A stretch of 64,000 nucleotides of DNA. It comes from Macrostomum hystrix. Lineage: Eukaryota > Animalia > Platyhelminthes. The position numbers and the translations under genes are program-made. Below the pieces are notes generated by a model. It ran no database searches and was not told where the DNA came from. It was given only the letters and a program-made list of their open reading frames with translations. This document shows positions 1 through 64,000 of the stretch, in pieces. How positions within the stretch are numbered: position 1 is the first letter of the stretch; every line of letters begins with the position of its first letter. The stretch covers positions 3,224,001-3,288,000 of the forward strand of contig CATNEN010000010.1 in the NCBI GenBank assembly GCA_950097015.1. The letters run 5' to 3'.

Positions 1-67
1 CTCGATGCGCTATGAACCGGCCAATGCAATCTATGCGACAGCTGAGAAAGAGTTGAAATACGCGCGG
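1..67 (-). CDS. Partial exon of orphan 'gene A', paralog 1 (runs off the window start)
   Basis: Near-identical to 5351-5417. Open frame PRVFQLFLSCRIDCIGRFIAHR on the minus strand, preceded by a TCTTCAG acceptor and a TACTAAC branch-like site (plus 125-131). Confidence 0.45.
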
Positions 68-356
68 CTGAAGATACATTTGTACTAACTGCATCTGATC
101 GGCAATTAACGACATGTTCAGTCAGTTAGTAAATCAAGTAAAGCAAAAAATAGTTTTGTCTAAAAAAATTCTAAACTTTAATCAAAGCCCACATAGAGTA
201 TATTTTTTCGAACACAGATGAGTCAGTCCACAGACAAATCCAATGAATACAGGCCAGCCAGGGTATTAAGAACAAGAAATTTTTTATCGGCCAAGAAATC
301 AGCCCACAACCAAACTTCGCAAGCAAAGCAGCAACAACAGCACAACAACAGCAGCT

Positions 357-739
357 ATGTCTACTTTCCCATTATTCCCGGCGGCGTTCCGGCACTACGT
401 ACTGGCGTCAGCCGCCGCCGAGTTAGAAGACGCAATGAGATCAACCATGGAGGTGGCAATGGAGGTAGCGGCGGCGGAAGCCTGGACGCCGGAACGGCGC
501 CGGGCTGAAGAAAATATGACAGCCGCTATACGGCGGGTCCGGGCGGCCATGTTACGCATGGCCCGGGCCCGTCGTATAGCGGCAGGGCTGGATCCATATG
601 TGAGTAGTAGATTTTGATTCCTTTCATTTGAATATTTATGAACACATCTGAATTGTAACATCTAAGCTACTAAAGGAAACCTAACAAAATAAATGAAACC
701 TAAAACCCATCTTTCATCCCGCAGCCGGGTGTCCTATGA
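357..739 (+). CDS. Orphan 85-aa Ala/Arg-rich helical protein 'gene B1', join(357..599,725..739)
   Basis: ATG at 357, GTGAGT donor at 600, CTAAC at 681, CCCGCAG acceptor at 724. Exon 2 is CCG GGT GTC CTA TGA. The paralog at 5774-6138 has the same exon lengths and many synonymous changes. Confidence 0.8.
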
Positions 740-1296
740 GAACCAGAGAACCTGGTTCAACACCAACAACACCAGCCGATCTGAGACATTCAATCGTTTC
801 TCTTTGATAACTTTACCTCCTTTGTTATCTTACTGTCAATACTGATTGGTCATACATCTCTGATACTGATACTGAAACGGATACATAAATAAATCAAAAC
901 AATAAAACTGATTAAATGATTGAATGATTAAATTATTCATGCTAATCTCGTCAATACGTGTTATGAATCGTTCTGTTATTTTATTACGTCTATTATTAAC
1001 ATTTGTGCGACAATAAGAACTCACTAACTGACAAGCAAAAAGAAACGAATTTTCGAGATGCATTATTCCTTGTACATTATTGTACATTATTGTACATTAT
1101 TCAGCCATATAAGTTAGTTGGATAAGTTTGAAAAAGTAAAGTACAAACGACGAATAAATTATTATACACTTTCGTATCGCTAAATATAAGATGTTACAAG
1201 ATGCACTTTTAAAACGTGCAGACTATAGGTATGTAGTGCATTAAATTGTGCGTATTTTACCAAAGACATGTCTGCTTGGTACAGCTCGATTTTTCG

Positions 1297-1629
1297 CTAT
1301 TTTTTATGTTCTTCGCATCCAAATTTTTCTTTCGAAAATACAGTCAGATGTTTTTGGCCGTAGACACAAAAAACGGCTGCATATAATTCATATTGTATGC
1401 AGTATTTTTGCAAAAGTTCTTTAAGTAGCGTGGCCATATCTATGGTATTTTCGCGAATATAGCCAGACATTTCATCTATAATTAGTATTTGCGCACTGCC
1501 AAAAACTTTTTCGCGAAAGTACATACGTATTCTTAAGTCAAAACGACTATGATCGTTGACTACTTGAGATCTGTGCATATTGTGCCAGTGGTAAAAAGGT
1601 AAGAAGGCTCTTGTGGAAGACAGTATCAT
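1297..1629 (-). CDS. Hypothetical 110-aa ORF 'D'
   Basis: ORF track. A homologous segment recurs at 6640-6773 plus 12090-12160 and, degenerate, at 4230-4520. No recognised domain. A 1-nt difference in an A-run between copies makes the C-terminal frame uncertain. Confidence 0.35.
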   Translation of the reverse strand: MILSSTRAFLPFYHWHNMHRSQVVNDHSRFDLRIRMYFREKVFGSAQILIIDEMSGYIRENTIDMATLLKELLQKYCIQYELYAAVFCVYGQKHLTVFSKEKFGCEEHKK

Positions 1630-1642
1630 TAGCCATCGTTAC

Positions 1643-1714
1643 CATCGGGCCGTACGTTAGCCAGATTTCAGTTTTTTTCTGAAAGCTTTCATCTGGCTAA
1701 CGTACGGCCCGATG
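1643..1714. other. Hairpin 1: 24-bp perfect inverted repeat, 24-nt loop
   Basis: CATCGGGCCGTACGTTAGCCAGAT (1643-1666) is the reverse complement of 1691-1714. A 9-bp direct repeat CATTAGCCA flanks it at 1627 and 1725. Confidence 0.9.
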
Positions 1715-1737
1715 ATAATGTGAGCATTAGCCAGCCC

Positions 1738-1778
1738 TGCTCTGCACCCGGACATCCCCGCGTTTCAAAATATAAATA
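1738..1778 (-). promoter_or_regulatory. Conserved motif copy 1, adjacent to hairpin 1
   Basis: TGCTCTGCACCCGG-n-CGTTTCAAAATATAAATA, repeated at 1963-1999. It reads TATTTATA...CCGGGTGCAGAGCA on the minus strand. The regulatory role is inferred. Confidence 0.45.
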
Positions 1779-1817
1779 TACCGGACTGCTATGGTATTGT
1801 AGTGTATAGTGATTCGG

Positions 1818-1961
1818 TGTGACGGTTCAGTGGTTCACATACTGCGACATGTCACATACTGGTTGAACAGTATAATGTATTTTCGCGTCCTTCAACGGAA
1901 GCTGCTAAGATATCTGCTGGCTATGTGACATGTCGCAGTATGTGAACCACGAACCGTCACA
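1818..1961. other. Hairpin 2: ~40-bp inverted repeat (one bulge), ~63-nt loop
   Basis: TGTGACGGTTC(A)GTGGTTCACATACTGCGACATGTCACATA (1818-1858) pairs with 1922-1961. Confidence 0.9.
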
Positions 1962-1962
1962 T

Positions 1963-1999
1963 TGCTCTGCACCCGGTCACCCGTTTCAAAATATAAATA
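1963..1999 (-). promoter_or_regulatory. Conserved motif copy 2, adjacent to hairpin 2
   Basis: TGCTCTGCACCCGGTCACCCGTTTCAAAATATAAATA matches 1738-1778. Confidence 0.45.
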
Positions 2000-2081
2000 A
2001 ATAATAAACAAAAATAATTTAGTGTTTGTAATTTGTTTAATTGTTAATAGTACACAACTTCTTATCTTGTTTATTCTATCA

Positions 2082-2291
2082 TTAAAATAATATGAACTGA
2101 ACTGACTGGCGGTTATGCGGTTTACATTGGCGTTGAGACTTATTACAAGACCGACGTAATCGTAATCGATCAGTCTGAGATATTATGTTTGTATTTATAT
2201 TGCGCAAAACCTGAGAATAATGAAGTAGACTTAAAACTAAAATTGATGTAATAAGAATAGACAGTAGTGGAATAAAATCGCTTAGAATCAA
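2082..2291 (-). CDS. Possible small ORF or exon with QTDRLRLRRxCxKSxRQC motif
   Basis: The motif is retained in the homologous segment at ~6340-6430, which is in frame with ORF 6099-6353. There is no ATG start, so it may be an internal exon. Confidence 0.25.
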   Translation of the reverse strand: MILSDFIPLLSILITSILVLSLLHYSQVLRNINTNIISQTDRLRLRRSCNKSQRQCKPHNRQSVQFILF

Positions 2292-2494
2292 ATCGCGTAA
2301 AAGTTTAATTTTTTTAGTTTATTCTTATATCAACGTATATTAAATCAATCGATTAAATCAAGTTCAGTCTGAATTTATTATAAGTGAGTGAGTCGATTAT
2401 TCAGCCAGCCAGCCAGCCAGCCAGCCAATCAGCCAGTAGACAGACAAAGCAGCCCAATCTGAGTTGCACGCCGAGCCAATTGAATTGAATGAAA

Positions 2495-3988
2495 TCAATT
2501 GCCGCACAGACATTGTCGCGTCTTGATCAATCGGCCGTGTCTTGACACTGTCGTAGTCAATATATTGTGTGTGCATATACAATACGAGCGTCTAGATGCA
2601 TGCAAAGCATCAGTCGCAGGTATAGTCGATTGCGATGACTGCACATCACTTAATGACATTGCGACATCGTCGTCAAGGTCGGCGGTCAGAACCAATTCTG
2701 CTGCGGCATCGGCATCTCCTTGCGGCACTGTCACATCAGATAGCTGTTCATCAGAATCGTTGTTGACATCAGCAATGATGATCTCCATTGCGACATCAAA
2801 CATATCATCGATGTGACTTGCTTCGGAATGGGCAGCGAAATCCGATCCAGCAGCAGCAGCAACACAATCCGTATTGGTAGACAGAAATTGCATAGCGGCA
2901 GGTTGCATCAAGTCGAGCAGAATCTGCGCCATTTCAATGTCATCACCGTGACCGGATGATGTACCAATACACACTGACTGCGTGCTGACATTGGCTTCGA
3001 TGGAAACATCGGTCACACCGTTTTGTGCACTGACACCAACTGTCGCTGTTGTTACTCTTGGCGCACAGACAGGAATAAAAACAGGTAGCGGCACCGGAAC
3101 GAAATACGGCACCTCGACAGTTGGAATCGGCAACATAGGCATCGCTGGTGATCCGATTGGCTCAATTTGCAAAATTGGCATTGATGGCGATGGTACTGGC
3201 GAGTGATCCGATTGGATTGTTTCTGCTGCTGCTTCAATCGCATTGTGATTAAGCGGAGTAGATGTACAAATTGGATGCCGTACTGATCCAATTGACACAC
3301 TGTCCGCTTGGCTCACATGTTCAGCAGGCTCGTCAGTACTTGTTGCATAGATGATGCCTGATTCAGCTGCGCTATCTTCTATGATGATAGTTTCTGCTGG
3401 CTGCTCTGCTGCTGACTGCTCTGCTGCTGGCTGCTCTGCTGATGGCTGCTCTGCTACTGGCTGCTCTGCTACTGGCTGCTCTGCTACTGGCTGCTCTGCT
3501 ACTGGCTGCTCTGCTGCTGGCAGTCGACGGGCAATGTAGCGCTCGTGCATATAGTCGATAATCTCGCCGACCACAGCTGGTAGTGGATCCAGTTGTTCAA
3601 GCTGGACCACTTCGCCCATTGCCGCTGCTCCCGCCACTGCCACTGGCTTAGCTGGTTGGCCACCGACGCGACGCTGCGGATTCCGCTTACATCTATATTG
3701 ATGATGCAACATGTTGGACGTTATTTTGTTGCAATGCGGACACGCTAGCACACGTCCACCGGCAGCGACATCTACACCAGCCCGCTGTAGTTGCAGCATC
3801 TTCCAGACGGCACTTCCACGCTCCTTAACCGACGCGAATAGCGATGGCCTTTGACCAACAGGTAGGACTGTCCAGTCAAATTCGGCATGGACAGCTTTAT
3901 GCGCCTCTATAAAATGTCTTCGCATCATATTGGCGCGGATTTGCTGGCCGCAGAAATGGCAGAAGCGGAGTCCGTTGTTGTCTTCCAT
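2495..3988 (-). CDS. Intronless 497-aa protein: N-terminal CxxC..H..H and CxxC..H..C zinc-finger pair, AEQP(V/S/A) pentapeptide repeats, acidic low-complexity region, Cys-containing tail
   Basis: Long ORF with ATG start. Motifs FCHFC...RRHFIEAH and CPHC...HHQYRC. 15-bp repeats at ~3395-3520. Confidence 0.75.
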   Translation of the reverse strand: MEDNNGLRFCHFCGQQIRANMMRRHFIEAHKAVHAEFDWTVLPVGQRPSLFASVKERGSAVWKMLQLQRAGVDVAAGGRVLACPHCNKITSNMLHHQYRCKRNPQRRVGGQPAKPVAVAGAAAMGEVVQLEQLDPLPAVVGEIIDYMHERYIARRLPAAEQPVAEQPVAEQPVAEQPVAEQPSAEQPAAEQSAAEQPAETIIIEDSAAESGIIYATSTDEPAEHVSQADSVSIGSVRHPICTSTPLNHNAIEAAAETIQSDHSPVPSPSMPILQIEPIGSPAMPMLPIPTVEVPYFVPVPLPVFIPVCAPRVTTATVGVSAQNGVTDVSIEANVSTQSVCIGTSSGHGDDIEMAQILLDLMQPAAMQFLSTNTDCVAAAAGSDFAAHSEASHIDDMFDVAMEIIIADVNNDSDEQLSDVTVPQGDADAAAELVLTADLDDDVAMSLSDVQSSQSTIPATDALHASRRSYCICTHNILTTTVSRHGRLIKTRQCLCGN

Positions 3989-4187
3989 TGCAGCTTAAAT
4001 ATAGTCGTTCGCTGGCTAGCCTGCTGAATAATCGACAGAGTGGTCGTTGTGGCTGAATTTTAATTATCGATTTGCGTGCGCGCGCGCATATATTTACCTA
4101 GCACTGCTCATATCCTGTACAGAGCAGCAGTCAGACACATAGACATAGACAGGCATCGTCAACTGGGTCTAAGCTATTTCCATATAT

Positions 4188-4500
4188 AGTATTTTCGCGA
4201 AAATACTGCTATGCTCTATAAACAAAGGTAAGGGCAGTATTTTTGCAAAAGTTCTTGAAGTAGTGTGCATGGCTACATCTTATGGTATTTTCGCGAAAAT
4301 ACTGCTATGCTATTAAACAAAGGTAGTTGGCGGTATTTTTGCAAAAGTTCTTAAAGTAGTGTGCGTGGCTACATCTTATGGTATTTTCGCGAAAATACTG
4401 CTATGCTATTAAACAAAGGTAGTTGGCGGTATTTTTGCAAAAGTTATTAAAGTAGGTAGTGTGCGTGGCTACATCTTATGGTATTTTCGCGAATGTAGAT
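4188..4500. repeat. ~96-bp tandem repeat carrying the perfect palindrome GTATTTTCGCGAAAATAC
   Basis: Palindrome at 4189, 4285 and 4381, with a partial copy at 4481. The unit shares sequence with ORF D (1400-1460). Confidence 0.85.
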
Positions 4501-5084
4501 ACGTATTCTCAGACAAAGTGACTTGTACTTTTTACCATCGACAAATTTAGTTATGCACTGTTGCCATTAGTTATAATGAAATTAATTAACTGATTAATAT
4601 AATTAAAAGTTGGTATTTGATTAACACATCTAAGTATTCAAAGTCGACAGTTCATGATGCCTGCAAATGTTTTAAACTACTTTTACATATTTTTACATAT
4701 ACTTTTACTTATACTATTTTACACTAGCTCTCGTTCACCTACGTGGTAATATTCAAAGCAAAAGACAGTTTGCCGTCTCTATTGACAATATATTGTCGCG
4801 TTTACCATTAATCATAATCAGATGACTGATGAGATCAGTCAGTAATAAAAATATTACGCGAACACAGATGTGTACAGCTAGTCAATCGGTAATTATTAAT
4901 ACGGTTATTATTAAATTTCACCGATGCATATATATAGAGTATAAATATATATAGAATTTCATTGATTAAACAAATAATCGTGCTATTCTATAATTTGTCT
5001 GATTTGCAAAGTCGCGAGAGCAAAAATAAACGTGTAAACTATAATACATAAAATTCTGCATATAAATTCTGTATTTTACAGCAT

Positions 5085-5417
5085 TCATTGTTCGATGTAC
5101 CAGTAGCGAACTCCATGTATGATGAGCTGGAGTTCAGCTTGGGCGTCCTCAAAAAGCTCTAGCACTTCGATGATGTCTTGTGCTTCATCCTCTCTTATAC
5201 CAGTCACGGACAAGACAGCCTTATAGTCTTCTGCTGACCGGTGCTGTTGCAGCCATTCTTGAGTGCGCCGTAATAATAAGCATAACTCATTAGCGCTATA
5301 CTCAGCATTTGGAACACCGCGCTGCAAACTAGGTAGCTGCTCGAAGCACCCTCGATGCGCTATGAACCGGCCAATGCAATCTATGCGACAGCTGAGAAAG
5401 AGTTGAAATACGTGCGG
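5085..5417 (-). CDS. Terminal exon of orphan 'gene A', paralog 2 (110 codons plus stop)
   Basis: The frame is open from the TCTTCAG acceptor at 5418 to the stop at 5085. TACTAAC lies at plus 5453-5459 and is conserved in paralog 1. The upstream exon was not identified. Confidence 0.5.
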   Translation of the reverse strand, partial: PHVFQLFLSCRIDCIGRFIAHRGCFEQLPSLQRGVPNAEYSANELCLLLRRTQEWLQQHRSAEDYKAVLSVTGIREDEAQDIIEVLELFEDAQAELQLIIHGVRYWYIEQ

Positions 5418-6773
5418 CTGAAGATAACTGACTGAAGATGAAGGTTCAGTCAGTTAGTAAATCAAGCCAGCCTAAAGCAAAAAAAAATTTAAGTTATAAA
5501 AAATTTTTAAACTTGAATCAAAGTCCCCATAGAGTATATTTTATCAAACACAGGTAAGTCAGTCCACAAACAAATCAAATGAATACAGGCCAGTCTGGGT
5601 ATTAAGAACATGAAATATTTCTCGGCCAAGAAATCAGCCCACAACCAAATAAACAGCAGCAACAGCAGTAGCAGCCAGCAGTAGCAGCCAGCAGCAACAC
5701 CAGTAGCAGCCACCAGTAGCAACCATCAGCAACAGCAGTAGCCACCAGCAATAACACCATTAGCAGCGAGAAAATGAGTAAATTTCCGATGTTCCCGGCT
5801 GCGTTCCGCAAACACGTATTAGAAAGAGCTGCCGTGGAGTTAGAAGCAGCTTTGGAGGCTGCGAATGAAGCAGCGATTGCGGTGGCTGCAGCGGAGGCCT
5901 GGGCGCCGGGACGGCGCGTGGCGGAGGACGCGATGGCCGTAGCTATGCGACGGGTTAAGGCGGCCATGCTTCGCATGGCCAGGGCCCGTCGCATAGCTGA
6001 CGGGCTGGATCCCTATGTGAGTAGTAGCTTTTTAATTTTATTTTCATTTGAATATTTATTAACACATCTGATAACCGAGCTAACAAACTAAATGAAACCT
6101 AAAACCCATCTTTCATCCCGCAGCCGGGTGTGCTATGAGCCATGTGGCTGGCGAACTCTTGCAGCAGCACTGGGTTGTAGGGCACGACCCACCTAGCGTA
6201 GCGTAAGATTTGTTGGCAAAATCTAAAGTGACTATTCCCGAGTGCAGAGTTGCTGCTTGATAAATGCAGCTCAAAATGCACCTGACGGTTATTAGTTTTT
6301 ATAGTTTTCACAATAAATAACTTCTTATCTTGGTTATTTATTTTATCATTCAAATAATATGGTGTACATTGGCGATGAGACTTACTACAATAGCGACGTA
6401 ATCGTAATCGATCAGTCTGATATATAATTTCATGTAAAGTTTATACAAGTTCCTCATGTAAAAAACATTAATAATGACGAAGAACTTGAAAAAAGTAAAG
6501 TACAAACGACTAATAAATTATTACACGCTTACGTCTTGCTAGATATGCCAAGATGGGCAATTAAAACATGCAAACTGGGTATGTAGTGCATAAAATCGTG
6601 CGTATTTTAACATAGACATATCTGCTTGGTACAGCTCGATTTTTTCGCGATTTTATTCTTCGTATCCACATTTTTTCTTTCGAAAATACAGTCAGACGTT
6701 TTTGGCCATAGACACAAAAACGACTGCATATAATTCATATTGTATGCAGTATTTTTGCAAAAGCTCTTTAAGT
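5351..6773 (+). repeat. Diverged and rearranged duplicate of 1-~1426, continuing at 12090-12160 after the P element
   Basis: 5351 onward matches position 1 onward. 6085-6138 matches ~685-739, 6490-6773 matches ~1130-1426, and 12090-12158 matches ~1419-1488. Confidence 0.9.
5774..6138 (+). CDS. Orphan 85-aa protein 'gene B2', join(5774..6016,6124..6138)
   Basis: Paralog of B1 with 59/85 aa identical by hand alignment. Same GTGAGT donor, CCCGCAG acceptor and PGVL* terminal exon. Confidence 0.8.
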
Positions 6774-7288
6774 CACAGATTCTATATTACCTAGATTGGT
6801 CACTCCAAGAGAAATCGTTCGTTCATCGAAAACCCAGTGTTTTTGCCACAGACACGAGTTAAATACTGCGCATTAATATATCTTTTTAGTAAACTATGTT
6901 ATTTGCCTTTAACGCTAGGCGAGCCAATATTGAGAAATGACTTTTAATTGGAGAAAACGCGAGTAACAAATTTCTAAGCCGAATATTTATTGAATGCGCG
7001 GAACAATAAAACAAATAAAGATAACATGGTGATTAAACAAGCAAGTATGACAGGCAAGCATGACAGATAAGCATGACAAGCAAAAACAGTATTCAAGAAA
7101 GCGTGTCAAATAAGTAAAATAATGAAGCACAGTGAGTACCCTAACCATGCATCATTTCACAACTTCTTGAGCTTGCGGTTAGCAATAGCGCGATCTCTTT
7201 CCTTCCGCACAGTCTCCATCTTCTCTCGGCACCACTGATGCAATCGCATGTGCACAAAAAGCCTTGCCGCTTGTGCATTGCTTTCGGC

Positions 7289-10200
7289 TCAATGTTCGAT
7301 ACAAAATGGAAGCTGCACACTAAATCGCACAAATCTGCCGATGATTCTTGCCCCAATGGCATCAGCAGCTGCTGCTGTTGACATTTCTCGACGAAAAATC
7401 TCCTCTATCTTGCAGAATATCGCAACACACGCGCTCGACGGCTGAGTAAGGCCGTATCGAGAGTCTTCAAAGTTTTTGTGGGCGAAGATTCGAGCAGGTG
7501 ACTCGTCTGTTACCAACTGATCCTTACAGCTGTCGCATGCAAAAATTTGCAGCTTCCGAAAAATCCATCCTCCGATGTAAGGGATTACTTCAGTAGCCTC
7601 CACTTTGTCGAATGCAATTTCTGTTGCAACGTCTCCATCTGCAGAAACTGCCCGATTCTGCTGGGGCTGCTCTGCAGCTGAAGTTGATGCAGCCGTGACC
7701 TTCTCACGTAAGTCACGAATCTCAACTGCCATGGCATAACCATCGTCCTCACAGTTTGTGCCATTCGCAAGCTTGCGTTCCATTTTGCCAGCACTGATGG
7801 ATCGAAGTGCACCGAGAAACGCATGCAGTTCCGGCTTCTCGTTGAAGCCATTGCGGCCTCTCACCATGGAGAAAAAATTCTGCAGCAGAAACAAGAAAGC
7901 ATTAACACTATATGTAACAACTGAAAAGCATTTTCAGGCAGATACCTCGACATGATCCTGGGAAAGGCGTCGAAGGCACAAATACGACACACCAGCTTCC
8001 GTTAGACCAAATGAATGATGCGCTTCGCTGACTCGATAGAAAGCAGCAAGCCTTCTTTAAACGGCATGGCTGCCTTACTCCTTCCACCCCTCACAGGCGA
8101 GAATCGCCATGTCAAAATGAATTCTTGCGCTGCTGACAGCTGGCGCAGTACCATCTCAGCGGACTCTTCGGTAACTGCACCTTTTCCATGCTTGCCGAAT
8201 AAACTAGCAGAGTCAAGAATGTCAAACATCTCGTTTACTTTCTCCACAAACTCAGCTGTCTGCAGAGCGGACTTCTCCATTCGATCATTATCAACCAGAA
8301 CTCGCATGCCTCTCGCAACGGAATGTACGTCCAGTATGAAGTACACGGGCTCGCCTGTAGTTGGATGTGGGAAGCTTGGCTGCGGCAAGGAGACCGTCTT
8401 CTTGATGTGCGCCCACTGTGTAGGCTCTTGATCAGTCACCACTGCCTTCACACAAATTTCTGCTTCATTGGCGGCCTTCAGGCATTCGTTGATGGCAGCC
8501 TTGAATTCCGGTTGTTTTTGGCCGTGGTAGACAAAGTAGCAGGCGATGGGCTGTTTCCACGGGGCCGCGATGCCTCGCAGTTGTGCAACAATGGCCTGAT
8601 TCGCCGGCTTTGCATTTTCCAACGCCTCGAATCCTGAAGCCAGTCCAATAATTGCATCGCTATTCTTGTCAAACCTGACTGATGGAGAGATGCGCATTCC
8701 GTCCAGGCAGAGCGTAGCGATCTTCTCCTCCCTGGACTTTCGTGAAAAGTAGGTCTTCAGTTCAGAAATGGTGAAGCTGCAGACTCCGGTATCCGAAAAA
8801 AATAATCGAATTCTGCGCTTCAGAACTGTTTCGGATGGAAGCAGAAGGCCTGATTGCTTGCGTAAGAACCGATAAGCAGCAGGACTCAAGTGGTGAATCA
8901 CAATGGCTTCTCGCACCTGCTTGCGATTCCAGCGCATACCGCGATTTCGAATTCGGCGTGTGAAGTGGGTGCGGGTTTTTGCAATCCGATGACCTGTCCT
9001 CAAGAGAGAAGGGGAGTGTGGGAATGGCGATAGAGTTAGAAGTCATACCGCAAAGCCTCGCGATTTATCGCGGGGAGAGGGATGAAGGGAGAGATGAAGG
9101 GAGACAGTGGATGCAGGGAGTGGTCCTCTCGGCCTCAGGCTGGCCAGTCCCACTCAACCCATAGGCCACAGGCATGACTGCCGTGCCTACCCCAAGCAGT
9201 GCTCGAAACCGGCTAAAGTCTAAAGAGATATCGGACTACCCGCAAGCAGGTAGGACAGGGCTAGATAGCCTACTGTCATCAGTAGCATGTACATAACTGA
9301 CTCCTAACAGTGGTAGCAGTGGTCGATTCGGCCCAGGCTCTTGTCTTAGAAATGCGGAAAGGCTATTGGCAAAGCGGAAAATGATCTAGGGTAGCACCAC
9401 CACCCAATGCGCCTACGTTGCCACCGCAGACATTTGGGAACTTGGGTCCCCGGAGTTCACAGCTCCTAGTTTGTCACACAGATCTCAGACAAGCCGAAAA
9501 ATAGGGCATTCTGTAACTTCCGTTTTAGACTAGGGCTAAGACCCCAGAATGAATCGAGACACGCCTCAACAGGGGATTCCTGAAACAGCGCTACAGTGGT
9601 CTAGATAGGTGGTACTCCGAACTCGAATGAGAAACCCATAGCCGGAATCCTACTCATGAAACATCAGGCACATTCCTTACATTAGATTGCAGCCTGCACA
9701 GTAAATAACTAGCAAATCCGAATCTGTGTGAGATGAGGAGATCAGAGGCAGGAGAGGTTAAGCAGAGCACTGGCTGAGTGATTATGCAAGCGATGGTTAT
9801 TAGATCACACCCCTCGCTCCCATGGCGGCGGCAGCGAGAGGCGGGGAGCAGAAGGGAAACTTAATTGACAAGGGAGGTTGACACGCACTCCTTGATCCAC
9901 CAGAAAGAGAGGAAAAACCCGCCAAGGAATTTCCCCACCCCTAGCAGAGAAACACATGCTACGCTCCGCATATTACTCGCAAATCCCTAGCTCCTTATTA
10001 CTCTCATGCGCGCTCACAGTTGTCTTCCTGCCGCAGCTTTCAGCTCGGCATCACCAGAGCCCACCCCCTAATGAGTTAGCCGCTCATGATTGAGGGCTGT
10101 CTAACGATAAAATAAAGAGAAAAGAATAGCATGATAAAAAGGTTTGGTTGTTATTAAATTGGCCTAATTATTAAGGTTTGGCATATTGGTAATGAATAGT

Positions 10201-11903
10201 TTATTAGGCTAAAACACCGCCCTTGCCCAGATTGCCCCACTAGCTAAATAATAAATCCCTTAGGGATAACAATTAGTGTCCGCTACGCGGGTTACTTATC
10301 TGATGCTGGCTGACTTTGCTGCAGGCCGTCGCTCTCGCAGGGATGGGCAAATAAAAGGGGGAACGAGACAGGGAGTTGCTAAACACAGCTGGCAAGGGGC
10401 CAGGCTGCAAGGAGCTCGATGCTCAATTGGAGCTCACCCAAGGAGGTGGCTTATGCTTACGGGATCTAACAGGTATGTACCTGTAGTTATGCTCTGGAGC
10501 CTTAGGCTCAGGGGCTAAGTGCTAGACTAGAAGGGGGAGAGTCCACGGACCGAGTTCCGGGACCGGACACGGGAAGAAGGTCCAAAGGGAGGTTCGCAGG
10601 GAGGTTCGCAGGGAGGTCCGCAGGGCGGTCCGAGGGAAAAGGTTCCTCCAGGGGCAGCGCAGCGCGCTTTCTTAAATAGTCCTGCAGCTCCGTCAACCCC
10701 GCATCCATCAAAGCAACCCACATGCTCGCCAGCCTGTCAGCGAGGAATCGGGTCGGCATTATGCCACCCCAATCGCCCACTGAAGCGGCGGCGAGAATCG
10801 CCAGATGCCCCACTAGGAGCGTCTGCCGGCAGTCGGCCAATGATTGTGATCCCGCCGGGATATGGGAAGCGCAGGCGCCGACCTGCCTACAGTGTCGTTA
10901 CATGTATCTAAAGGGGGAAAGGTCATAATCGAGCTTCGGCTCGGGTTACAGTAAAGAAAAGGGGACATGAAGAATTAATGCTCACTCTAGACGCATGAGT
11001 GATCCCTACAATCTGATCGCGGTTTGGAGGGGAATTATGACCTAAACTAGTCCATACAGTATTGCTATGGCCGCGATCAGTCACTTCTACAGGAGACTAG
11101 ACAGATCCGAGGCAAGGGGAATCGGCGGCTACTTAATTCACCTCCGCCCCAAGCCCGGCCCTAAGATTAATGATTGTGTTCTGCGGCCAGCTGCTATGTG
11201 GGTCGCGATTATTTGACTACTAAAAATTGGAAAAATTATGCTGGCTCACACTCCCACTCGATTCCCGCAGCACACTCCACATCACGTGTTGCAACTTTCT
11301 GGTGTTCAGAAGTGGCAGTTAAAGCTCTTTGAAGCTTCTGCGTTAATCTCTTGATGACTCCATCTCGATATCGAGCTCTATCCCGCTGTTTCTTCCGCTC
11401 CTTTCGAACTTCGTTGCGGTTGTTTGTTGCCCTATCTTCTGAACCAGTTTTATCCTGAGCGTCGGCTGGCATTGCGTGTAGCTCAGGCATCTCGACAGCG
11501 TACGTGTCTTCGCGATGCAGTACTGGTGGATACATGTCGTCAGCAATGTGGTCTGGTCGCGGCTCGACTTCAACCGATTCCTTCTCCAAGCGTGGTGGAA
11601 AAGTGTAGGGATTTGGAAGGGCATCTTTTCTAAGTCGAGCTGAACGTCGTTCGTGTAGTGGGCAGGAGTAATCGGTTTCTTTAAATGCAGACTGCACACT
11701 TTCAGCCTCCGCTGCCGCACAAAATTCAAGTCAACATCGCGTAATTCAAGTATCTCTATCCAACGAACTGCTACCTGGTCATCGCTTGGATATTTGCGTA
11801 CATGGACTGCAAATCCATGCACTGAAGCTGGAGTCTCCTCTGTAGTATAGCAGGCAGCTGCACAACAAGCGTGGCTACTAAGACGGTTGATGATCAGCTC
11901 CAT
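7289..11903 (-). pseudogene. Disrupted THAP/P-element transposase
   Basis: THAP domain (CCAAAC..YP..W..VCSLH / RLRKDALP) at 11236-11903, frameshifted near 11683. Catalytic-region motifs CLDGM and VTDQE at 8002-9003. Frameshift near 8005-8015, then YLCLRRLSQDHVE, an intron (7880-7945) and NFFSMVRGRNG. Confidence 0.9.
9004..11235. other. Unidentified 2.2-kb GC-richer segment inside the transposase (large intron or nested insertion)
   Basis: It separates the THAP exon from the catalytic exon. It holds short ORFs with no recognised domain, and no TIR or TSD was resolved. Confidence 0.4.
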
Positions 11904-12161
11904 GGCTAACGTGCGAAGCAGCAGCTCACAGCCAGCGAGTTTTGAGCGAGCGATAGACCATCAAATAAATTTTCTATCTGTCTAACTGTCTATGGGCAAA
12001 AACTCTGGGTTTTCGCGGCAGACGGCTGGCGGACGCAGTTTCTATTGCAAATTCGATGAGTGACCAATCTAGGTAATATAGAATCTGTGCTTTAAGTAGC
12101 GTGGCTATATCTATGGTATTTTCGCGAATATAGCCAGACATTTCATCTATAATTAGTATAT

Positions 12162-12191
12162 ACTAGCAAGTTTTGCCCCCCTTCGGGGAGC
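12162..12191 (-). mobile_element. Helitron-like 3' terminus (hairpin, then CTAG|T)
   Basis: The minus strand reads CTCCCC-GAA-GGGGGGCAAAACTTGCTAG|T. An identical 30-mer lies at 19011-19040. Confidence 0.6.
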
Positions 12192-13709
12192 CTTATTCAG
12201 TACTTAAAAGTGAAAATAATACGAAAATAATAATGTTCTCTATTTAAAATAGGAATTTTTGGGAGATCGTTAATAACGCATTTTAGGTAAAACAAAACTA
12301 TTAACTGTTTTACAGTTTCTTTCTTTAGAGCTTTTATATGTCAACGTTTTTTATAAAATGATCTTACTAATTTTATACATGAAATTGTTTAGAGCACTTT
12401 TTATAGTTGTTACTGAAAATGAAATTAAATTTTATTCCAAGAAATTCCTACTATCCGAGAAATGACTTGCTTTATTCCGATTTTATTGTTGCTTGGATTG
12501 CTCATGTGTGCTACAGTTTTATACACATCCAGACAAATTTTGACTTTCTTCATTTGTAAGTAAATTTCTAAGCCCTGCTCATCGTACTAACTGCGACTGC
12601 AATGTTCCGAACAATACGTAGCTCAGCATTGCAACTATTGCCATTGAATGAGGCCCCTCTTATTATAATAAATGACTTTAAGAGTCAGTTCAATGCAGCT
12701 ATCTCATTGTGAATGGACTTTGCAAAAGCAACTGGAGCTACATCCTTCGACCTTTGGTTTGACGCTTTTAATAAAGCTAACACTGGCTATATATAGCTAT
12801 GATATATGATATATATTATCATACTAAATTCCCCGACCCCCTCTCTTTTCTAGTCACACTCCTCAGCAGACTTCTCTTTTCTTATTTGCCTCATTCACAT
12901 TGTCAAATCTTATTTTGAATCTTACATATTACATTTTACATAAAAGTCTATTTCCAATTAGATCCCATTTTGATAGTTCATAATTGATAGCTAATATCAA
13001 TGGCTAATTGATCAATGGATCAATTTCTAATCTCCTTTTTTTTCTTAATGATTCCAGTTCTCATCAGATCCTATTTCTCATCTGACCTCTTTTCTTAGTA
13101 ATCCATTATGTATCATTCTTCATTACAAATGCATGCCTGACAATTTGTCTTTTAAAATAGAATAAGGGAATTACCAGGAGTGCAGATTCATTAATCATGG
13201 GACTGGTCTTTGTCAGCTAAAACATTTATTTGTATTTCTTCAATTACAAAGCACATTGAAAACAACAAAATAACAACAATTGAGTGAGCATTCGGCAAAA
13301 TTATTATTATACAAATACATATCATTATGACGTTATAAGAAAACAAACTCCAAATGTAGAGAATTCAATTCAATTAAAAAAGAAAAAACTGCATTGCACC
13401 TAAAAATATTTACACAAACAGTAAACATGATGATGAACTTGCAGAAGGCTCCGCCAACAAGACAGTATCATTGCACAGTTCATTGCATTTGACTGCAAGA
13501 ATAATGGTGTCAATCCTACTGCTTGTTGGCTTGCTTTACTCTGCACTGCTGGTCAGAGGCATTCACTTGGGCAAGTTAAGTTCACATTCTCAACGTCACA
13601 CAAAAAGCTTTACTGCTTGGGAAGCATTCACAGCCGGGATCGGAATTAAGCAAGTGCATTCACTCTTGCCACAGCACAGCTCAACATGCTTAGTCGGCCA
13701 TCACAAGAT

Positions 13710-14042
13710 TTAAGGTCTGCGATTAGGCCGCTTCAGACCATGGCTGCATACCCTCCATTTTATCGTGGAAGAACCTCTGAATCCGGTTATGCGCACGGCC
13801 TCGTCGGCTTGGCAGACGTCCAGAAGTGGCCTCAGATCTGTGCCAAACACGCTCACTCGAATGTCCACCGTGTCATCACTTAAGACGAAGGAGAACACTT
13901 GGCCCGGTCCGTCCTTGCCGACAAAGTCCTTGATGGTCGTCAGCATCGTCACCAGGCCGACGACAGCAACCTCCATCAGGCCCGGAAGCAGAGCAGATAC
14001 GCACATTTTGCTCTTCTTGGCTTGTCCGGCAGGCGACTCCAT
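13710..14042 (-). CDS. OB-fold (RPA-like ssDNA-binding) ORF or fragment
   Basis: VFSFVLSDDTVDIRVSVFG...VRITGF resembles RPA70-type OB strands. The C-terminus appears frameshifted or spliced. Confidence 0.55.
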   Translation of the reverse strand: MESPAGQAKKSKMCVSALLPGLMEVAVVGLVTMLTTIKDFVGKDGPGQVFSFVLSDDTVDIRVSVFGTDLRPLLDVCQADEAVRITGFRGSSTIKWRVCSHGLKRPNRRP

Positions 14043-14637
14043 CGTTCGTTTGCTATTAAGTAAACAGAAAAGTCTAGGAAATGACAGAACAAAAATTTTG
14101 CACTTAGATAGGGCTGTTTAGTTTGATATAAAAGTCGCTGTCGCATTATATCTCTATATTCATTTCAAAATAACAACCCACCGTGCACTTAAAAGTGCGA
14201 TGACTCACGCCACTTTCAATTGGCTGTGGCAACCTCCTCTGGCTTCCAGACCCCTCAAATCCACCACCCCAATAACATAAGTGAGGAGTGGGCCCAAAAG
14301 CTGCTGACCAATCAGAAACAGCTTTGATATTAACCAAACCCTAATGAACTGATAAGGCTAAGCCAGTCAAAATGGCAGAACAACACCCACTGTATACACC
14401 AATCTCAAATCACACAGCATTAAGCTGTCCTACCTCAACTACAACGTAACGTCTAGACGATACAAAAAAACTTCAAGACGCAAACTGGATGAGACAACTT
14501 TGGACTGCCTAACAGCTGTAAGCCAATCAGAATGGACCAAGCTAATCTGCAGGGTTTTGAGCACTGGTTAAGTTAAAATCCAGCCCTTACGGCGGAGTGT
14601 ATTTATATGACGTACAACATTGAATAGCCCCACAACC

Positions 14638-15122
14638 ATGAAAATCAACCACAACTACTACGCCGGCGGCGGCGGCGGCGGCGGACGTCGCGGTCGAAGG
14701 GGCCACCGCAGAGGACCAAGTAAGTAACATTGTGTCTGCCTATAATTCTATACATCTGCCTTACTTGGTCATTTATTTTCACTAAGTCCTTCCGTCAGGC
14801 ATTCAGTTAGACATTAAACTTGGTACAATTCTAACACTCATTGCAACATTCTTAACACTCAATTCACACAGTCTCGTGTTACCTCTGCGGTGGACCTCAC
14901 CGCGTCGCACGCTGCCCCGCCGTCGCCGAGCAACGGCAGCAGCAGCAAGAAAAAATGCGCCAGGAACAACAGGAACGAAGACTGCAAGAACGACTGGAAA
15001 ATTTGCGCCTGCAGAAGCAACAGGAAGAGCAGCAGCAGGGGCAGCAGCAGCAGAAGCAGCCGGAACAACAGGAGCAGCGGAGCAGCAGCAGCAGCAGCAA
15101 CAACAGCAAACTTAAGCGTTAA
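14638..15122 (+). CDS. 110-aa RGG + zinc-knuckle (CX2CX3HX4C) + Gln-rich protein, join(14638..14719,14872..15122)
   Basis: ATG at 14638, GTAAGT donor at 14720, CTAAC at 14831, CACAG acceptor at 14871. Phases match (333 nt total). Translation: MKINHNYYAG7RRGRRGHRRGPISCYLCGGPHRVARCP...QQ. TATTTATA lies at 14600. Absent from the ORF track. Confidence 0.8.
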
Positions 15123-15320
15123 AACCGATCTATTATATTTAAGACAATAAATTAATTTTCACGAAAGCGTTAAACCGATATACGAGTATTATATTTAAGA
15201 AAATAAATTAATTTTCACGAAAGCGTTAAACCGATCTATTATATTTAAGAAAATAAATTAATTTTCACGAAAGCGTTAAACCTATCTATTATATTTAAGA
15301 CAAATAAGTTAATTAATTTG
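15115..15320 (+). repeat. ~50-60-bp AT-rich tandem repeat, about 4 copies
   Basis: GCGTTAAACCGATCTATTATATTTAAGA(A/C)AATAAATTAATTTTCACGAAA repeated. Confidence 0.85.
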
Positions 15321-15384
15321 CACGATTTTTATTACTCTCTTACATTTACGATTACTACAGACTCATTTTTTCGCTTGGATTAAC

Positions 15385-15720
15385 ACAGTATTATAATCAA
15401 AGTACAGGAAGGGAAAATTGATTCACGCCAGGGGAACCATTTCGTTGCAAACTTTCATGCGATTTAAAATACACTGCATAGAACAGAGAAGGCGCATTTC
15501 AAGAGCTGAGGATTACTACTTGCTAAACTGGGAGATATTGGCTAATCTCTGAGTGACAATAGCATACTATTTGCAGATCTCACAGTGATTATTTGTTGCA
15601 CTGAGAAGTATTATAATCAAAGTACATGAAGGAAAAATTGATTCATTTCGTTGCAAACTTTCATGCCATTTAAAATACACTGCATAGAACAGAGAAGGCG
15701 CATTTCAAGAATTGAGGATA
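15385..15720 (+). repeat. Direct duplication of ~130-140 bp
   Basis: AGTATTATAATCAAAGTACA...GAAGGCGCATTTCAAGA at ~15387 and ~15607. Confidence 0.8.
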
Positions 15721-16659
15721 CTCGGTATTGTCACAAACTGTCAGTTTGTCAGCTAGCGATAATCGGTCTTAAAGACTTACAGATCTGCTGATCTGAAATT
15801 TCATACATTTGCAGAACTCAGAGGTACTCATTCTCATCAAATCCCAATTTGAATCATATCCTATTTTCAATCAGATCCCATTTTCAATCAGATCCCATTC
15901 TGCTTGTAGATATATCAAACAATATCTACGGCAATAAATTGTTGTCCTATGCTGTTCCAGTTTAAATCCAATCTCAGAAGCTCAGTTCTGCCTTTTCTCC
16001 TTTGATTTTATATTCTATAGTTTCATTGCTCAATTTTCACATTATTTCCCTTTCTCCTTTCTAGTCACTCCTCAGCAAACTTCTCTTTTCTCACATGCCT
16101 CTTTCGCATTGTCAAATCCCACTTTAAATCAAATCCCTTTTTGAATACGAGTACATTTCAAATCAGATCCCATCTTGATAGTTTGCAATGTGTATTAGCT
16201 AATATCAATGGCTGATTCAACCAGTTTGATTCAAATAAGTTTCGCAGCTATGCATAAATCAGCTGTGCCTAAATCAGCTTCGCAGCTGTGTCGAAATCAG
16301 TTTGTATGACAGATGACAGATCTGCATGACAGTATGACAGATTTGTATGACAGTTAGTTGAAAGATACATTGACAGGCTGCTAGACTGCTAGACAGATTG
16401 ATAAACACGCAGATGAACACATAAAAGAAACTTATGTCTACACTCTCCACTGTGTGGACTTATTAAAATAACACATTTACATCCTGATGTCTGTTACTCT
16501 ACTGTCAGTAGAAATATTCACGTCAGAATTTTTTACGGTATTGGCTTTACTGAAACATCTTTTTCACAATATATTTACATAAGGATGTTAGGTAAGGCTG
16601 TTATCATTAATCATAGTGAATATTTCACAAAGCATAGCATAGTCAAACAAAAGTGCACA

Positions 16660-16790
16660 ATCATAATGCAGTTATTAGTCAATCATAATGGAGTTATTGG
16701 TCAATCATAATGCAGCTATTAGTCAATCATAATGCAGCTATTAGTCAATCATAATGCAGTTATTAGTCAATCATAATGTAGTTATTAGTC
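16660..16790 (+). repeat. 22-bp minisatellite, about 6 copies
   Basis: TCAATCATAATGCAG(T/C)TATTAG tandem units. Confidence 0.85.
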
Positions 16791-16845
16791 AGCTGTCTTC
16801 GCCATGCCGTGGCCCGCAGAGCTGAAATAGCGAAATACTTTTTCT

Positions 16846-16882
16846 CCCCTTCGGGGGCAAAAATACTTTTAATTCGTCTAGT
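16846..16882 (+). mobile_element. Helitron-like 3' terminus (CCCC-TTC-GGGG hairpin ... CTAG|T)
   Basis: Hairpin at 16846-16856 and CTAG at 16878-16881. The same sequence recurs at 19027-19064. Confidence 0.5.
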
Positions 16883-16924
16883 ATATACTTTTTAGCAGCT
16901 GAATTTACAGCTTTTTAAAGCTAC

Positions 16925-17690
16925 AATGAACCCCCAGTTGACAATGATCCCCCCGTTGCTGATAATCTCCCAGTTGATGATGATCCCCAGTTGACAATGA
17001 TCCCCAGTTGACAATGATCCCCCAGTTGACAATGATCCCCCAGTTGACAATGATCCCCCAGTTGACAATGATCCCCCAGTTGACAATGAACCCCCAGTTG
17101 ACAATGATCCCACAGTTGACAATGAACCCCCAGTTGACAATGATCCCCCAGTTGATGATGATCCCCCAGTTGACAATGATCCCACAGTTGACAATGATCC
17201 CCAGTTGACAATGATCCCCCAGTTGACAAAGATCCTCCAGTTAACAATGATCCCCCAGTTGATGATGACTCCCCATTGATGATGATCCCCAGTTAACAAT
17301 GTTCCTCCAGTTGACAATGTTCCCCCAGTTGACAATGATCCCCCAGTTGATGATGATCACCCAGTTGACAATGAACCCCCAGTTGACAACGATCCACCAG
17401 TTGACAATGATCCCCCAGTTGACAATGATCCCACAGTTGACAATGATCCCCCAGTTGACAAAGATCCCCGAGTTGATGATAATCCCCCAGTTGATGATGA
17501 TCCCCCAGTTGACAATGATCCCAAGTTGACCATGATCCCCCATTTGATGATGATTCCCCAGTTGACAATTATCCCCCAGTTTACCATGATCCCCCAGTTG
17601 ACGATTATCCCCCAGTTTACCATGATCCCCATTTTGATGATGACTCCCCAGTTGACGTTGATTTTTCAAACGCTGGGTTAGCCAAGATTC
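16925..17690 (+). repeat. 18-bp minisatellite (GATCCCCCAGTTGACAAT)n
   Basis: Direct inspection. It explains the MIPQLT / GDHCQL ORFs. Confidence 0.95.
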
Positions 17691-18280
17691 AAACTCAGAT
17701 TTCGCCATGTTTTAAACCCTGGTGGGCTATGATTCAAACTCTCGTTTTGCCATGATTCAGACTCTGGTTGACTATGATTCAAACTCTGGTTGGCTATGAT
17801 TCAAACTCTGGTTTTGCCATGATTCAAGCTCTGGTTTAGCCATGATTCAAGCTCTGGTTTAGCCATGATTCAAACTCTGCTTTAGCCATGATTCAAGCTC
17901 TGGTTTAGCCATGATTCAAGCTCTGGTTTAGCCATGATTCAAACGCTGGGTTAGCCCTGATTGAAACTCTGGTTTAGCAATTTCAAACTCTGGTTTTGCC
18001 ATGATTCTAACTCTGGTTTAGCCGTGATTCAAACTCTGGTTGGCTATTATTCAAACTCTGGTTTTAAGCCATGATTCAAACGCTGGTTTAGCCATGATTC
18101 AAACTCTGGTTTAGCCATGATTTAAGCTCTGGTTTAGCCATGATTCAAACTCTGGTTTAGCCATGATTCAAGCTCTGGTTTAGCCATGATTCAAGCTCTG
18201 GTTTTGCCATGATTCAAGCTCTGGTTTAGCCATGATTCAAACTCTGGTTTAGCCATGATTCAAACTCTGGTTTTGCTATG
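17690..18280 (+). repeat. 23-bp minisatellite (GCCATGATTCAAACTCTGGTTTA)n
   Basis: Direct inspection. Confidence 0.95.
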
Positions 18281-19010
18281 CAGAAGTGAATTAAAAGTTT
18301 TCCCTTTATTTTCAAAATAAAATTTAAAAAATTGCTTTGCATCTATCACTACTGACTGACAATTCGTTTAAAATATTTTACGCAGTGCAGAGTCGAACCA
18401 AGGACACTTCGCCTAGCCTAGCCTAACCTATTCCTAGAGCCTGAACATTGGCAACTCCGACTTGGATTGGATTGCAAAAGGTAGCCTTATAAAATGAATT
18501 CTCAAAGTTCTGGCTTTGTACAAATAGAGTACACTTAGGTTCTGTCCAGATCGTGCAGGCTTCTAACTCAGTCAGCTAGGGGGTGTTGCGCAAGTTGCGA
18601 TGCAATTCCAATTCAGCGGCAGTCAGTTAAATTCTGACATGGGTGAGAAAAGCTGTGATGTAATCTATTTATATATTCGCACTGACTGTCTCGCCAGTGG
18701 GGTTGACACAGTGAAATTATTATCAGTGTACTCACTTTTAACAAAACTGGTCCTGATGCAATCATTTAAATTGGCAGTGGTATGCACGTTGACAAAACTG
18801 GCTCTGATGTAATGCATTAAAAATCCTATCTAAAACAGTTTTTCGAATATTTAATCCCCTTGGCAATGGAATTAAGCTTAATAAAAATACGTGTATATGT
18901 GTCCCCATATTTGGCATCTTTTAGTGAAGAAATGGTGAAAATCGGTTGAGCCGTTCGGGATAAAATCAATTACAACCAAGTAACAAACCATTTCATTTTT
19001 AGTATATTAG

Positions 19011-19064
19011 ACTAGCAAGTTTTGCCCCCCTTCGGGGAGCAGAAATACTTTTAATTCGTCTAGT
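19011..19064. mobile_element. Two overlapping Helitron-like 3' termini sharing one hairpin
   Basis: ACTAG-caagttttg-cc-CCCCTTCGGGG-agcagaaatacttttaattcgt-CTAGT. The left part equals 12162-12191 and the right part equals 16846-16882. Confidence 0.55.
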
Positions 19065-19087
19065 ATATACTTTTTAGCAGCTGAATT

Positions 19088-19695
19088 TACAGCTTTTTAA
19101 AGCTACAATGAACCCCCAGTTGACAATGAACCCCCAGTTGACAATGATCCCCCAGTTGACAATGATCCCCCAGTTGACAATGAACCCCCAGTTGACAACG
19201 ATCCCCCAGTTGACAATGATCCCCCAGTTGACAATGATCCCACAGTTGACAATGATCCCCCAGTTGACAAAGATCCCCCAGTTCACAATGATCCCCCAGT
19301 TGACAATGATCCCCCAGTTGATGATGATCCCACAGTTGATGATGATCCCCAGTTGACAATCATCCCCCAGTTGACAATTATCCCCCAGTTCACAATGATC
19401 CCCCAGTTGATGATGATCCCCCAGTTGATGATGATCCCCAGTTGATGATGATCACCCAGTTGACAATGATCCCCAAGTTGACCATGATCCCCCATTTGAT
19501 GATGATTCCTCAGTTGACAATTATCCCCCAGTTGACCATTTACCCCCTAGTTGACAATGATCCCCCAGTTCACAACGATCCCCCAGTTGACAAAGATCCT
19601 CCAGTTGACGATTATCCCCCAGTTCACCTTGATCCCCATTTTGATGATGACTCCCCAGTTGAAGTTGATTTTTCAAACGCTGGGTTAGCCAAGAT
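19088..19695 (+). repeat. Second copy of the 18-bp minisatellite block
   Basis: Same unit and same unique flanks as 16882-17690. Confidence 0.95.
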
Positions 19696-19698
19696 TTA

Positions 19699-20582
19699 CT
19701 CCCAGACGAGCGGACAGCTTCGATCATAGGGACACTCGTGCAAGTCTTCCGAGAGCGGGGCCCACCCTGGCAGCTGCTTCTGGACAACTCGGCGACCTTC
19801 CGCTCTGCCGAGGTGCGTGCATTCTGCGAAGCATGGGGAGTGCAACTCCTCTTCCGCTGCGCTCACCGGCCGTCGGCCAACGGGATAGTCGAGCGAAATC
19901 ATCGGACGATCAAGCGGATGGCATCCAGAACCGGCAAGGACGTGCTGGACATGGTATTCTGGTACAACATGGCTCCGAAGGATGGTACTCGGGAGTGCAG
20001 CGTGCCCAGCAGAATGCTCAGCACTTACGACTGGAAACCGCCCATGTTGGCTCTCCCCGAGGCCTCTGAGACACTGGAGTCAAACCCTGCCCTGCCGGTC
20101 GGAACGGAAGTGTTCGTCAAGCCGCCGGCAGTCAGGTGTACCGACGAGTGGCCAAGGGGGCGCGTGACAGGCCAGAGACAAGGGGCTACAGTGGAGGTCG
20201 ATGGGCTTCCCCGTCACATTGCTGACGTCCGGCCGGCCCCAGGCTCGCAACCACAGCCGCCTGGAGTAGAGCGAGCCGTTGAGCGGAACGGCGAACCCCG
20301 GCGGTCAAGTCGCGAGAGGTCGGCACCAGTCCGCTACGAAGCTTAATCTCTTTTGATCTTGAGATCAGGGAGAAATGTTGTACTCGTACTTAAACTATCT
20401 TTGTTGTTAGTTGACCGATGCCGCTGCTTAAGCAGCCATAGACTGTTCTGACCGATGCCGCTGCTTAAGCAGCCATAGACTTTTCTGTACCCCACTTAAC
20501 AAGTGCGCGAGGCCCAGCCCCTCGCAAATATATTCACCTTCTTGCGTTCCCTTCTGCTTCTCGCTCTAGCGACTTAGTTACA
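19699..20582 (+). mobile_element. Ty3/gypsy LTR retrotransposon 3' fragment: integrase core and C-terminus, PPT and 3' LTR (20376-20582)
   Basis: LLDNSATF and NGIVERNHRTIKRM rve motifs in 19738-20346. The purine tract AGGGAGAAA is followed by TG at 20376, and the LTR ends TTACA at 20582. The element is 5'-truncated. Confidence 0.85.
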
Positions 20583-22984
20583 TCGTTATCGTTGTTTATC
20601 GTTGTTTATCGTTGATATTACGTCATATTAATCATCTCCGTGGATACGCGAATTCAAATCCATTTGAAAAATAATATCGCAAAGGAAACCTCAACATAGC
20701 CAGTGAGTTATTCATTCCTTAACAACCCCTGGAAAATTTTCTTATTATATAATTGTTTCCGATTGTTTAATTGTTTCCCATTTTTTCAAAATGATTTCCC
20801 AATGTTTTCGCATCAATTTGAAACATAAATTCTCACAAAACAGTTTAACGAACGATTCGAAAAGAATGCCGTTTCGTTTGCATTCAGCTGTTAAATAACT
20901 AATTACAAAAACTTGCCGTTATACTAGATACTATATTTCGTATTTATAGTCTCATTTTAATTTTTAATTTCATCTGCCAACACCTAGCGACTTTATACCA
21001 TCTATCTAATTATTATAACTAACATAATTGTGAAATCTAAGTGCCATTAATAATAACAAAACATAACTAACATATTAGATTGTATCGACTAACAGATGAG
21101 CAGATACAATTAACTTACCGTTTATTATTTGAACGTTGTTGACTTTGGTTAAATATTGTGAGGACAGCTCGATCTAGCAGTTGCCCGTGGGCTGTGTTTG
21201 GAAGCCTTGCTTAGATCTTTGACTGAGCTGAATCGAGTGACCTGGGTCAATGCAGAGATGCAGAGAGGGTTATCATAATTGAGGATTAACCTAAGCCAAT
21301 TGAGTTTTCAACACTATTTCCCGTTCGTTCGCTGGGTAGCTAACTAAACACATTTCATGCAGATTTTTCATTAATACGCACTGCAGTCTGATTCTGAAAG
21401 TCGGATAAAAATTTATGTAAATTTTAGGAGCGAACAGCTAAGAAAGCTCGCCAATTATCTGCCAAAATGGTTCAAAGAGGGAACAGATGCCAGAAATCAT
21501 GACCGAGCAAACAAAAATAGGCTGGCTCCTGCTAGCACTGCACGATTTTTACTCCTATCTCACTGCTAAGGGCGGCCTTGAACGGTTCGTAAGTAAGCAA
21601 ATAGCTCTAAGGAAGCACTGCTTGTTTCCTTTTAATTCTAGAGAGCAAATCGCGACCGATCGATGTTGGCCCTCACGCCCAACCCGTTCAAATATAAGCC
21701 AATAGGAAAAGATAGAGGTTTGAACAGGAGAGGAGGGGTGAGGATTAAAAGAGGGGTGAGTTGTAGGCTAGACTGGATAGTGTATTTTAAACCCCCCCAG
21801 TTTTTATGGATCGATAAAGTTCTGCTCTACCCCGACCCAGACCCAACCCCCTCCAGACTGATGGGCGTATTTTGGGGTCTTTGGAGGTTCACGCTAGGCT
21901 GTGGCTCATGCTATGGCCGAGTGTGCACTTTGCAGTGAGAAAATTACTGTCGTAAACAAGCTTGAATAGGCATCGTGAAAGTTAAAATTCATTCTTTGCA
22001 GCCAGTGCACTGCACGGGCTATATTTACGAGCCCGTACTCGTATTTATTTTCGGCGTTTCCCAGATCACAGTCATAGTCACAATCGCAATCAAAACTTTA
22101 AAAGCTCTTGATTTCCAGAGCTGGCTTGAATGTATACATTTCGCTTTAGATTTCGAAATACATATTTTATGGAATTTACTTTATCAACTTGGCAGACACT
22201 TCATCGGCGCTGTTTTTTTACATTTTGTTACCTTCGTAAGTGCTGAATTCCGAAAGTACAACCACGTTTCACAGTTCTAGGACTGTGAGGTGACTGAGAG
22301 ATGATGATTCAAATGCACTATAATTCGATTCACTTTCAAGTTTTCATTCAGATTTAAATATACTTTTCTGCTGCTTTAAAACCGGCGCTTTACACTAATT
22401 ATTGACCAATCACCTCACCACGCTCTCGTGCTCGGTCGAGTACTTTATCAGTCCTTATATTTAGAAACTGGAGAGAAAACTACCCGGTTTCAGAATCCCA
22501 TCTTCCGGACCACTTATTCTTATTGGCTGTTCTACACACACTGGGTAGAATTGGGCAGTTACAGTTCGGCAGGTCTTCTTAAAGAAAAAACTCAATTTCG
22601 CTGAACTATGTTCTAAGGAAATAAATTAGATTAGAAAGCTGAATAAATTGTCGAATTGAAGCTGTTGTGTCTGCCTGTTTTAGCTATTGAGTGGCCCATA
22701 TCGTCCATCCACAGTGTTGCTGTTTGCAATTGCATGCCTTCACTCATTCGCTGTGCTTGACCGAAAAACACATTTTCTTATGAAAAACATTTGCGTCACT
22801 CTACTTAAAGTTTCAGTAGTAATCTGTAATATATAACGAAAAAAACAAAACCAAAACCTTGCAAATTCTGCAATTAGCTCAACTGGTTTTACGACTTGCA
22901 GTTATGGCAATGCACACAATGATTGCAACCGAAGTTGTTCCAAAGTTGTCCTTGAATACACATTGTATTGCTATGCTAAAAGTA

Positions 22985-24465
22985 TACTCATCAACATTAA
23001 AAACCGCCACCCTAGAGCGAGGGGAACGGTTGATCTCAACTTACTGCCGCAAATTACGTAATGTGCACCTGACTGCAAGGAGAGCTACCGTGGGAGAGTG
23101 GGGTAGGTAAAGGGTTATCGCGAAGTTCAAAATGGATGATTTAGCACACTCAGTCAAAATGCAGCTAACGAGTAACCAGTATTACTCGTTATCTCCAAAA
23201 TGGTCCGCCACATGACCGATGGTGAACGATGGCGAGCCATAGGCATGCTTGAGGCCGGAATGTCCATCCGAGCAGTAGCCAGGCAATTCGGCAGATCACG
23301 TTCGACGATTCGCAGCCTTCTGCAGAAGTCCAGAGACACTGGCAGTGTCGCGCACGCAAGTCGTGGAGTCCAGCGCCGTCATCTGCGCAGCACAGCAAGG
23401 CTGATCGGCGACTGCTGCGAATTGTGAGGGGAAACCCCACCTTACCTGCCAGATTGCTTCGACTCATCTGGGGTGAAAGAAGCAGGCGCGGGAATATCTT
23501 GAGCGCCCAAACAATTCGACGGAGAAGTTGGGCGGCTGGGCTGCGCTGCCGGAAGATGCGCAAGCGACCCCGACTGACGCCTGCTCACTGCGCCACACGA
23601 GAGCTGTGGGCGATGCAGCGAATTCACTGGAGGCAGCAGCAATGGCGACGCGTCGTATTCACTGATGAGAGCCGCTTCCGCCTCTTTCAGGCAGACGGTC
23701 GCGTTCGTTTTTGGCGAGAGCCGCGGCAGGAAATGCTGCAACAGCACGTTCAAGCCACCGACGGACAGTCAGCCTCGGCGCATGTTTGGGCGAGGATCAC
23801 GTTGAACGCCAAGACGGAGCTTGTCTTTCTGGACTCAAATGTAACGGCAGGCGTCTACGCTAATTTACTGCAAATGCATCTTCTGCCTTTTGTCAATGCT
23901 GAATTTGGCGGGGTTCAGAACTGCATTCTCCAGGACAACAACGCCCCGCCGCACCGAGCTGCCGCTGTGGCTCAGCTGAAGGAGCAACTGAACTTGCGAA
24001 CTCTGAGGTGGCCATCGCGATCACCTGACATGAATCCCATTGAGCATGTCTGGGATTTCATGAAACGCACCATCCAGCGTCAAATGCCCCCGCCCCAGAA
24101 TCTTGCGGAGCTACGCCAGGCGATGACAATGCATGGCAGCAGCTACCTCAGAATTTCTTGCGGCGCCTAATTTTGGGAATGCCACGCCGAGTTTCCGCTC
24201 TGGTTGAGGTTCGTGGTTGCTACACGCGCTATTGACAGTTTTGTATGAGTTCTCACTAGCAACTTGTACTAGCAACATTTGTTATTTAATAACACACCCC
24301 AATTTGACTCTCGTTTCTCTGGTTACGGAGTCGGGGTGGGTGAGCAGAGTGCATTGCGTCATTCGCGGTTTTTCACCTCTCTCTCAGGTGCACATTGCGT
24401 CATTTGTGGTAGTGAGTTGAGATGAATCGTTTCCCTCGCTCTAGCGTGGCGGTTTTTGCTGAGTG
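22985..24465 (+). mobile_element. Tc1-family (DD34E-like) DNA transposon, decayed
   Basis: Imperfect ~55-bp TIRs (AAAAACCGCCAC(C/G)CTAGAGCGAGGG...ATCTCAAC), with TA at both ends (22983-84 and 24466-67). Confidence 0.9.
23200..24236 (+). pseudogene. Frameshifted Tc1 transposase
   Basis: HTH (RAIGMLEAGMSIRAVARQFG), then VFTDESRF, QDNNAPPH and WPSRSPDMNPIEHVW. Frameshifts near 23400-23430 and near 24125. Confidence 0.9.
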
Positions 24466-24704
24466 TAGTACAGACACAAACTGCAATGCTATCCTATTTA
24501 TCTGCTTGCATCTACCTCGTACAAGATTATAATAGATGACATTACTTGATTTATACAGTACTATCGCCGGTGATTGTTTTGCAGGGTAGCCGATTTGCAA
24601 AAGTCATTGCCGAAAAATCTAGCTCAGAATGATGATCAGGGGCGTATAGTTATACTCTTTGGGACAGTGACTGTGTCTCAGCGCCACCATGGTTTGACAG
24701 GCAA

Positions 24705-25990
24705 AAGGGGCACTATTAAGGATTTGGGGTGCCATTATGGATTTGGGTGTGCTATTATGGATTCGGGGGCACTATTAAGGATTTGGGGGGCGATTATTGA
24801 TTTGGGGTGCTATTATTGATTTGGGGTGCTATTATTGATTTGGGGTGCTATTATTGATTTGGGGTGCTATTATGGATTCGGGGAAACTATTATGAATTTG
24901 GGTGCAATTAAGGATTTGGGGTGCTATTAAGGATTTGGGTGCTATTATGAATTTGGGTGCTATTAAGGATTTGGGGTGCTATTAAGGATTTGGGTGCTAT
25001 TATGAATTTGGGTGCTATTAAGGATTTGGGGGCGCTATTATGGATTTGGGGTGCTATTAAGGATTTGGGGTGCTACTATGGATTTGGGGTGCTATTATTG
25101 ATTTGGGGTGCTATTATTGATTTGGGGTGCTATTATTGATTTGGGGTGCTATTATTGATTTGGGGTGCTATTATGGATTTGGGTGCTATTAAGGATTTGG
25201 GTGTGCTATTATGGATTTGGGTGCTATTAAGGATTTGGGTGTGCTATTATGGATTTGGGTGCTATTAAGGATTTGGGTGCTATTAAGGATTTGGGTGTGC
25301 TATTATGGATTTGGGTGCTATTAAGCATTTGGGTGCTATTAAGGATTTGGGGTGCTATTAAGGATTTGGGTGTGCTATTATGGATTTGGGTGCTATTAAG
25401 GATTTGGGGGTGCTATTAAGGATTTGGGGGTGCTATTAAGGATTTGGGGGTGCTATTAAGGATTTGGGGGTGCTATTAAGGATTTGGGGGTGCTATTAAG
25501 GATTTGGGGTGCTACTATGGATTTGGGGTGCTATTATGGATTTGGGGGTGCTATTATTGATTTGGGGTGCTATTATTGATTTGGGGTGCTATTATTGATT
25601 TGGGGTGCTATTATGGATTTGGGTGCTATTATGGATTTGGGTGCTATTAAGGATTTGGGTGTGCTATTATGGATTTGGGTGCTATTAAGGATTTGGGTGC
25701 TATTAAGGATTTGGGTGTGCTATTATGGATTTGGGTGCTATTAAGCATTTGGGTGCTATTAAGGATTTGGGGGTGCTATTAAGGATTTGGGTGTGCTATT
25801 ATGGATTTGGGTGCTATTAAGGATTTGGGGGTGCTATTAAGGATTTGGGGGTGCTATTATGGATTTGGGTGCTATTTAGGATTTGGGGGTGCTATTATGG
25901 ATTTGGGTGCTATTAAGGATTTGGGGGTGCTGTTAAGGATTTGGGGGTGCTATTAAGGATTTGGGGGTGCTATTATGGATTTGGGGGTGT
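24705..25990 (+). repeat. ~19-21-bp minisatellite (GGATTTG(G)nTGCTATTAA/T)n
   Basis: Direct inspection. Confidence 0.95.
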
Positions 25991-26759
25991 TGATTTATGA
26001 TGTATCAACAATACTGCTAGCATCTTATTTTCTCGGTGCAACTTAGTTTAAAGCAGTCAAGTGTAATCTCTAATTTACCGCTCGTATCTTATGCCGAAGC
26101 ACTGAAAGACTATAGTTATCTCATTACAAATGTTTCACAGATTTGCTTTATAAGCATTGGCCGGTTTGCCTTGACTGATTAAAAAAACATGTCGTGAATG
26201 CAATTTACCAACCATAGGTCGAAGATATTGAAGCACTGCTTAGCCCGCAACACAATCCTTTCTCTACTTCTCACGCATTCTATCCCAACCACAGTTCCGA
26301 CAAGCGATTCAGCCCATCAGTGTGTCTTACCCATCCGCGTCGCCTACAATTGGTTCCGATTCGATAGGCGCGAGCGACACTTAGGTATCTTTATGAAAAA
26401 GAAAAGACGTGCCTGCTTGCAGCTGCGACATAAATTCAAAATATTCTGATTCAAATTTACTATCTCTAATATTGTCAACTGCTGCAGAATGGAAGACGCC
26501 GCAGTGGAATCTCTGCACTGCCGACTGAGAGGCGCACCTCTGTTGATCTCTCATCTATTGGGGCCTGGATTTCGTGAGTATTTTCCCATTTCAAATTAGA
26601 TTTTGTACGGGTCTGGCGCACTTGACTTAAACTTCAACAATCTATTGAACTTCATGCCCGACCAGTCAGATTGGATGTGGCAAGACGATTAAGCGAGGGT
26701 GGATTAAATTTACGTAAGATCTGATGAATTAAAGGTAGTATATATATTAGCTAAATAAG

Positions 26760-27112
26760 TGTATAATAGGAACTGATGGATTAAACTTCGGTCTGGTGAA
26801 ACTTTTCTTTGGGTCTGATGGATTAAATGTAGGATCAGATTAAGTAGGAGTACATAAGTGTATAGGAGCTAATGGATTAAACGTCGGTCTGGTGGACTAA
26901 ATTTGGGTCTGATAGATTAATTTTAGGGTCTGAGGAATTAAATTTGAAATCTAATGAATTAAATTTAGCATCTGATGTTATTGTCGAAAACAGTAGTTTA
27001 TATATGATTTGATGAAATAAACTTAAGGTCTGATGGATTTAGTTTGGGATCTGATTTAGTACATAAGATAGGACTATGTTGAGGATCAGTGGATTAAATT
27101 TAGGATCTAACA
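26760..27112 (+). repeat. Degenerate repeat of GGTCTGATGGATTAAATTT-like units
   Basis: Many imperfect copies visible. Confidence 0.6.
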
Positions 27113-28358
27113 GATGTCATGTGGAGTTAAAGAGTCCTCGAGAGATACCAGGCCAAATTACGCTCGAAGGCCTGCAAGTCCTGATAGAGACACAACTGCA
27201 ATGTGCAACTACTGGTGCAGCCAGTTGAAGCGGGCAATGATAGCGGGCAGTTTCGGTGGTTGCCGGCCCACCCGTTAGCCTCCTGTTGTTTAAAAACAGC
27301 GCGCTGGCGTGGAACAAACAGCGCGAGAGCCCGCAGACCTAGGATTCCAGGCATTCCTCTCAGAGATTCCTTGCGATCTCACACACTCTCAGCCAGCACC
27401 GATCCTAGATGCCTAGATGGTGTGCGGGATTGGCGGCCCACCGTTTCTGGAGCCCGGCCAAGGCTCGCAGCGCTTTGCCGCCCTCAATAGAGACGGAATG
27501 ACAGAAGGCTTGGACAGCAACTGGCGGCTAGCTGAGGGCGACAGACGGACCCTTCAGTCAGTGGGAAACCATTTTCTTCTGTTCATTCTGGCCTATAACC
27601 TTTTTACCTTGAAATTTGTCGCATCAAAATTAGGATCTCGAGATTAGGTAGCGGGTGGCGACAGGCGCTCCGGGCCCGATGCCGCGCACACTAACCGGCA
27701 CCCTGATTGATGCGCCCATCGGACCGGAAGGTTGCCGTATTCGGGGCGGGGTGAAGCGGACATGCTGAAAGAAATCACAGGCAACTGACAGCGGCCGCTG
27801 GCGCCAGTGACCGCTAGGTGCGAGTGTGGGAAACGCCGGGTGGTGGCTAAAGAACAATGAAGGTTTGAAACTTGGACCTATGCAAAATCAGAGAACTCCG
27901 CAGCGAGTGAAGCGAAAAGATCCGACTGATCCGTGAGATCCCGCATCTGGAATTAGGGTCAAAAGTGTCGGGTGAACAAATGCTGCATGAATTTTACTGA
28001 GGATTTCTCCGTGCGCGACATTTACACGACTTCCTTCGGTAAATTCCTCTCTGTCAGACGGAAATGACAAAGTAGAAAATTTCTAATCATTTAATTATCC
28101 ATATTCGTAGAAACACAGCTCCGATATTATATTTAATGCCATTAAAACACCACTGGCAACATTGGCAACATGCTTTTGGGATCATTTAGGTTTTAGTAGT
28201 CGATTCCGGGTTTCCTCGAAAATCTCGGCAACTACAAAGTCACAGTTCAAACAGCTGGTATGCAGCAAAATTGTACATTTATCGGTTTACGGGCTCAGTT
28301 TTGCGACCGGATTTCTTCAGCAATAGTTTTGAAATTGAAATAAAATATTCATCAACAC

Positions 28359-29323
28359 TTGAGAAGTCTCCTAGGAAGCGCATTTGACCGCAGACACACT
28401 GCCGATTTTGCAGCTAATGTGCCGAGCCTGAAGTACACTCAGCAGCAGCAGCAGTGCCAGCAGCAGCTACCATATTTCCCGGTTTTGCTTCCCACCAACC
28501 AAGCGGTTCAGGTAACTCCGCTAGCAAGGCCACCAAGGCCGCATCCGGCAGAGGCGGTGGCTGCAGCAGCGATGACCGCCTCGGCTGCCGCTGCAGCGGC
28601 TGCGGCGACGGCATTCGCGCGCTTCGCTTTGTGGCCTCCTCGTGACCCGAGCTGGGAGCTCAAGCTGCCTCCGCTACCCCTGCCGCTGCTGACGACGATG
28701 ATAAGGCCGCAAGCGGCTCTGCCAATGCTGCAGACCTCATGCCTACGCACTCCGCTTGACCCCAGGAGTCTGCAAAGAAGCTGCAGCCGAAGCAGCAAAT
28801 CACGCAACATCTGCAGGACCGGCCGCGCGACTCCTGCAGAGTCCGTTGCAGCCAGCTGTGTCTGCGGCTACTGCGGCAAGCGCTTCAGCCGGCCCTGGCT
28901 GCTGCAAGGTGATTCTCATGCATGTATGATGTTTGCGCCCATGGACAAGGCCAGCCCGAATCATACCCACAACTCAACTCTGTTGGAAACAAGAATTCTA
29001 CAGTTCATTACCTGATGTGACATGTGAAACTTTGAGCCTTTTGCAGTGACTGGCAGTCAATAACGCTCCACCCGGCAGGTCACCTGCGCACCCACACTGG
29101 CGAGAGGCCCTTCCCGTGCCAGCTGTGCGGCAAGTCGTTCGCCGACAAGTCCAACCTGCGAGCGCACGTGCAGACCCACTCCAGGGAGAAGCCGCATCAG
29201 TGCGGCCGCTGCGGCAAACGCTTCGCCTTGAAGAGCTACCTCAGCAAGCACGCCGACAGCTCCTGCATGCGGCGCGAGAGGTTCATCGCCGCTACTGCGG
29301 CAACCGCCGCCAACGACGGCTAG
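28359..29323 (+). CDS. scrt: Scratch (Snail superfamily) zinc-finger transcription factor; exons ~28359..28908 and 29079..29323, 5' end uncertain
   Basis: [14 protein letters not shown] | [35 protein letters not shown]. The last finger FALKSYL is Scratch-type. The GT-AG intron at 28909-29078 preserves frame. Confidence 0.85.
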
Positions 29324-29859
29324 CAATGGACGGCCGCTTATAATCTCAGACGAATCTCGCACCGAGGGTCGTATCCAAGTTCGCATGCACCCCCCGATTC
29401 TATTAGTCTTCTGCTCAATCTAACTGACTTCTGCGCTTCTCAAGCAAATCAAGCAAGTAAAAGACTGAGTGAGAAATCAGGAGCTAAAAAAGTATTGTCG
29501 AATTAATTATTTCCAAGCGATTTGCAGCCACAAGCTTCTAAAATCGGGTGCGGGGAGGACTGGTTTGCGATACACATTTATTTTTATTCAATAACAATAT
29601 ATAGCTATATCATTGCCAGTTGATATATACATATACATATATTATAGATATATATTAATTATTAAATCAGATAAAATAGCGACAGAGGTGAGGCACACAA
29701 ACTGTACACAACGAAAACGAAACAGAAAAAACTTAAACAGACCCGACAATATATTGCTGCGCTGAATCAGCGGCTGGGAGGGATCGAGGGAAATGAGAGG
29801 AGAGAGAGGCTTGGGTAAAAATAGAAGTAGATGGCATACAGATATGGCATAGGCCAAAT

Positions 29860-30250
29860 GGAGATGGCATAGGGAGATGGCATAGGGGAGAATGAATATG
29901 GGAGATGGCAAAGGGAACATTGCACAGGCGAGATGGCATAGGGAAGATTGAATAGGGGAGATGGCATATGGGAGATGGCATAGGGAAGTTTGAATAGGGG
30001 AGATGGCATATGGGAGTTGGCATAGGGAAGATTGCATAGGGGAGATGGCATATGGGAGATGGCATAGGGAAGATTGCATAGGGGAGATGGCATATGGGAG
30101 ATGGCATAGGGAAGATTGCAATGGGGAGATGGCATATGGGAGATGGCATAGGGAAGATTGCATAGGGGAGATGGCATATGGGAGATGGCATAGGGGAGAT
30201 GGCATATCCCGTATGGGGATGGCATAGGGCAGATAGAACAGGGAGATGGC
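29860..30250 (+). repeat. Minisatellite with a GGGAGATGGCATA core and a 42-bp higher-order unit
   Basis: Direct inspection. Confidence 0.9.
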
Positions 30251-31669
30251 ATTAAGAGGTGTATAAGAAATAGAAGAGTTTAAAAATATTCCGAAGGTTC
30301 AAAAGTATTTGCTAGTGTGGCGCAAAATGAGGAAGAATACTTTACAATACTCAAGTAGTTAATAGATTATTGTTAGGTCGCTAATGCTCGTTGTGTTTGC
30401 AGTCTGGGCTGGTTCGCAATGGTTACATTCAAATATTATTATTAGTTTTCTATTACTGATATTGCAATTTACTGTAATGTAATGACAGCAATGTTATTCG
30501 CTTTGCTATTTGCAAGACGCAATTTTGCAACTTTTGGCTGAAACTTCGTCGATAAAAATTATATTCTAAACAAAAGAGCACAACTACTTTCCCATTTCTG
30601 TTTGCTAATAAAGGTCCCAAAGCTAGATTATACTACTCATAAGTAGTAGGGTGGCTAGCCTTGTACGCAAGCCTGCTGCCAGACAACAAGAAATCAGTTT
30701 TCATCAGATTGAAAAAACGCATTTCTTCTTTCAACGAGAACCAAAGAGAGTCAAATTGCGAGCCTGGAGGGAGAGCAAAAGCAGAGTTTCTAATCTGAGG
30801 ATCAGTAAAAAGGACACGAATCAACGACAATAAAAATAATCGATAGAATATATCAGAGTGCATAATGTGTATGCATAAGCAACTGCCCTAGCAAAGGCCA
30901 AGCAGATGGAAAGCTGGTCAGGTGGGTCATTGAACATAGCCGACTCGCAAGAAGGCAATGAGGGGTGGGCTGGCGCAGGGACAAATATTGGTTTAGGCAT
31001 GCTGTCCTATTGCACATATTCGCAAGCACTGAGATCTGTTATCATAGCTTTGACAATGCAGGTAAACGCCACAATCAGCATGCAATCTGAAACTGTTAGG
31101 CTGAAACAAAAAAGCTGTTTGTATATTGCACACACAAAGACTAAAAAAATATTGTACATGTACAAAGACACAAACAAGGACTCTAAAAAAGAGACGAATT
31201 AAAAAGTCGTCAATCAATAACTCTAAGCAGGCGGCCCCATTCGGTTAGGAGGAGTATAAAAAATGACAGAGACAAACAGACAAAATCCAATCAAAAAAGG
31301 ACTCGTGATCTTCCTGTAGCAGAGCTGCGGCATCTGGGATAAACGGGCAGAGGATATCTGCTGTTAGTGACAATTGCAAAACTAACTGAGAACAAAGAAA
31401 AAACACTCGATTTACTAACAACAATGCATTATTGGTGAATGACGGTGGATGGCTGATGAATGACGCTCTATTTACACAGCGCACAGCTTCACGCGATTTC
31501 AATTTCAGAGCAGGCCGGTCCAGTTGGACCAAAATTCATTTAGTAGGGGGGGGGGGCGAAATCTGCACACAGAGACTGGCAATCTGCACACAGGGCTGCG
31601 TGGGACACAGACCGCTTCTTATGATGAGCGACTGGGAACTTGTAGGCTGCGAGAGCGGGTACAGGGGAA

Positions 31670-32088
31670 ATTGAGGGGAGGAAGAGAGAGGGGGGATGAA
31701 GAGAGAAAGAGGGGAGGAAGAGAGAAAGAGGAGAGGAAGAAAGGGGGGAGGAAGAGAGGGGGAAAGAGAGGGGTTGAAGAGAGAGGCGAGGAAGAGAGAG
31801 GGGAGGAAGAGAAGTGGGAAGAAGAGAGGGGGGAGGAAGAGAGAGGGAGGAAGAGAAGGGGGAAGAAGAGAGAGGGGAGGAAGAGAGAGGGGAGGAAGAG
31901 AGAGGGGAGGAAGAGAGAGGGGAGGAAGAGAGAGGGGAGGAAGAGAGAGGGGAGGAAGAGAGAGGGGAGGAAGAGAGAGGGGAGGAAGAGAGAGGGGAGG
32001 AAGAGAGAGGGGAGGAAGAGAGAGGGGAGGAAGAGAGAGGGGAGGAAGAGAGAGGGGAGGAAGAGAGAGGGGAGGAAGAGAGAGGGGA
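31670..32088 (+). repeat. Purine-only 15-bp repeat (GAGAGGGGAGGAAGA)n
   Basis: Direct inspection. Confidence 0.95.
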
Positions 32089-32816
32089 CAGCACCTCCAA
32101 TCCCGGGCACTGACGCGGTAAAGAAGGCAGAAAGGAGCAACTGGAAAGCTTTGGGGTGCAAGGGGAGTTTCAGGGGAAGATAGTGGGGGAAGAGGAAGAG
32201 AAAGGAGTGGAAAGAGATAAAGAGGGACAAAGGATGGTACACAGGTGGCAAACAAGAAGAGTTAGTGAAGAAAACGCAGGCGGAGTGAAAAGCCAGAAGC
32301 AGGTGATTACAGATTGAAGCTGAGAGCTGCTTAAGCAAATCCAAAACGGACCGCTTTATGACGCTTAGAAAGAGGCTGAGATTTCTCCAAACAGAGGCGG
32401 CGATTTAAAAGGGGCTGTTAACACAAACAGCAAGTGAATTATTACAATAGCAATAAGCTGACAAAATATAAGCAGACACACCAGAGAACCAGTGCGCGCC
32501 AAAATAGCTAGTCGCAGAGCAGAGAGACGTGTCTTCCAAAAACTGTTTAGTCCGAAAACACAGAGAAGAACTCTTCCTGGTAAAAGAGGAAACACGCGGG
32601 CGAGTAGACAGGCGAGACAAAAACGCATGGATTTGTAAAAATTGCCTCTAATAAAATCAGCTTTCCTATCGTGAAGATCTATGACTGAAATCGTGCGGCC
32701 AGTTTTTATTTTTAGCTCAGTGACAGCCCTGTGTTTGGTTGCTCTTTTAAATCTCTGGCACTCGATCATTGAGTGATTGCATAACAAAAAGGCCACAGTT
32801 CCGCTGCTGTCCGAGT

Positions 32817-35318
<2,502 letters not shown>

Positions 35319-36129
35319 AGCTCGGCTAGGAGTCTCAGCTGACCGCGCAATCACTTCCTGTTAGTTGAGTCGGACCTGGCGATGCAAGAACTTTCTGAAA
35401 CAGCGTCCAAAACTGCTGGCCTCTGCCGTTATGCCCAGGCTGATGTTGAGTCGGCCCGACTGGGCTAAAATAAAATTTCGGAATATAATTTCTAGCTGTG
35501 AACACTGTGAGTTTTCTATTGGACAAACAAATCGACTTGTAAAATCGATATGAAGAACAATGCCCTCGAATGCCCTCGATTTTACCATATAAATGAATGT
35601 GTTTAAATAGCCTGCATAAAAAGAGCTTTATAAATCTATGAAAAATTGCTATAGAAAATTTGCTAAGAAAAAGAAATGATAAAAAATAGTTTATGTGATA
35701 AGCTGATTAGAATGTACTGTGTAATGAAGTAATTTTGAGAGTCTGCAATACTACATGTAATAAATAGCATAAAATTACTGAGAAAACATAACTCCCATAA
35801 AAAATATTTATATTTTAAATTAAAGAAAAATGAGTATATGAGTATACTACAATGTAAAAATTATGATACTTAACTAGAAAAAAAATCTTACAACTATGTT
35901 AGAACATATACAAAGTATATGCTTGAAAATACTTTTCATATTAATTAGAAGAACTAATTTTTGCTGCACCCAAATGTTTTTGTTTTGCATTTTCTGAAAC
36001 AAGAATTAAGTTGTCTGCTTTTCAGACTGTAGGAGATATTCAAGTGTTCAGGCTGAAGTTTGGATTTTTCATATAAGTGCTAGTGTATTTCATACAACCT
36101 ATACCCAAATTAGCACTGCGCCTCAGTGT

Positions 36130-36380
36130 GGCAATAACAATAGTAATAATAATTGCCTGAGGGCTTCAAGACTAGACTAATAATTTAGTGACACTAGACT
36201 CACAGCCAGCAAGGAGGCAATTCTGCCCATTTCACTGACTCCTAAGCACACATGCACATAGATACTGTATATAGGCACATGCTCACACTGGTGTGTACAT
36301 CAGCCCTGACTTTCTCATTGTCAGGCAATGTACACTTCACAGTGTCTTGGAGGTTGGACCTCAAGGGCGTGAATTGCCCT
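36130..36380 (-). mobile_element. SINE body fragment (same family as 62426-62783)
   Basis: High similarity to 62480-62660 by eye. Confidence 0.75.
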
Positions 36381-36805
36381 TTCAAGGGCATCTTTTTGAA
36401 AGGGTAAGCATCAGGTGGTGTAAAGCCATACTACAGGTCAGCCAAAATACAGATAGCAATGGGGCCTGCTCAGAGTTAGGAAGATTGCCTTTATTATACA
36501 ATATCCAAAAAAGAAGCATTTCATACTGGGCCTAACATAACAAGCCACCCGGACTCCAAATTTAAGTTATTAGCGGACCCAACATACAGTGATGTTGGAA
36601 TCAAAGCAAAGATCAACAATGAGGTTAGCTGAACTGCAGAGGCATTAGTCCTGCAAAAGCAATTATAAAACACAGGAAAAATTTCATTTCTCAGTTTTAT
36701 ACCCATTGGAGACAAAGGACACAGAATTCAAGCAAGCTAAGTCACTTCTATGACTCCTTATATTATTCAGCTGAAAAATATCTATAACAAATATACAACC
36801 TGAAG

Positions 36806-37138
36806 TTGAGACATGCCATATCATTGTTTAGACTAGGAAACCGTAAGCTAGCTTGCAAAACATTGCAAACTATGAGACCGAAAATTCAGTATGAGAATAG
36901 ATTATGTAATAAGTGCAAAACTGAAGTTGAAAACAAGGTCCACTTCCTTTTTAAGTGTAGTTGGAATGTGTATAGCACTTCACATTCAAATTTTGAAAAG
37001 AATATTTCTGGGAAAACTCCCAATTTTGCATCCTTAACAGCAGAAGAGAAATCTAACTACATCATGATAACACAAGAAGATAGGGAAACCACTGAAGCTT
37101 TAGCAAAGTACAACATAGAAATCTCTAAAATAAGGTAA
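36806..37138 (+). mobile_element. Non-LTR retrotransposon 3' fragment (C-terminal zinc-finger region)
   Basis: SLFRLGNRKL...RLCNKCKTEVENKVHFLFKC, a CX2C..HFL..C motif typical of LINE ORF2 C-termini. Confidence 0.7.
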
Positions 37139-40057
37139 CAGCTGCTCTAAAACTACAAGCTTGGTTTGCCAGGGGTTAGCGGAATGGGCAATCCCCTCTG
37201 CCTCTTTGCTGTGTCCACCAGTGCAGAGCACCCTATAGTCAAGACAAGACCCCCCAACCCCCAGATAATTTTTGTCTTAGTGTGGCTATGCCAGGCCTTC
37301 AAAATTTGTCAACATGTCATGTTGACTGTATCATATGTGTCTTCTTTTCTGTGGTAACCTACCTTTATCTACATGGACTGCTAGACCTTCAAGGGCTACA
37401 ACAGGTGGAATTAGGCCACTACAGACACCATAACATAGATTTCTCCAACTTCACTGATGAAGCCTAACTATTAGGTGCAACTCATCCACAGGAGACCCTT
37501 GCCCAGTCTGTCAAACAATTTCAGTCACTACCCAACATTGTTACCATTCAGGCGCTGCAAAAAAACTCTCTTTGATATAAAAACAGGTAGGAAAATGGCT
37601 TAGTACTTCAACTTTTAACTTTTCTGTTGAAAATACAAAACCTAAACTTATCAGTAGGCCTATGTTATTTATAGCTAAGCTAAATATATATTATTATTTC
37701 AGGCCTCATAGCTATTCTGGCTTTAGTTTGCTCAGAAGAATTAAAAGCAATAGATAAGCAAAAGTGAGACTAAGTAAGATCATTCTATCAATATAAACAG
37801 ACAGATAAAAAAGTTTTTCAGAACTTAATATAGGCCCTACAACTTAAAAGTGAAATGAAATTTATTATAAATATAATGACCACTTGCCTAAACCATAGAA
37901 AGACTTGTTATCTGCCTTAAAATCTTTATTTAGTATAGAACTAACTTTAAAAAGAATTACGTTGTATTAAGTAATTGTACAACCAACTAAACGAATCGTT
38001 TTAATTAGAACAGTAAAAATGCAAGTGGTTTACTGGTTTACAATCATTTTGCTATAAAAATGGGACCCAGGTTATCAAAGCAATAACAAAAAATTATTTT
38101 TTGTAGCTTCATTCTTTATATTTTAGTAAGCAAAAAATAACGACTTGTTTATGTTTTATAGTTTTTGTCTCTGCACGATATCTTACAGCCGGACAAGCAA
38201 GAAGTTTTTACCTTAGAAAAATCTTTTTTAGCATTGGTAGTTTGACAACGAAACCCCATAAGTACGATAATGTTTTCCAAGAAGCAAATTCTTAGTTTCT
38301 TTTCTAGCACTTTTTTCTTAGGATCAAACCAAGTAAAAAATATATTTAATTAAAACTAGCCACTGTTTTCTAAGCTCAAATATCGAATATAAAGCCTTTT
38401 GAGATGCGCCCTTGTGAGTCAAGCGTATATTTTGTTATATCTAGTGTTAATCACTTATTATATTTGAGTCAAGATAGTTACGTTAACAATGATCAAAATG
38501 CCCCATTTGTCGTACTTATTTCCTGCTTATTTCGAGAAAGCTTATTACAAAAAGCATTTCAGTTAGGTTTCTATCGGCAAAAGTTTTTACCTACTGCATA
38601 AATGGTCCGTTTCAAGCCTGTAAGCTATAGACATCGCTCCTCGCTAATTTTGAAGCTTGGAAGTACGTAATCAAGCCTCGGTTACACAAAACCACTGTAG
38701 AGGAAAATGCACAAAACCCTTAAAAATACAACTATTCTAAATCTCTAAGACTTGTTTGTTTGTTTTTTACTACACCAACATAATGAACAAGAACGCCATA
38801 GTTACAACGATTTTTGTAGAGCTCAGCTTCGCTTCTCCACAAAATATATTAGGATGCCATAAATATATGAAAATGAATTAGACAAGAAAACGAGGTGTCA
38901 TACCGCAAAATGAAGAAGCCCGACAATAGAAAAACCTGCCTTCAAGACAAGTTATATTCCATTTAATGTGAAGGCCTAAAACACAACACGATAGAATAGT
39001 TCACCGCCGAAATTCACTTTCACTTCGAAGAAAGTTGTTAAGATATTTGTTATAGATTGGCAAAGTAAAAAACATACTTGCTAAGCTGGCATCGAGTGCA
39101 GTGAGTGGCAATATACACTACAGATTGTTTCTTAGTCCATCTTTCAGAGTCTTTCGATTTCACCTTTTGCAAATCAACATTCATAGTAAAAACTGAAAAA
39201 CCTAAATTCACCACGAGGGACACAAAGAGAAAATGTACGAATATAAAGAGCATACTAATAGCATCATGCATGCATTCACATCTTCTAGGCTAAATAAATA
39301 AATAATGCTCTAAATAACTACAACGCAACTCACAAATATACGAAGTACATTTTCTGTTTAGGATATTCCTTGTGTAAATTAATAGGATCAGGATAAACAA
39401 ATGATAAATAACAGCCGATTTAGGTCGAACAGTCGGAGAGTAATAGAACACAGCGGACCGATTAGTGCAATAAAATTGTTATGGTTAGAAAACAAATTTG
39501 AATATAAGACGCTCTCAAACTCTGCGTAGGGACATAAATCAACTGGTTACATTTTGGGCTAACCATTTGATCAACTCTAAACATACGAGTATGATTTCAA
39601 GGAATCTATCTGAAGAATTCATCAAGATGAGCGTGCTTTCTGCATCAAAATCTCAAATAATGCAAAAAAAAATAATGTTTGAGTCCAACCCAAAACAGAG
39701 GCCGACACATTTGCGAGCACGCAACAAAAATTTGAATGAATTGAAGTAACTGGGTAAGTCTCTAAATCAACAGCGGCATTTCAGAGATCTTGCACATTGA
39801 ACAATTTGAATAGAAGAGCAAATCAATTTTCCAAGTCGGATTGATAAGTTCTCTGGCAGAGAAATTCATGGTAAATTCCTCTATCTTACACTATTTAAGC
39901 CTTAAAATATAATTCGGAAAGCAGCGTGCCGACAGAAGCCATTCGCCTTCGCATCGTACTGAAAGTAGTAATACACGATCCCACAATTTGATATCCCATT
40001 GACAGTTGCGATGCACTAATCCATGTGCCCAATCATAGGAAAACACGCAAGAATTGA

Positions 40058-43000
40058 TCAGGAAGCATCAGTCTCCAGAAGGTCATCGGGCAGCACCACC
40101 GGCAGGCTCTTCTGGGTGCGGACGGCTGCCTCGCCAGCTAGCCTATAGGTCAGCGAGAAGGCCAGGCTCTTCTCGGCCGGGTCCAGCACCAGCAGGCACT
40201 GGGTGATAGGCGCGGCGGCCGGCAGCATCGGCGAGCTCGCCGGCAGGCTGAAGCCGCTGGGTGCCTGAGTCAACACCGAGTTGGGCTCGCGCCGGCAGGT
40301 CACGGTCAGGGTCACGTCCTCGCAGGCCTGTCATGCGCAATTTAAATTAGAAACAGACGCTAAATACGCCTCAGGCACTGATAGAAATAGACACTTCAGG
40401 CACATAGGAACGATATGAAAATGCAACATGACTCAGACTTCATTTCTATGACCCAGACTTCATTTCTATGACCGAGACTTCATTTCTATGACTGAGACTT
40501 CATTTCTATGACCCAGACTTCATTTCTATGATCAATTATGCTTCCTTTCTGAAGTGCCGGGGTTTGAATGATTGAACCGTGAACTGTGTTGAGCAAGTGA
40601 ACTGTGGGTTGATCTGCAGGCCTGCGCGCCAGCCGCACTCTGACCCAATGTACGCAGCCTGAATATTGATTATTGATGTACGCAACACCTGTTGACTTTT
40701 AAGCCCTGTTGACTATCGACTTATATATATATGCAAGTGTATCGTGAAACATCGTGACTAATAAACTAAATTCGCTACTAACCCAAACCAAGCCTACGGG
40801 CAGTCTTGCCTTATATTCCTGGGCACGGCTTAACACTTTCTATGATCAAGGCTTCATTTCTATGACCCTGAATTCATTTCTATCCCTTTGTTCAATGGAT
40901 CCAGACTTTGTTTCTATGACCTATGCCTCATTCTATGATCAATGCTGCATTCTATGACCAATACTTCATTCTGTGAGCAATCCTTCATTCTATGACCAAT
41001 CCTTCATTCTATGACCAATGATTTATAGTGTGAGCAATCCTTCATTATATGACCAATGCTTCCTTTCTATGATCAAGTCTATGACCATATGGCCAAGGTA
41101 TATGGCCAAGGCTTCATTGTGATGACCAGCTGAGGCTCACCTGGCCAAGTGTCGATGCGACAGCGCAGAGAAGTGCGGCAACACCGGGCGCTGGTGAGCA
41201 GGCGGTTTGGGCGAAGTGTAGCATGACGGTCACGTGACCAGCGCCGGGGCCGCCCGGCTCGCTTTGAATCACCGGCTGTGGCGAATAGGCCGGATGCGGC
41301 CGCAGAGAGGCCACGGACATTGGGGGTAGGCTGGTCAGGCGGCTGCGAAAGCCAGTGGGAATGCTGATCTGACATTTCACTTCGCTACATTGGTTCTTCA
41401 GAGCTGGGATATTTCTTTCCCCATACCAATCTGTCTTTCTCCCCATACCAAACTGTCTTTCTCCCCATACCAATCTGTCTTTCTCCCCATACCAAACTGT
41501 CTTTCTCCCCATACCAATCTGTCTTTCTCCCCATACCAATCTGTCTTTCTCCCCATACCAAACTGTCTTTCTCCCCATACCAATCTGTCTTTCTCCCCAT
41601 ACCAATCTGTCTTTCTCCCCATACCAAACTGTCTTTCTCCCCATACCAATCTGTCTTTCTCCCCAATACCAAACTGTCTTTCTCCCCATACCAATCTGTC
41701 TTTCTCCCCATACCTATCTGTCTTTCTCCCCATACCAAACTGTCTTTCTCCCCATACCAAACTGTATTTCTCCCCATACCAAACTGTCTTTCTCCCCATA
41801 CCAAACTGTCTTCCACCCCATACCAAACTGTCTTTCTCCCCATACCAAACTGTCTTTCTCCCCATACCATACTGTCTTCCACCCCATACCAATCTGTCTT
41901 TCTCCCCATACCATACTGTCTTTCTCCCCAATACCAAGCTGTCTTTCCCCAATACCAAACTGTCTTTCTCCCCAATACCAAACTGTCTTTCCCCAATACC
42001 AAACTGTCTTTCTCCCCAATACCAAACTGTCTTTCTCCCCAATACCAAACTGTCTTTCCCCAATACCAAACTGTCTTCCTCCCCATACCAAACTGTCTTT
42101 CTCCCCAATACCAAACTGTCTTTCCCCAATACCAAACTGTCTTTCCCCAATACCAAACTGTCTTTCTCCCCAATACCAAGCTGTCTTTCCCCAATACCAA
42201 ACTGTCTTTCTCCCCAATACCAAACTGTCTTTCCCCAATACCAAACTGTCTTCCTCCCCATACCAAACTGTCTTTCTCCCCAATACCAAACTGTCTTTCC
42301 CCAATACCAAACTGTCTTTCTCCCATGCCTATCTGTCACCCTCCTTCACACCCAAGTGTATTTCTGAGTATAATAAATTAAAAGTACAAAGATTGTCCAC
42401 ACTGTGCGTACCTGTCCACGCCGTTGCTGGCGGCCGCTGAAGAGGCGGTCGAGGCGGCAGGCCGCGAGGTCGCGAAGCCATCATCAGTCTTTCCATTACT
42501 GGCTGCGGACAGCAATGAAGCGATCGAAGACGAATCAGCAGCAGCGGCAGCCGCCGACTTCTTCGGACTCTGTCGCATGAGAAAGTCTTTGCCCAGCTGG
42601 TCCAAGCCTTTGAACACGGCGCTCTCGGCAGCGGCAGAGGACGCCTGCAGCTGCGTGCCAGACGACTGCTTGCTGGGATTCAGCGCCAGGTTCGGCACGG
42701 CTGCGGCGGGCTTGGCTGAGCCGGTGCCGCCGACGACACCGCCGCCGCCTTTGATCGGCACCATAGGAGCGATGCCGACGCGCTGAGTCGACGGCCCCAC
42801 TGAAGCTGTTGACGAGAACAGATCGCTCAGCAAGTCGATATCGCCGCTTCCGCTGGCCGATGAGACAGGCATCGGGATGCTGGACTTAAATACGGAGGAG
42901 GCGGAGCTAGGTGCAGCCGAATAGGCGGGGGGCAGGTCCGGGAGGTCGAGGATGCTACCGCCAGCAGCAGTGGAAGCGGGGGCGCCAGTTGTGGGCGGTC

Positions 43001-46000
43001 GATAGCCCAGCGGATCAAATGGGTCGAATGCCACGTCACCAATTAGGAGGCCGCTGCCGAGGGAGGTAGACGATGAGGCAGTCGTCGTGGGCGATGCGGG
43101 CACCGCCGCTGGTGTAGTTGTTGATGCCGCCGAAGCCGCCTCCTTCAGCTGGTCTTCGCCAACCAGTTCAGCGCATCGACGCAGAATCTCGGCGGCCAGA
43201 TCGTTGACAGCCAGGACCTCCTTCATTGACTCCTCGTCGGTGGTCTCCGTCTCGCCGGCCAGCCTGTAGAGCCGGGGTCGGGCCTCACGGAGGGTTCGGT
43301 GCAGCTCGCGAATGATCTCCAGGTCGCTCTGGGCCGCCTCAGATGGTCTGAAGTGGTTGAGCATCTCGCTGAGCAGCTGGGCATTGCTGCGCACAGTTTC
43401 CAGCTCCTCCAAGCGTTTGGAAAGCCGGTCCATGCGCTCGCTGTCCTGCTTCACCACGGACTTGATGAGCCGGTTGGCCGCCATCAGGTCCTCGGGCCGC
43501 TTGGATCTTGGGAGGATAAGACAGGGAATGACAGGATTAGGATATGAGCACTGCATACACATGATGGAGTCCCACTCACTTCAGTAGTCGGCTGATTTCC
43601 TGAGCAGTTTTGTCGTCATTGAAGATCGCGGCATCCTTGCCTCTCTTCAATGGCAAATAGGGATTGGAACGCAGTGTCTGGTCGATGTAGACCGGGTCCT
43701 TGGTGATTATGCCCTGCTTCTTAAGCATCTCGTAGGCCTCTCGAATCTTAGGCTCTGAGTAGAGACCCCGAGACCAGCCGTACAGGCACTCGGTGCACCG
43801 CTTCTTCACTGACTCGCTGGACGTGGCGCCCAGGTACTTCGGCGACAGGATCTTGATGATCTGGACAACGAAGATTGTGAGTGAAGCTTGCGAATTTGCG
43901 AATTTAAACAGCCTGGGAATCAATTAAACCAATTTAGCGATCTGGGGAGAGGGCGGATCACACTCGGGATCTGGGGAGAGGGCGGATCACACTCGGGATC
44001 TGGGGAGAGGGCGGATCACACTCGGGATCTGGGGAGAGGGCGGATCACACTCGGGATCAAGGGAGAGGGCGGATCACACTCGGGATCAAGGGAGAAGGCG
44101 GATCACACTCGGGATCTGGGGAGAGGGCGGATCACACTCGGGATCTGGGGAGAGGGCGGAGCACACTCGGGATCTGGGGAGAGGGCGGATCACACTCGGG
44201 ATCTGGGGAGATGGCGGATCACACTCGGGATCTGGGGAGATGGCGGATCACACTCGGGATCTGGGGAGAGGGCGGATCACACTTGGGATCTGGGGAGAGG
44301 GCGGAGCACACTCGGGATCTGGGGAGAGGGCGGATCACACTCGGGATCTGGGGAGAGGGCGGATCACACTCGGGATCTGGGGAGAGGGCGGATCACACTC
44401 GGGATCTGGGGAGAGGGCGGAGCACACTCGGGATCTGGGGAGAGGGCGGATCACACTCGGGATCTGGGGAGAGGGCGGATCACACTCGGGATCTGGGGAG
44501 AGGGCGGATCACACTCGGGATCTGGGGAGAGGGCGGATCACACTCGGGATCAAGGGAGAGGGCGGATCACACTCGGGATCTGGGGAGAGGGCGGAGCACA
44601 CTCGGGATCTGGGGAGAGGGCGGAGCACACTCGGGATCTGGGGAGAGGCCGGATCACACTCGGGATCTGGGGAGATGGCGGATCACACTCGGGATCTGGG
44701 GAGACGGCGGATCACACTCGGGATCTGGGGAGAGGCCGGATCACACTCGGGATCTGGGGAGAGGGCGGATCACACTCGGGATCTGGGGAGAGGCCGGATC
44801 ACACTCGGGATCTGGGGAGAGGGCGGATCACACTCGGGATCTAGGGAGAGGGCGGATCACACTCGGGATCAAGGGAGATGACGGATCAGACTGGGGATCT
44901 GGGGAGATGACGGATCAGACTGGGGATCTGGGGAGATGACGGATCACAATGGGGATCTGGGGAGATGACGGATCAGACTGGGGATCTGGGGAGATGACGG
45001 ATCAGACTGGGGATCTGGAGATGGCGGATCAGACTGGGGATCTGGGGAGATGGCGGATCACACTCTGGATCTGGGGAGATGGCGGATCACACTGGGGATC
45101 TGAGGAGACGGAGGATCACACTCGGGCTCTGAGTAGATGGGGATGGCATATTTATCGTGGAATATGGGAAGATTGCGGAATCGGACTATTGATCCCTGAC
45201 CCTGATAGTGGCAGGACATAAATTCATTTGATGAGCCTTACCTCTAGAAGGATTTAATATCATTGATTAAATCATAAATCAAACATCAAGCTACGCCTCG
45301 CAATCAACTTAGGTAACTGGTCAATCACCTCATTAAGAAAGCGGAATTTTCCTAGCTCCTGGTGAAACACGGGACCACAGTTGCGCACACAGGCCTCAGT
45401 AACAGCCAAAGCATAGAGAGCCTCATTCTCCTGCGGACTCTGAATCTTGTGAGCCAGCAGGCGCAGGGCTATCTGCGGCCCCTCCAGCTCCTTGCTGACT
45501 TGCTGGCTGAACCGATTGACAGCGTCCCAGTTGATCTCTCGATTTGTCGGGTCTGTGGCTCGATCTGGGTGCGGGTGCCAATGTGGGTCAATCGAGTGCG
45601 CAAAAGATCTTTTACAAACAAGAATAAGATAAATTTTACAGTCAAAATACAGCTAAGTTTCTGCAATTTATTACTTTATTTTAAGTTAAGCAATTTAGTT
45701 GTTTAAAAATATTCAATCTCCTGAATATCCTGAAGATAAAGGAGCTCAAGAGATCCTGCCTAGGCCTACTGAGAAGCTAGAATGTTTAAGAAATAAGCCT
45801 TAAGTATATATATAACAAACCGGGCTTACTGGACATAAATCCTATAAAATAGTTCCAGTTTTAGTAGGTTCATAAATCTCTGACTATGGGAGGATTTTAG
45901 GAGTGCTGAGTTCAAACATGAAATCCATTTTGTTCCATATGCAACCACCTTCTATGGAATGCTTTACCATCACAGGATGACCCCACTTAGTTGGACATTG

Positions 46001-47389
46001 TTAATTAGGAATTTTATAATCTTTTGTTGGTTGGGTGTTTTATTAGTGGGATATTAGCAAATAAATAGGATTAAACTTCAATAGATTCAAGCAGGCTTAT
46101 TGAAAATTACTCATATTATAGGATAGGCCTAAGGGTGGGTACCCAAACCACACTAGGTAGGACTTAGTGATTAAGCATTTTTGGGTTGGGTAAAGAGTAT
46201 GTCAATAATAAATAGTTTTAAACTTCAATAGAGGCATCTAATGAAGAGTAATCATATTTATTATAGGGTGGGCCTAAGTGCTTTTGTGGGTACCTTAATG
46301 TGTGGTAATATGACACTGACAATAATGACAAATTACAGCAACAAGTAGATTCTTGCAATCGAAATCTTTTTTTGTTTATTTATATATTTTTTATGTAAAA
46401 TCACATTAGTTTTAATTCTATTTTTCCATTAATAAAAACTAGGCGTCAACTTAAACTAACTAGTTTATTTTTTTAAGAAAGGTACAGGTAAGCTGCAAGA
46501 TATAGTAGGTCAACAACCCATTTTATTTTAGTAAGTCTATAACCCACTAGAAGACAGTGGGTGAAGTTTGAAGTTAATTGGAAAACCCATATTTCATAGA
46601 ATTGAAGTTCAAGAAGCCCTCCAAAATCAATTGCTAAACTTTTAATTCTCTAGGCCTAGATATTAATCTTGTTGCATCTTGAAGAAAAGACTCCTTTTTA
46701 GTAGGTAACCACTTTTTGATGTCTTATAATTCTTTGAAATAGCTATTGTATCATAATTAGCAAAAAATATTATAGATAAACATTTTTTGAATCTTTAATA
46801 ATAATATTGTTAAGAATATCAAAGAGAATCAATTGCACTATTTTGCCCTTTGAGATACCAAAGTACAATCACACTTTATTAAAAACCTTTATCTTAGTTT
46901 CACTTAGCAGTTCAAATAAAAGCTAATACAAAAATATAGAAAATCTTTTTGATAGAAAAGAAATAGAATAAATAATAAATCTTACCAACCCAATTCATAG
47001 TAATATAATAATGTCTTATTCCACTCTCAACAATGTATTGTCTGTCATAGGCTGCATATAAATAGTTAGATGGTTAACCCAACCACTTCTGTGGTGAAGC
47101 GAGTTTAGAGTTTTTAAAGCAGTTTAATATCAACCTTTTCTACAATGAACAGGCTGTTCATAGAACTAAGAGACTAAAGACAGTGTAGAATGACATAGTC
47201 TGAAACACAAACTATTTATTCATGCATGATAGATTTTGCTAAAAAGTCTATTTCGTAAGCCATTAAATTTAAAAGCCATTAAATGCCAACATATTTATCT
47301 AGTAAGACACAGGCAATAGGGCTAAAGAATTACTTACTTAACCACATTTCCAGTTCTTCATCGCCTTTGCTTTTGATAGCTGAAGCCAT
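40058..47389 (-). CDS. GGA: GGA (VHS-GAT-hinge-GAE) clathrin adaptor, complement(join(40058..40327,41141..41342,42412..43506,43580..43860,45329..45564,47338..47389))
   Basis: VHS motifs NRATDP..W, GPQIALRLLAHKIQSP, GKFRFLNE and LSPKYLG. GAT motif PEDLMAANRLIK. GAE-like TQAPSGFSLPA..ITQCLLV. All six junctions are GT-AG and in phase. Confidence 0.93.
40433..41085 (+). repeat. 20-bp intronic repeat (GACTTCATTTCTATGACCCA), two tracts split by unique sequence
   Basis: Near-perfect copies at 40433-40530 and degenerate copies at 40850-41085. Confidence 0.8.
41407..42325 (+). repeat. ~21-22-bp intronic minisatellite (CTGTCTTTCTCCCCATACCAA(A/T))n
   Basis: Direct inspection. It fills most of the GGA intron 41343-42411. 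Confidence 0.95.
43938..45125 (+). repeat. 29-bp intronic minisatellite (GGGATCTGGGGAGAGGGCGGATCACACTC)n
   Basis: Direct inspection. It fills most of the GGA intron 43861-45328. Confidence 0.95.
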
Positions 47390-48950
47390 TTCTGAATCTA
47401 AGTGATCCTGGTTATTAGAGATTAGAGACTTCTCATATTACGATATATGTGTACGAAGAAATCAAATATAATACAGCTCGGTTATACTGCTAAGATAACT
47501 GTATATAAAAAATTACTATGTACTATTATGTAGTATATAAGAGTCAATACCTATCCGCAATAAATGTGAAGTATAATTTGAAGGTGTTTACTCAGTGATT
47601 TTTATTTAAGATTTCTTAGATTTTACGGAAATCTAAGCCACTGAAACTTAAAATGTTCGATTATAGACAAAAGTTTATAACACGTCAACACAACAGAACG
47701 CCGAATGGGAACTCTGTTTCTTCGAAAAGAACATTTAAATTTAAGCATTGGTAACTTACTTAAATAAAAGACTAATCAGAATAATTATTTATTTTACACA
47801 GAAAACACATGTTATTAACATATTTTTCATATTTTGTATTTTTTAGCTTCTAATTTTGATATCATAATTTTTTAATATCCACTTAATTAAATTGCTTCAT
47901 TGCGACAAATTATGAATGAACGGAGACAAATGAAACTCAATCGTTATGAAGCGGTATGCAATTTTGATATAAGTAGCAATATAGCAATTGTTAGCGCTCT
48001 TGTGCCAAAACCTGCAGCCTAACTTATTGTAAGTGCGATTAATATTAGTTGGCCGGTTGAACGCAAGTAAGGTTTAATTAGTTAATAATATAATATTTGG
48101 TTCCATGAAAGGGAAAAACTTTAAGTTCAAGTGCTACAAGTGTTCAGATTATCTATATCAGGCGCGGATCATCACTGAGACGAGTGGGCGGGCGAGACGC
48201 GGTGAGGTAACGTACGGAAAGGATGACTGAGCTCAAAGCATGTTTATTATAGTGTCCTGGTCATTAAGTGAATAAAATTTCCTGCAAAAAAATTAATACG
48301 ATCATGTGTACGCATGGAAATTAGCCAATCAGAAAGCAACTTTAAAGTCAGTACCAGGTGCTACTTTGCAATCACAAAAGAAAGAATACGATTTCGCAAA
48401 ATGCCCATAAATACAAATGTATAGTAATTAAAGTATTCATACAATTAATATTTAGCATACATGTTATTATGAAGAATAATACAAAAATAGATCGATTACC
48501 AGAAATATACTACAACGATTGAAACACACTGTCACATCATTTACATTTACATTTACATTTACATTAATGCATAAATATACAAAATACTCATCGTGTGTGC
48601 TACTTTTGGTGTCTTCCAAATTAAGAAGAACGTTTGCTGCACACATTGAATATCGGCCCCGAATGTCCAAGCAGTTTTAAAAAACAATTAAAAGCGGTTT
48701 TAAGCGTCATGGATCTCCCTTTTGCCCGCCGCCGAGCGTCTATGTTTTCAATTGTTTCCCTATAGGTGAATAAATCGTTTATTTCCTGTGGACCAGCGGG
48801 CGGAACATATTTGACAATACACCGTCTCAGAGTCTATGCTCCGTCATTTTTTAAAGCAAAGTATATTGTCAATGGCTGTGACCGAGGACGCGCAGCGCGC
48901 AGCGCCCGAGGCCATAGACATTGATGCCCGAAATAGCCGGTATATATTTT

Positions 48951-49072
48951 CATTGAGCAACGCTGGGATTCCCAGCGGTTCTGTTTGCACCATACACATT
49001 CCACCGGGGTTTTAATGTCGTCCATTAAAACCCCGCGGTATTTAATGGCGGGAATCCCAGCGTTGCTCAATG
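48951..49072. other. Nested foldback element (23-bp outer and 13-bp inner inverted repeats)
   Basis: 48951-48973 pairs with 49050-49072, and 49005-49017 pairs with 49023-49035. Confidence 0.8.
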
Positions 49073-49094
49073 ATCGAAAATACACACTTAACGT

Positions 49095-49129
49095 CAGGGA
49101 CAACTAAAACCCTGTTTTAGTTGTCCCTG
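49095..49129. mobile_element. 35-bp TIR-only micro-element with an 8-bp TSD (hAT- or P-type)
   Basis: CAGGGACAACTAAAAC-cct-GTTTTAGTTGTCCCTG, flanked by CTTAACGT at 49087-49094 and 49130-49137. Confidence 0.75.
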
Positions 49130-49825
49130 CTTAACGTTTGAAATACAAGAATCCAAAGGGAATTCCCTGTGGGATTCCCCATAGACATAGTTTAACGATG
49201 TTCATTAAAACCCTTGCTCAGCGTTGTTAAATGGTATATTGTTAATCACGCTAACATTAATTAATTGCATGGGCTGAATAAATCGGAACAGCTACCATAG
49301 ACTAACGCCCGTTGCGATTGCGGGGAGGTACATACCATACTTCCGATTAGTTTTGTTGTCTATGGGCATATATACGCTCAAGGCGACTCATTTATTGACA
49401 AAGTCTTTTCTCAGGCTTCACATTTCACATAGAAAATTCAGATCGCACATTTTAAAAGGCTTGATCAACCAAAAATCGCACGTTGTATCTACCTGCCAAT
49501 TCGACTAACTGGGATTCGAAGAGTCCGAATCATAAGATCGTTGATTTAAAATATTCGGAATTGGAATCAAAGCTGCATGCAATTTTTTTGTTTGAGTTGA
49601 GACTCGAAGATTTGGGAACTACGAGTATAATAGTTGTATTCGAAGGAATGGGACTCAAGAATTCTAAGATGAGACTGGTAAACATTTTTCGGATTTAATA
49701 TTGAATTATAGACCATGTAGTGTTTTGAAATATGACGATTTGGGCTCATCGAACAAACGGGATTAAATGGGTGTGAGATGATTAGATTTTAGATATATGA
49801 AGAAAGTGGGATCAAGTGGTGGGGA

Positions 49826-52800
49826 TTCGAGTATTTGGGATTCGAGTAGTTGGGATTAGAGTAGTCGGGATTCGAGTATTTGGGATTTGAGTAGTTGGGA
49901 TTCGAGTATTTGGGATTTGAGTAGTTGGGATTCGAGTATTTGGGATTCGAGTAGTCGGGATTCGAGTATTTGGGATTCGAGTAGTTGGGATTAGAGTAGT
50001 CGGGATTCGAGTATTTGGGATTTGAGTAGTTGGGATTCGAGTATTTGGGATTTGAGTAGTTGGGATTCGAGTATTTGGGATTCGAGTAGTTGGGATTAGA
50101 GTAGTCGGGATTCGAGTATTTGGGATTTGAGTAGTTGGGATTCGAGTATTTGGGATTCGAGTAGTGGGGATTCGAGTAGTGGGGATTCGAGTATTTGGGA
50201 TTTGAGTAGTGGGGATTCGAGCAGTGGGGATTCGAGTAGTTGGGATTCGAGTAGTTGGGATTCGAGTAGTTGGGATTCGAGTAGTTGGGATTCGAGTAGT
50301 TGGGATTCGAGTATTTGGGATTTGAGTATTTGGGATTCGAGTAGTTGGGATTTGAGTAGTTGGGATTTGAGTAGTTGGGATTAGAGTAGTCGGGATTCGA
50401 GTATTTGGGATTTGAGTAGTTGGGATTCGAGTATTTGGGATTAGAGTAGTCGGGATTCGAGTATTTGGGATTCGAGTATTTGGGATTTGAGTAGTTGGGA
50501 TTCGAGTAGTTGGGATTCGAGTAGTTAAGATTCGAGCAGTGTGGATTCGAGCAGTGGGGATTCGAGCAGTGGGGATTCGAGCAGTGTGGATTCGAGCAGT
50601 GGGGATTCGAGTAGTTGGGATTCGAGTATTTGGGATCGAGTATTTGGGATTCGAGTAGTGGGGATTCGAGCAGTGGGGATTTGAGTAGTTGGGATCGAGT
50701 ATTTGTGATTCGAGTAGTTGGGATTCGAGTAGTTGGGATTCGAGTATTGGGGATTCGAGTAGTGGGGATTCGAGTAGTTAAGATTCGAGCAGTGGGGATT
50801 CGAGCAGTGGGGATTCGAGCAGTGGGGATTCGAGCAGTGGGGTTTCGAGTATTTAAGATTCGAGCAGTGGGGATTCGAGCAGTGGGGATTCGAGTAGTGG
50901 GGATTCGAGTATTTGGGATCGAGTATTTAAGATTCGAGTAGTGGGGATTCGAGCAGTGGGGATTCGAGTAGTGGGGATTCGAGTAGTGGGGATTCGAGTA
51001 GTTAAGATTCGAGCAGTGGGGATTCGAGCAGTTAAGATTCGAGCAGTGGGGATTCGAGTAGTTGGGATTCGAGTATTGGGGATTCGAGTAGTGGGGATTC
51101 GAGTAGTTAAGATTCGAGCAGTGGGGATTCGAGCAGTGGGGATTCGAGCAGTGGGGATTCGAGCAGTGGGGTTTCGAGTATTTAAGATTCGAGCAGTGGG
51201 GATTCGAGCAGTGGGGATTCGAGTAGTGGGGATTCGAGTAGTGGGGATTCGAGTAGTTAAGATTCGAGCAGTGGGGATTCGAGTAGTTAAGATTCGAGTA
51301 GTGGGGATTCGAGTAGTTAAGATTCGAGCAGTGGGGATTCGAGCAGTGGGGATTCGAGCAGTGGGGATTCGAGCAGTGGGGTTTCGAGTATTTAAGATTC
51401 GAGCAGTGGGGATTCGAGCAGTGGGGATTCGAGTAGTGGGGATTCGAGTATTTGGGATCGAGTATTTAAGATTCGAGCAGTGGGGATTCGAGTAGTGGGG
51501 ATTCGAGTAGTGGGGATTCGAGTAGTGGGGATTCGAGTAGTTAAGATTCGAGCAGTGGGGATTCGAGCAGTGGGGATTCGAGTAGTGGGGATTCGAGTAG
51601 TTGGGATTCGAGTATTTGGGATTCGAGTAGTGGGGATTCGAGTATTTAAGATTCGAGTAGTGGGGATTCGAGTAGTGGGGATTCGAGTAGTGGGGATTCG
51701 AGTAGTGGGGATTCGAGTAGTGGGGATTCGAGTATTTAAGATTCGAGCAGTGGGGATTCGAGCAGTGGGGATTCGAGTAGTGGGGATTCGAGTAGTGGGG
51801 ATTCGAGTATTTGGGATTCGAGCAGTGGGGATTCGAGTAGTGGGGATTCGAGTATTTGGGATTCGAGTATTTGGGACTCGAGTATTCGGGATTCGGGTAG
51901 TTGGGATTTGAGTAGTTGGACTCGAGTATTTGGGATTCGAGTAGTGGGGATTCGAGTAGTGGGGATTCGAGTAGTGGGGATTCGAGTAGTGGGGATTCGA
52001 GTATTTGGGATTTGAGTAGTTGGGATTCGAGTATTTGGGATTAGAGTAGTTGGGATTTGAGTAGTTGGGATTCGAGTAGTTGGGATTAGAGTAGTCGGGA
52101 TTCGAGTATTTGGGATTTGAGTAGTTGGGATTCGAGTATTTGGGATTAGAGTAGTCGGGATTCGAGTATTTGGGATTCGAGTATTTGGGATTTGAGTAGT
52201 TGGGATTCGAGTATTTGGGATTAGAGTAGTCGGGATTCGAGTATTTGGGATTCGAGTATTTGGGATTTGAGTAGTTGGGATTCGAGTATTTGGGATTAGA
52301 GTAGTCGGGATTCGAGTATTTGGGATTAGAGTAGTTGGGATTCGAGTATTTGGGATTAGAGTAGTTGGGATTTGAGTAGTTGGGATTCGAGTAGTTGGGA
52401 TTAGAGTAGTCGGGATTCGAGTATTTGGGATTTGAGTAGTTGGGATTCGAGTATTTGGGATTAGAGTAGTCGGGATTCGAGTATTTGGGATTCGAGTATT
52501 TGGGATTTGAGTAGTTGGGATTCGAGTATTTGGGATTAGAGTAGTCGGGATTCGAGTATTTGGGATTCGAGTATTTGGGATTAGAGTAGTCGGGATTTGA
52601 GTAGTTGGGATTCGAGTATTTGGGATTTGAGTAGTTGGGATTCGAGTATTTGGGATTAGAGTAGTCGGGATTCGAGTATTTGGGATTCGAGTATTTGGGA
52701 TTTGAGTAGTTGGGATTCGAGTATTTGGGATTTGAGTAGTTGGGATTCGAGTATTTGGGATTTGAGTAGTTGGGATTCGAGTATTTGGGATTAGAGTAGT

Positions 52801-55517
52801 CGGGATTCGAGTAGTTGGGATTCGAGTATTTGGGATTAGAGTAGTCGGGATTCGAGTATTTGGGATTCGAGTATTTGGGATTTGAGTAGTTGGGATTCGA
52901 GTAGTTGGGATTCGAGTAGTTAAGATTCGAGCAGTGTGGATTCGAGCAGTGGGGATTCGAGCAGTGGGGATTCGAGTAGTTGGGATTCGAGTATTTGGGA
53001 TCGAGTATTTGGGATTCGAGTAGTGGGGATTCGAGCAGTGGGGATTTGAGTAGTTGGGATCGAGTATTTGGGATTCGAGTAGTTGGGATTCGAGTAGTTG
53101 GGATTCGAGTATTGGGGATTCGAGTAGTGGGGATTCGAGTAGTTAAGATTCGAGCAGTGGGGATTCGAGCAGTGGGGATTCGAGCAGTGGGGATTCGAGC
53201 AGTGGGGATTCGAGTATTTAAGATTCGAGCAGTGGGGATTCGAGCAGTGGGGATTCGAGTAGTGGGGATTCGAGTATTTAAGATTCGAGTAGTGGGGATT
53301 CGAGCAGTGGGGATTCGAGCAGTGGGGATTCGAGTAGTGGGGATTCGAGTAGTGGGGATTCGAGTAGTGGGGATTCGAGTAGTTAAGATTCGAGCAGTGG
53401 GGATTCGAGCAGTGGGGATTCGAGTAGTGGGGATTCGAGTAGTTGGGATTCGAGTATTTGGGATTCGAGTAGTGGGGATTCGAGTATTTAAGATTCGAGT
53501 AGTGGGGATTCGAGTAGTGGGGATTCGAGTAGTGGGGATTCGAGTAGTGGGGATTCGAGTAGTGGGGATTCGAGTATTTAAGATTCGAGCAGTGGGGATT
53601 CGAGCAGTGGGGATTCGAGTAGTGGGGATTCGAGTAGTTGGGATTCGAGTATTTGGGATTCGAGTAGTGGGGATTCGAGTATTTAAGATTCGAGTAGTGG
53701 GGATTCGAGTAGTGGGGATTCGAGTAGTTGGGATTCGAGTATTTGGGATTCGAGTAGTTGGGATTCGAGTATTTGGGATTCGAGTAGTTGGGATTCGAGT
53801 ATTTGGGATTCGAGTAGTTGGGATTCGAGTAGTGGGGATTCGAGTAGTTGGGATTCGAGTATTTGGGATTCGAGTAGTGGGGATTCGAGTATTTAAGATT
53901 CGAGTAGTGGGGATTCGAGTAGTGGGGATTCGAGTAGTGGGGATTCGAGTAGTGGGGATTCGAGTAGTGGGGATTCGAGTAGTGGGGATTCGAGTATTTA
54001 AGATTCGAGCAGTGGGGATTCGAGCAGTGGGGATTCGAGTAGTGGGGATTCGAGTAGTGGGGATTCGAGTATTTGGGATTCGAGCAGTGGGGATTCGAGT
54101 AGTGGGGATTCGAGTATTTGGGATTCGAGTATTTGGGACTCGAGTATTCGGGATTCGGGTAGTTGGGATTTGAGTAGTTGGACTCGAGTATTTGGGATTC
54201 GAGTAGTGGGGATTCGAGTAGTGGGGATTCGAGTAGTGGGGATTCGAGTAGTGGGGATTCGAGCAGTGGGGATTGGAGCAGTGGGGATTCGAGTAGTGGG
54301 GATTCGAGTAGTGGGGATTCGAGTAGTGGGGATTCGAGTAGTGGGGATTCGAGTAGTGGGGATTCGAGTATTGGGGATTCGAGTAGTGGGGATTCGAGTA
54401 GTGGGGATTCGAGTATTGGGGATTCGAGTAGTGGGGATTCGAGTAGTGGGGATTCGAGTAGTTGGGATTCGAGTAGTGGGGATTCGAGCAGTGGGGATTC
54501 GAGTAGTGGGGATTCGAGTAGTGGGGATTCGAGTATTGGGGATTCGAGTAGTGGGGATTCGAGTAGTGGGGATTCGAGTAGTTGGGATTCGAGTAGTGGG
54601 GATTCGAGCAGTGGGGATTCGAGTAGTGGGGATTCGAGTAGTTGGGATTCGAGTAGTGGGGATTCGAGTAGTGGGGATTCGAGTAGTGGGGATTCGAGCA
54701 GTGGGGATTCGAGTAGTGGGGATTCGAGTAGTGGGGATTCGAGTAGTGGGGATTCGAGTAGTGGGGATTCGAGTAGTGGGGATTCGAGTAGTGGGGATTC
54801 GAGTAGTGGGGATTCGAGTAGTTGGGATTCGAGTATTTGGGATTCGAGTAGTGGGGATTCGAGTATTTGGACTCGAGTATTTGGGATTCGAGTATTTGGG
54901 ATTCGAGTATTTGGGATTTGAGTATTTGGGACTCGAGTATTCGGGATTCGAGTAGTTGGGATTCGAGTAGTTGGGATTTGAGTAGTTGGTATTCGAGTAT
55001 TTGGGATTTGAGTAGTTGGGATTCGAGTAGTTGGGATTCGAGTAGTGGGGATTCGAGTAGTGGGGATTCGAGTAGTGGGGATTCGAGTAGTGGGGATTCG
55101 AGTAGTGGGGATTCGAGCAGTGGGGATTCGAGTAGTGGGGATTCGAGTAGTGGGGATTCGAGCAGTGGGGATTCTAGTAGTGGGGATTCGAGTAGTGGGG
55201 ATTCGAGTAGTGGGGATTCGAGTAGTTGGGATTCGAGTAGTGGGGATTCGAGTAGTGGGGATTCGAGCAGTGGGGATTCTAGTAGTGGGGATTCGAGTAG
55301 TGGGGATTCGAGTAGTGGGGATTCGAGTATTTAAGATTCGAGTAGTTGGGATTCGAGTAGTTGGGATTCGAGTATTGGGATTCGAGTATTGGGATTCGAG
55401 TATTGGGGATTCGAGTAGTGGGGATTCGAGTTTGTAGGGACTCGAGTATTTGGGACTCGAGTATTTGGGAATCCAATAGTTGGGATTCGAGCAGTTGGGA
55501 TTCGAATACTTGGGATT
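49826..55517 (+). repeat. 5.7-kb 15-bp minisatellite (GGGATTCGAGTAGT(T/G))n with variant blocks
   Basis: Direct inspection. It explains the IRVVG / DSSSG ORFs. Confidence 0.97.
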
Positions 55518-55586
55518 CGAAGCCTTATCTTATCCATCAAGCAAGCCTCACTAATGCTCTAATGTTTGCACAAGTTCGCCACGCGG

Positions 55587-58500
55587 TCAGTCGGCCTCAC
55601 TCCGGCCCAGTCCTTGCCCTACCCGGATTCTCTGCCCCGGTGAGGCGGTGAAATCAAAACTTGCCGGCGCCTCAAACACCAGCACAACTGTGCTGCCCAG
55701 ATTGAACTGGCCGAACGGCTGGCCCTTGGCCAGGCGCGGACTTGGCCGCAGGCGCCTGTCGGCGAAGCCGCTGCGCGCGGCAGCCCGCCCTGCCTGGTTG
55801 GTTGCCAGATCCTGCGTTTCGGGGGAAGAGGTGGGAGTTGCGATTAATTGCGATAAATTTTACTGAGTTGAAAACAACTGATCCGTTAAACCTTTTTTCC
55901 GTTAGAAACAAATTTCCTTTAAAAAGCACCTTCTAGAAATCTGTTCATTACAAAGGAAAAAATGGAAGACTAAAGTGCTCTTGGAAAAGTTGAGGGCTGC
56001 AGCTAATATCAGTGGCTACACATAAACTATTCATGCATACAAGATGACCACCAAGTCACCCTTGAATGACAACTTCTAAAAACACTAAAATTTCCGCTTC
56101 TTAAAAACCATAGAACGATCTCTTCTAAAAGCCCTAGAATGACAACTCCTAAAAGCCCTAAAATGACCACCCCTGAAAGCCCTAGAATGACCACTCCTAA
56201 AAGCCCTAGAATGACCACTTCTAAAAGCCCTAGAATGACCACTCCTAAAAGCCCTAGAATGACCACTTCTAAAAGCCCTAGAATGACCACTTCTAAAAGC
56301 CCTAGAATGACCAATCGTAGACACCCAAGAAGGACACCCGGTCAGTCTCAAAGTGGTCTCACTCACCGGGTCGCAGGTGACGCTGATAGAGCCGACCCCG
56401 GTGGCGCCGACGGCGGTCATGCAAAGCCAGCCGTGGCGCCAGACGCCGTCAAAGACGGCTCGCTCGTTGGTGCAGAACAGGCCGGGGACGGTGGCAGCCA
56501 CGGGAGGCGCTACAGACAGCAGGCGGCCGGGGAAGTGGCGCCTGGCTCGAACCAGCCAGTGAGCGGGGCGAGTGGAACCGGTGATAATCACCTGGCGCCA
56601 GGTAAATTACGCAATGATAAAGCCGCGTGCCGGTCAAGCGGCGTAACTTGGCCAGGTAGGCCTGGTCATTAGCCTGGTCGTCAGCGTCTTGGTTGCTATG
56701 CGGCTGCTGCGGTTGCTGGGAGAATTCGCCGATTGGCAAAGGGCCGAGAAAATCCTGGAATTGAGTTTTTTGCACTGCGAGCAAGCATTCTGAGGCCTGG
56801 CGCACCCAATGAGGTGAAAAGGGGGCCGAGTCGCACAAAAAATTCCTGAGTTCTCTCCCACGGCGAGGCCAAATGTGGAACAATGGTCGAGAGATAGCAA
56901 GCCGGGCAAACCCTTCCTGACGAAGAGAAGGTCAGGGCCTGCACACAGCCCAGTGGAAGTATTTAGAGGCAGCGCTTACCTGCAGCCTGTAGGTGATGCC
57001 CTTCACCTGCTCCAAGTGTCCGGCCCGCACCCGACCCAGACTGAGCACTTGGCCATCTGCTGGAGACACCAGCTCGCTAGCCGGGCACACCGGCCGCAGG
57101 CCAGGTCGCAGGCTGCGGGCGAAGAACTCGGCCAGGGTGGCAAAGTCGACCAGCTCCTGGCAGCTGGCCTCGGCCAGGTCGCAGTGGCAGAGCCGGCTAT
57201 ACAGCCGGTAGAGGGGCGCGCGAGCTGCGAGTGGCAGCGGACGGCGGTGGCAGCGGCCCCAGGCGCGAGAGAGCGCGTTCAGCGGCAGCGGCAGCCGGCT
57301 GTAGGCCTGCGTGGGAATTTCGACGGGGCTGCGAGGCTGAGAAAAGGCGAAGATGGACATACTGACAGATCAAGGAATGTGATCGAAGCATTTAAGAGAA
57401 CCTGCAAAGGGATTGGAACATCCGACGGGATATGGAATGTGCTTGGAACATCCGACAAGACATGGAATGTGCTTGGAACATTCGACAAGACATGGAATGT
57501 GCTTGGAACATTCGACAAGACATGGAATGTGCTTGGAACATCTGACACGTCGGAATATCCGACAGGACATGGAATGTGGTTTCAACTTTAAACAGCCAGA
57601 CTTGATGTCATCGTTGTGGCCCGATCAATTGCTCATTTCTAAGTTTTGAATGAGTTAGAACAATCTTGCAATCAACTTTTTGGTAAATTTCAGCCATCGA
57701 TTGCCCAAATTGCGATTGTCAAGCTTGTGAGTTTCTCTTGTCGCATTCTGTTTGTCGAGTAAATAAGCGAATAAGTGCAACGTTATAAGTACATCAGATT
57801 AGCCTATTTTGTGATCTCTCGCTGGCCAGAAAAAAATCATATGACCTCACGCTTGACCATAATTGTAATGCCTAATTCTCTTATCAGTCCTGATACAGCC
57901 ACTGTTGTGAGTTATTTATTACCAAATACACAGCCAGATATTTGAAAAGATTCATTTGTTGACCTCTTCCGGAACTGGTCCTTTAACCGGTTGGCCAAAC
58001 AGGCAAAACCGGTTGGACAGTCCCGCCTGCGAATTCAAAGAAAGCCCTCAGCAACAGGGCGCAGATTGAGATTGCAATCTTTTGACACCTGATTGGACGT
58101 GTGTCAGGTGCTTTTCTGGTCGAAATCTCCAACCAAGTGCTTCTGCACCGCTTGCTCACCATGCTCTAAAATTAGTTCTCAAATATGGTTTTGCGTTTCA
58201 TTTTAATCTGCCAGTTTAAAAACGAGTTTCTTACTGACCCGCGCACCTCTGAGTCTTCTGACCTCGATTTCGATCCTCAAAATTTCTAAATAATCTGAAG
58301 CTGGTGAAAGCTGCAGAACTTTCTGAACCTTCTGAACCTCCTGAACCTTCTGAACCTTCTGAAGCTCCTGAACCTTCTGAACCTTCTGAAGCTCCTGAAC
58401 CTTCTGATCCTTCAAAACCTTTCGAACTTCTGAACCTTCTGAACCTTTTAAACCTCCTGAACCTTCTGAAGCTCCTGAACCTTCTGAACCTTCTGAACCT

Positions 58501-59373
58501 TCTGAACCTTCTGAACTTTCTGAACCTTCTGAACCTTCTGAACCTTCTGAACCTTCTGAACCTTCTGAACCTTCTGAACCTTCTGAACCTTCTGAAGCTC
58601 CTGAACCTTCTGAAGCTCCTGAACCTTCTGAAGCTCCTGAACCTTCTGAAGCTCCTGAACCTTCTGAATCTTCCTGAACCTTCTGAACCTTCTGAATCTT
58701 CCTGAACCTTCTGAACCTTCTGAACCTTCTGAACCTTCTGAACCTTCTGAACCTTCTGAACCTTCTGAACCTTCTGAATCTTCCTGAACCTTCTAATCCT
58801 TTTGAACCTTTTGAACCTTTTGAAATTTCTGAACCTTCTGAACCTTCTGAAGCTCCTGAACCTTCTGAACCCTTTGAATATTTTGATTGGAGCCTTCTAA
58901 ACATTCCAGAACATCCTAAGCCTTCTTAACACAATAAAGCTTTTTTTAATTCCTGAACTTTTTGTGAGGTCTCTGGCCTGACCGAGTCTTCAGAACCTCC
59001 CTGAATATTCTGCAATGTCTTCTGTACCTTGCTAAAATTACTGTGCCTTGTAACGTTTTTTATTGTGAACAAAATTTCCTTCCCAAAGACAATTGTTATT
59101 TCTGATGAAATTGCCTTCTGCAGAGTCAAGTGTCAATTGAATTTAGAACAGTGAGCTGGGCTGAGCAACTGGGCTGAGCTGGGCTGAGCAACTCACCCGG
59201 ATGACGCAGCTCAGGAAGTCGGCCCAGCAGCCCGCGGAAGACGCTGACAAGAGGAGCAGCGCCAGGAAGAGCGCGAGCACCTGGCAGCACTTGGATGAAA
59301 TGTCCGACCAGAAGGCTGCGATCAGAGTACCTGAGAAGATTAGAGTGCTCAGGCGACTGTGCCACAGATGCAT
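55587..59373 (-). CDS. PISD: Phosphatidylserine decarboxylase proenzyme, complement(join(55587..55811,56367..56754,56980..57306,59197..59373)), with one +1 frameshift at ~56565-56568; first exon tentative
   Basis: [65 protein letters not shown] and [14 protein letters not shown] (LGST cleavage motif). Confidence 0.92.
56130..56310 (+). repeat. 24-bp intronic minisatellite (CTAGAATGACCACT(C/T)CTAAAAGCC)n
   Basis: Direct inspection. Confidence 0.9.
57415..57580 (+). repeat. 30-bp intronic minisatellite (GGAATGTGCTTGGAACATTCGACAAGACAT)n
   Basis: Direct inspection. Confidence 0.9.
58310..58880 (+). repeat. 9-bp intronic repeat (GAACCTTCT)n
   Basis: Direct inspection. Confidence 0.95.
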
Positions 59374-59701
59374 GACAAATTTACAAAACTCTTTAGATTT
59401 CCTTCTTTCCTTTTGCTAAATCTCTCTCCGTACTCCCTCATTACGCCAATATATTTTAGCACTTAAAGAATAGCAAAAATGTAACCCAATGTCTTATCTG
59501 AACTGACTGAGATTTTTTCCTGGCTCGAGTCGAATCAGAATCAACAGGGGGGGGGCATTTTTCATGAAGGCTCAAAGTATTTTTGTGTGAAACGTTACGA
59601 TTGAGGCAGATTATTATAACTTCCAAAGTTCTTTAGAGGTCGGGAGTTTGAATCTCATCCGAAGGGGTGCAATCTGTGTCCACAAGCAAGACATCTAATT
59701 C

Positions 59702-59990
59702 GGGATGTGAGTGGCAGAGCGGTTAATGTGGCAGCCTTTCGCACCAAGGTCCCTGAGCTTGATTGCGTGGCGAGACCCCATTCATATTCGGGGCGCAGCC
59801 GCGGAGACAAGGCTTGTGTGCTAGTCGGCAATCTACGCCCTTGAGGGCCAACCGACGATGAGAAAGTCAGGGCAGATATACACTCTCACTGTAAGCGTGT
59901 GCCTGCGTACAGTATCTGTGTGCGTGTGTGTTCAGGAGTAAGCAAAATGAGTGTCACCAAGTTATGTGCCATTGCCCGCAGCCCTGCCAC
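59702..59990 (+). mobile_element. tRNA-derived SINE
   Basis: A-box-like GTGGCAGAGCGGTTAA and a degenerate B box GGTCCCTGAGCTTGATT. The body GCCCTTGAGGGCCAACC..GACGATGAGAAAGTCAGGGC is shared with other copies. Confidence 0.75.
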
Positions 59991-60511
59991 AATTTTTGTT
60001 ATAATATGATTGCTTCAGTTCACCCAGCTGAGAAATGGGTAATGGCGGCCGACCCGGTACATGGACTGAACAGCTGTACAAATCATTTGGAAGCGCCGGC
60101 TGTGCCTCTGGTTGCTTGCACATCTTGCCCAACTTGACTAGGTTTAATGCAGCTTTAGTCTCAAACTAAATTCGTACAAAGCAACATGCACATAATTTAC
60201 ACTGAGTGAACCTCATTTCTGGACAAGTCTGGCGCGCAGGCACGTTGTCCATCAGTTTATTTTCGCGTCCAAAAGCTAGCATTACTATTCCGATTGCGTA
60301 ATATTCCTGATTGCAGAGAGATCGCGGGTGTCATTTCTTGTCCCGGGCGCTCAACTTCACCGAACAAAAAAATTGGCTGAAACAATAGACATTAGCTGAA
60401 CTGCACGATGGGCCCCAGTGGGACAAGCCAAAAAAGCCACTATTTATATGCGGCTACGACGGAGCGCTTTTCGCAAGACCAACCTGGAGTTCTCTCTCGA
60501 TTCAGAAAGCA

Positions 60512-61315
60512 ATGGCTTCAGCAACCCGAACTGCCCACGAGTTTCTGCTTCTAGCAGCGGCGGTAGCTGTGCTTTTCCTCGCGGCCGTCTCGGCCAACCC
60601 AGCTCAGACCGACGGCCTGACAGGCAAATGGGGCTCCGGCAGCCACGACTCGAGCTCAGGTGGTAACAAAGGCAGCGACTGGCGAAAGCACGGAGATCGC
60701 TGGAACAACGATTGGGTAGACAACTGGAGACATCACGGCGATCGATGGAACAAGGACGGCGATCGATGGAACAAGGACGGCGATCGATGGAACAAGGACG
60801 GCGATCGATGGAACAAGGACGGCGATCGATGGAACAAGGACGGCGATCGATGGAACAAGGACGGCGATCGATGGAACAAGGACGGCGATCGATGGAACAA
60901 GGACGGCGATCGATGGAACAAGGACGGCGATCGATGGAACAAGGACGGCGATCGACAGAACAAGGAGGGCGGTCGATGGAAAAAGGACGGCGGTCGATGG
61001 AAAAAGGACGGTGATCGATGGAACAAGGACGTTGGTCGATGGAACAAGGACGGCGGTCGATGGAACAAGGACGGCGATCGATGGAACAAGGACGGCGATC
61101 GATGGAACAAGGACGGCGATCGATGGAACAAGGGCGGCGATCGATGGAACAATGACGGCGGTCGGTGGAACAAAGACGGTGGTCGATGGAACAAGGACGG
61201 TGGTCGATGGAACAAGGACGTTGGTCGATGGAACAAGGACGTTGGTCGATGGAACAAGGACGTTGGTCGATGGAACAAGGACGTTGGTCGATGGAACAAG
61301 CATGAAGGCAAGTGA
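60512..61315 (+). CDS. Secreted-type 267-aa protein with about 27 WNKDG(D/G)R-type heptads
   Basis: ATG ORF with a hydrophobic leader (FLLLAAAVAVLFLAAVSA-NP) and a non-repetitive N-terminus in frame with the 21-bp repeats. It ends WNKHEGK*. TATTTATA lies at 60441. Confidence 0.85.
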   Translation: MASATRTAHEFLLLAAAVAVLFLAAVSANPAQTDGLTGKWGSGSHDSSSGGNKGSDWRKHGDRWNNDWVDNWRHHGDRWNKDGDRWNKDGDRWNKDGDRWNKDGDRWNKDGDRWNKDGDRWNKDGDRWNKDGDRWNKDGDRWNKDGDRQNKEGGRWKKDGGRWKKDGDRWNKDVGRWNKDGGRWNKDGDRWNKDGDRWNKDGDRWNKGGDRWNNDGGRWNKDGGRWNKDGGRWNKDVGRWNKDVGRWNKDVGRWNKDVGRWNKHEGK

Positions 61316-61734
61316 ACTTACAGCGCGTCGAAAGAAGTCGAAATGCTTTAGAACAAATTACATCATTAGTGACTTTTTAGTGTCATTGCAAACCATTAGA
61401 CCAACAATTTTTCAATATAAATCTATGTGCGTCTTGAAGAAAAGTAGCACTGATGGTTGTACGAGCACTACTTTTTTATTAAATATATTGAAATAGCCAA
61501 TTTGTCTCGCTACTCGTACCCGCTAATGTCATTTGTGTGGGTCGAGTGTACGTACTCGTACGTTTTTAGTCTAACAAAAAGTCTAGCTTCAACCGAACCA
61601 GGGTTAAACTCGACGAGACAATGTTGTCAACTGTTGAATTTTGTTTGGTAAATAAAGGTTAGGGTTAAGATTACCTCGAGTTTGAAAAAATGAAGGGAGT
61701 GATACAAGGTACCTGAAGCTTCTGTCTATGACTA

Positions 61735-62015
61735 CAAGGTCCCTGAGCTCGATTCCGCCCTGAAGTCACATTCATTCCAGATGGCTTGGGGGCTTGTCCT
61801 ACAATTTACGCCCTTAAGGGCCAACCTCCAACGCGCAGTTAGTGTTCACTGCCTGACGATGAGAAATTCGGGGCTGATCTACACTGCACCTGCTTGAGCA
61901 TGTGTGTATAGTACCTGTGTGAGTGTATGCTCAGGAGTCAGCGGAAGGAGCCGAATCGCCTGTCACTGGCTGCGGCTCGACTGTCACCAAGTGATGTGCC
62001 AGTGCCCAAAGCACT
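61735..62015 (+). mobile_element. 5'-truncated SINE copy
   Basis: It starts at the B-box-like GGTCCCTGAGCTCGATTCC, and its body matches the other copies. Confidence 0.75.
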
Positions 62016-62425
62016 CCTGCAACCAGACCGCCGAGCTAGGTGAACCGCTGGTAGCAGGCGAGCTTGGTCCTCTGCCCCGACTGTGCCGCGTGAATTTTGG
62101 CCGTCACAGTCAGCACCTTTCTCGTCTCCAGCGTGTTGAAAACTTCAGGTTAAACAGAAAAGGACTGGAGGCAACAGGTTGTCGGCGTTTACGCCAGCTC
62201 AGGCGCAGGCTTGTGGGCCGTGCCTCATCCATAGAGCCGAGCCTCTTGGGGTTGGCCCTTTGGGACCGTGCCGATAAGCACTGCCATCACTGAATGGCAA
62301 TTCTGAGAACCTATTACAGCAAGGTGATGAACTGCTGAACTTCTAATTCCTGATTCGCAACTGTGCAGCCTGGTATGCTCAACACTTTTAAGGAGGTTCG
62401 CCAGGATTACTGCACTCTGCGCCCT

Positions 62426-62783
62426 AATGATAATAATAATTGCAGGAGGGCTGCGGGCAATGGCACATCATTTAGTGACCCTCAGCCAGCGAGGAGGCAA
62501 TCCCGCCCATTTCACTGCCTCCTGAGCACACACGCACACAGATACTGTACGCAGGCACACGCTCACACTGGTTTATACATCTGCCCTGACTTTCTCATCG
62601 TCAGGCAGTTTGCACTTCACTGTGCCTTGGAGGTTGGCTCTCAAGGGCGTGAATTGCACGACAAGCCCCCAAGCCTTCTCTACGCGGCTGCGCCCCAAAT
62701 AAATGTGGCCTCGCCGTGGAATCGAAACTCAGGGACCGTGGTGCGAGAGGCAAACGCGTGAACCGCTCTGCCACCGACCCCCC
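62426..62783 (-). mobile_element. Full-length tRNA-derived SINE flanked by a 14-bp direct repeat
   Basis: The minus strand has GGTGGCAGAGCGGTT (A box) and GGTCCCTGAGTTTCGATTCC (B box). GCACTCTGCGCCCT lies at 62412-62425 and 62784-62797 (candidate TSD). Confidence 0.8.
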
Positions 62784-63330
62784 GCACTCTGCGCCCTGAG
62801 GGCAGACAATATCATTGGCTCTAGCTCTGCCTGCGCGCTGATAAGCGATCCTCCTCTAAACCCGGTCCTACCGTGAGCTCAAGAGCTCAAGAGCAATCTC
62901 AGGGCTTGCCAGACTCTCTTCTTCATTTTTTTTATCTTTTTAGTCTGCTTAATCGCTGCAACTGTTTCATAACTCCGACAAATATGCAAATTCAAACAAA
63001 TTGGGTTGGTAACGAACAAAAAGTGTCAAATTTACCGCTACCAATCAATTGCCATGATTAGTGTATTTAAATATGCCCAATAGTAAACAATGTGTAAAAC
63101 TCCATAAGTACTATGCGCCACTGACAGCTTTTGTTGCTAAAATTTATTGCACATTATAGTACATAATCTATGATAATGTCTAACAGGTTAAATTTATCCA
63201 AAAATTAATTGAGGCGTAAACAAACTACTGAAACTGCTAATAAAATAAGAAGTGTAGTTCATATGAGACAAGTGATCTTCGATCTATCCAAGATAACTAG
63301 AAAAATTCATGCAGTGTGCGTCTAGTACAG

Positions 63331-64000
63331 CTACAACCAGTAGCCGATTTTATTCCAGCGACCACGGCCCTTGCTCCTCCGACCTGCGCGACCTTTGATG
63401 TTCCAGTAGCCCCCGCCATTAATGGCGGTGTTTCTACCGTTGTTCCAGGTGTTTCCGCCGTTGTTCCAGGAGTTCACGTCATTATTCCAGGTGTTTCCTC
63501 CGTTGTTCCAAGAGCCCGCGGCAGTATTCCAGGTGTTTCCTCCGTTGTTCCAAGAGCCCGCGGCAGTATTCCAGGTGTTTCCTCCGTTGTTCCAAGAGCC
63601 CGCGGCTGTATTCCAGGTGTTTCCTCCGTTGTTCCAAGAGTTCACGTCATTATTCCAGGTGTTTCCTCCGTTGTTCCAAGAACCCGCGGCAGTATTCCAG
63701 GTGTTTCCTCCGTTGTTCCAAGAGCCCGCGGCAGTATTCCAGGTGTTTCCTCCGTTGTTCCAAGAGTTCACGTCATTATTCCAGGTGTTTCCTCCGTTGT
63801 TCCAAGAACCCGCGGCAGTATTCCAGGTGTTTCCTCCGTTGTTCAGGGCATTGCCAGTATTTCTCCAGACCATTTTTCCATTTGTCCTGGTCCAGCTATT
63901 GTCCAAATCAGAATTTGAGGCCATGCTGCTTCTCCGGTAATCGTTTCTCAACGGAGTTGAATCAACAGCGACCAGGATCAGCGCCAGTGCTGCCACTTGA
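63331..64000 (-). CDS. Secreted-type protein (5' end outside the window) with about 20 WNNGGNT / WNTAAGS / WNNDVNS heptads and a basic tail
   Basis: The frame is open to the window edge, with a hydrophobic stretch [15 protein letters not shown]. The 21-bp units alternate in a 42-bp higher order. It ends [21 protein letters not shown]. Confidence 0.8.

Follow-up and report, generated by a model that had tools for sequence, protein, structure and literature searches.

Two described systems close to the locus reported here are Made1 MITEs and the hairpin-RNA loci of Drosophila. Made1 MITEs, from which the human mir-548 family arose, are 80-bp palindromes made of two 37-nt arms and a 6-nt centre, and their transcripts are able to fold into a pre-miRNA-like hairpin (PMC1784062). 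The hpRNA/endo-siRNA loci of Drosophila are near-perfect inverted repeats that occur in tandem clusters in D. simulans, and the arms of hpRNAs have about 200 bp of homology to the target gene (PMC10317233).

The window analysed here, which is the whole stretch of 64 kb, contains a cassette in which two hairpins are combined with two copies of a bipartite motif (Table 1). The geometry of hairpin 1 is identical to that of Made1 (80 bp, 37-nt arms and 6-nt centre), a likeness of geometry, with none expected in sequence. Made1, however, derives from mariner and exists in thousands of copies, whereas the window shows a single copy of hairpin 1. Mariner elements, Made1 included, produce a target duplication of TA, in contrast to the 9-bp repeat of hairpin 1, which is set 3-6 nt from the arms. 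With Mutator-type (MULE) MITEs, hairpin 1 has in common that its palindromic body is non-coding and that a 9-bp direct repeat flanks it; unlike in these elements, its inverted repeat stops short of the boundary of the flanking repeat, and hairpin 2 has no such repeat. Neither a MULE transposase nor any other copy was seen in the window.

As in the hpRNA loci of Drosophila, several near-perfect inverted repeats are found together, apparently young, among fast-evolving duplicated or orphan genes and with signs of birth by inverted duplication. Unlike in those loci, the arms of the cassette measure 24-40 bp and have no match of at least 12 nt in the window, the one hint being a match of 14/17 to the stop-codon region of a paralogous gene. 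Nematode type-I piRNA loci, which form dense clusters with an upstream (Ruby) motif, were considered as a further candidate, as in both units the + strand has a GTTTCA core with an AT-rich tract after it and, 42-43 nt downstream, a YRNT-like TAGT. The candidate was rejected: the motif is not enriched in the window, CTGTTTCA being found 1 and 2 times on the two strands, with an AT-rich context only at the two cassette sites, and nothing suggests a nematode.

Table 1. Positions in the window of the cassette features and of the local duplications around them.
Feature	Position	Strand	Description
Hairpin 1	1639-1718	.	80-bp palindrome; arms 1639-1675/1682-1718, 37 nt each; 6-nt centre
Left CATTAGCCA copy	1627-1635	.	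9-bp direct repeat flanking hairpin 1; candidate target-site duplication
Right CATTAGCCA copy	1725-1733	.	9-bp direct repeat flanking hairpin 1
Motif copy 1	1738-1778	.	Box a 1738-1751, variable 1752-1760, box b 1761-1778
Possible box c1	1796-1814	.	TAGTGT core, in register with 2017-2033
Hairpin 2	1818-1961	.	Arms 1818-1858/1922-1961; 11+29 bp; bulged A at 1829
Motif copy 2	1963-1999	.	Box a 1963-1976, variable 1977-1981, box b 1982-1999
Possible box c2	2017-2033	.	From ~2026 homologous to 6289-6428 of the neighbouring paralogous copy
Local duplication	1-740 ~ 5351-6139	+	Holds the two-exon orphan gene
Local duplication	1124-1488 ~ 6483-6773 + 12087-12159
Local duplication	2026-2186 ~ 6289-6428

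The cassette exceeds chance. When inverted repeats were searched for in the window with arms of at least 24 nt at 86-100% complementarity, three were found in the 64 kb, two of them inside the cassette, and the chance that two of the three fall within 330 nt is 0.03. Folding of both strands, proposed as a check in a first-pass annotation of this DNA, placed the 390-nt stretch far better than its shuffles on each of them (z of -11.5 and -14.4). The same annotation had described, at 1627-2000, a constant motif paired twice with a different hairpin, and both the coordinates and the exactness of the boxes agree with the present analysis; its stems of 24 bp and about 40 bp were recovered as the 24-bp perfect core of hairpin 1 and the 29+11-bp arms of hairpin 2.

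The arms of hairpin 1 are 86% complementary over 37 nt and include the perfect core (1643-1666/1691-1714), and the predicted folding of the 89-nt element is -57.4 (+) / -54.9 (-) kcal/mol. A 9-bp direct repeat stands on both sides of the palindrome, which is what an insertion would leave. Because shuffled sequence gives about 5 same-spacing 9-mer repeats per 16 kb x 31 spacings, the chance of finding a 9-bp repeat that brackets hairpin 1 within a dozen bases is about 1e-3. This repeat had been named beforehand as a possible target-site duplication that would speak against hairpin-RNA genes, and it is indeed present; membership of a dispersed family finds no support in the 64-kb window. The inverted repeat is separated from the 9-bp repeats by 3 nt on the left and 6 nt on the right and does not reach their boundary. 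A MITE is expected to have a target-site duplication of fixed length and terminal inverted repeats that reach its ends. Multiple dispersed copies are a defining property of a MITE, and no second copy of either hairpin was found within the 64-kb window, which is a weak test of dispersal. A separate proposal, that hairpin 1 is a mirtron with GT...AG ends, was rejected because the splice-site matches, judged by eye, were poor.

Hairpin 2 has perfect inner arms of 29 bp (1830-1858/1922-1950) and, past a 1-nt bulge, outer arms of 11 bp (1818-1828/1951-1961), making a stem of 40 bp in total with a loop of 63 nt and a predicted folding of -87.9 / -82.7 kcal/mol. Its loop holds, at 1877-1887, the 11-mer GTATTTTCGCG, which recurs locally: the window has 10 exact sites and a further 2 that differ by one mismatch, 12 in all against about 1 expected, and 11 of the 12 fall between 1.4 and 12.1 kb, most of them in the 96-bp tandem array at 4185-4493. 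This local recurrence suggests that hairpin 2 was assembled from local sequence and not imported. Its right arm (1920-1936) also matches, at 14 of 17 positions, the paralogous orphan gene around its stop codon (6132-6148), a marginally significant likeness (p 0.01-0.04), roughly collinear with the downstream homology, that may serve as a lead and falls short of a finding. With this marginal exception, homology of the motif or of hairpin 2 to the paralogous copy at 6100-6330 was not significant (p 0.1-0.5), nor, past the common 11-mer, did the hairpins show significant homology to segment B or the 96-bp repeat.

Each motif copy is composed of 14 nt, 5-9 variable nt and 18 nt. Box a, the 14-mer TGCTCTGCACCCGG, and box b, the 18-mer CGTTTCAAAATATAAATA, are exact in both copies, and the spacer between them has 9 variable nt in copy 1 versus 5 in copy 2. 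The motif copies are young too, because their boxes are 32/32 identical and the sole difference between the copies is a CACCC(G) mini-repeat prone to slippage. Apart from one chance match inside a coding region, no further copies of box a or box b were found in the 64 kb with up to 2-3 mismatches. When the flanks of the two units were compared after excising the hairpins, there was no likeness upstream and a marginal one downstream, where the in-register 6-mer of the possible box c has a p of about 0.05.

The statement that each hairpin abuts the motif holds for hairpin 2, which lies 1 nt from motif copy 2, but not for hairpin 1, which is separated from motif copy 1 by a 19-nt gap that includes the right-hand CATTAGCCA. 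As the two motif copies bracket the segment 1779-1962, the arrangement can equally be read as hairpin 2 flanked by direct repeats, with hairpin 1 inserted just upstream of the first of them. This segment of 184 bp consists of a 39-nt lead-in plus hairpin 2 and is bordered exactly by motif copies at both ends. No short target-site duplication was found at hairpin 2, the sole bracketing repeats being the motif copies of 37-41 nt.

In both hairpins the perfect arms (24 bp; 29+11 bp) are exact reverse complements whose cores lack wobble or compensatory pairs, the G-U pairs being confined to predicted peripheral extensions. Selection at the RNA level tolerates wobble pairs and mismatches, and the exact arms point to recent DNA copying as their likely source and not to RNA-level selection. 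Because all the paired arms are exact reverse complements, a DNA-level origin of the hairpins is suggested.

The explanation that we prefer, to which we give an even chance of being right, is that the cassette consists of young, non-genic palindromic products of insertion or duplication without a dedicated function. We base it on the exact arms, the insertion-type repeat, the bracketing by the motif copies, the mosaic context, the lack of a target or family and the presence of only two units. The cassette would then be a young DNA-level repeat structure, of insertion or template-switch origin, in an intergenic stretch rich in duplications and transposons. Hairpin 1 would be an 89-bp palindromic MITE-like insertion, or an internally deleted transposon remnant, with a 9-bp target duplication around it; hairpin 2 would be a small inverted duplication (40-bp arms, 63-nt spacer) within the 184-bp segment, and the motif copies would be the direct repeats that flank this segment, not a promoter or leader. 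Were there any read-through transcription, both palindromes would fold to dsRNA and could feed Dicer as a by-product. Such a cassette would be an ordinary case of hairpin-forming DNA piling up in transposon-rich regions.

Some of the features fit this preferred explanation poorly. Two of the three long palindromes lie so close together, and each on the same side of its motif copy, that independent accidents explain them badly. The inverted repeat of hairpin 1 falls short of the boundary expected from its 9-bp repeat, and dispersal of the hairpins is unsupported in the window. A flanking repeat of about 40 nt would be unusual for a transposon insertion, and hairpin 2 has no shorter one. In addition, a consensus TATA box lies within the motif, and the downstream geometry is sensible whichever strand is read.

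Searches for RNA families, targets and copies were carried out as well. No Rfam family reached its gathering score in the whole window, and no credible match was found in 1400-2300 at the E-value threshold. The best sub-threshold matches, of 45 and 32 bits where 130 and 90 would be required, were to miRNA models from plants or animals, and sub-threshold generic miRNA-precursor models matched both strands. An animal miRNA is recognised by a known family or a conserved imperfect stem; conserved pre-miRNAs have imperfect stems, and those of the cassette are exact. An hpRNA or endo-siRNA locus is recognised by Dicer-dependent small RNAs of 21-22 nt that derive from one discrete primary transcript and by arms that are antisense to a target gene or transposon; for the arms, only the marginal 14/17 match was found within the window. 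Neither hairpin has a match of at least 12 nt elsewhere in the window on either strand, and thus no target was found among the neighbours in cis. When the motif and both stem arms were searched for in viral, metagenome and prokaryote-genome collections, there were zero matches, and a literature search with the motif strings also gave zero.

Against this background, the proposal of the first-pass annotation, a promoter-driven tandem array of hairpin-RNA genes, is doubted because there are only two units, no Rfam family, no target in the window, exact arms and a 9-bp repeat of the insertion type. The sole positive evidence for such an array is a TATA-like geometry that fits both strands and cannot tell whether the array is real. 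A TATA element can be read at the AT-rich end of box b in both directions, as TATAAATA on the + strand or as TATTTATA on the - strand, and a promoter is possible on either strand, with the two indistinguishable by sequence. Taken together, the features of promoter geometry are not decisive. A scan for bacterial promoters and terminators was uninformative for a eukaryote. Hairpin-RNA genes, when both strands are combined, are in our judgement doubtful, though far from negligible.

On the - strand, each motif copy would act as core promoter and leader of one of two hairpin-RNA genes, with TATTTATA as its TATA element and a start near GCAGAGCA; a short, mostly hairpin transcript would then give siRNA- or miRNA-like RNAs, and the promoter could be Pol III type-3-like or Pol II. 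We consider such a pair of - strand genes unlikely. In unit 2, the distance from the first T of TATTTATA down to the A of GCAGAGCA (CA; box a) is 31 nt, as such genes would have it, but the predicted start differs by 4 nt between units on account of the variable spacer. T runs of 4 or more are absent from both hairpins on the - strand, whereas the + strand loops have T7 and T4, and the first - strand T-runs after the hairpins are found at 1770-1767 and 1597-1593 (T4/T5), implying transcripts of about 200 and 155 nt. The absence of T4 from 150-200 nt has nevertheless a chance expectation of about 1/3. A Pol III type-3 (U6-like) unit is characterised by a PSE near -55 and a TATA box near -30, with a T-run terminator behind the RNA. 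The TATA-like element and the T-runs of the - strand would suit a Pol III-type unit, and the candidate box c lies in both units 17 nt upstream of the - strand TATA element, where a proximal sequence element would be; its significance is marginal (p ~0.05). Rfam found no snRNA gene in the window by which the PSE of the host could be defined.

Tandem clusters of near-perfect hairpin RNAs are known in Drosophila simulans (PMC10317233), which favours the - strand genes. Several points count against them: there are only two units, the motif recurs nowhere else in the window, the opposite strand has the best TATA consensus (8/8), and target homology in the window and an Rfam match are lacking. Their arms, of 24-40 bp, would also be far below the roughly 200 bp of homology in the arms of described hpRNAs (PMC10317233), and the exactness of the arms argues for youth and not for a maintained function.

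A related proposal, which we find rather doubtful, is that the cassette is a newly born, minimal cluster of two short hairpin-RNA genes, in which a portable core promoter of about 40 nt was copied beside unrelated fresh palindromes. One palindrome would in that case be MITE-derived and the other an inverted duplication of local sequence. If true, the birth of endo-siRNA or miRNA-like genes would have been caught in an orphan-gene cluster of a non-model animal. Transcription from the motif would represent the earliest stage of hairpin-RNA gene birth, in which a promoter module is joined to arbitrary new palindromes, a question now approached mainly in Drosophila simulans.

It was also considered whether the motif could be a module at or near the termini of one family of non-autonomous transposons, with the hairpins as variable internal palindromes and the cassette as two adjacent or nested truncated elements, which we regard as quite unlikely. 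The third long palindrome of the window, at 48950-49073, resembles motif copy 1: its left arm and outer flank align with the motif copy and its next 7 nt over 30/39 columns, and it is the top non-self match of this query in the window, with a score of 28 versus a null of 20 +/- 2.2. This weakly hints that motif-like sequence may form palindrome arms itself, like a transposon end. The similarity is nonetheless marginal, as a second, unrelated AT-rich match scores 27 and the alignment rests on 9 nt that are missing from motif copy 2. Helitrons have a 3' terminus with a hairpin, CTRR within about 6-12 nt and insertion before T, a 5' TC end and a Rep/helicase partner. Along with the 9-bp flanking repeat, the transposon module is favoured by the pattern that follows hairpin 1 on the - strand, where 6 nt, CTAA and a T resemble a Helitron 3' end. 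There is, by contrast, no CTRR at hairpin 2, no Helitron 5' end, transposase or Rep/helicase partner was recognised near the cassette, where the ORF 1297-1629 has no Pfam match, and the 64 kb contain no more copies.

In the palindrome-rich patch around this third inverted repeat (48937-49240), a 13-bp hairpin is nested in a perfect inverted repeat of 24 bp, a perfect hairpin of 16 bp lies beside it (49095-49129), and both GGGAWTCCC palindromes and CCATAGAC occur repeatedly.

On the + strand, each motif copy would be a TATA-containing Pol II core promoter (CACCC-type boxes, TATAAATA and an initiator-like TAGTGT). Copy 1 would produce a polyadenylated RNA of about 220 nt, mostly hairpin 2, and copy 2 a non-coding transcript through 2020-2190. 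We hold this to be very unlikely. TATAAATA matches the TATA consensus at 8/8 positions, the A of TAGTGT is found 30 nt (unit 1) and 29 nt (unit 2) downstream of its first T, and AATAAA occurs just after hairpin 2, at 1996 and 2003, where it would end the first transcript. The pairing of motif and hairpin would however be lost, as hairpin 1 would have no promoter and copy 2 no hairpin. TAGTGT is marginal, and in unit 2 it falls where the sequence in common with the 3' region of the paralogue begins, a place where it cannot be an initiator; in addition, no coding potential was found downstream.

A function at the DNA level, in which cruciforms beside an AT-rich element would form a replication origin, a recombination/nicking site or a protein-binding insulator, is extremely improbable: long exact palindromes do adjoin AT-rich tracts, and a nearby cluster of the E2F-site-like palindrome TTTCGCGAAA has one member in the loop of hairpin 2, but there is no common loop motif of the rolling-circle nickase type, no associated replication gene and no comparative support, and the base rate of such functions is low among random palindromes.

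The first 12 kb of the window are a mosaic of local duplications, and the cassette sits in the copy-1 part 1489-2025, with no significant counterpart in the other paralogous copy. The two-exon orphan gene of this region is a tandem duplicate on the + strand (357-737 and 5774-6136), with 72-82% identical DNA; its exon 1 ends in a GTGAGT donor, the intron has about 120 nt and exon 2 encodes PGVL followed by the stop. The homology between both gene copies stops just past the stop codon. A P-like DNA transposon (6774-12089), whose terminal inverted repeats measure 32 bp, interrupts the second copy of the local repeat and is flanked by an 8-bp target duplication, CTTTAAGT, at 6766-6773 and 12090-12097. 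The - strand ORFs of this transposon encode a THAP domain (11343-11903) and TNP-like RNase H / GTP-binding domains (8002-9003, 7289-7894). A Tc1-like transposase remnant is also present in the window.

The cassette follows, at a distance of about 500 nt, the stop codon of an orphan ORF of 497 aa (2495-3988, - strand). This ORF has two N-terminal CxxC...H zinc-knuckle-like motifs and an internal AEQPV repeat, for which a 15-bp minisatellite codes (3394-3521). A search of about 15 billion proteins recovered no homologue, the matches being of low complexity plus two weak ones, one of which is a CxxC...H zinc-knuckle-like repeat protein; exact look-ups of this and ten other ORFs of the window in protein collections gave no match. 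At 200-500 nt upstream of the ORF is the 96-bp tandem repeat (3.2 copies), which carries the palindrome GTATTTTCGCGAAAATAC, enclosing the E2F-site-like TTTCGCGAAA; further sites lie at 1445, 1512, 1877 and 12116.

The window is nuclear animal DNA, unlike that of human, and no tRNAs were detected in it. Further along, two coding exons were recognised on the - strand. The first, at 33671-34552, is an intronless exon of 293 codons for a DYRK1/minibrain-type kinase, with about 72% identity to its best matches across animal phyla, on a long unplaced branch and with a catalytic loop HSDLKPEN instead of the usual HCDLKPEN; this divergent exon may belong to a fast-evolving paralogue or be a retrocopy. 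The second is a GGA exon (42378-43562), with which a further search gave no match. Minisatellites are abundant throughout the window, with many of period 9-57 nt in addition to a 15-bp minisatellite at 49807-55520 that has about 381 copies and a strong GC skew.

Follow-up and report, generated by a model that had tools for sequence, protein, structure and literature searches.

Two genes, referred to here as A and B, lie tail to tail at the end of the 64,000-nt stretch of Macrostomum hystrix DNA analysed (the window) and are separated by a gap of 2,015 bp; a phosphatidylserine decarboxylase gene adjoins this interval. The second gene runs past the end of the window, its ATG being located 35 nt further on and recovered from the genome sequence (L001:1932-2636). 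The features of the locus are as follows.

57413 to 57547: TGGAAY-cored array, 3 kb upstream of the pair
60441 to 60449, + strand: TATA-like box TATTTATAT, lying 71 nt before the ATG of gene A
60512 to 61315, + strand: gene A, 267 aa, single exon, with a signal peptide followed by a spacer of 43 aa and ca. 27 W-N-K-D-G-D-R heptads
60512 to 60595, + strand: predicted signal peptide of gene A, 28 aa, ATG in GCAATGG context
60596 to 60724, + strand: unique spacer of gene A with degenerate Trp spacing (…GSDW RKHGDRW NNDW VDNW)
60725 to 61294, + strand: heptad array of gene A, ca. 27 x 21 bp, consensus TGG AAC AAG GAC GGC GAT CGA (W-N-K-D-G-D-R)
61295 to 61315, + strand: last unit of gene A (WNKHEGK) and TGA stop
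61478 to 61483, + strand: ATTAAA, second poly(A)-signal match downstream of gene A
61651 to 61656, + strand: AATAAA, 335 nt past the stop of gene A, consensus match only
61735 to 62022, + strand: tRNA-like SINE copy of ca. 300 nt, intergenic, belonging to neither gene
62427 to 62784, - strand: the SINE-like element again, in inverted orientation
63143 to 63148, - strand: AATAAA, 182 nt past the stop of gene B
63331 to 64035, - strand: gene B, 234 aa, single exon, with a signal peptide, ca. 20 heptads arranged as 14-aa units and a basic tail
63331 to 63426, - strand: TAG stop and basic C-terminal tail of gene B (31 residues)
63427 to 63868, - strand: heptad array of gene B, ca. 20 heptads; the 42-bp double units pair WNNGGNT with WNTAAGS or WNNDVNS and follow a higher-order pattern
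63869 to 64000, - strand: unique spacer and most of the predicted signal peptide of gene B, the ORF running on to the ATG at 64035 (ACCATGG context)
64129 to 64137, L001:2730-2738, - strand, just outside the window: TATA-like box TATTTATAT of gene B, 102 nt upstream of the ATG

Judged by hand rules and inspection, both leaders display a charged n-region, a hydrophobic core of 14 to 16 residues and small residues at positions -3 and -1, and the ATG of each gene stands in a strong Kozak context. The leader of A is MASATRTAHEFLLLAAAVAVLFLAAVSA with a cut before NP according to these rules; in this heuristic reading its n-region is charged, its hydrophobic core corresponds to FLLLAAAVAVLFLAAV and VSA precedes the predicted cut. 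The leader of B comprises 26 residues, with a cut predicted in the same way before TP. The TATTTATAT box is found 9 times when both strands of the window are counted, or one occurrence in ca. 14 kb of strand, and is expected by chance ca. 0.008 times in an upstream stretch of 120 nt. All frames are open across the repeat arrays, so that ORFs within the arrays are no proof of coding; the reading frames of A and B extend through unique sequence on either side of the arrays and end shortly beyond them. These sequence features support the view that A and B are real, putatively secretory genes. The adjacent tail-to-tail pair with leader peptides reported in a preliminary description of this DNA is indeed present, with both ORFs, their orientation and the repeats readily recognized and with leaders that fit signal-peptide rules.

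The same description had pointed to repeats anchored on TGG AA(C/T), which were recovered in both genes. The heptads of A, when placed in register, start with TGG in 27 of 28 cases and continue with AAC in 25 of 28; TRF describes this array (60735-61300) as 27.0 copies of a 21-bp unit with 95% matches, and 13 units are identical in DNA. It contains an edge unit, WRHHGDR, and variant blocks made of WNKDGGR and WNKDVGR. In gene B, TGG opens 21 of the 23 heptads, with AAC or AAT as the next codon, the edge units are WRNTGNA and LNNGGNT, and the best TRF unit is of 42 bp, that is two heptads (9.6 copies, 91% matches), a 21-bp description reaching 56% matches only. Each protein thus carries at least five consecutive W-N-x5 heptads behind the signal peptide, W-N heptads numbering 25 in A and 21 in B.

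A near-identical A/B pair with different repeat numbers was found on contig C33. Since colinearity with C33 extends over the whole window (99.5-100% identity) and residual haplotigs were reported in the M. hystrix assembly paper, this pair does not represent extra family members and is, judging from the sequence, the leftover second haplotype. The C33 allele of A has 5 heptads fewer (-105 nt in the array) and that of B has 4 more double units of 14 aa (+168 nt in the array). Unique DNA differs by 0.2-0.5% between haplotypes and unique coding sequence by one substitution, a similarity too high for a dN/dS test to have any power. Array identity reaches 95% within A and 91% within B versus ca. 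57% between A and B; together with the whole-unit differences between haplotypes, this lends good support to the independent homogenisation of the two arrays that had been proposed.

The little DNA similarity claimed for the two genes was also observed here. Their consensus units have 12 of 21 bases in common, of which the first 8 are identical, and beyond TGGAAY they match at 6 of 15 bases only. Outside the heptads (flanks, UTRs and unique coding sequence) blastn matches between A and B all had E > 0.05, and comparison of the two proteins after the signal peptide was not significant (P = 0.31). An edge unit of the form W-R-x-x-G-[D/N]-x stands at the start of both arrays. A W-N-[K/N]-[D/G]-G motif at 42-nt spacing, defined a posteriori from these two genes, gave 43 matches in 220 Mb, all in the A/B arrays and their alleles, and none in the control. 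Adjacency, a common architecture, the TATTTATAT box, the edge unit and the pair-specific motif all point to shared descent, while the lack of significant similarity outside the heptads counts against it; considering adjacency and architecture, it is plausible that A and B had a common ancestor.

The two intergenic SINEs were considered as the mark of an inverted duplication, an idea that was rejected. The copy at 62427-62784 is ca. 74-89% similar to other copies, and the pair is no closer than copies found elsewhere in the genome, so that it is no mark of duplication; in addition, the 3' UTRs of A and B, taken from the stop codon to the SINE, do not align. Neither an Rfam search nor a tRNA scan of the window returned matches.

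Apart from the C33 alleles, no paralogue of the unique N-terminal part of A or of B was detected in the genome. When the full-length proteins were searched against the same genome, each gave over 100 matches, and those inspected corresponded to 21-bp minisatellites. Among ca. 45 other W-heptad loci inspected, an ATG, a signal peptide and a unique leader occurred together in a single one, an unrelated polyprotein precursor with about 50 SPFW-KKR units located on contig C38. A wider 'WN-heptad' family with more members beyond the window, as previously suggested, was therefore not borne out: the leaders have no paralogue, the shared motif is confined to A, B and their alleles, and the other W-heptad loci inspected are non-coding or unrelated.

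Homologues were likewise not found in the protein collections searched, in agreement with the pair having been qualified as undescribed. Pfam gave nothing above threshold for either protein, and a word search of 5.8 billion proteins with B, A and the first 90 residues of A gave no relevant match, the sole match of B being a retroelement Gag with chance W-N words. A HMMER scan of 1.84 billion representatives with B yielded 179 matches, which are low-complexity singletons with W-heptads, of bacterial, insect and metagenomic origin; none spans the leader or the tail of B, and they are regarded as unrelated and convergent. No usable match was obtained in the ESM Atlas, no meaningful match in the PDB by sequence, and the exact A and B proteins are absent from a collection of 15 billion proteins. 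One unannotated protein of 308 aa from an ENA assembly (P0123) resembles A and B in having a signal peptide, W-N-N heptads and an Asn-rich, basic composition. Its repeat consists of P-W-N-N-N-Q-R/G heptads, its match is weak after composition correction (E of 0.002-0.02 in one-to-one BLASTP) and limited to the repeats, and it forms a singleton cluster; this likeness is most likely due to convergence.

A and B most likely encode small secreted, Cys-free, positively charged proteins, with predicted masses of 23-29 kDa, pI values of 9.8 and 11.2 and 10-13% Trp, one every 7 residues. Their chemistry differs along the charged versus polar lines initially drawn, mature A having 46% charged residues and a net charge of +14 whereas mature B has 10% charged residues, 27% Asn and a net charge of +9. 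Both being cationic, they do not form a polycation/polyanion pair and a charge-driven pairing is unlikely. The C-mannosylation motif W-x-x-W is absent from both mature proteins, as are basic cleavage sites flanking each unit, the few dibasic pairs (3 in A, 2 in B) showing no periodicity. Hydrophobic residues at the a and d positions of a coiled coil were not found either: W is the only hydrophobic residue, and the +3 position is occupied by Asp/Gly in A and by Gly/Ala/Asp in B.

AlphaFold2, run with single sequences, predicted two long helices for A (54-152 and 167-264; mean pLDDT 70, helix 70-90, pTM 0.29), but since half of A consists of Gly, Asn and Asp the predicted helix may be an artefact. 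Charges alternate along A, with Asp-Arg/Lys pairs at i/i+3 and i/i+4. The 7-residue period, the opposite-charge pairs and the two predicted helices of ca. 100 residues recall single alpha-helix (ER/K) domains and coiled-coil heptads; unlike these, A has one hydrophobic heptad position (W), its 'd' position is Asp, and Gly/Asn/Asp dominate rather than Glu/Lys/Arg. For B, no confident fold was obtained (mean pLDDT 48, pTM 0.22), short strands being predicted at 7-residue spacing. This model is of too low a quality to be compared with beta-solenoid proteins with turns of 7 or 14 residues and an Asn ladder, such as the grass ice-binding proteins.

The reading that we favour, with a probability of about 0.5, takes A and B to be real genes without introns, so far restricted to M. 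hystrix, which are old paralogues with separately homogenised arrays and which encode secretion proteins with Trp "stickers". What the data show is the anatomy expected of a gene in both cases, the turnover of the repeats and the absence of detected relatives; secretion, paralogy and a role in a material or condensate are what we infer here. One alternative, which we consider unlikely, is that A and B are not genes but two 21-bp minisatellites that by chance stand in frame behind an ATG and a hydrophobic stretch, or at most young, noisy and functionless proto-genes. Such repeats are abundant, with ca. 20 minisatellite arrays in the window alone and 3,073 genomic occurrences of three TGGAAY at 21-bp spacing versus 722 for the reversed control (ca. 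4-fold), most of which are non-coding arrays with stops in that frame; because of this abundance, the W-N anchor alone is weak evidence of relatedness. In line with this alternative, some non-coding arrays match the B protein better (83.5 bits) than A does (64 bits), the protein collections contain neither homologues nor the proteins themselves, and changes among the variant units of A (ca. 3 synonymous and 7 non-synonymous) follow the neutral expectation. Both genes, however, combine a Kozak ATG, a signal peptide, TATTTATAT at a distance suited to a promoter, a poly(A) signal, and leaders and tails that are unique and in frame, a set of features that none of the inspected background arrays has. 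Moreover, B avoids N-glycosylation sequons, a point that also favours a secretory route: despite 57 Asn and 36 Ser/Thr, the mature protein has no N-x-S/T whereas 9.8 would be expected (P = 0.025 with a unit-consistent shuffle, P = 0.14 when shuffling the three main unit types only).

Somewhat less probable is a situation in which both are genuine genes but unrelated, each having independently expanded a TGGAAY-cored minisatellite so that the W-N grammar would reflect a repeat bias at the DNA level rather than common descent or selection on the protein. The excess of such arrays in the genome, including the one located 3 kb upstream, would agree with this, as would the lack of similarity between promoters, UTRs, leaders and tails and the poor agreement of the consensus units past the anchor. 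Two such signal-peptide genes occurring 2 kb apart would nevertheless be very unlikely if they are rare (3 among ca. 45 loci), and the TATTTATAT box, the W-R-x-x-G edge unit and the W-N-[K/N]-[D/G]-G motif, which is specific to the pair in 220 Mb, are common to both. A role in defence, as cationic Trp/Arg-rich chains that act on microbial membranes or are cut into antimicrobial peptides, appears very doubtful. R- and W-rich peptides, indolicidin and (RW)n among them, have antimicrobial activity, and the net positive charge, the absence of Cys and the high Trp content of A and B, together with an R-W pair in every A unit, are compatible with such a function, but the 46 Asp of A cancel most of its charge and the B array is almost uncharged. 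The SPFW-KKR precursor resembles A and B in its signal peptide, short leader, dozens of short, identical units with Trp and single exon; unlike this precursor and other neuropeptide or antimicrobial polyprotein precursors, A and B have no regular dibasic or other processing sites, and no basic cleavage sites between units.

If A and B are old paralogues encoding secretion proteins, they probably derive from an old inverted duplication after which each copy would have retained a TATA box, a signal peptide, a short spacer, an array with Trp every seven residues and a short tail. Each array would later have been rebuilt separately by unequal exchange or slippage, a process still under way, since the haplotypes differ in unit number. 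A would be a polyampholyte of well-mixed charges with R-W-N-K cores, in the form of a disordered chain or of a helical rod held by salt bridges and bearing a Trp stripe, and B a polar chain rich in Asn/Gly/Thr/Ser. Both would most likely be components of a gland secretion such as mucus, adhesive, rhabdite, egg-shell or seminal material, in which evenly spaced Trp 'stickers', with Arg/Lys as cation-pi partners in A, would establish numerous weak contacts and so condense the secretion or turn it into a gel. In M. lignano, many gland-specific secreted proteins are without homologues or domains (PMC5977470).

Repeat proteins of gland secretions, such as those of the mussel foot, of sandcastle-worm cement and of flatworm adhesive or seminal material, share with A and B a signal peptide, short tandem repeats, aromatic and cationic residues, repeats that turn over rapidly and a homology that hardly, if at all, extends beyond their lineage. 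A and B differ from them in using Trp at a strict 7-residue spacing instead of Tyr/DOPA, and have no sequence relation to them. A sticker-and-spacer design favours multivalent weak association. Likeness to the FUS/hnRNPA1 domains of this type resides in evenly spaced aromatics, with polar Asn/Gly/Ser/Thr spacers in B or Arg/Lys neighbours in A. These prion-like low-complexity domains are intracellular, have Tyr/Phe stickers and are not exact tandem repeats, whereas A and B carry predicted signal peptides.

It is also conceivable, at long odds, that the 7-residue Trp spacing is itself functional. In this case A could be a helical rod whose Trp stripe, with one residue every ca. 10.5 A as in the chain repeat of cellulose or chitin, would bind polysaccharide or crystalline surfaces, or A and B could together form a two-component extracellular condensate driven by Trp (pi-pi and cation-pi). 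Either would represent a new class of animal secreted material, based on Trp rather than on Tyr/DOPA. If expressed, A and B would rank among the natural secreted proteins richest in Trp, with their Trp at perfectly even spacing, and would provide a simple natural system to test how the identity and spacing of stickers govern the way extracellular materials assemble. In addition, they would clearly illustrate how minisatellite dynamics may reshape coding sequence, the same scaffold having been driven to opposite chemistries in two neighbouring genes.

Two convergent open reading frames occupy the final 3.5 kb of the window. The span 60512-64000 assigned to this pair in the preliminary description holds for gene A but not for gene B, whose frame leaves the window and was read on into the adjoining sequence of contig C10.

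60512-61315, + strand: gene A, open reading frame of 267 aa
N-terminus of gene A, + strand: leader MASATRTAHEFLLLAAAVAVLFLAAVSA
From 63331, with the ATG at 64035 (past the window end), - strand: gene B, open reading frame of 234 aa

In gene A, a 43-residue spacer in which Trp spacing is already irregular separates the leader from an array of ca. 27 heptads (consensus W-N-K-D-G-D-R), the final unit, WNKHEGK, being followed by the stop. TRF gives this array a 21-bp period, with 27.0 copies and 95% matches; 13 units have the same DNA sequence, and variants show ca. 3 synonymous versus ca. 7 non-synonymous changes, in line with the neutral expectation. Gene B is composed of a 26-residue leader, a 30-residue spacer, ca. 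20 heptads and a basic tail. Its heptads follow a higher-order pattern of 14-residue double units, WNNGGNT then WNTAAGS or WNNDVNS, with a best period of 42 bp (91% matches), so that the 21-bp repeats initially attributed to both genes are found in A, while the true period of B is two heptads. The convergent arrangement, the leaders and the anchoring of the repeats were all confirmed, with TGG opening 27/28 units of A and 21/23 of B in register, followed by AAC or AAT.

Since no frame is interrupted on either strand across the two arrays, reading frames there prove nothing, and the evidence that these are genes comes from their ends. Both have a strong ATG context (GCAATGG in A, ACCATGG in B) and an N-terminus with the n/h/c layout of a signal peptide. 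A TATA 9-mer, TATTTATAT, lies 71 nt upstream of the ATG in A and 102 nt in B; it occurs 9 times in the 64-kb window on both strands, with ca. 0.008 expected per 120-nt upstream stretch. AATAAA is found 3' of each stop, at a distance of 335 nt in A and 182 nt in B, and each array has unique in-frame sequence on both sides, with a stop soon after it. Of the other loci of the genome matching the A or B proteins, ca. 45 were inspected, and nearly all of these were bare 21-bp minisatellites with neither ATG nor leader, the Trp frame often being interrupted by stops; only an unrelated and clearly genuine SPFW-type precursor on contig C38 departed from this. Finally, mature B has 57 Asn and 36 Ser/Thr residues but none of the 9.8 N-x-S/T sequons expected (P = 0.025 in a unit-consistent shuffle; P = 0.14 when only the three main unit types are considered), a hint that fits a chain passing through the ER. 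Counting against genes, the exact A and B proteins were not found in a collection of 15 billion proteins, and the unit variants of A change as under neutrality. Overall, we give a probability of about 0.7 to A and B being real secreted-protein genes.

The C38 precursor is a secreted polyprotein-type gene of 416 aa (+ strand; ORF from position 1362 of L072, an excerpt of the assembly, G000:C38:26158500-26162700). It displays a signal peptide, MTTAERQLSVALMLVTVMLLGIVSAVSS, a short acidic leader and a tandem series of ca. 50 (S/A)PFW units with KKR after each, and has the appearance of a precursor from which SPFW or APFW tetrapeptides would be released as neuropeptides or antimicrobial peptides.

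The pair also occurs in inverted orientation on contig C33 (5,044,869-5,048,454). These copies were rejected as extra family members because C33 5,044,869-5,101,885 is an inverted, colinear counterpart of the entire 64-kb window, at 99.5-100% identity (0.2-0.5% difference) in unique DNA. Residual separately assembled haplotypes have been reported for the M. hystrix assembly (PMC10468722); together with the colinearity, this identifies the C33 copies as alleles, and findings in the window therefore recur there. Minisatellite lengths differ along the colinear stretch, and the C33 arrays are a whole number of units shorter in A (-105 nt) and longer in B (+168 nt): array lengths are still changing in frame today.

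Several other arrays were observed in or near the window. A 15-bp unit (TGGGATTCGAGTAGT) forms 381 copies over 5.7 kb (49807-55520; extreme GC skew, +0.5 to +0.7), with several frames open and no gene features. Two arrays of an 18-bp unit that reads NWGIIV in one frame (16923-17656 and 19105-19662) flank a 23-bp array (17665-18280) and adjoin an integrase-like ORF (19738-20346); they are possibly internal repeats of a transposable element. Located 3 kb upstream of gene A is a minisatellite (57413-57547) whose 30-bp unit contains the TGGAAY core twice, with phosphatidylserine decarboxylase exons on the other strand. Outside the window, ca. 36 copies of a 26-bp unit (GAAGCATTTCACCGGGAAAGTGTACT) start 400 nt upstream of the gene B promoter (window 64450-65390, or 3050-3990 of the excerpt L001).

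More members had been anticipated beyond the window, but none was found in the M. hystrix genome (220,453,370 bases, 42 contigs), in which neither leader has a paralogue. The notion of an undescribed family thus stands only in that Pfam and protein searches returned no relatives: neither A nor B matched Pfam, a word-index search of 5.8 billion proteins gave no match for B, A or residues 1-90 of A, and the ESM Atlas and PDB added nothing. HMMER with B against 1.84 billion representatives gave 179 matches, a mixture of low-complexity singletons with W every 7 residues from bacterial MAG, moth and metagenome assemblies, none of which covers the leader or tail of B. The nearest look-alike, P0123, an unannotated protein from an ENA assembly, shares with B a signal peptide and heptads (P-W-N-N-N-Q-R) with the W-N pattern, yet matches it weakly after composition correction. 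This protein (308 aa, on a 1.65-Mb contig) has ca. 11 P-W-N-N-N-Q-R/G heptads, after which come P-F-N-N-Q-G units, and is an independent secreted W-N heptad protein from another eukaryote. The pair is an orphan.

A and B are probably paralogues. The main alternative is that two unrelated secreted genes each expanded their own TGGAAY-cored minisatellite, and the lack of similarity outside the heptads speaks for it: past the signal peptide the proteins align no better than shuffles (P = 0.31), and blastn between promoters, unique coding parts and 3' regions gave chance words only (all E > 0.05). The little DNA similarity noted earlier was borne out in the repeats as well, the consensus units having 12/21 bases in common and 6/15 beyond TGGAAY. 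Moreover, the genome contains 3,073 instances of TGGAAY repeated three times with a 21-bp spacing, most of them in non-coding arrays, whereas the reversed control gives 722; B also scores better against some non-coding arrays than against A. The W-N anchor is thus not special in this genome, and the ca. fourfold excess hints that its minisatellites may prefer a TGGAAY core at the DNA level.

Against unrelated origins, two signal-peptide W-heptad genes within 2 kb of each other are very unlikely by chance, and A and B have in common the TATA 9-mer and an edge unit, W-R-x-x-G-[D/N]-x, which opens both arrays (WRHHGDR in A, WRNTGNA in B; 13/21 bases). W-N-[K/N]-[D/G]-G at 42-nt spacing gave 43 matches in 220 Mb, all in the A and B arrays and their alleles (control, 0), although this motif was derived from A and B and so shows uniqueness rather than significance. 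Three SINE-like copies of ca. 300 nt, whose heads carry tRNA-like A and B boxes, lie upstream of A (one) and between the genes (two):

59701-60005, + strand: SINE-like copy
61735-62022, + strand: SINE-like copy
62427-62784, - strand: SINE-like copy

They belong to a probable SINE with at least 50 genome copies (70-84% identity) and are uninformative on duplication, being no closer to each other than to others and adjoining unalignable UTRs.

The different chemistry ascribed to the two products was upheld. Mature A (239 aa; Asp 19%, Gly 18%, Lys, Arg, Asn and Trp 13% each) is 46% charged, with a net charge of +14 and a pI of 9.8, whereas mature B (208 aa; Asn 27%, Gly 18%, Trp 12%) is 10% charged, with a net charge of +9 and a pI of 11.2. 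Cys, W-x-x-W and periodic basic cleavage sites are absent from both mature chains. AlphaFold2 without alignment predicted two long helices for A (54-152 and 167-264; mean pLDDT 70, pTM 0.29), whose heptad provides Asp-Arg/Lys pairs at i+3 and i+4; since Gly, Asn and Asp make up half of the chain, this predicted helix is taken as unproven. No confident fold was obtained for B (pLDDT 48).

A polycation/polyanion pair was rejected, both chains being cationic, and co-assembly, if any, would thus depend on contacts between Trp residues or on an additional partner that is anionic. A and B are candidate orphan secreted tandem-repeat proteins, a known kind, the unusual part being the Trp-heptad design. 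As a tentative proposal, they could be components of a secretion in which evenly spaced Trp, flanked in A by Arg and Lys, would act as weak, multivalent contact points that may condense or gel a gland product.
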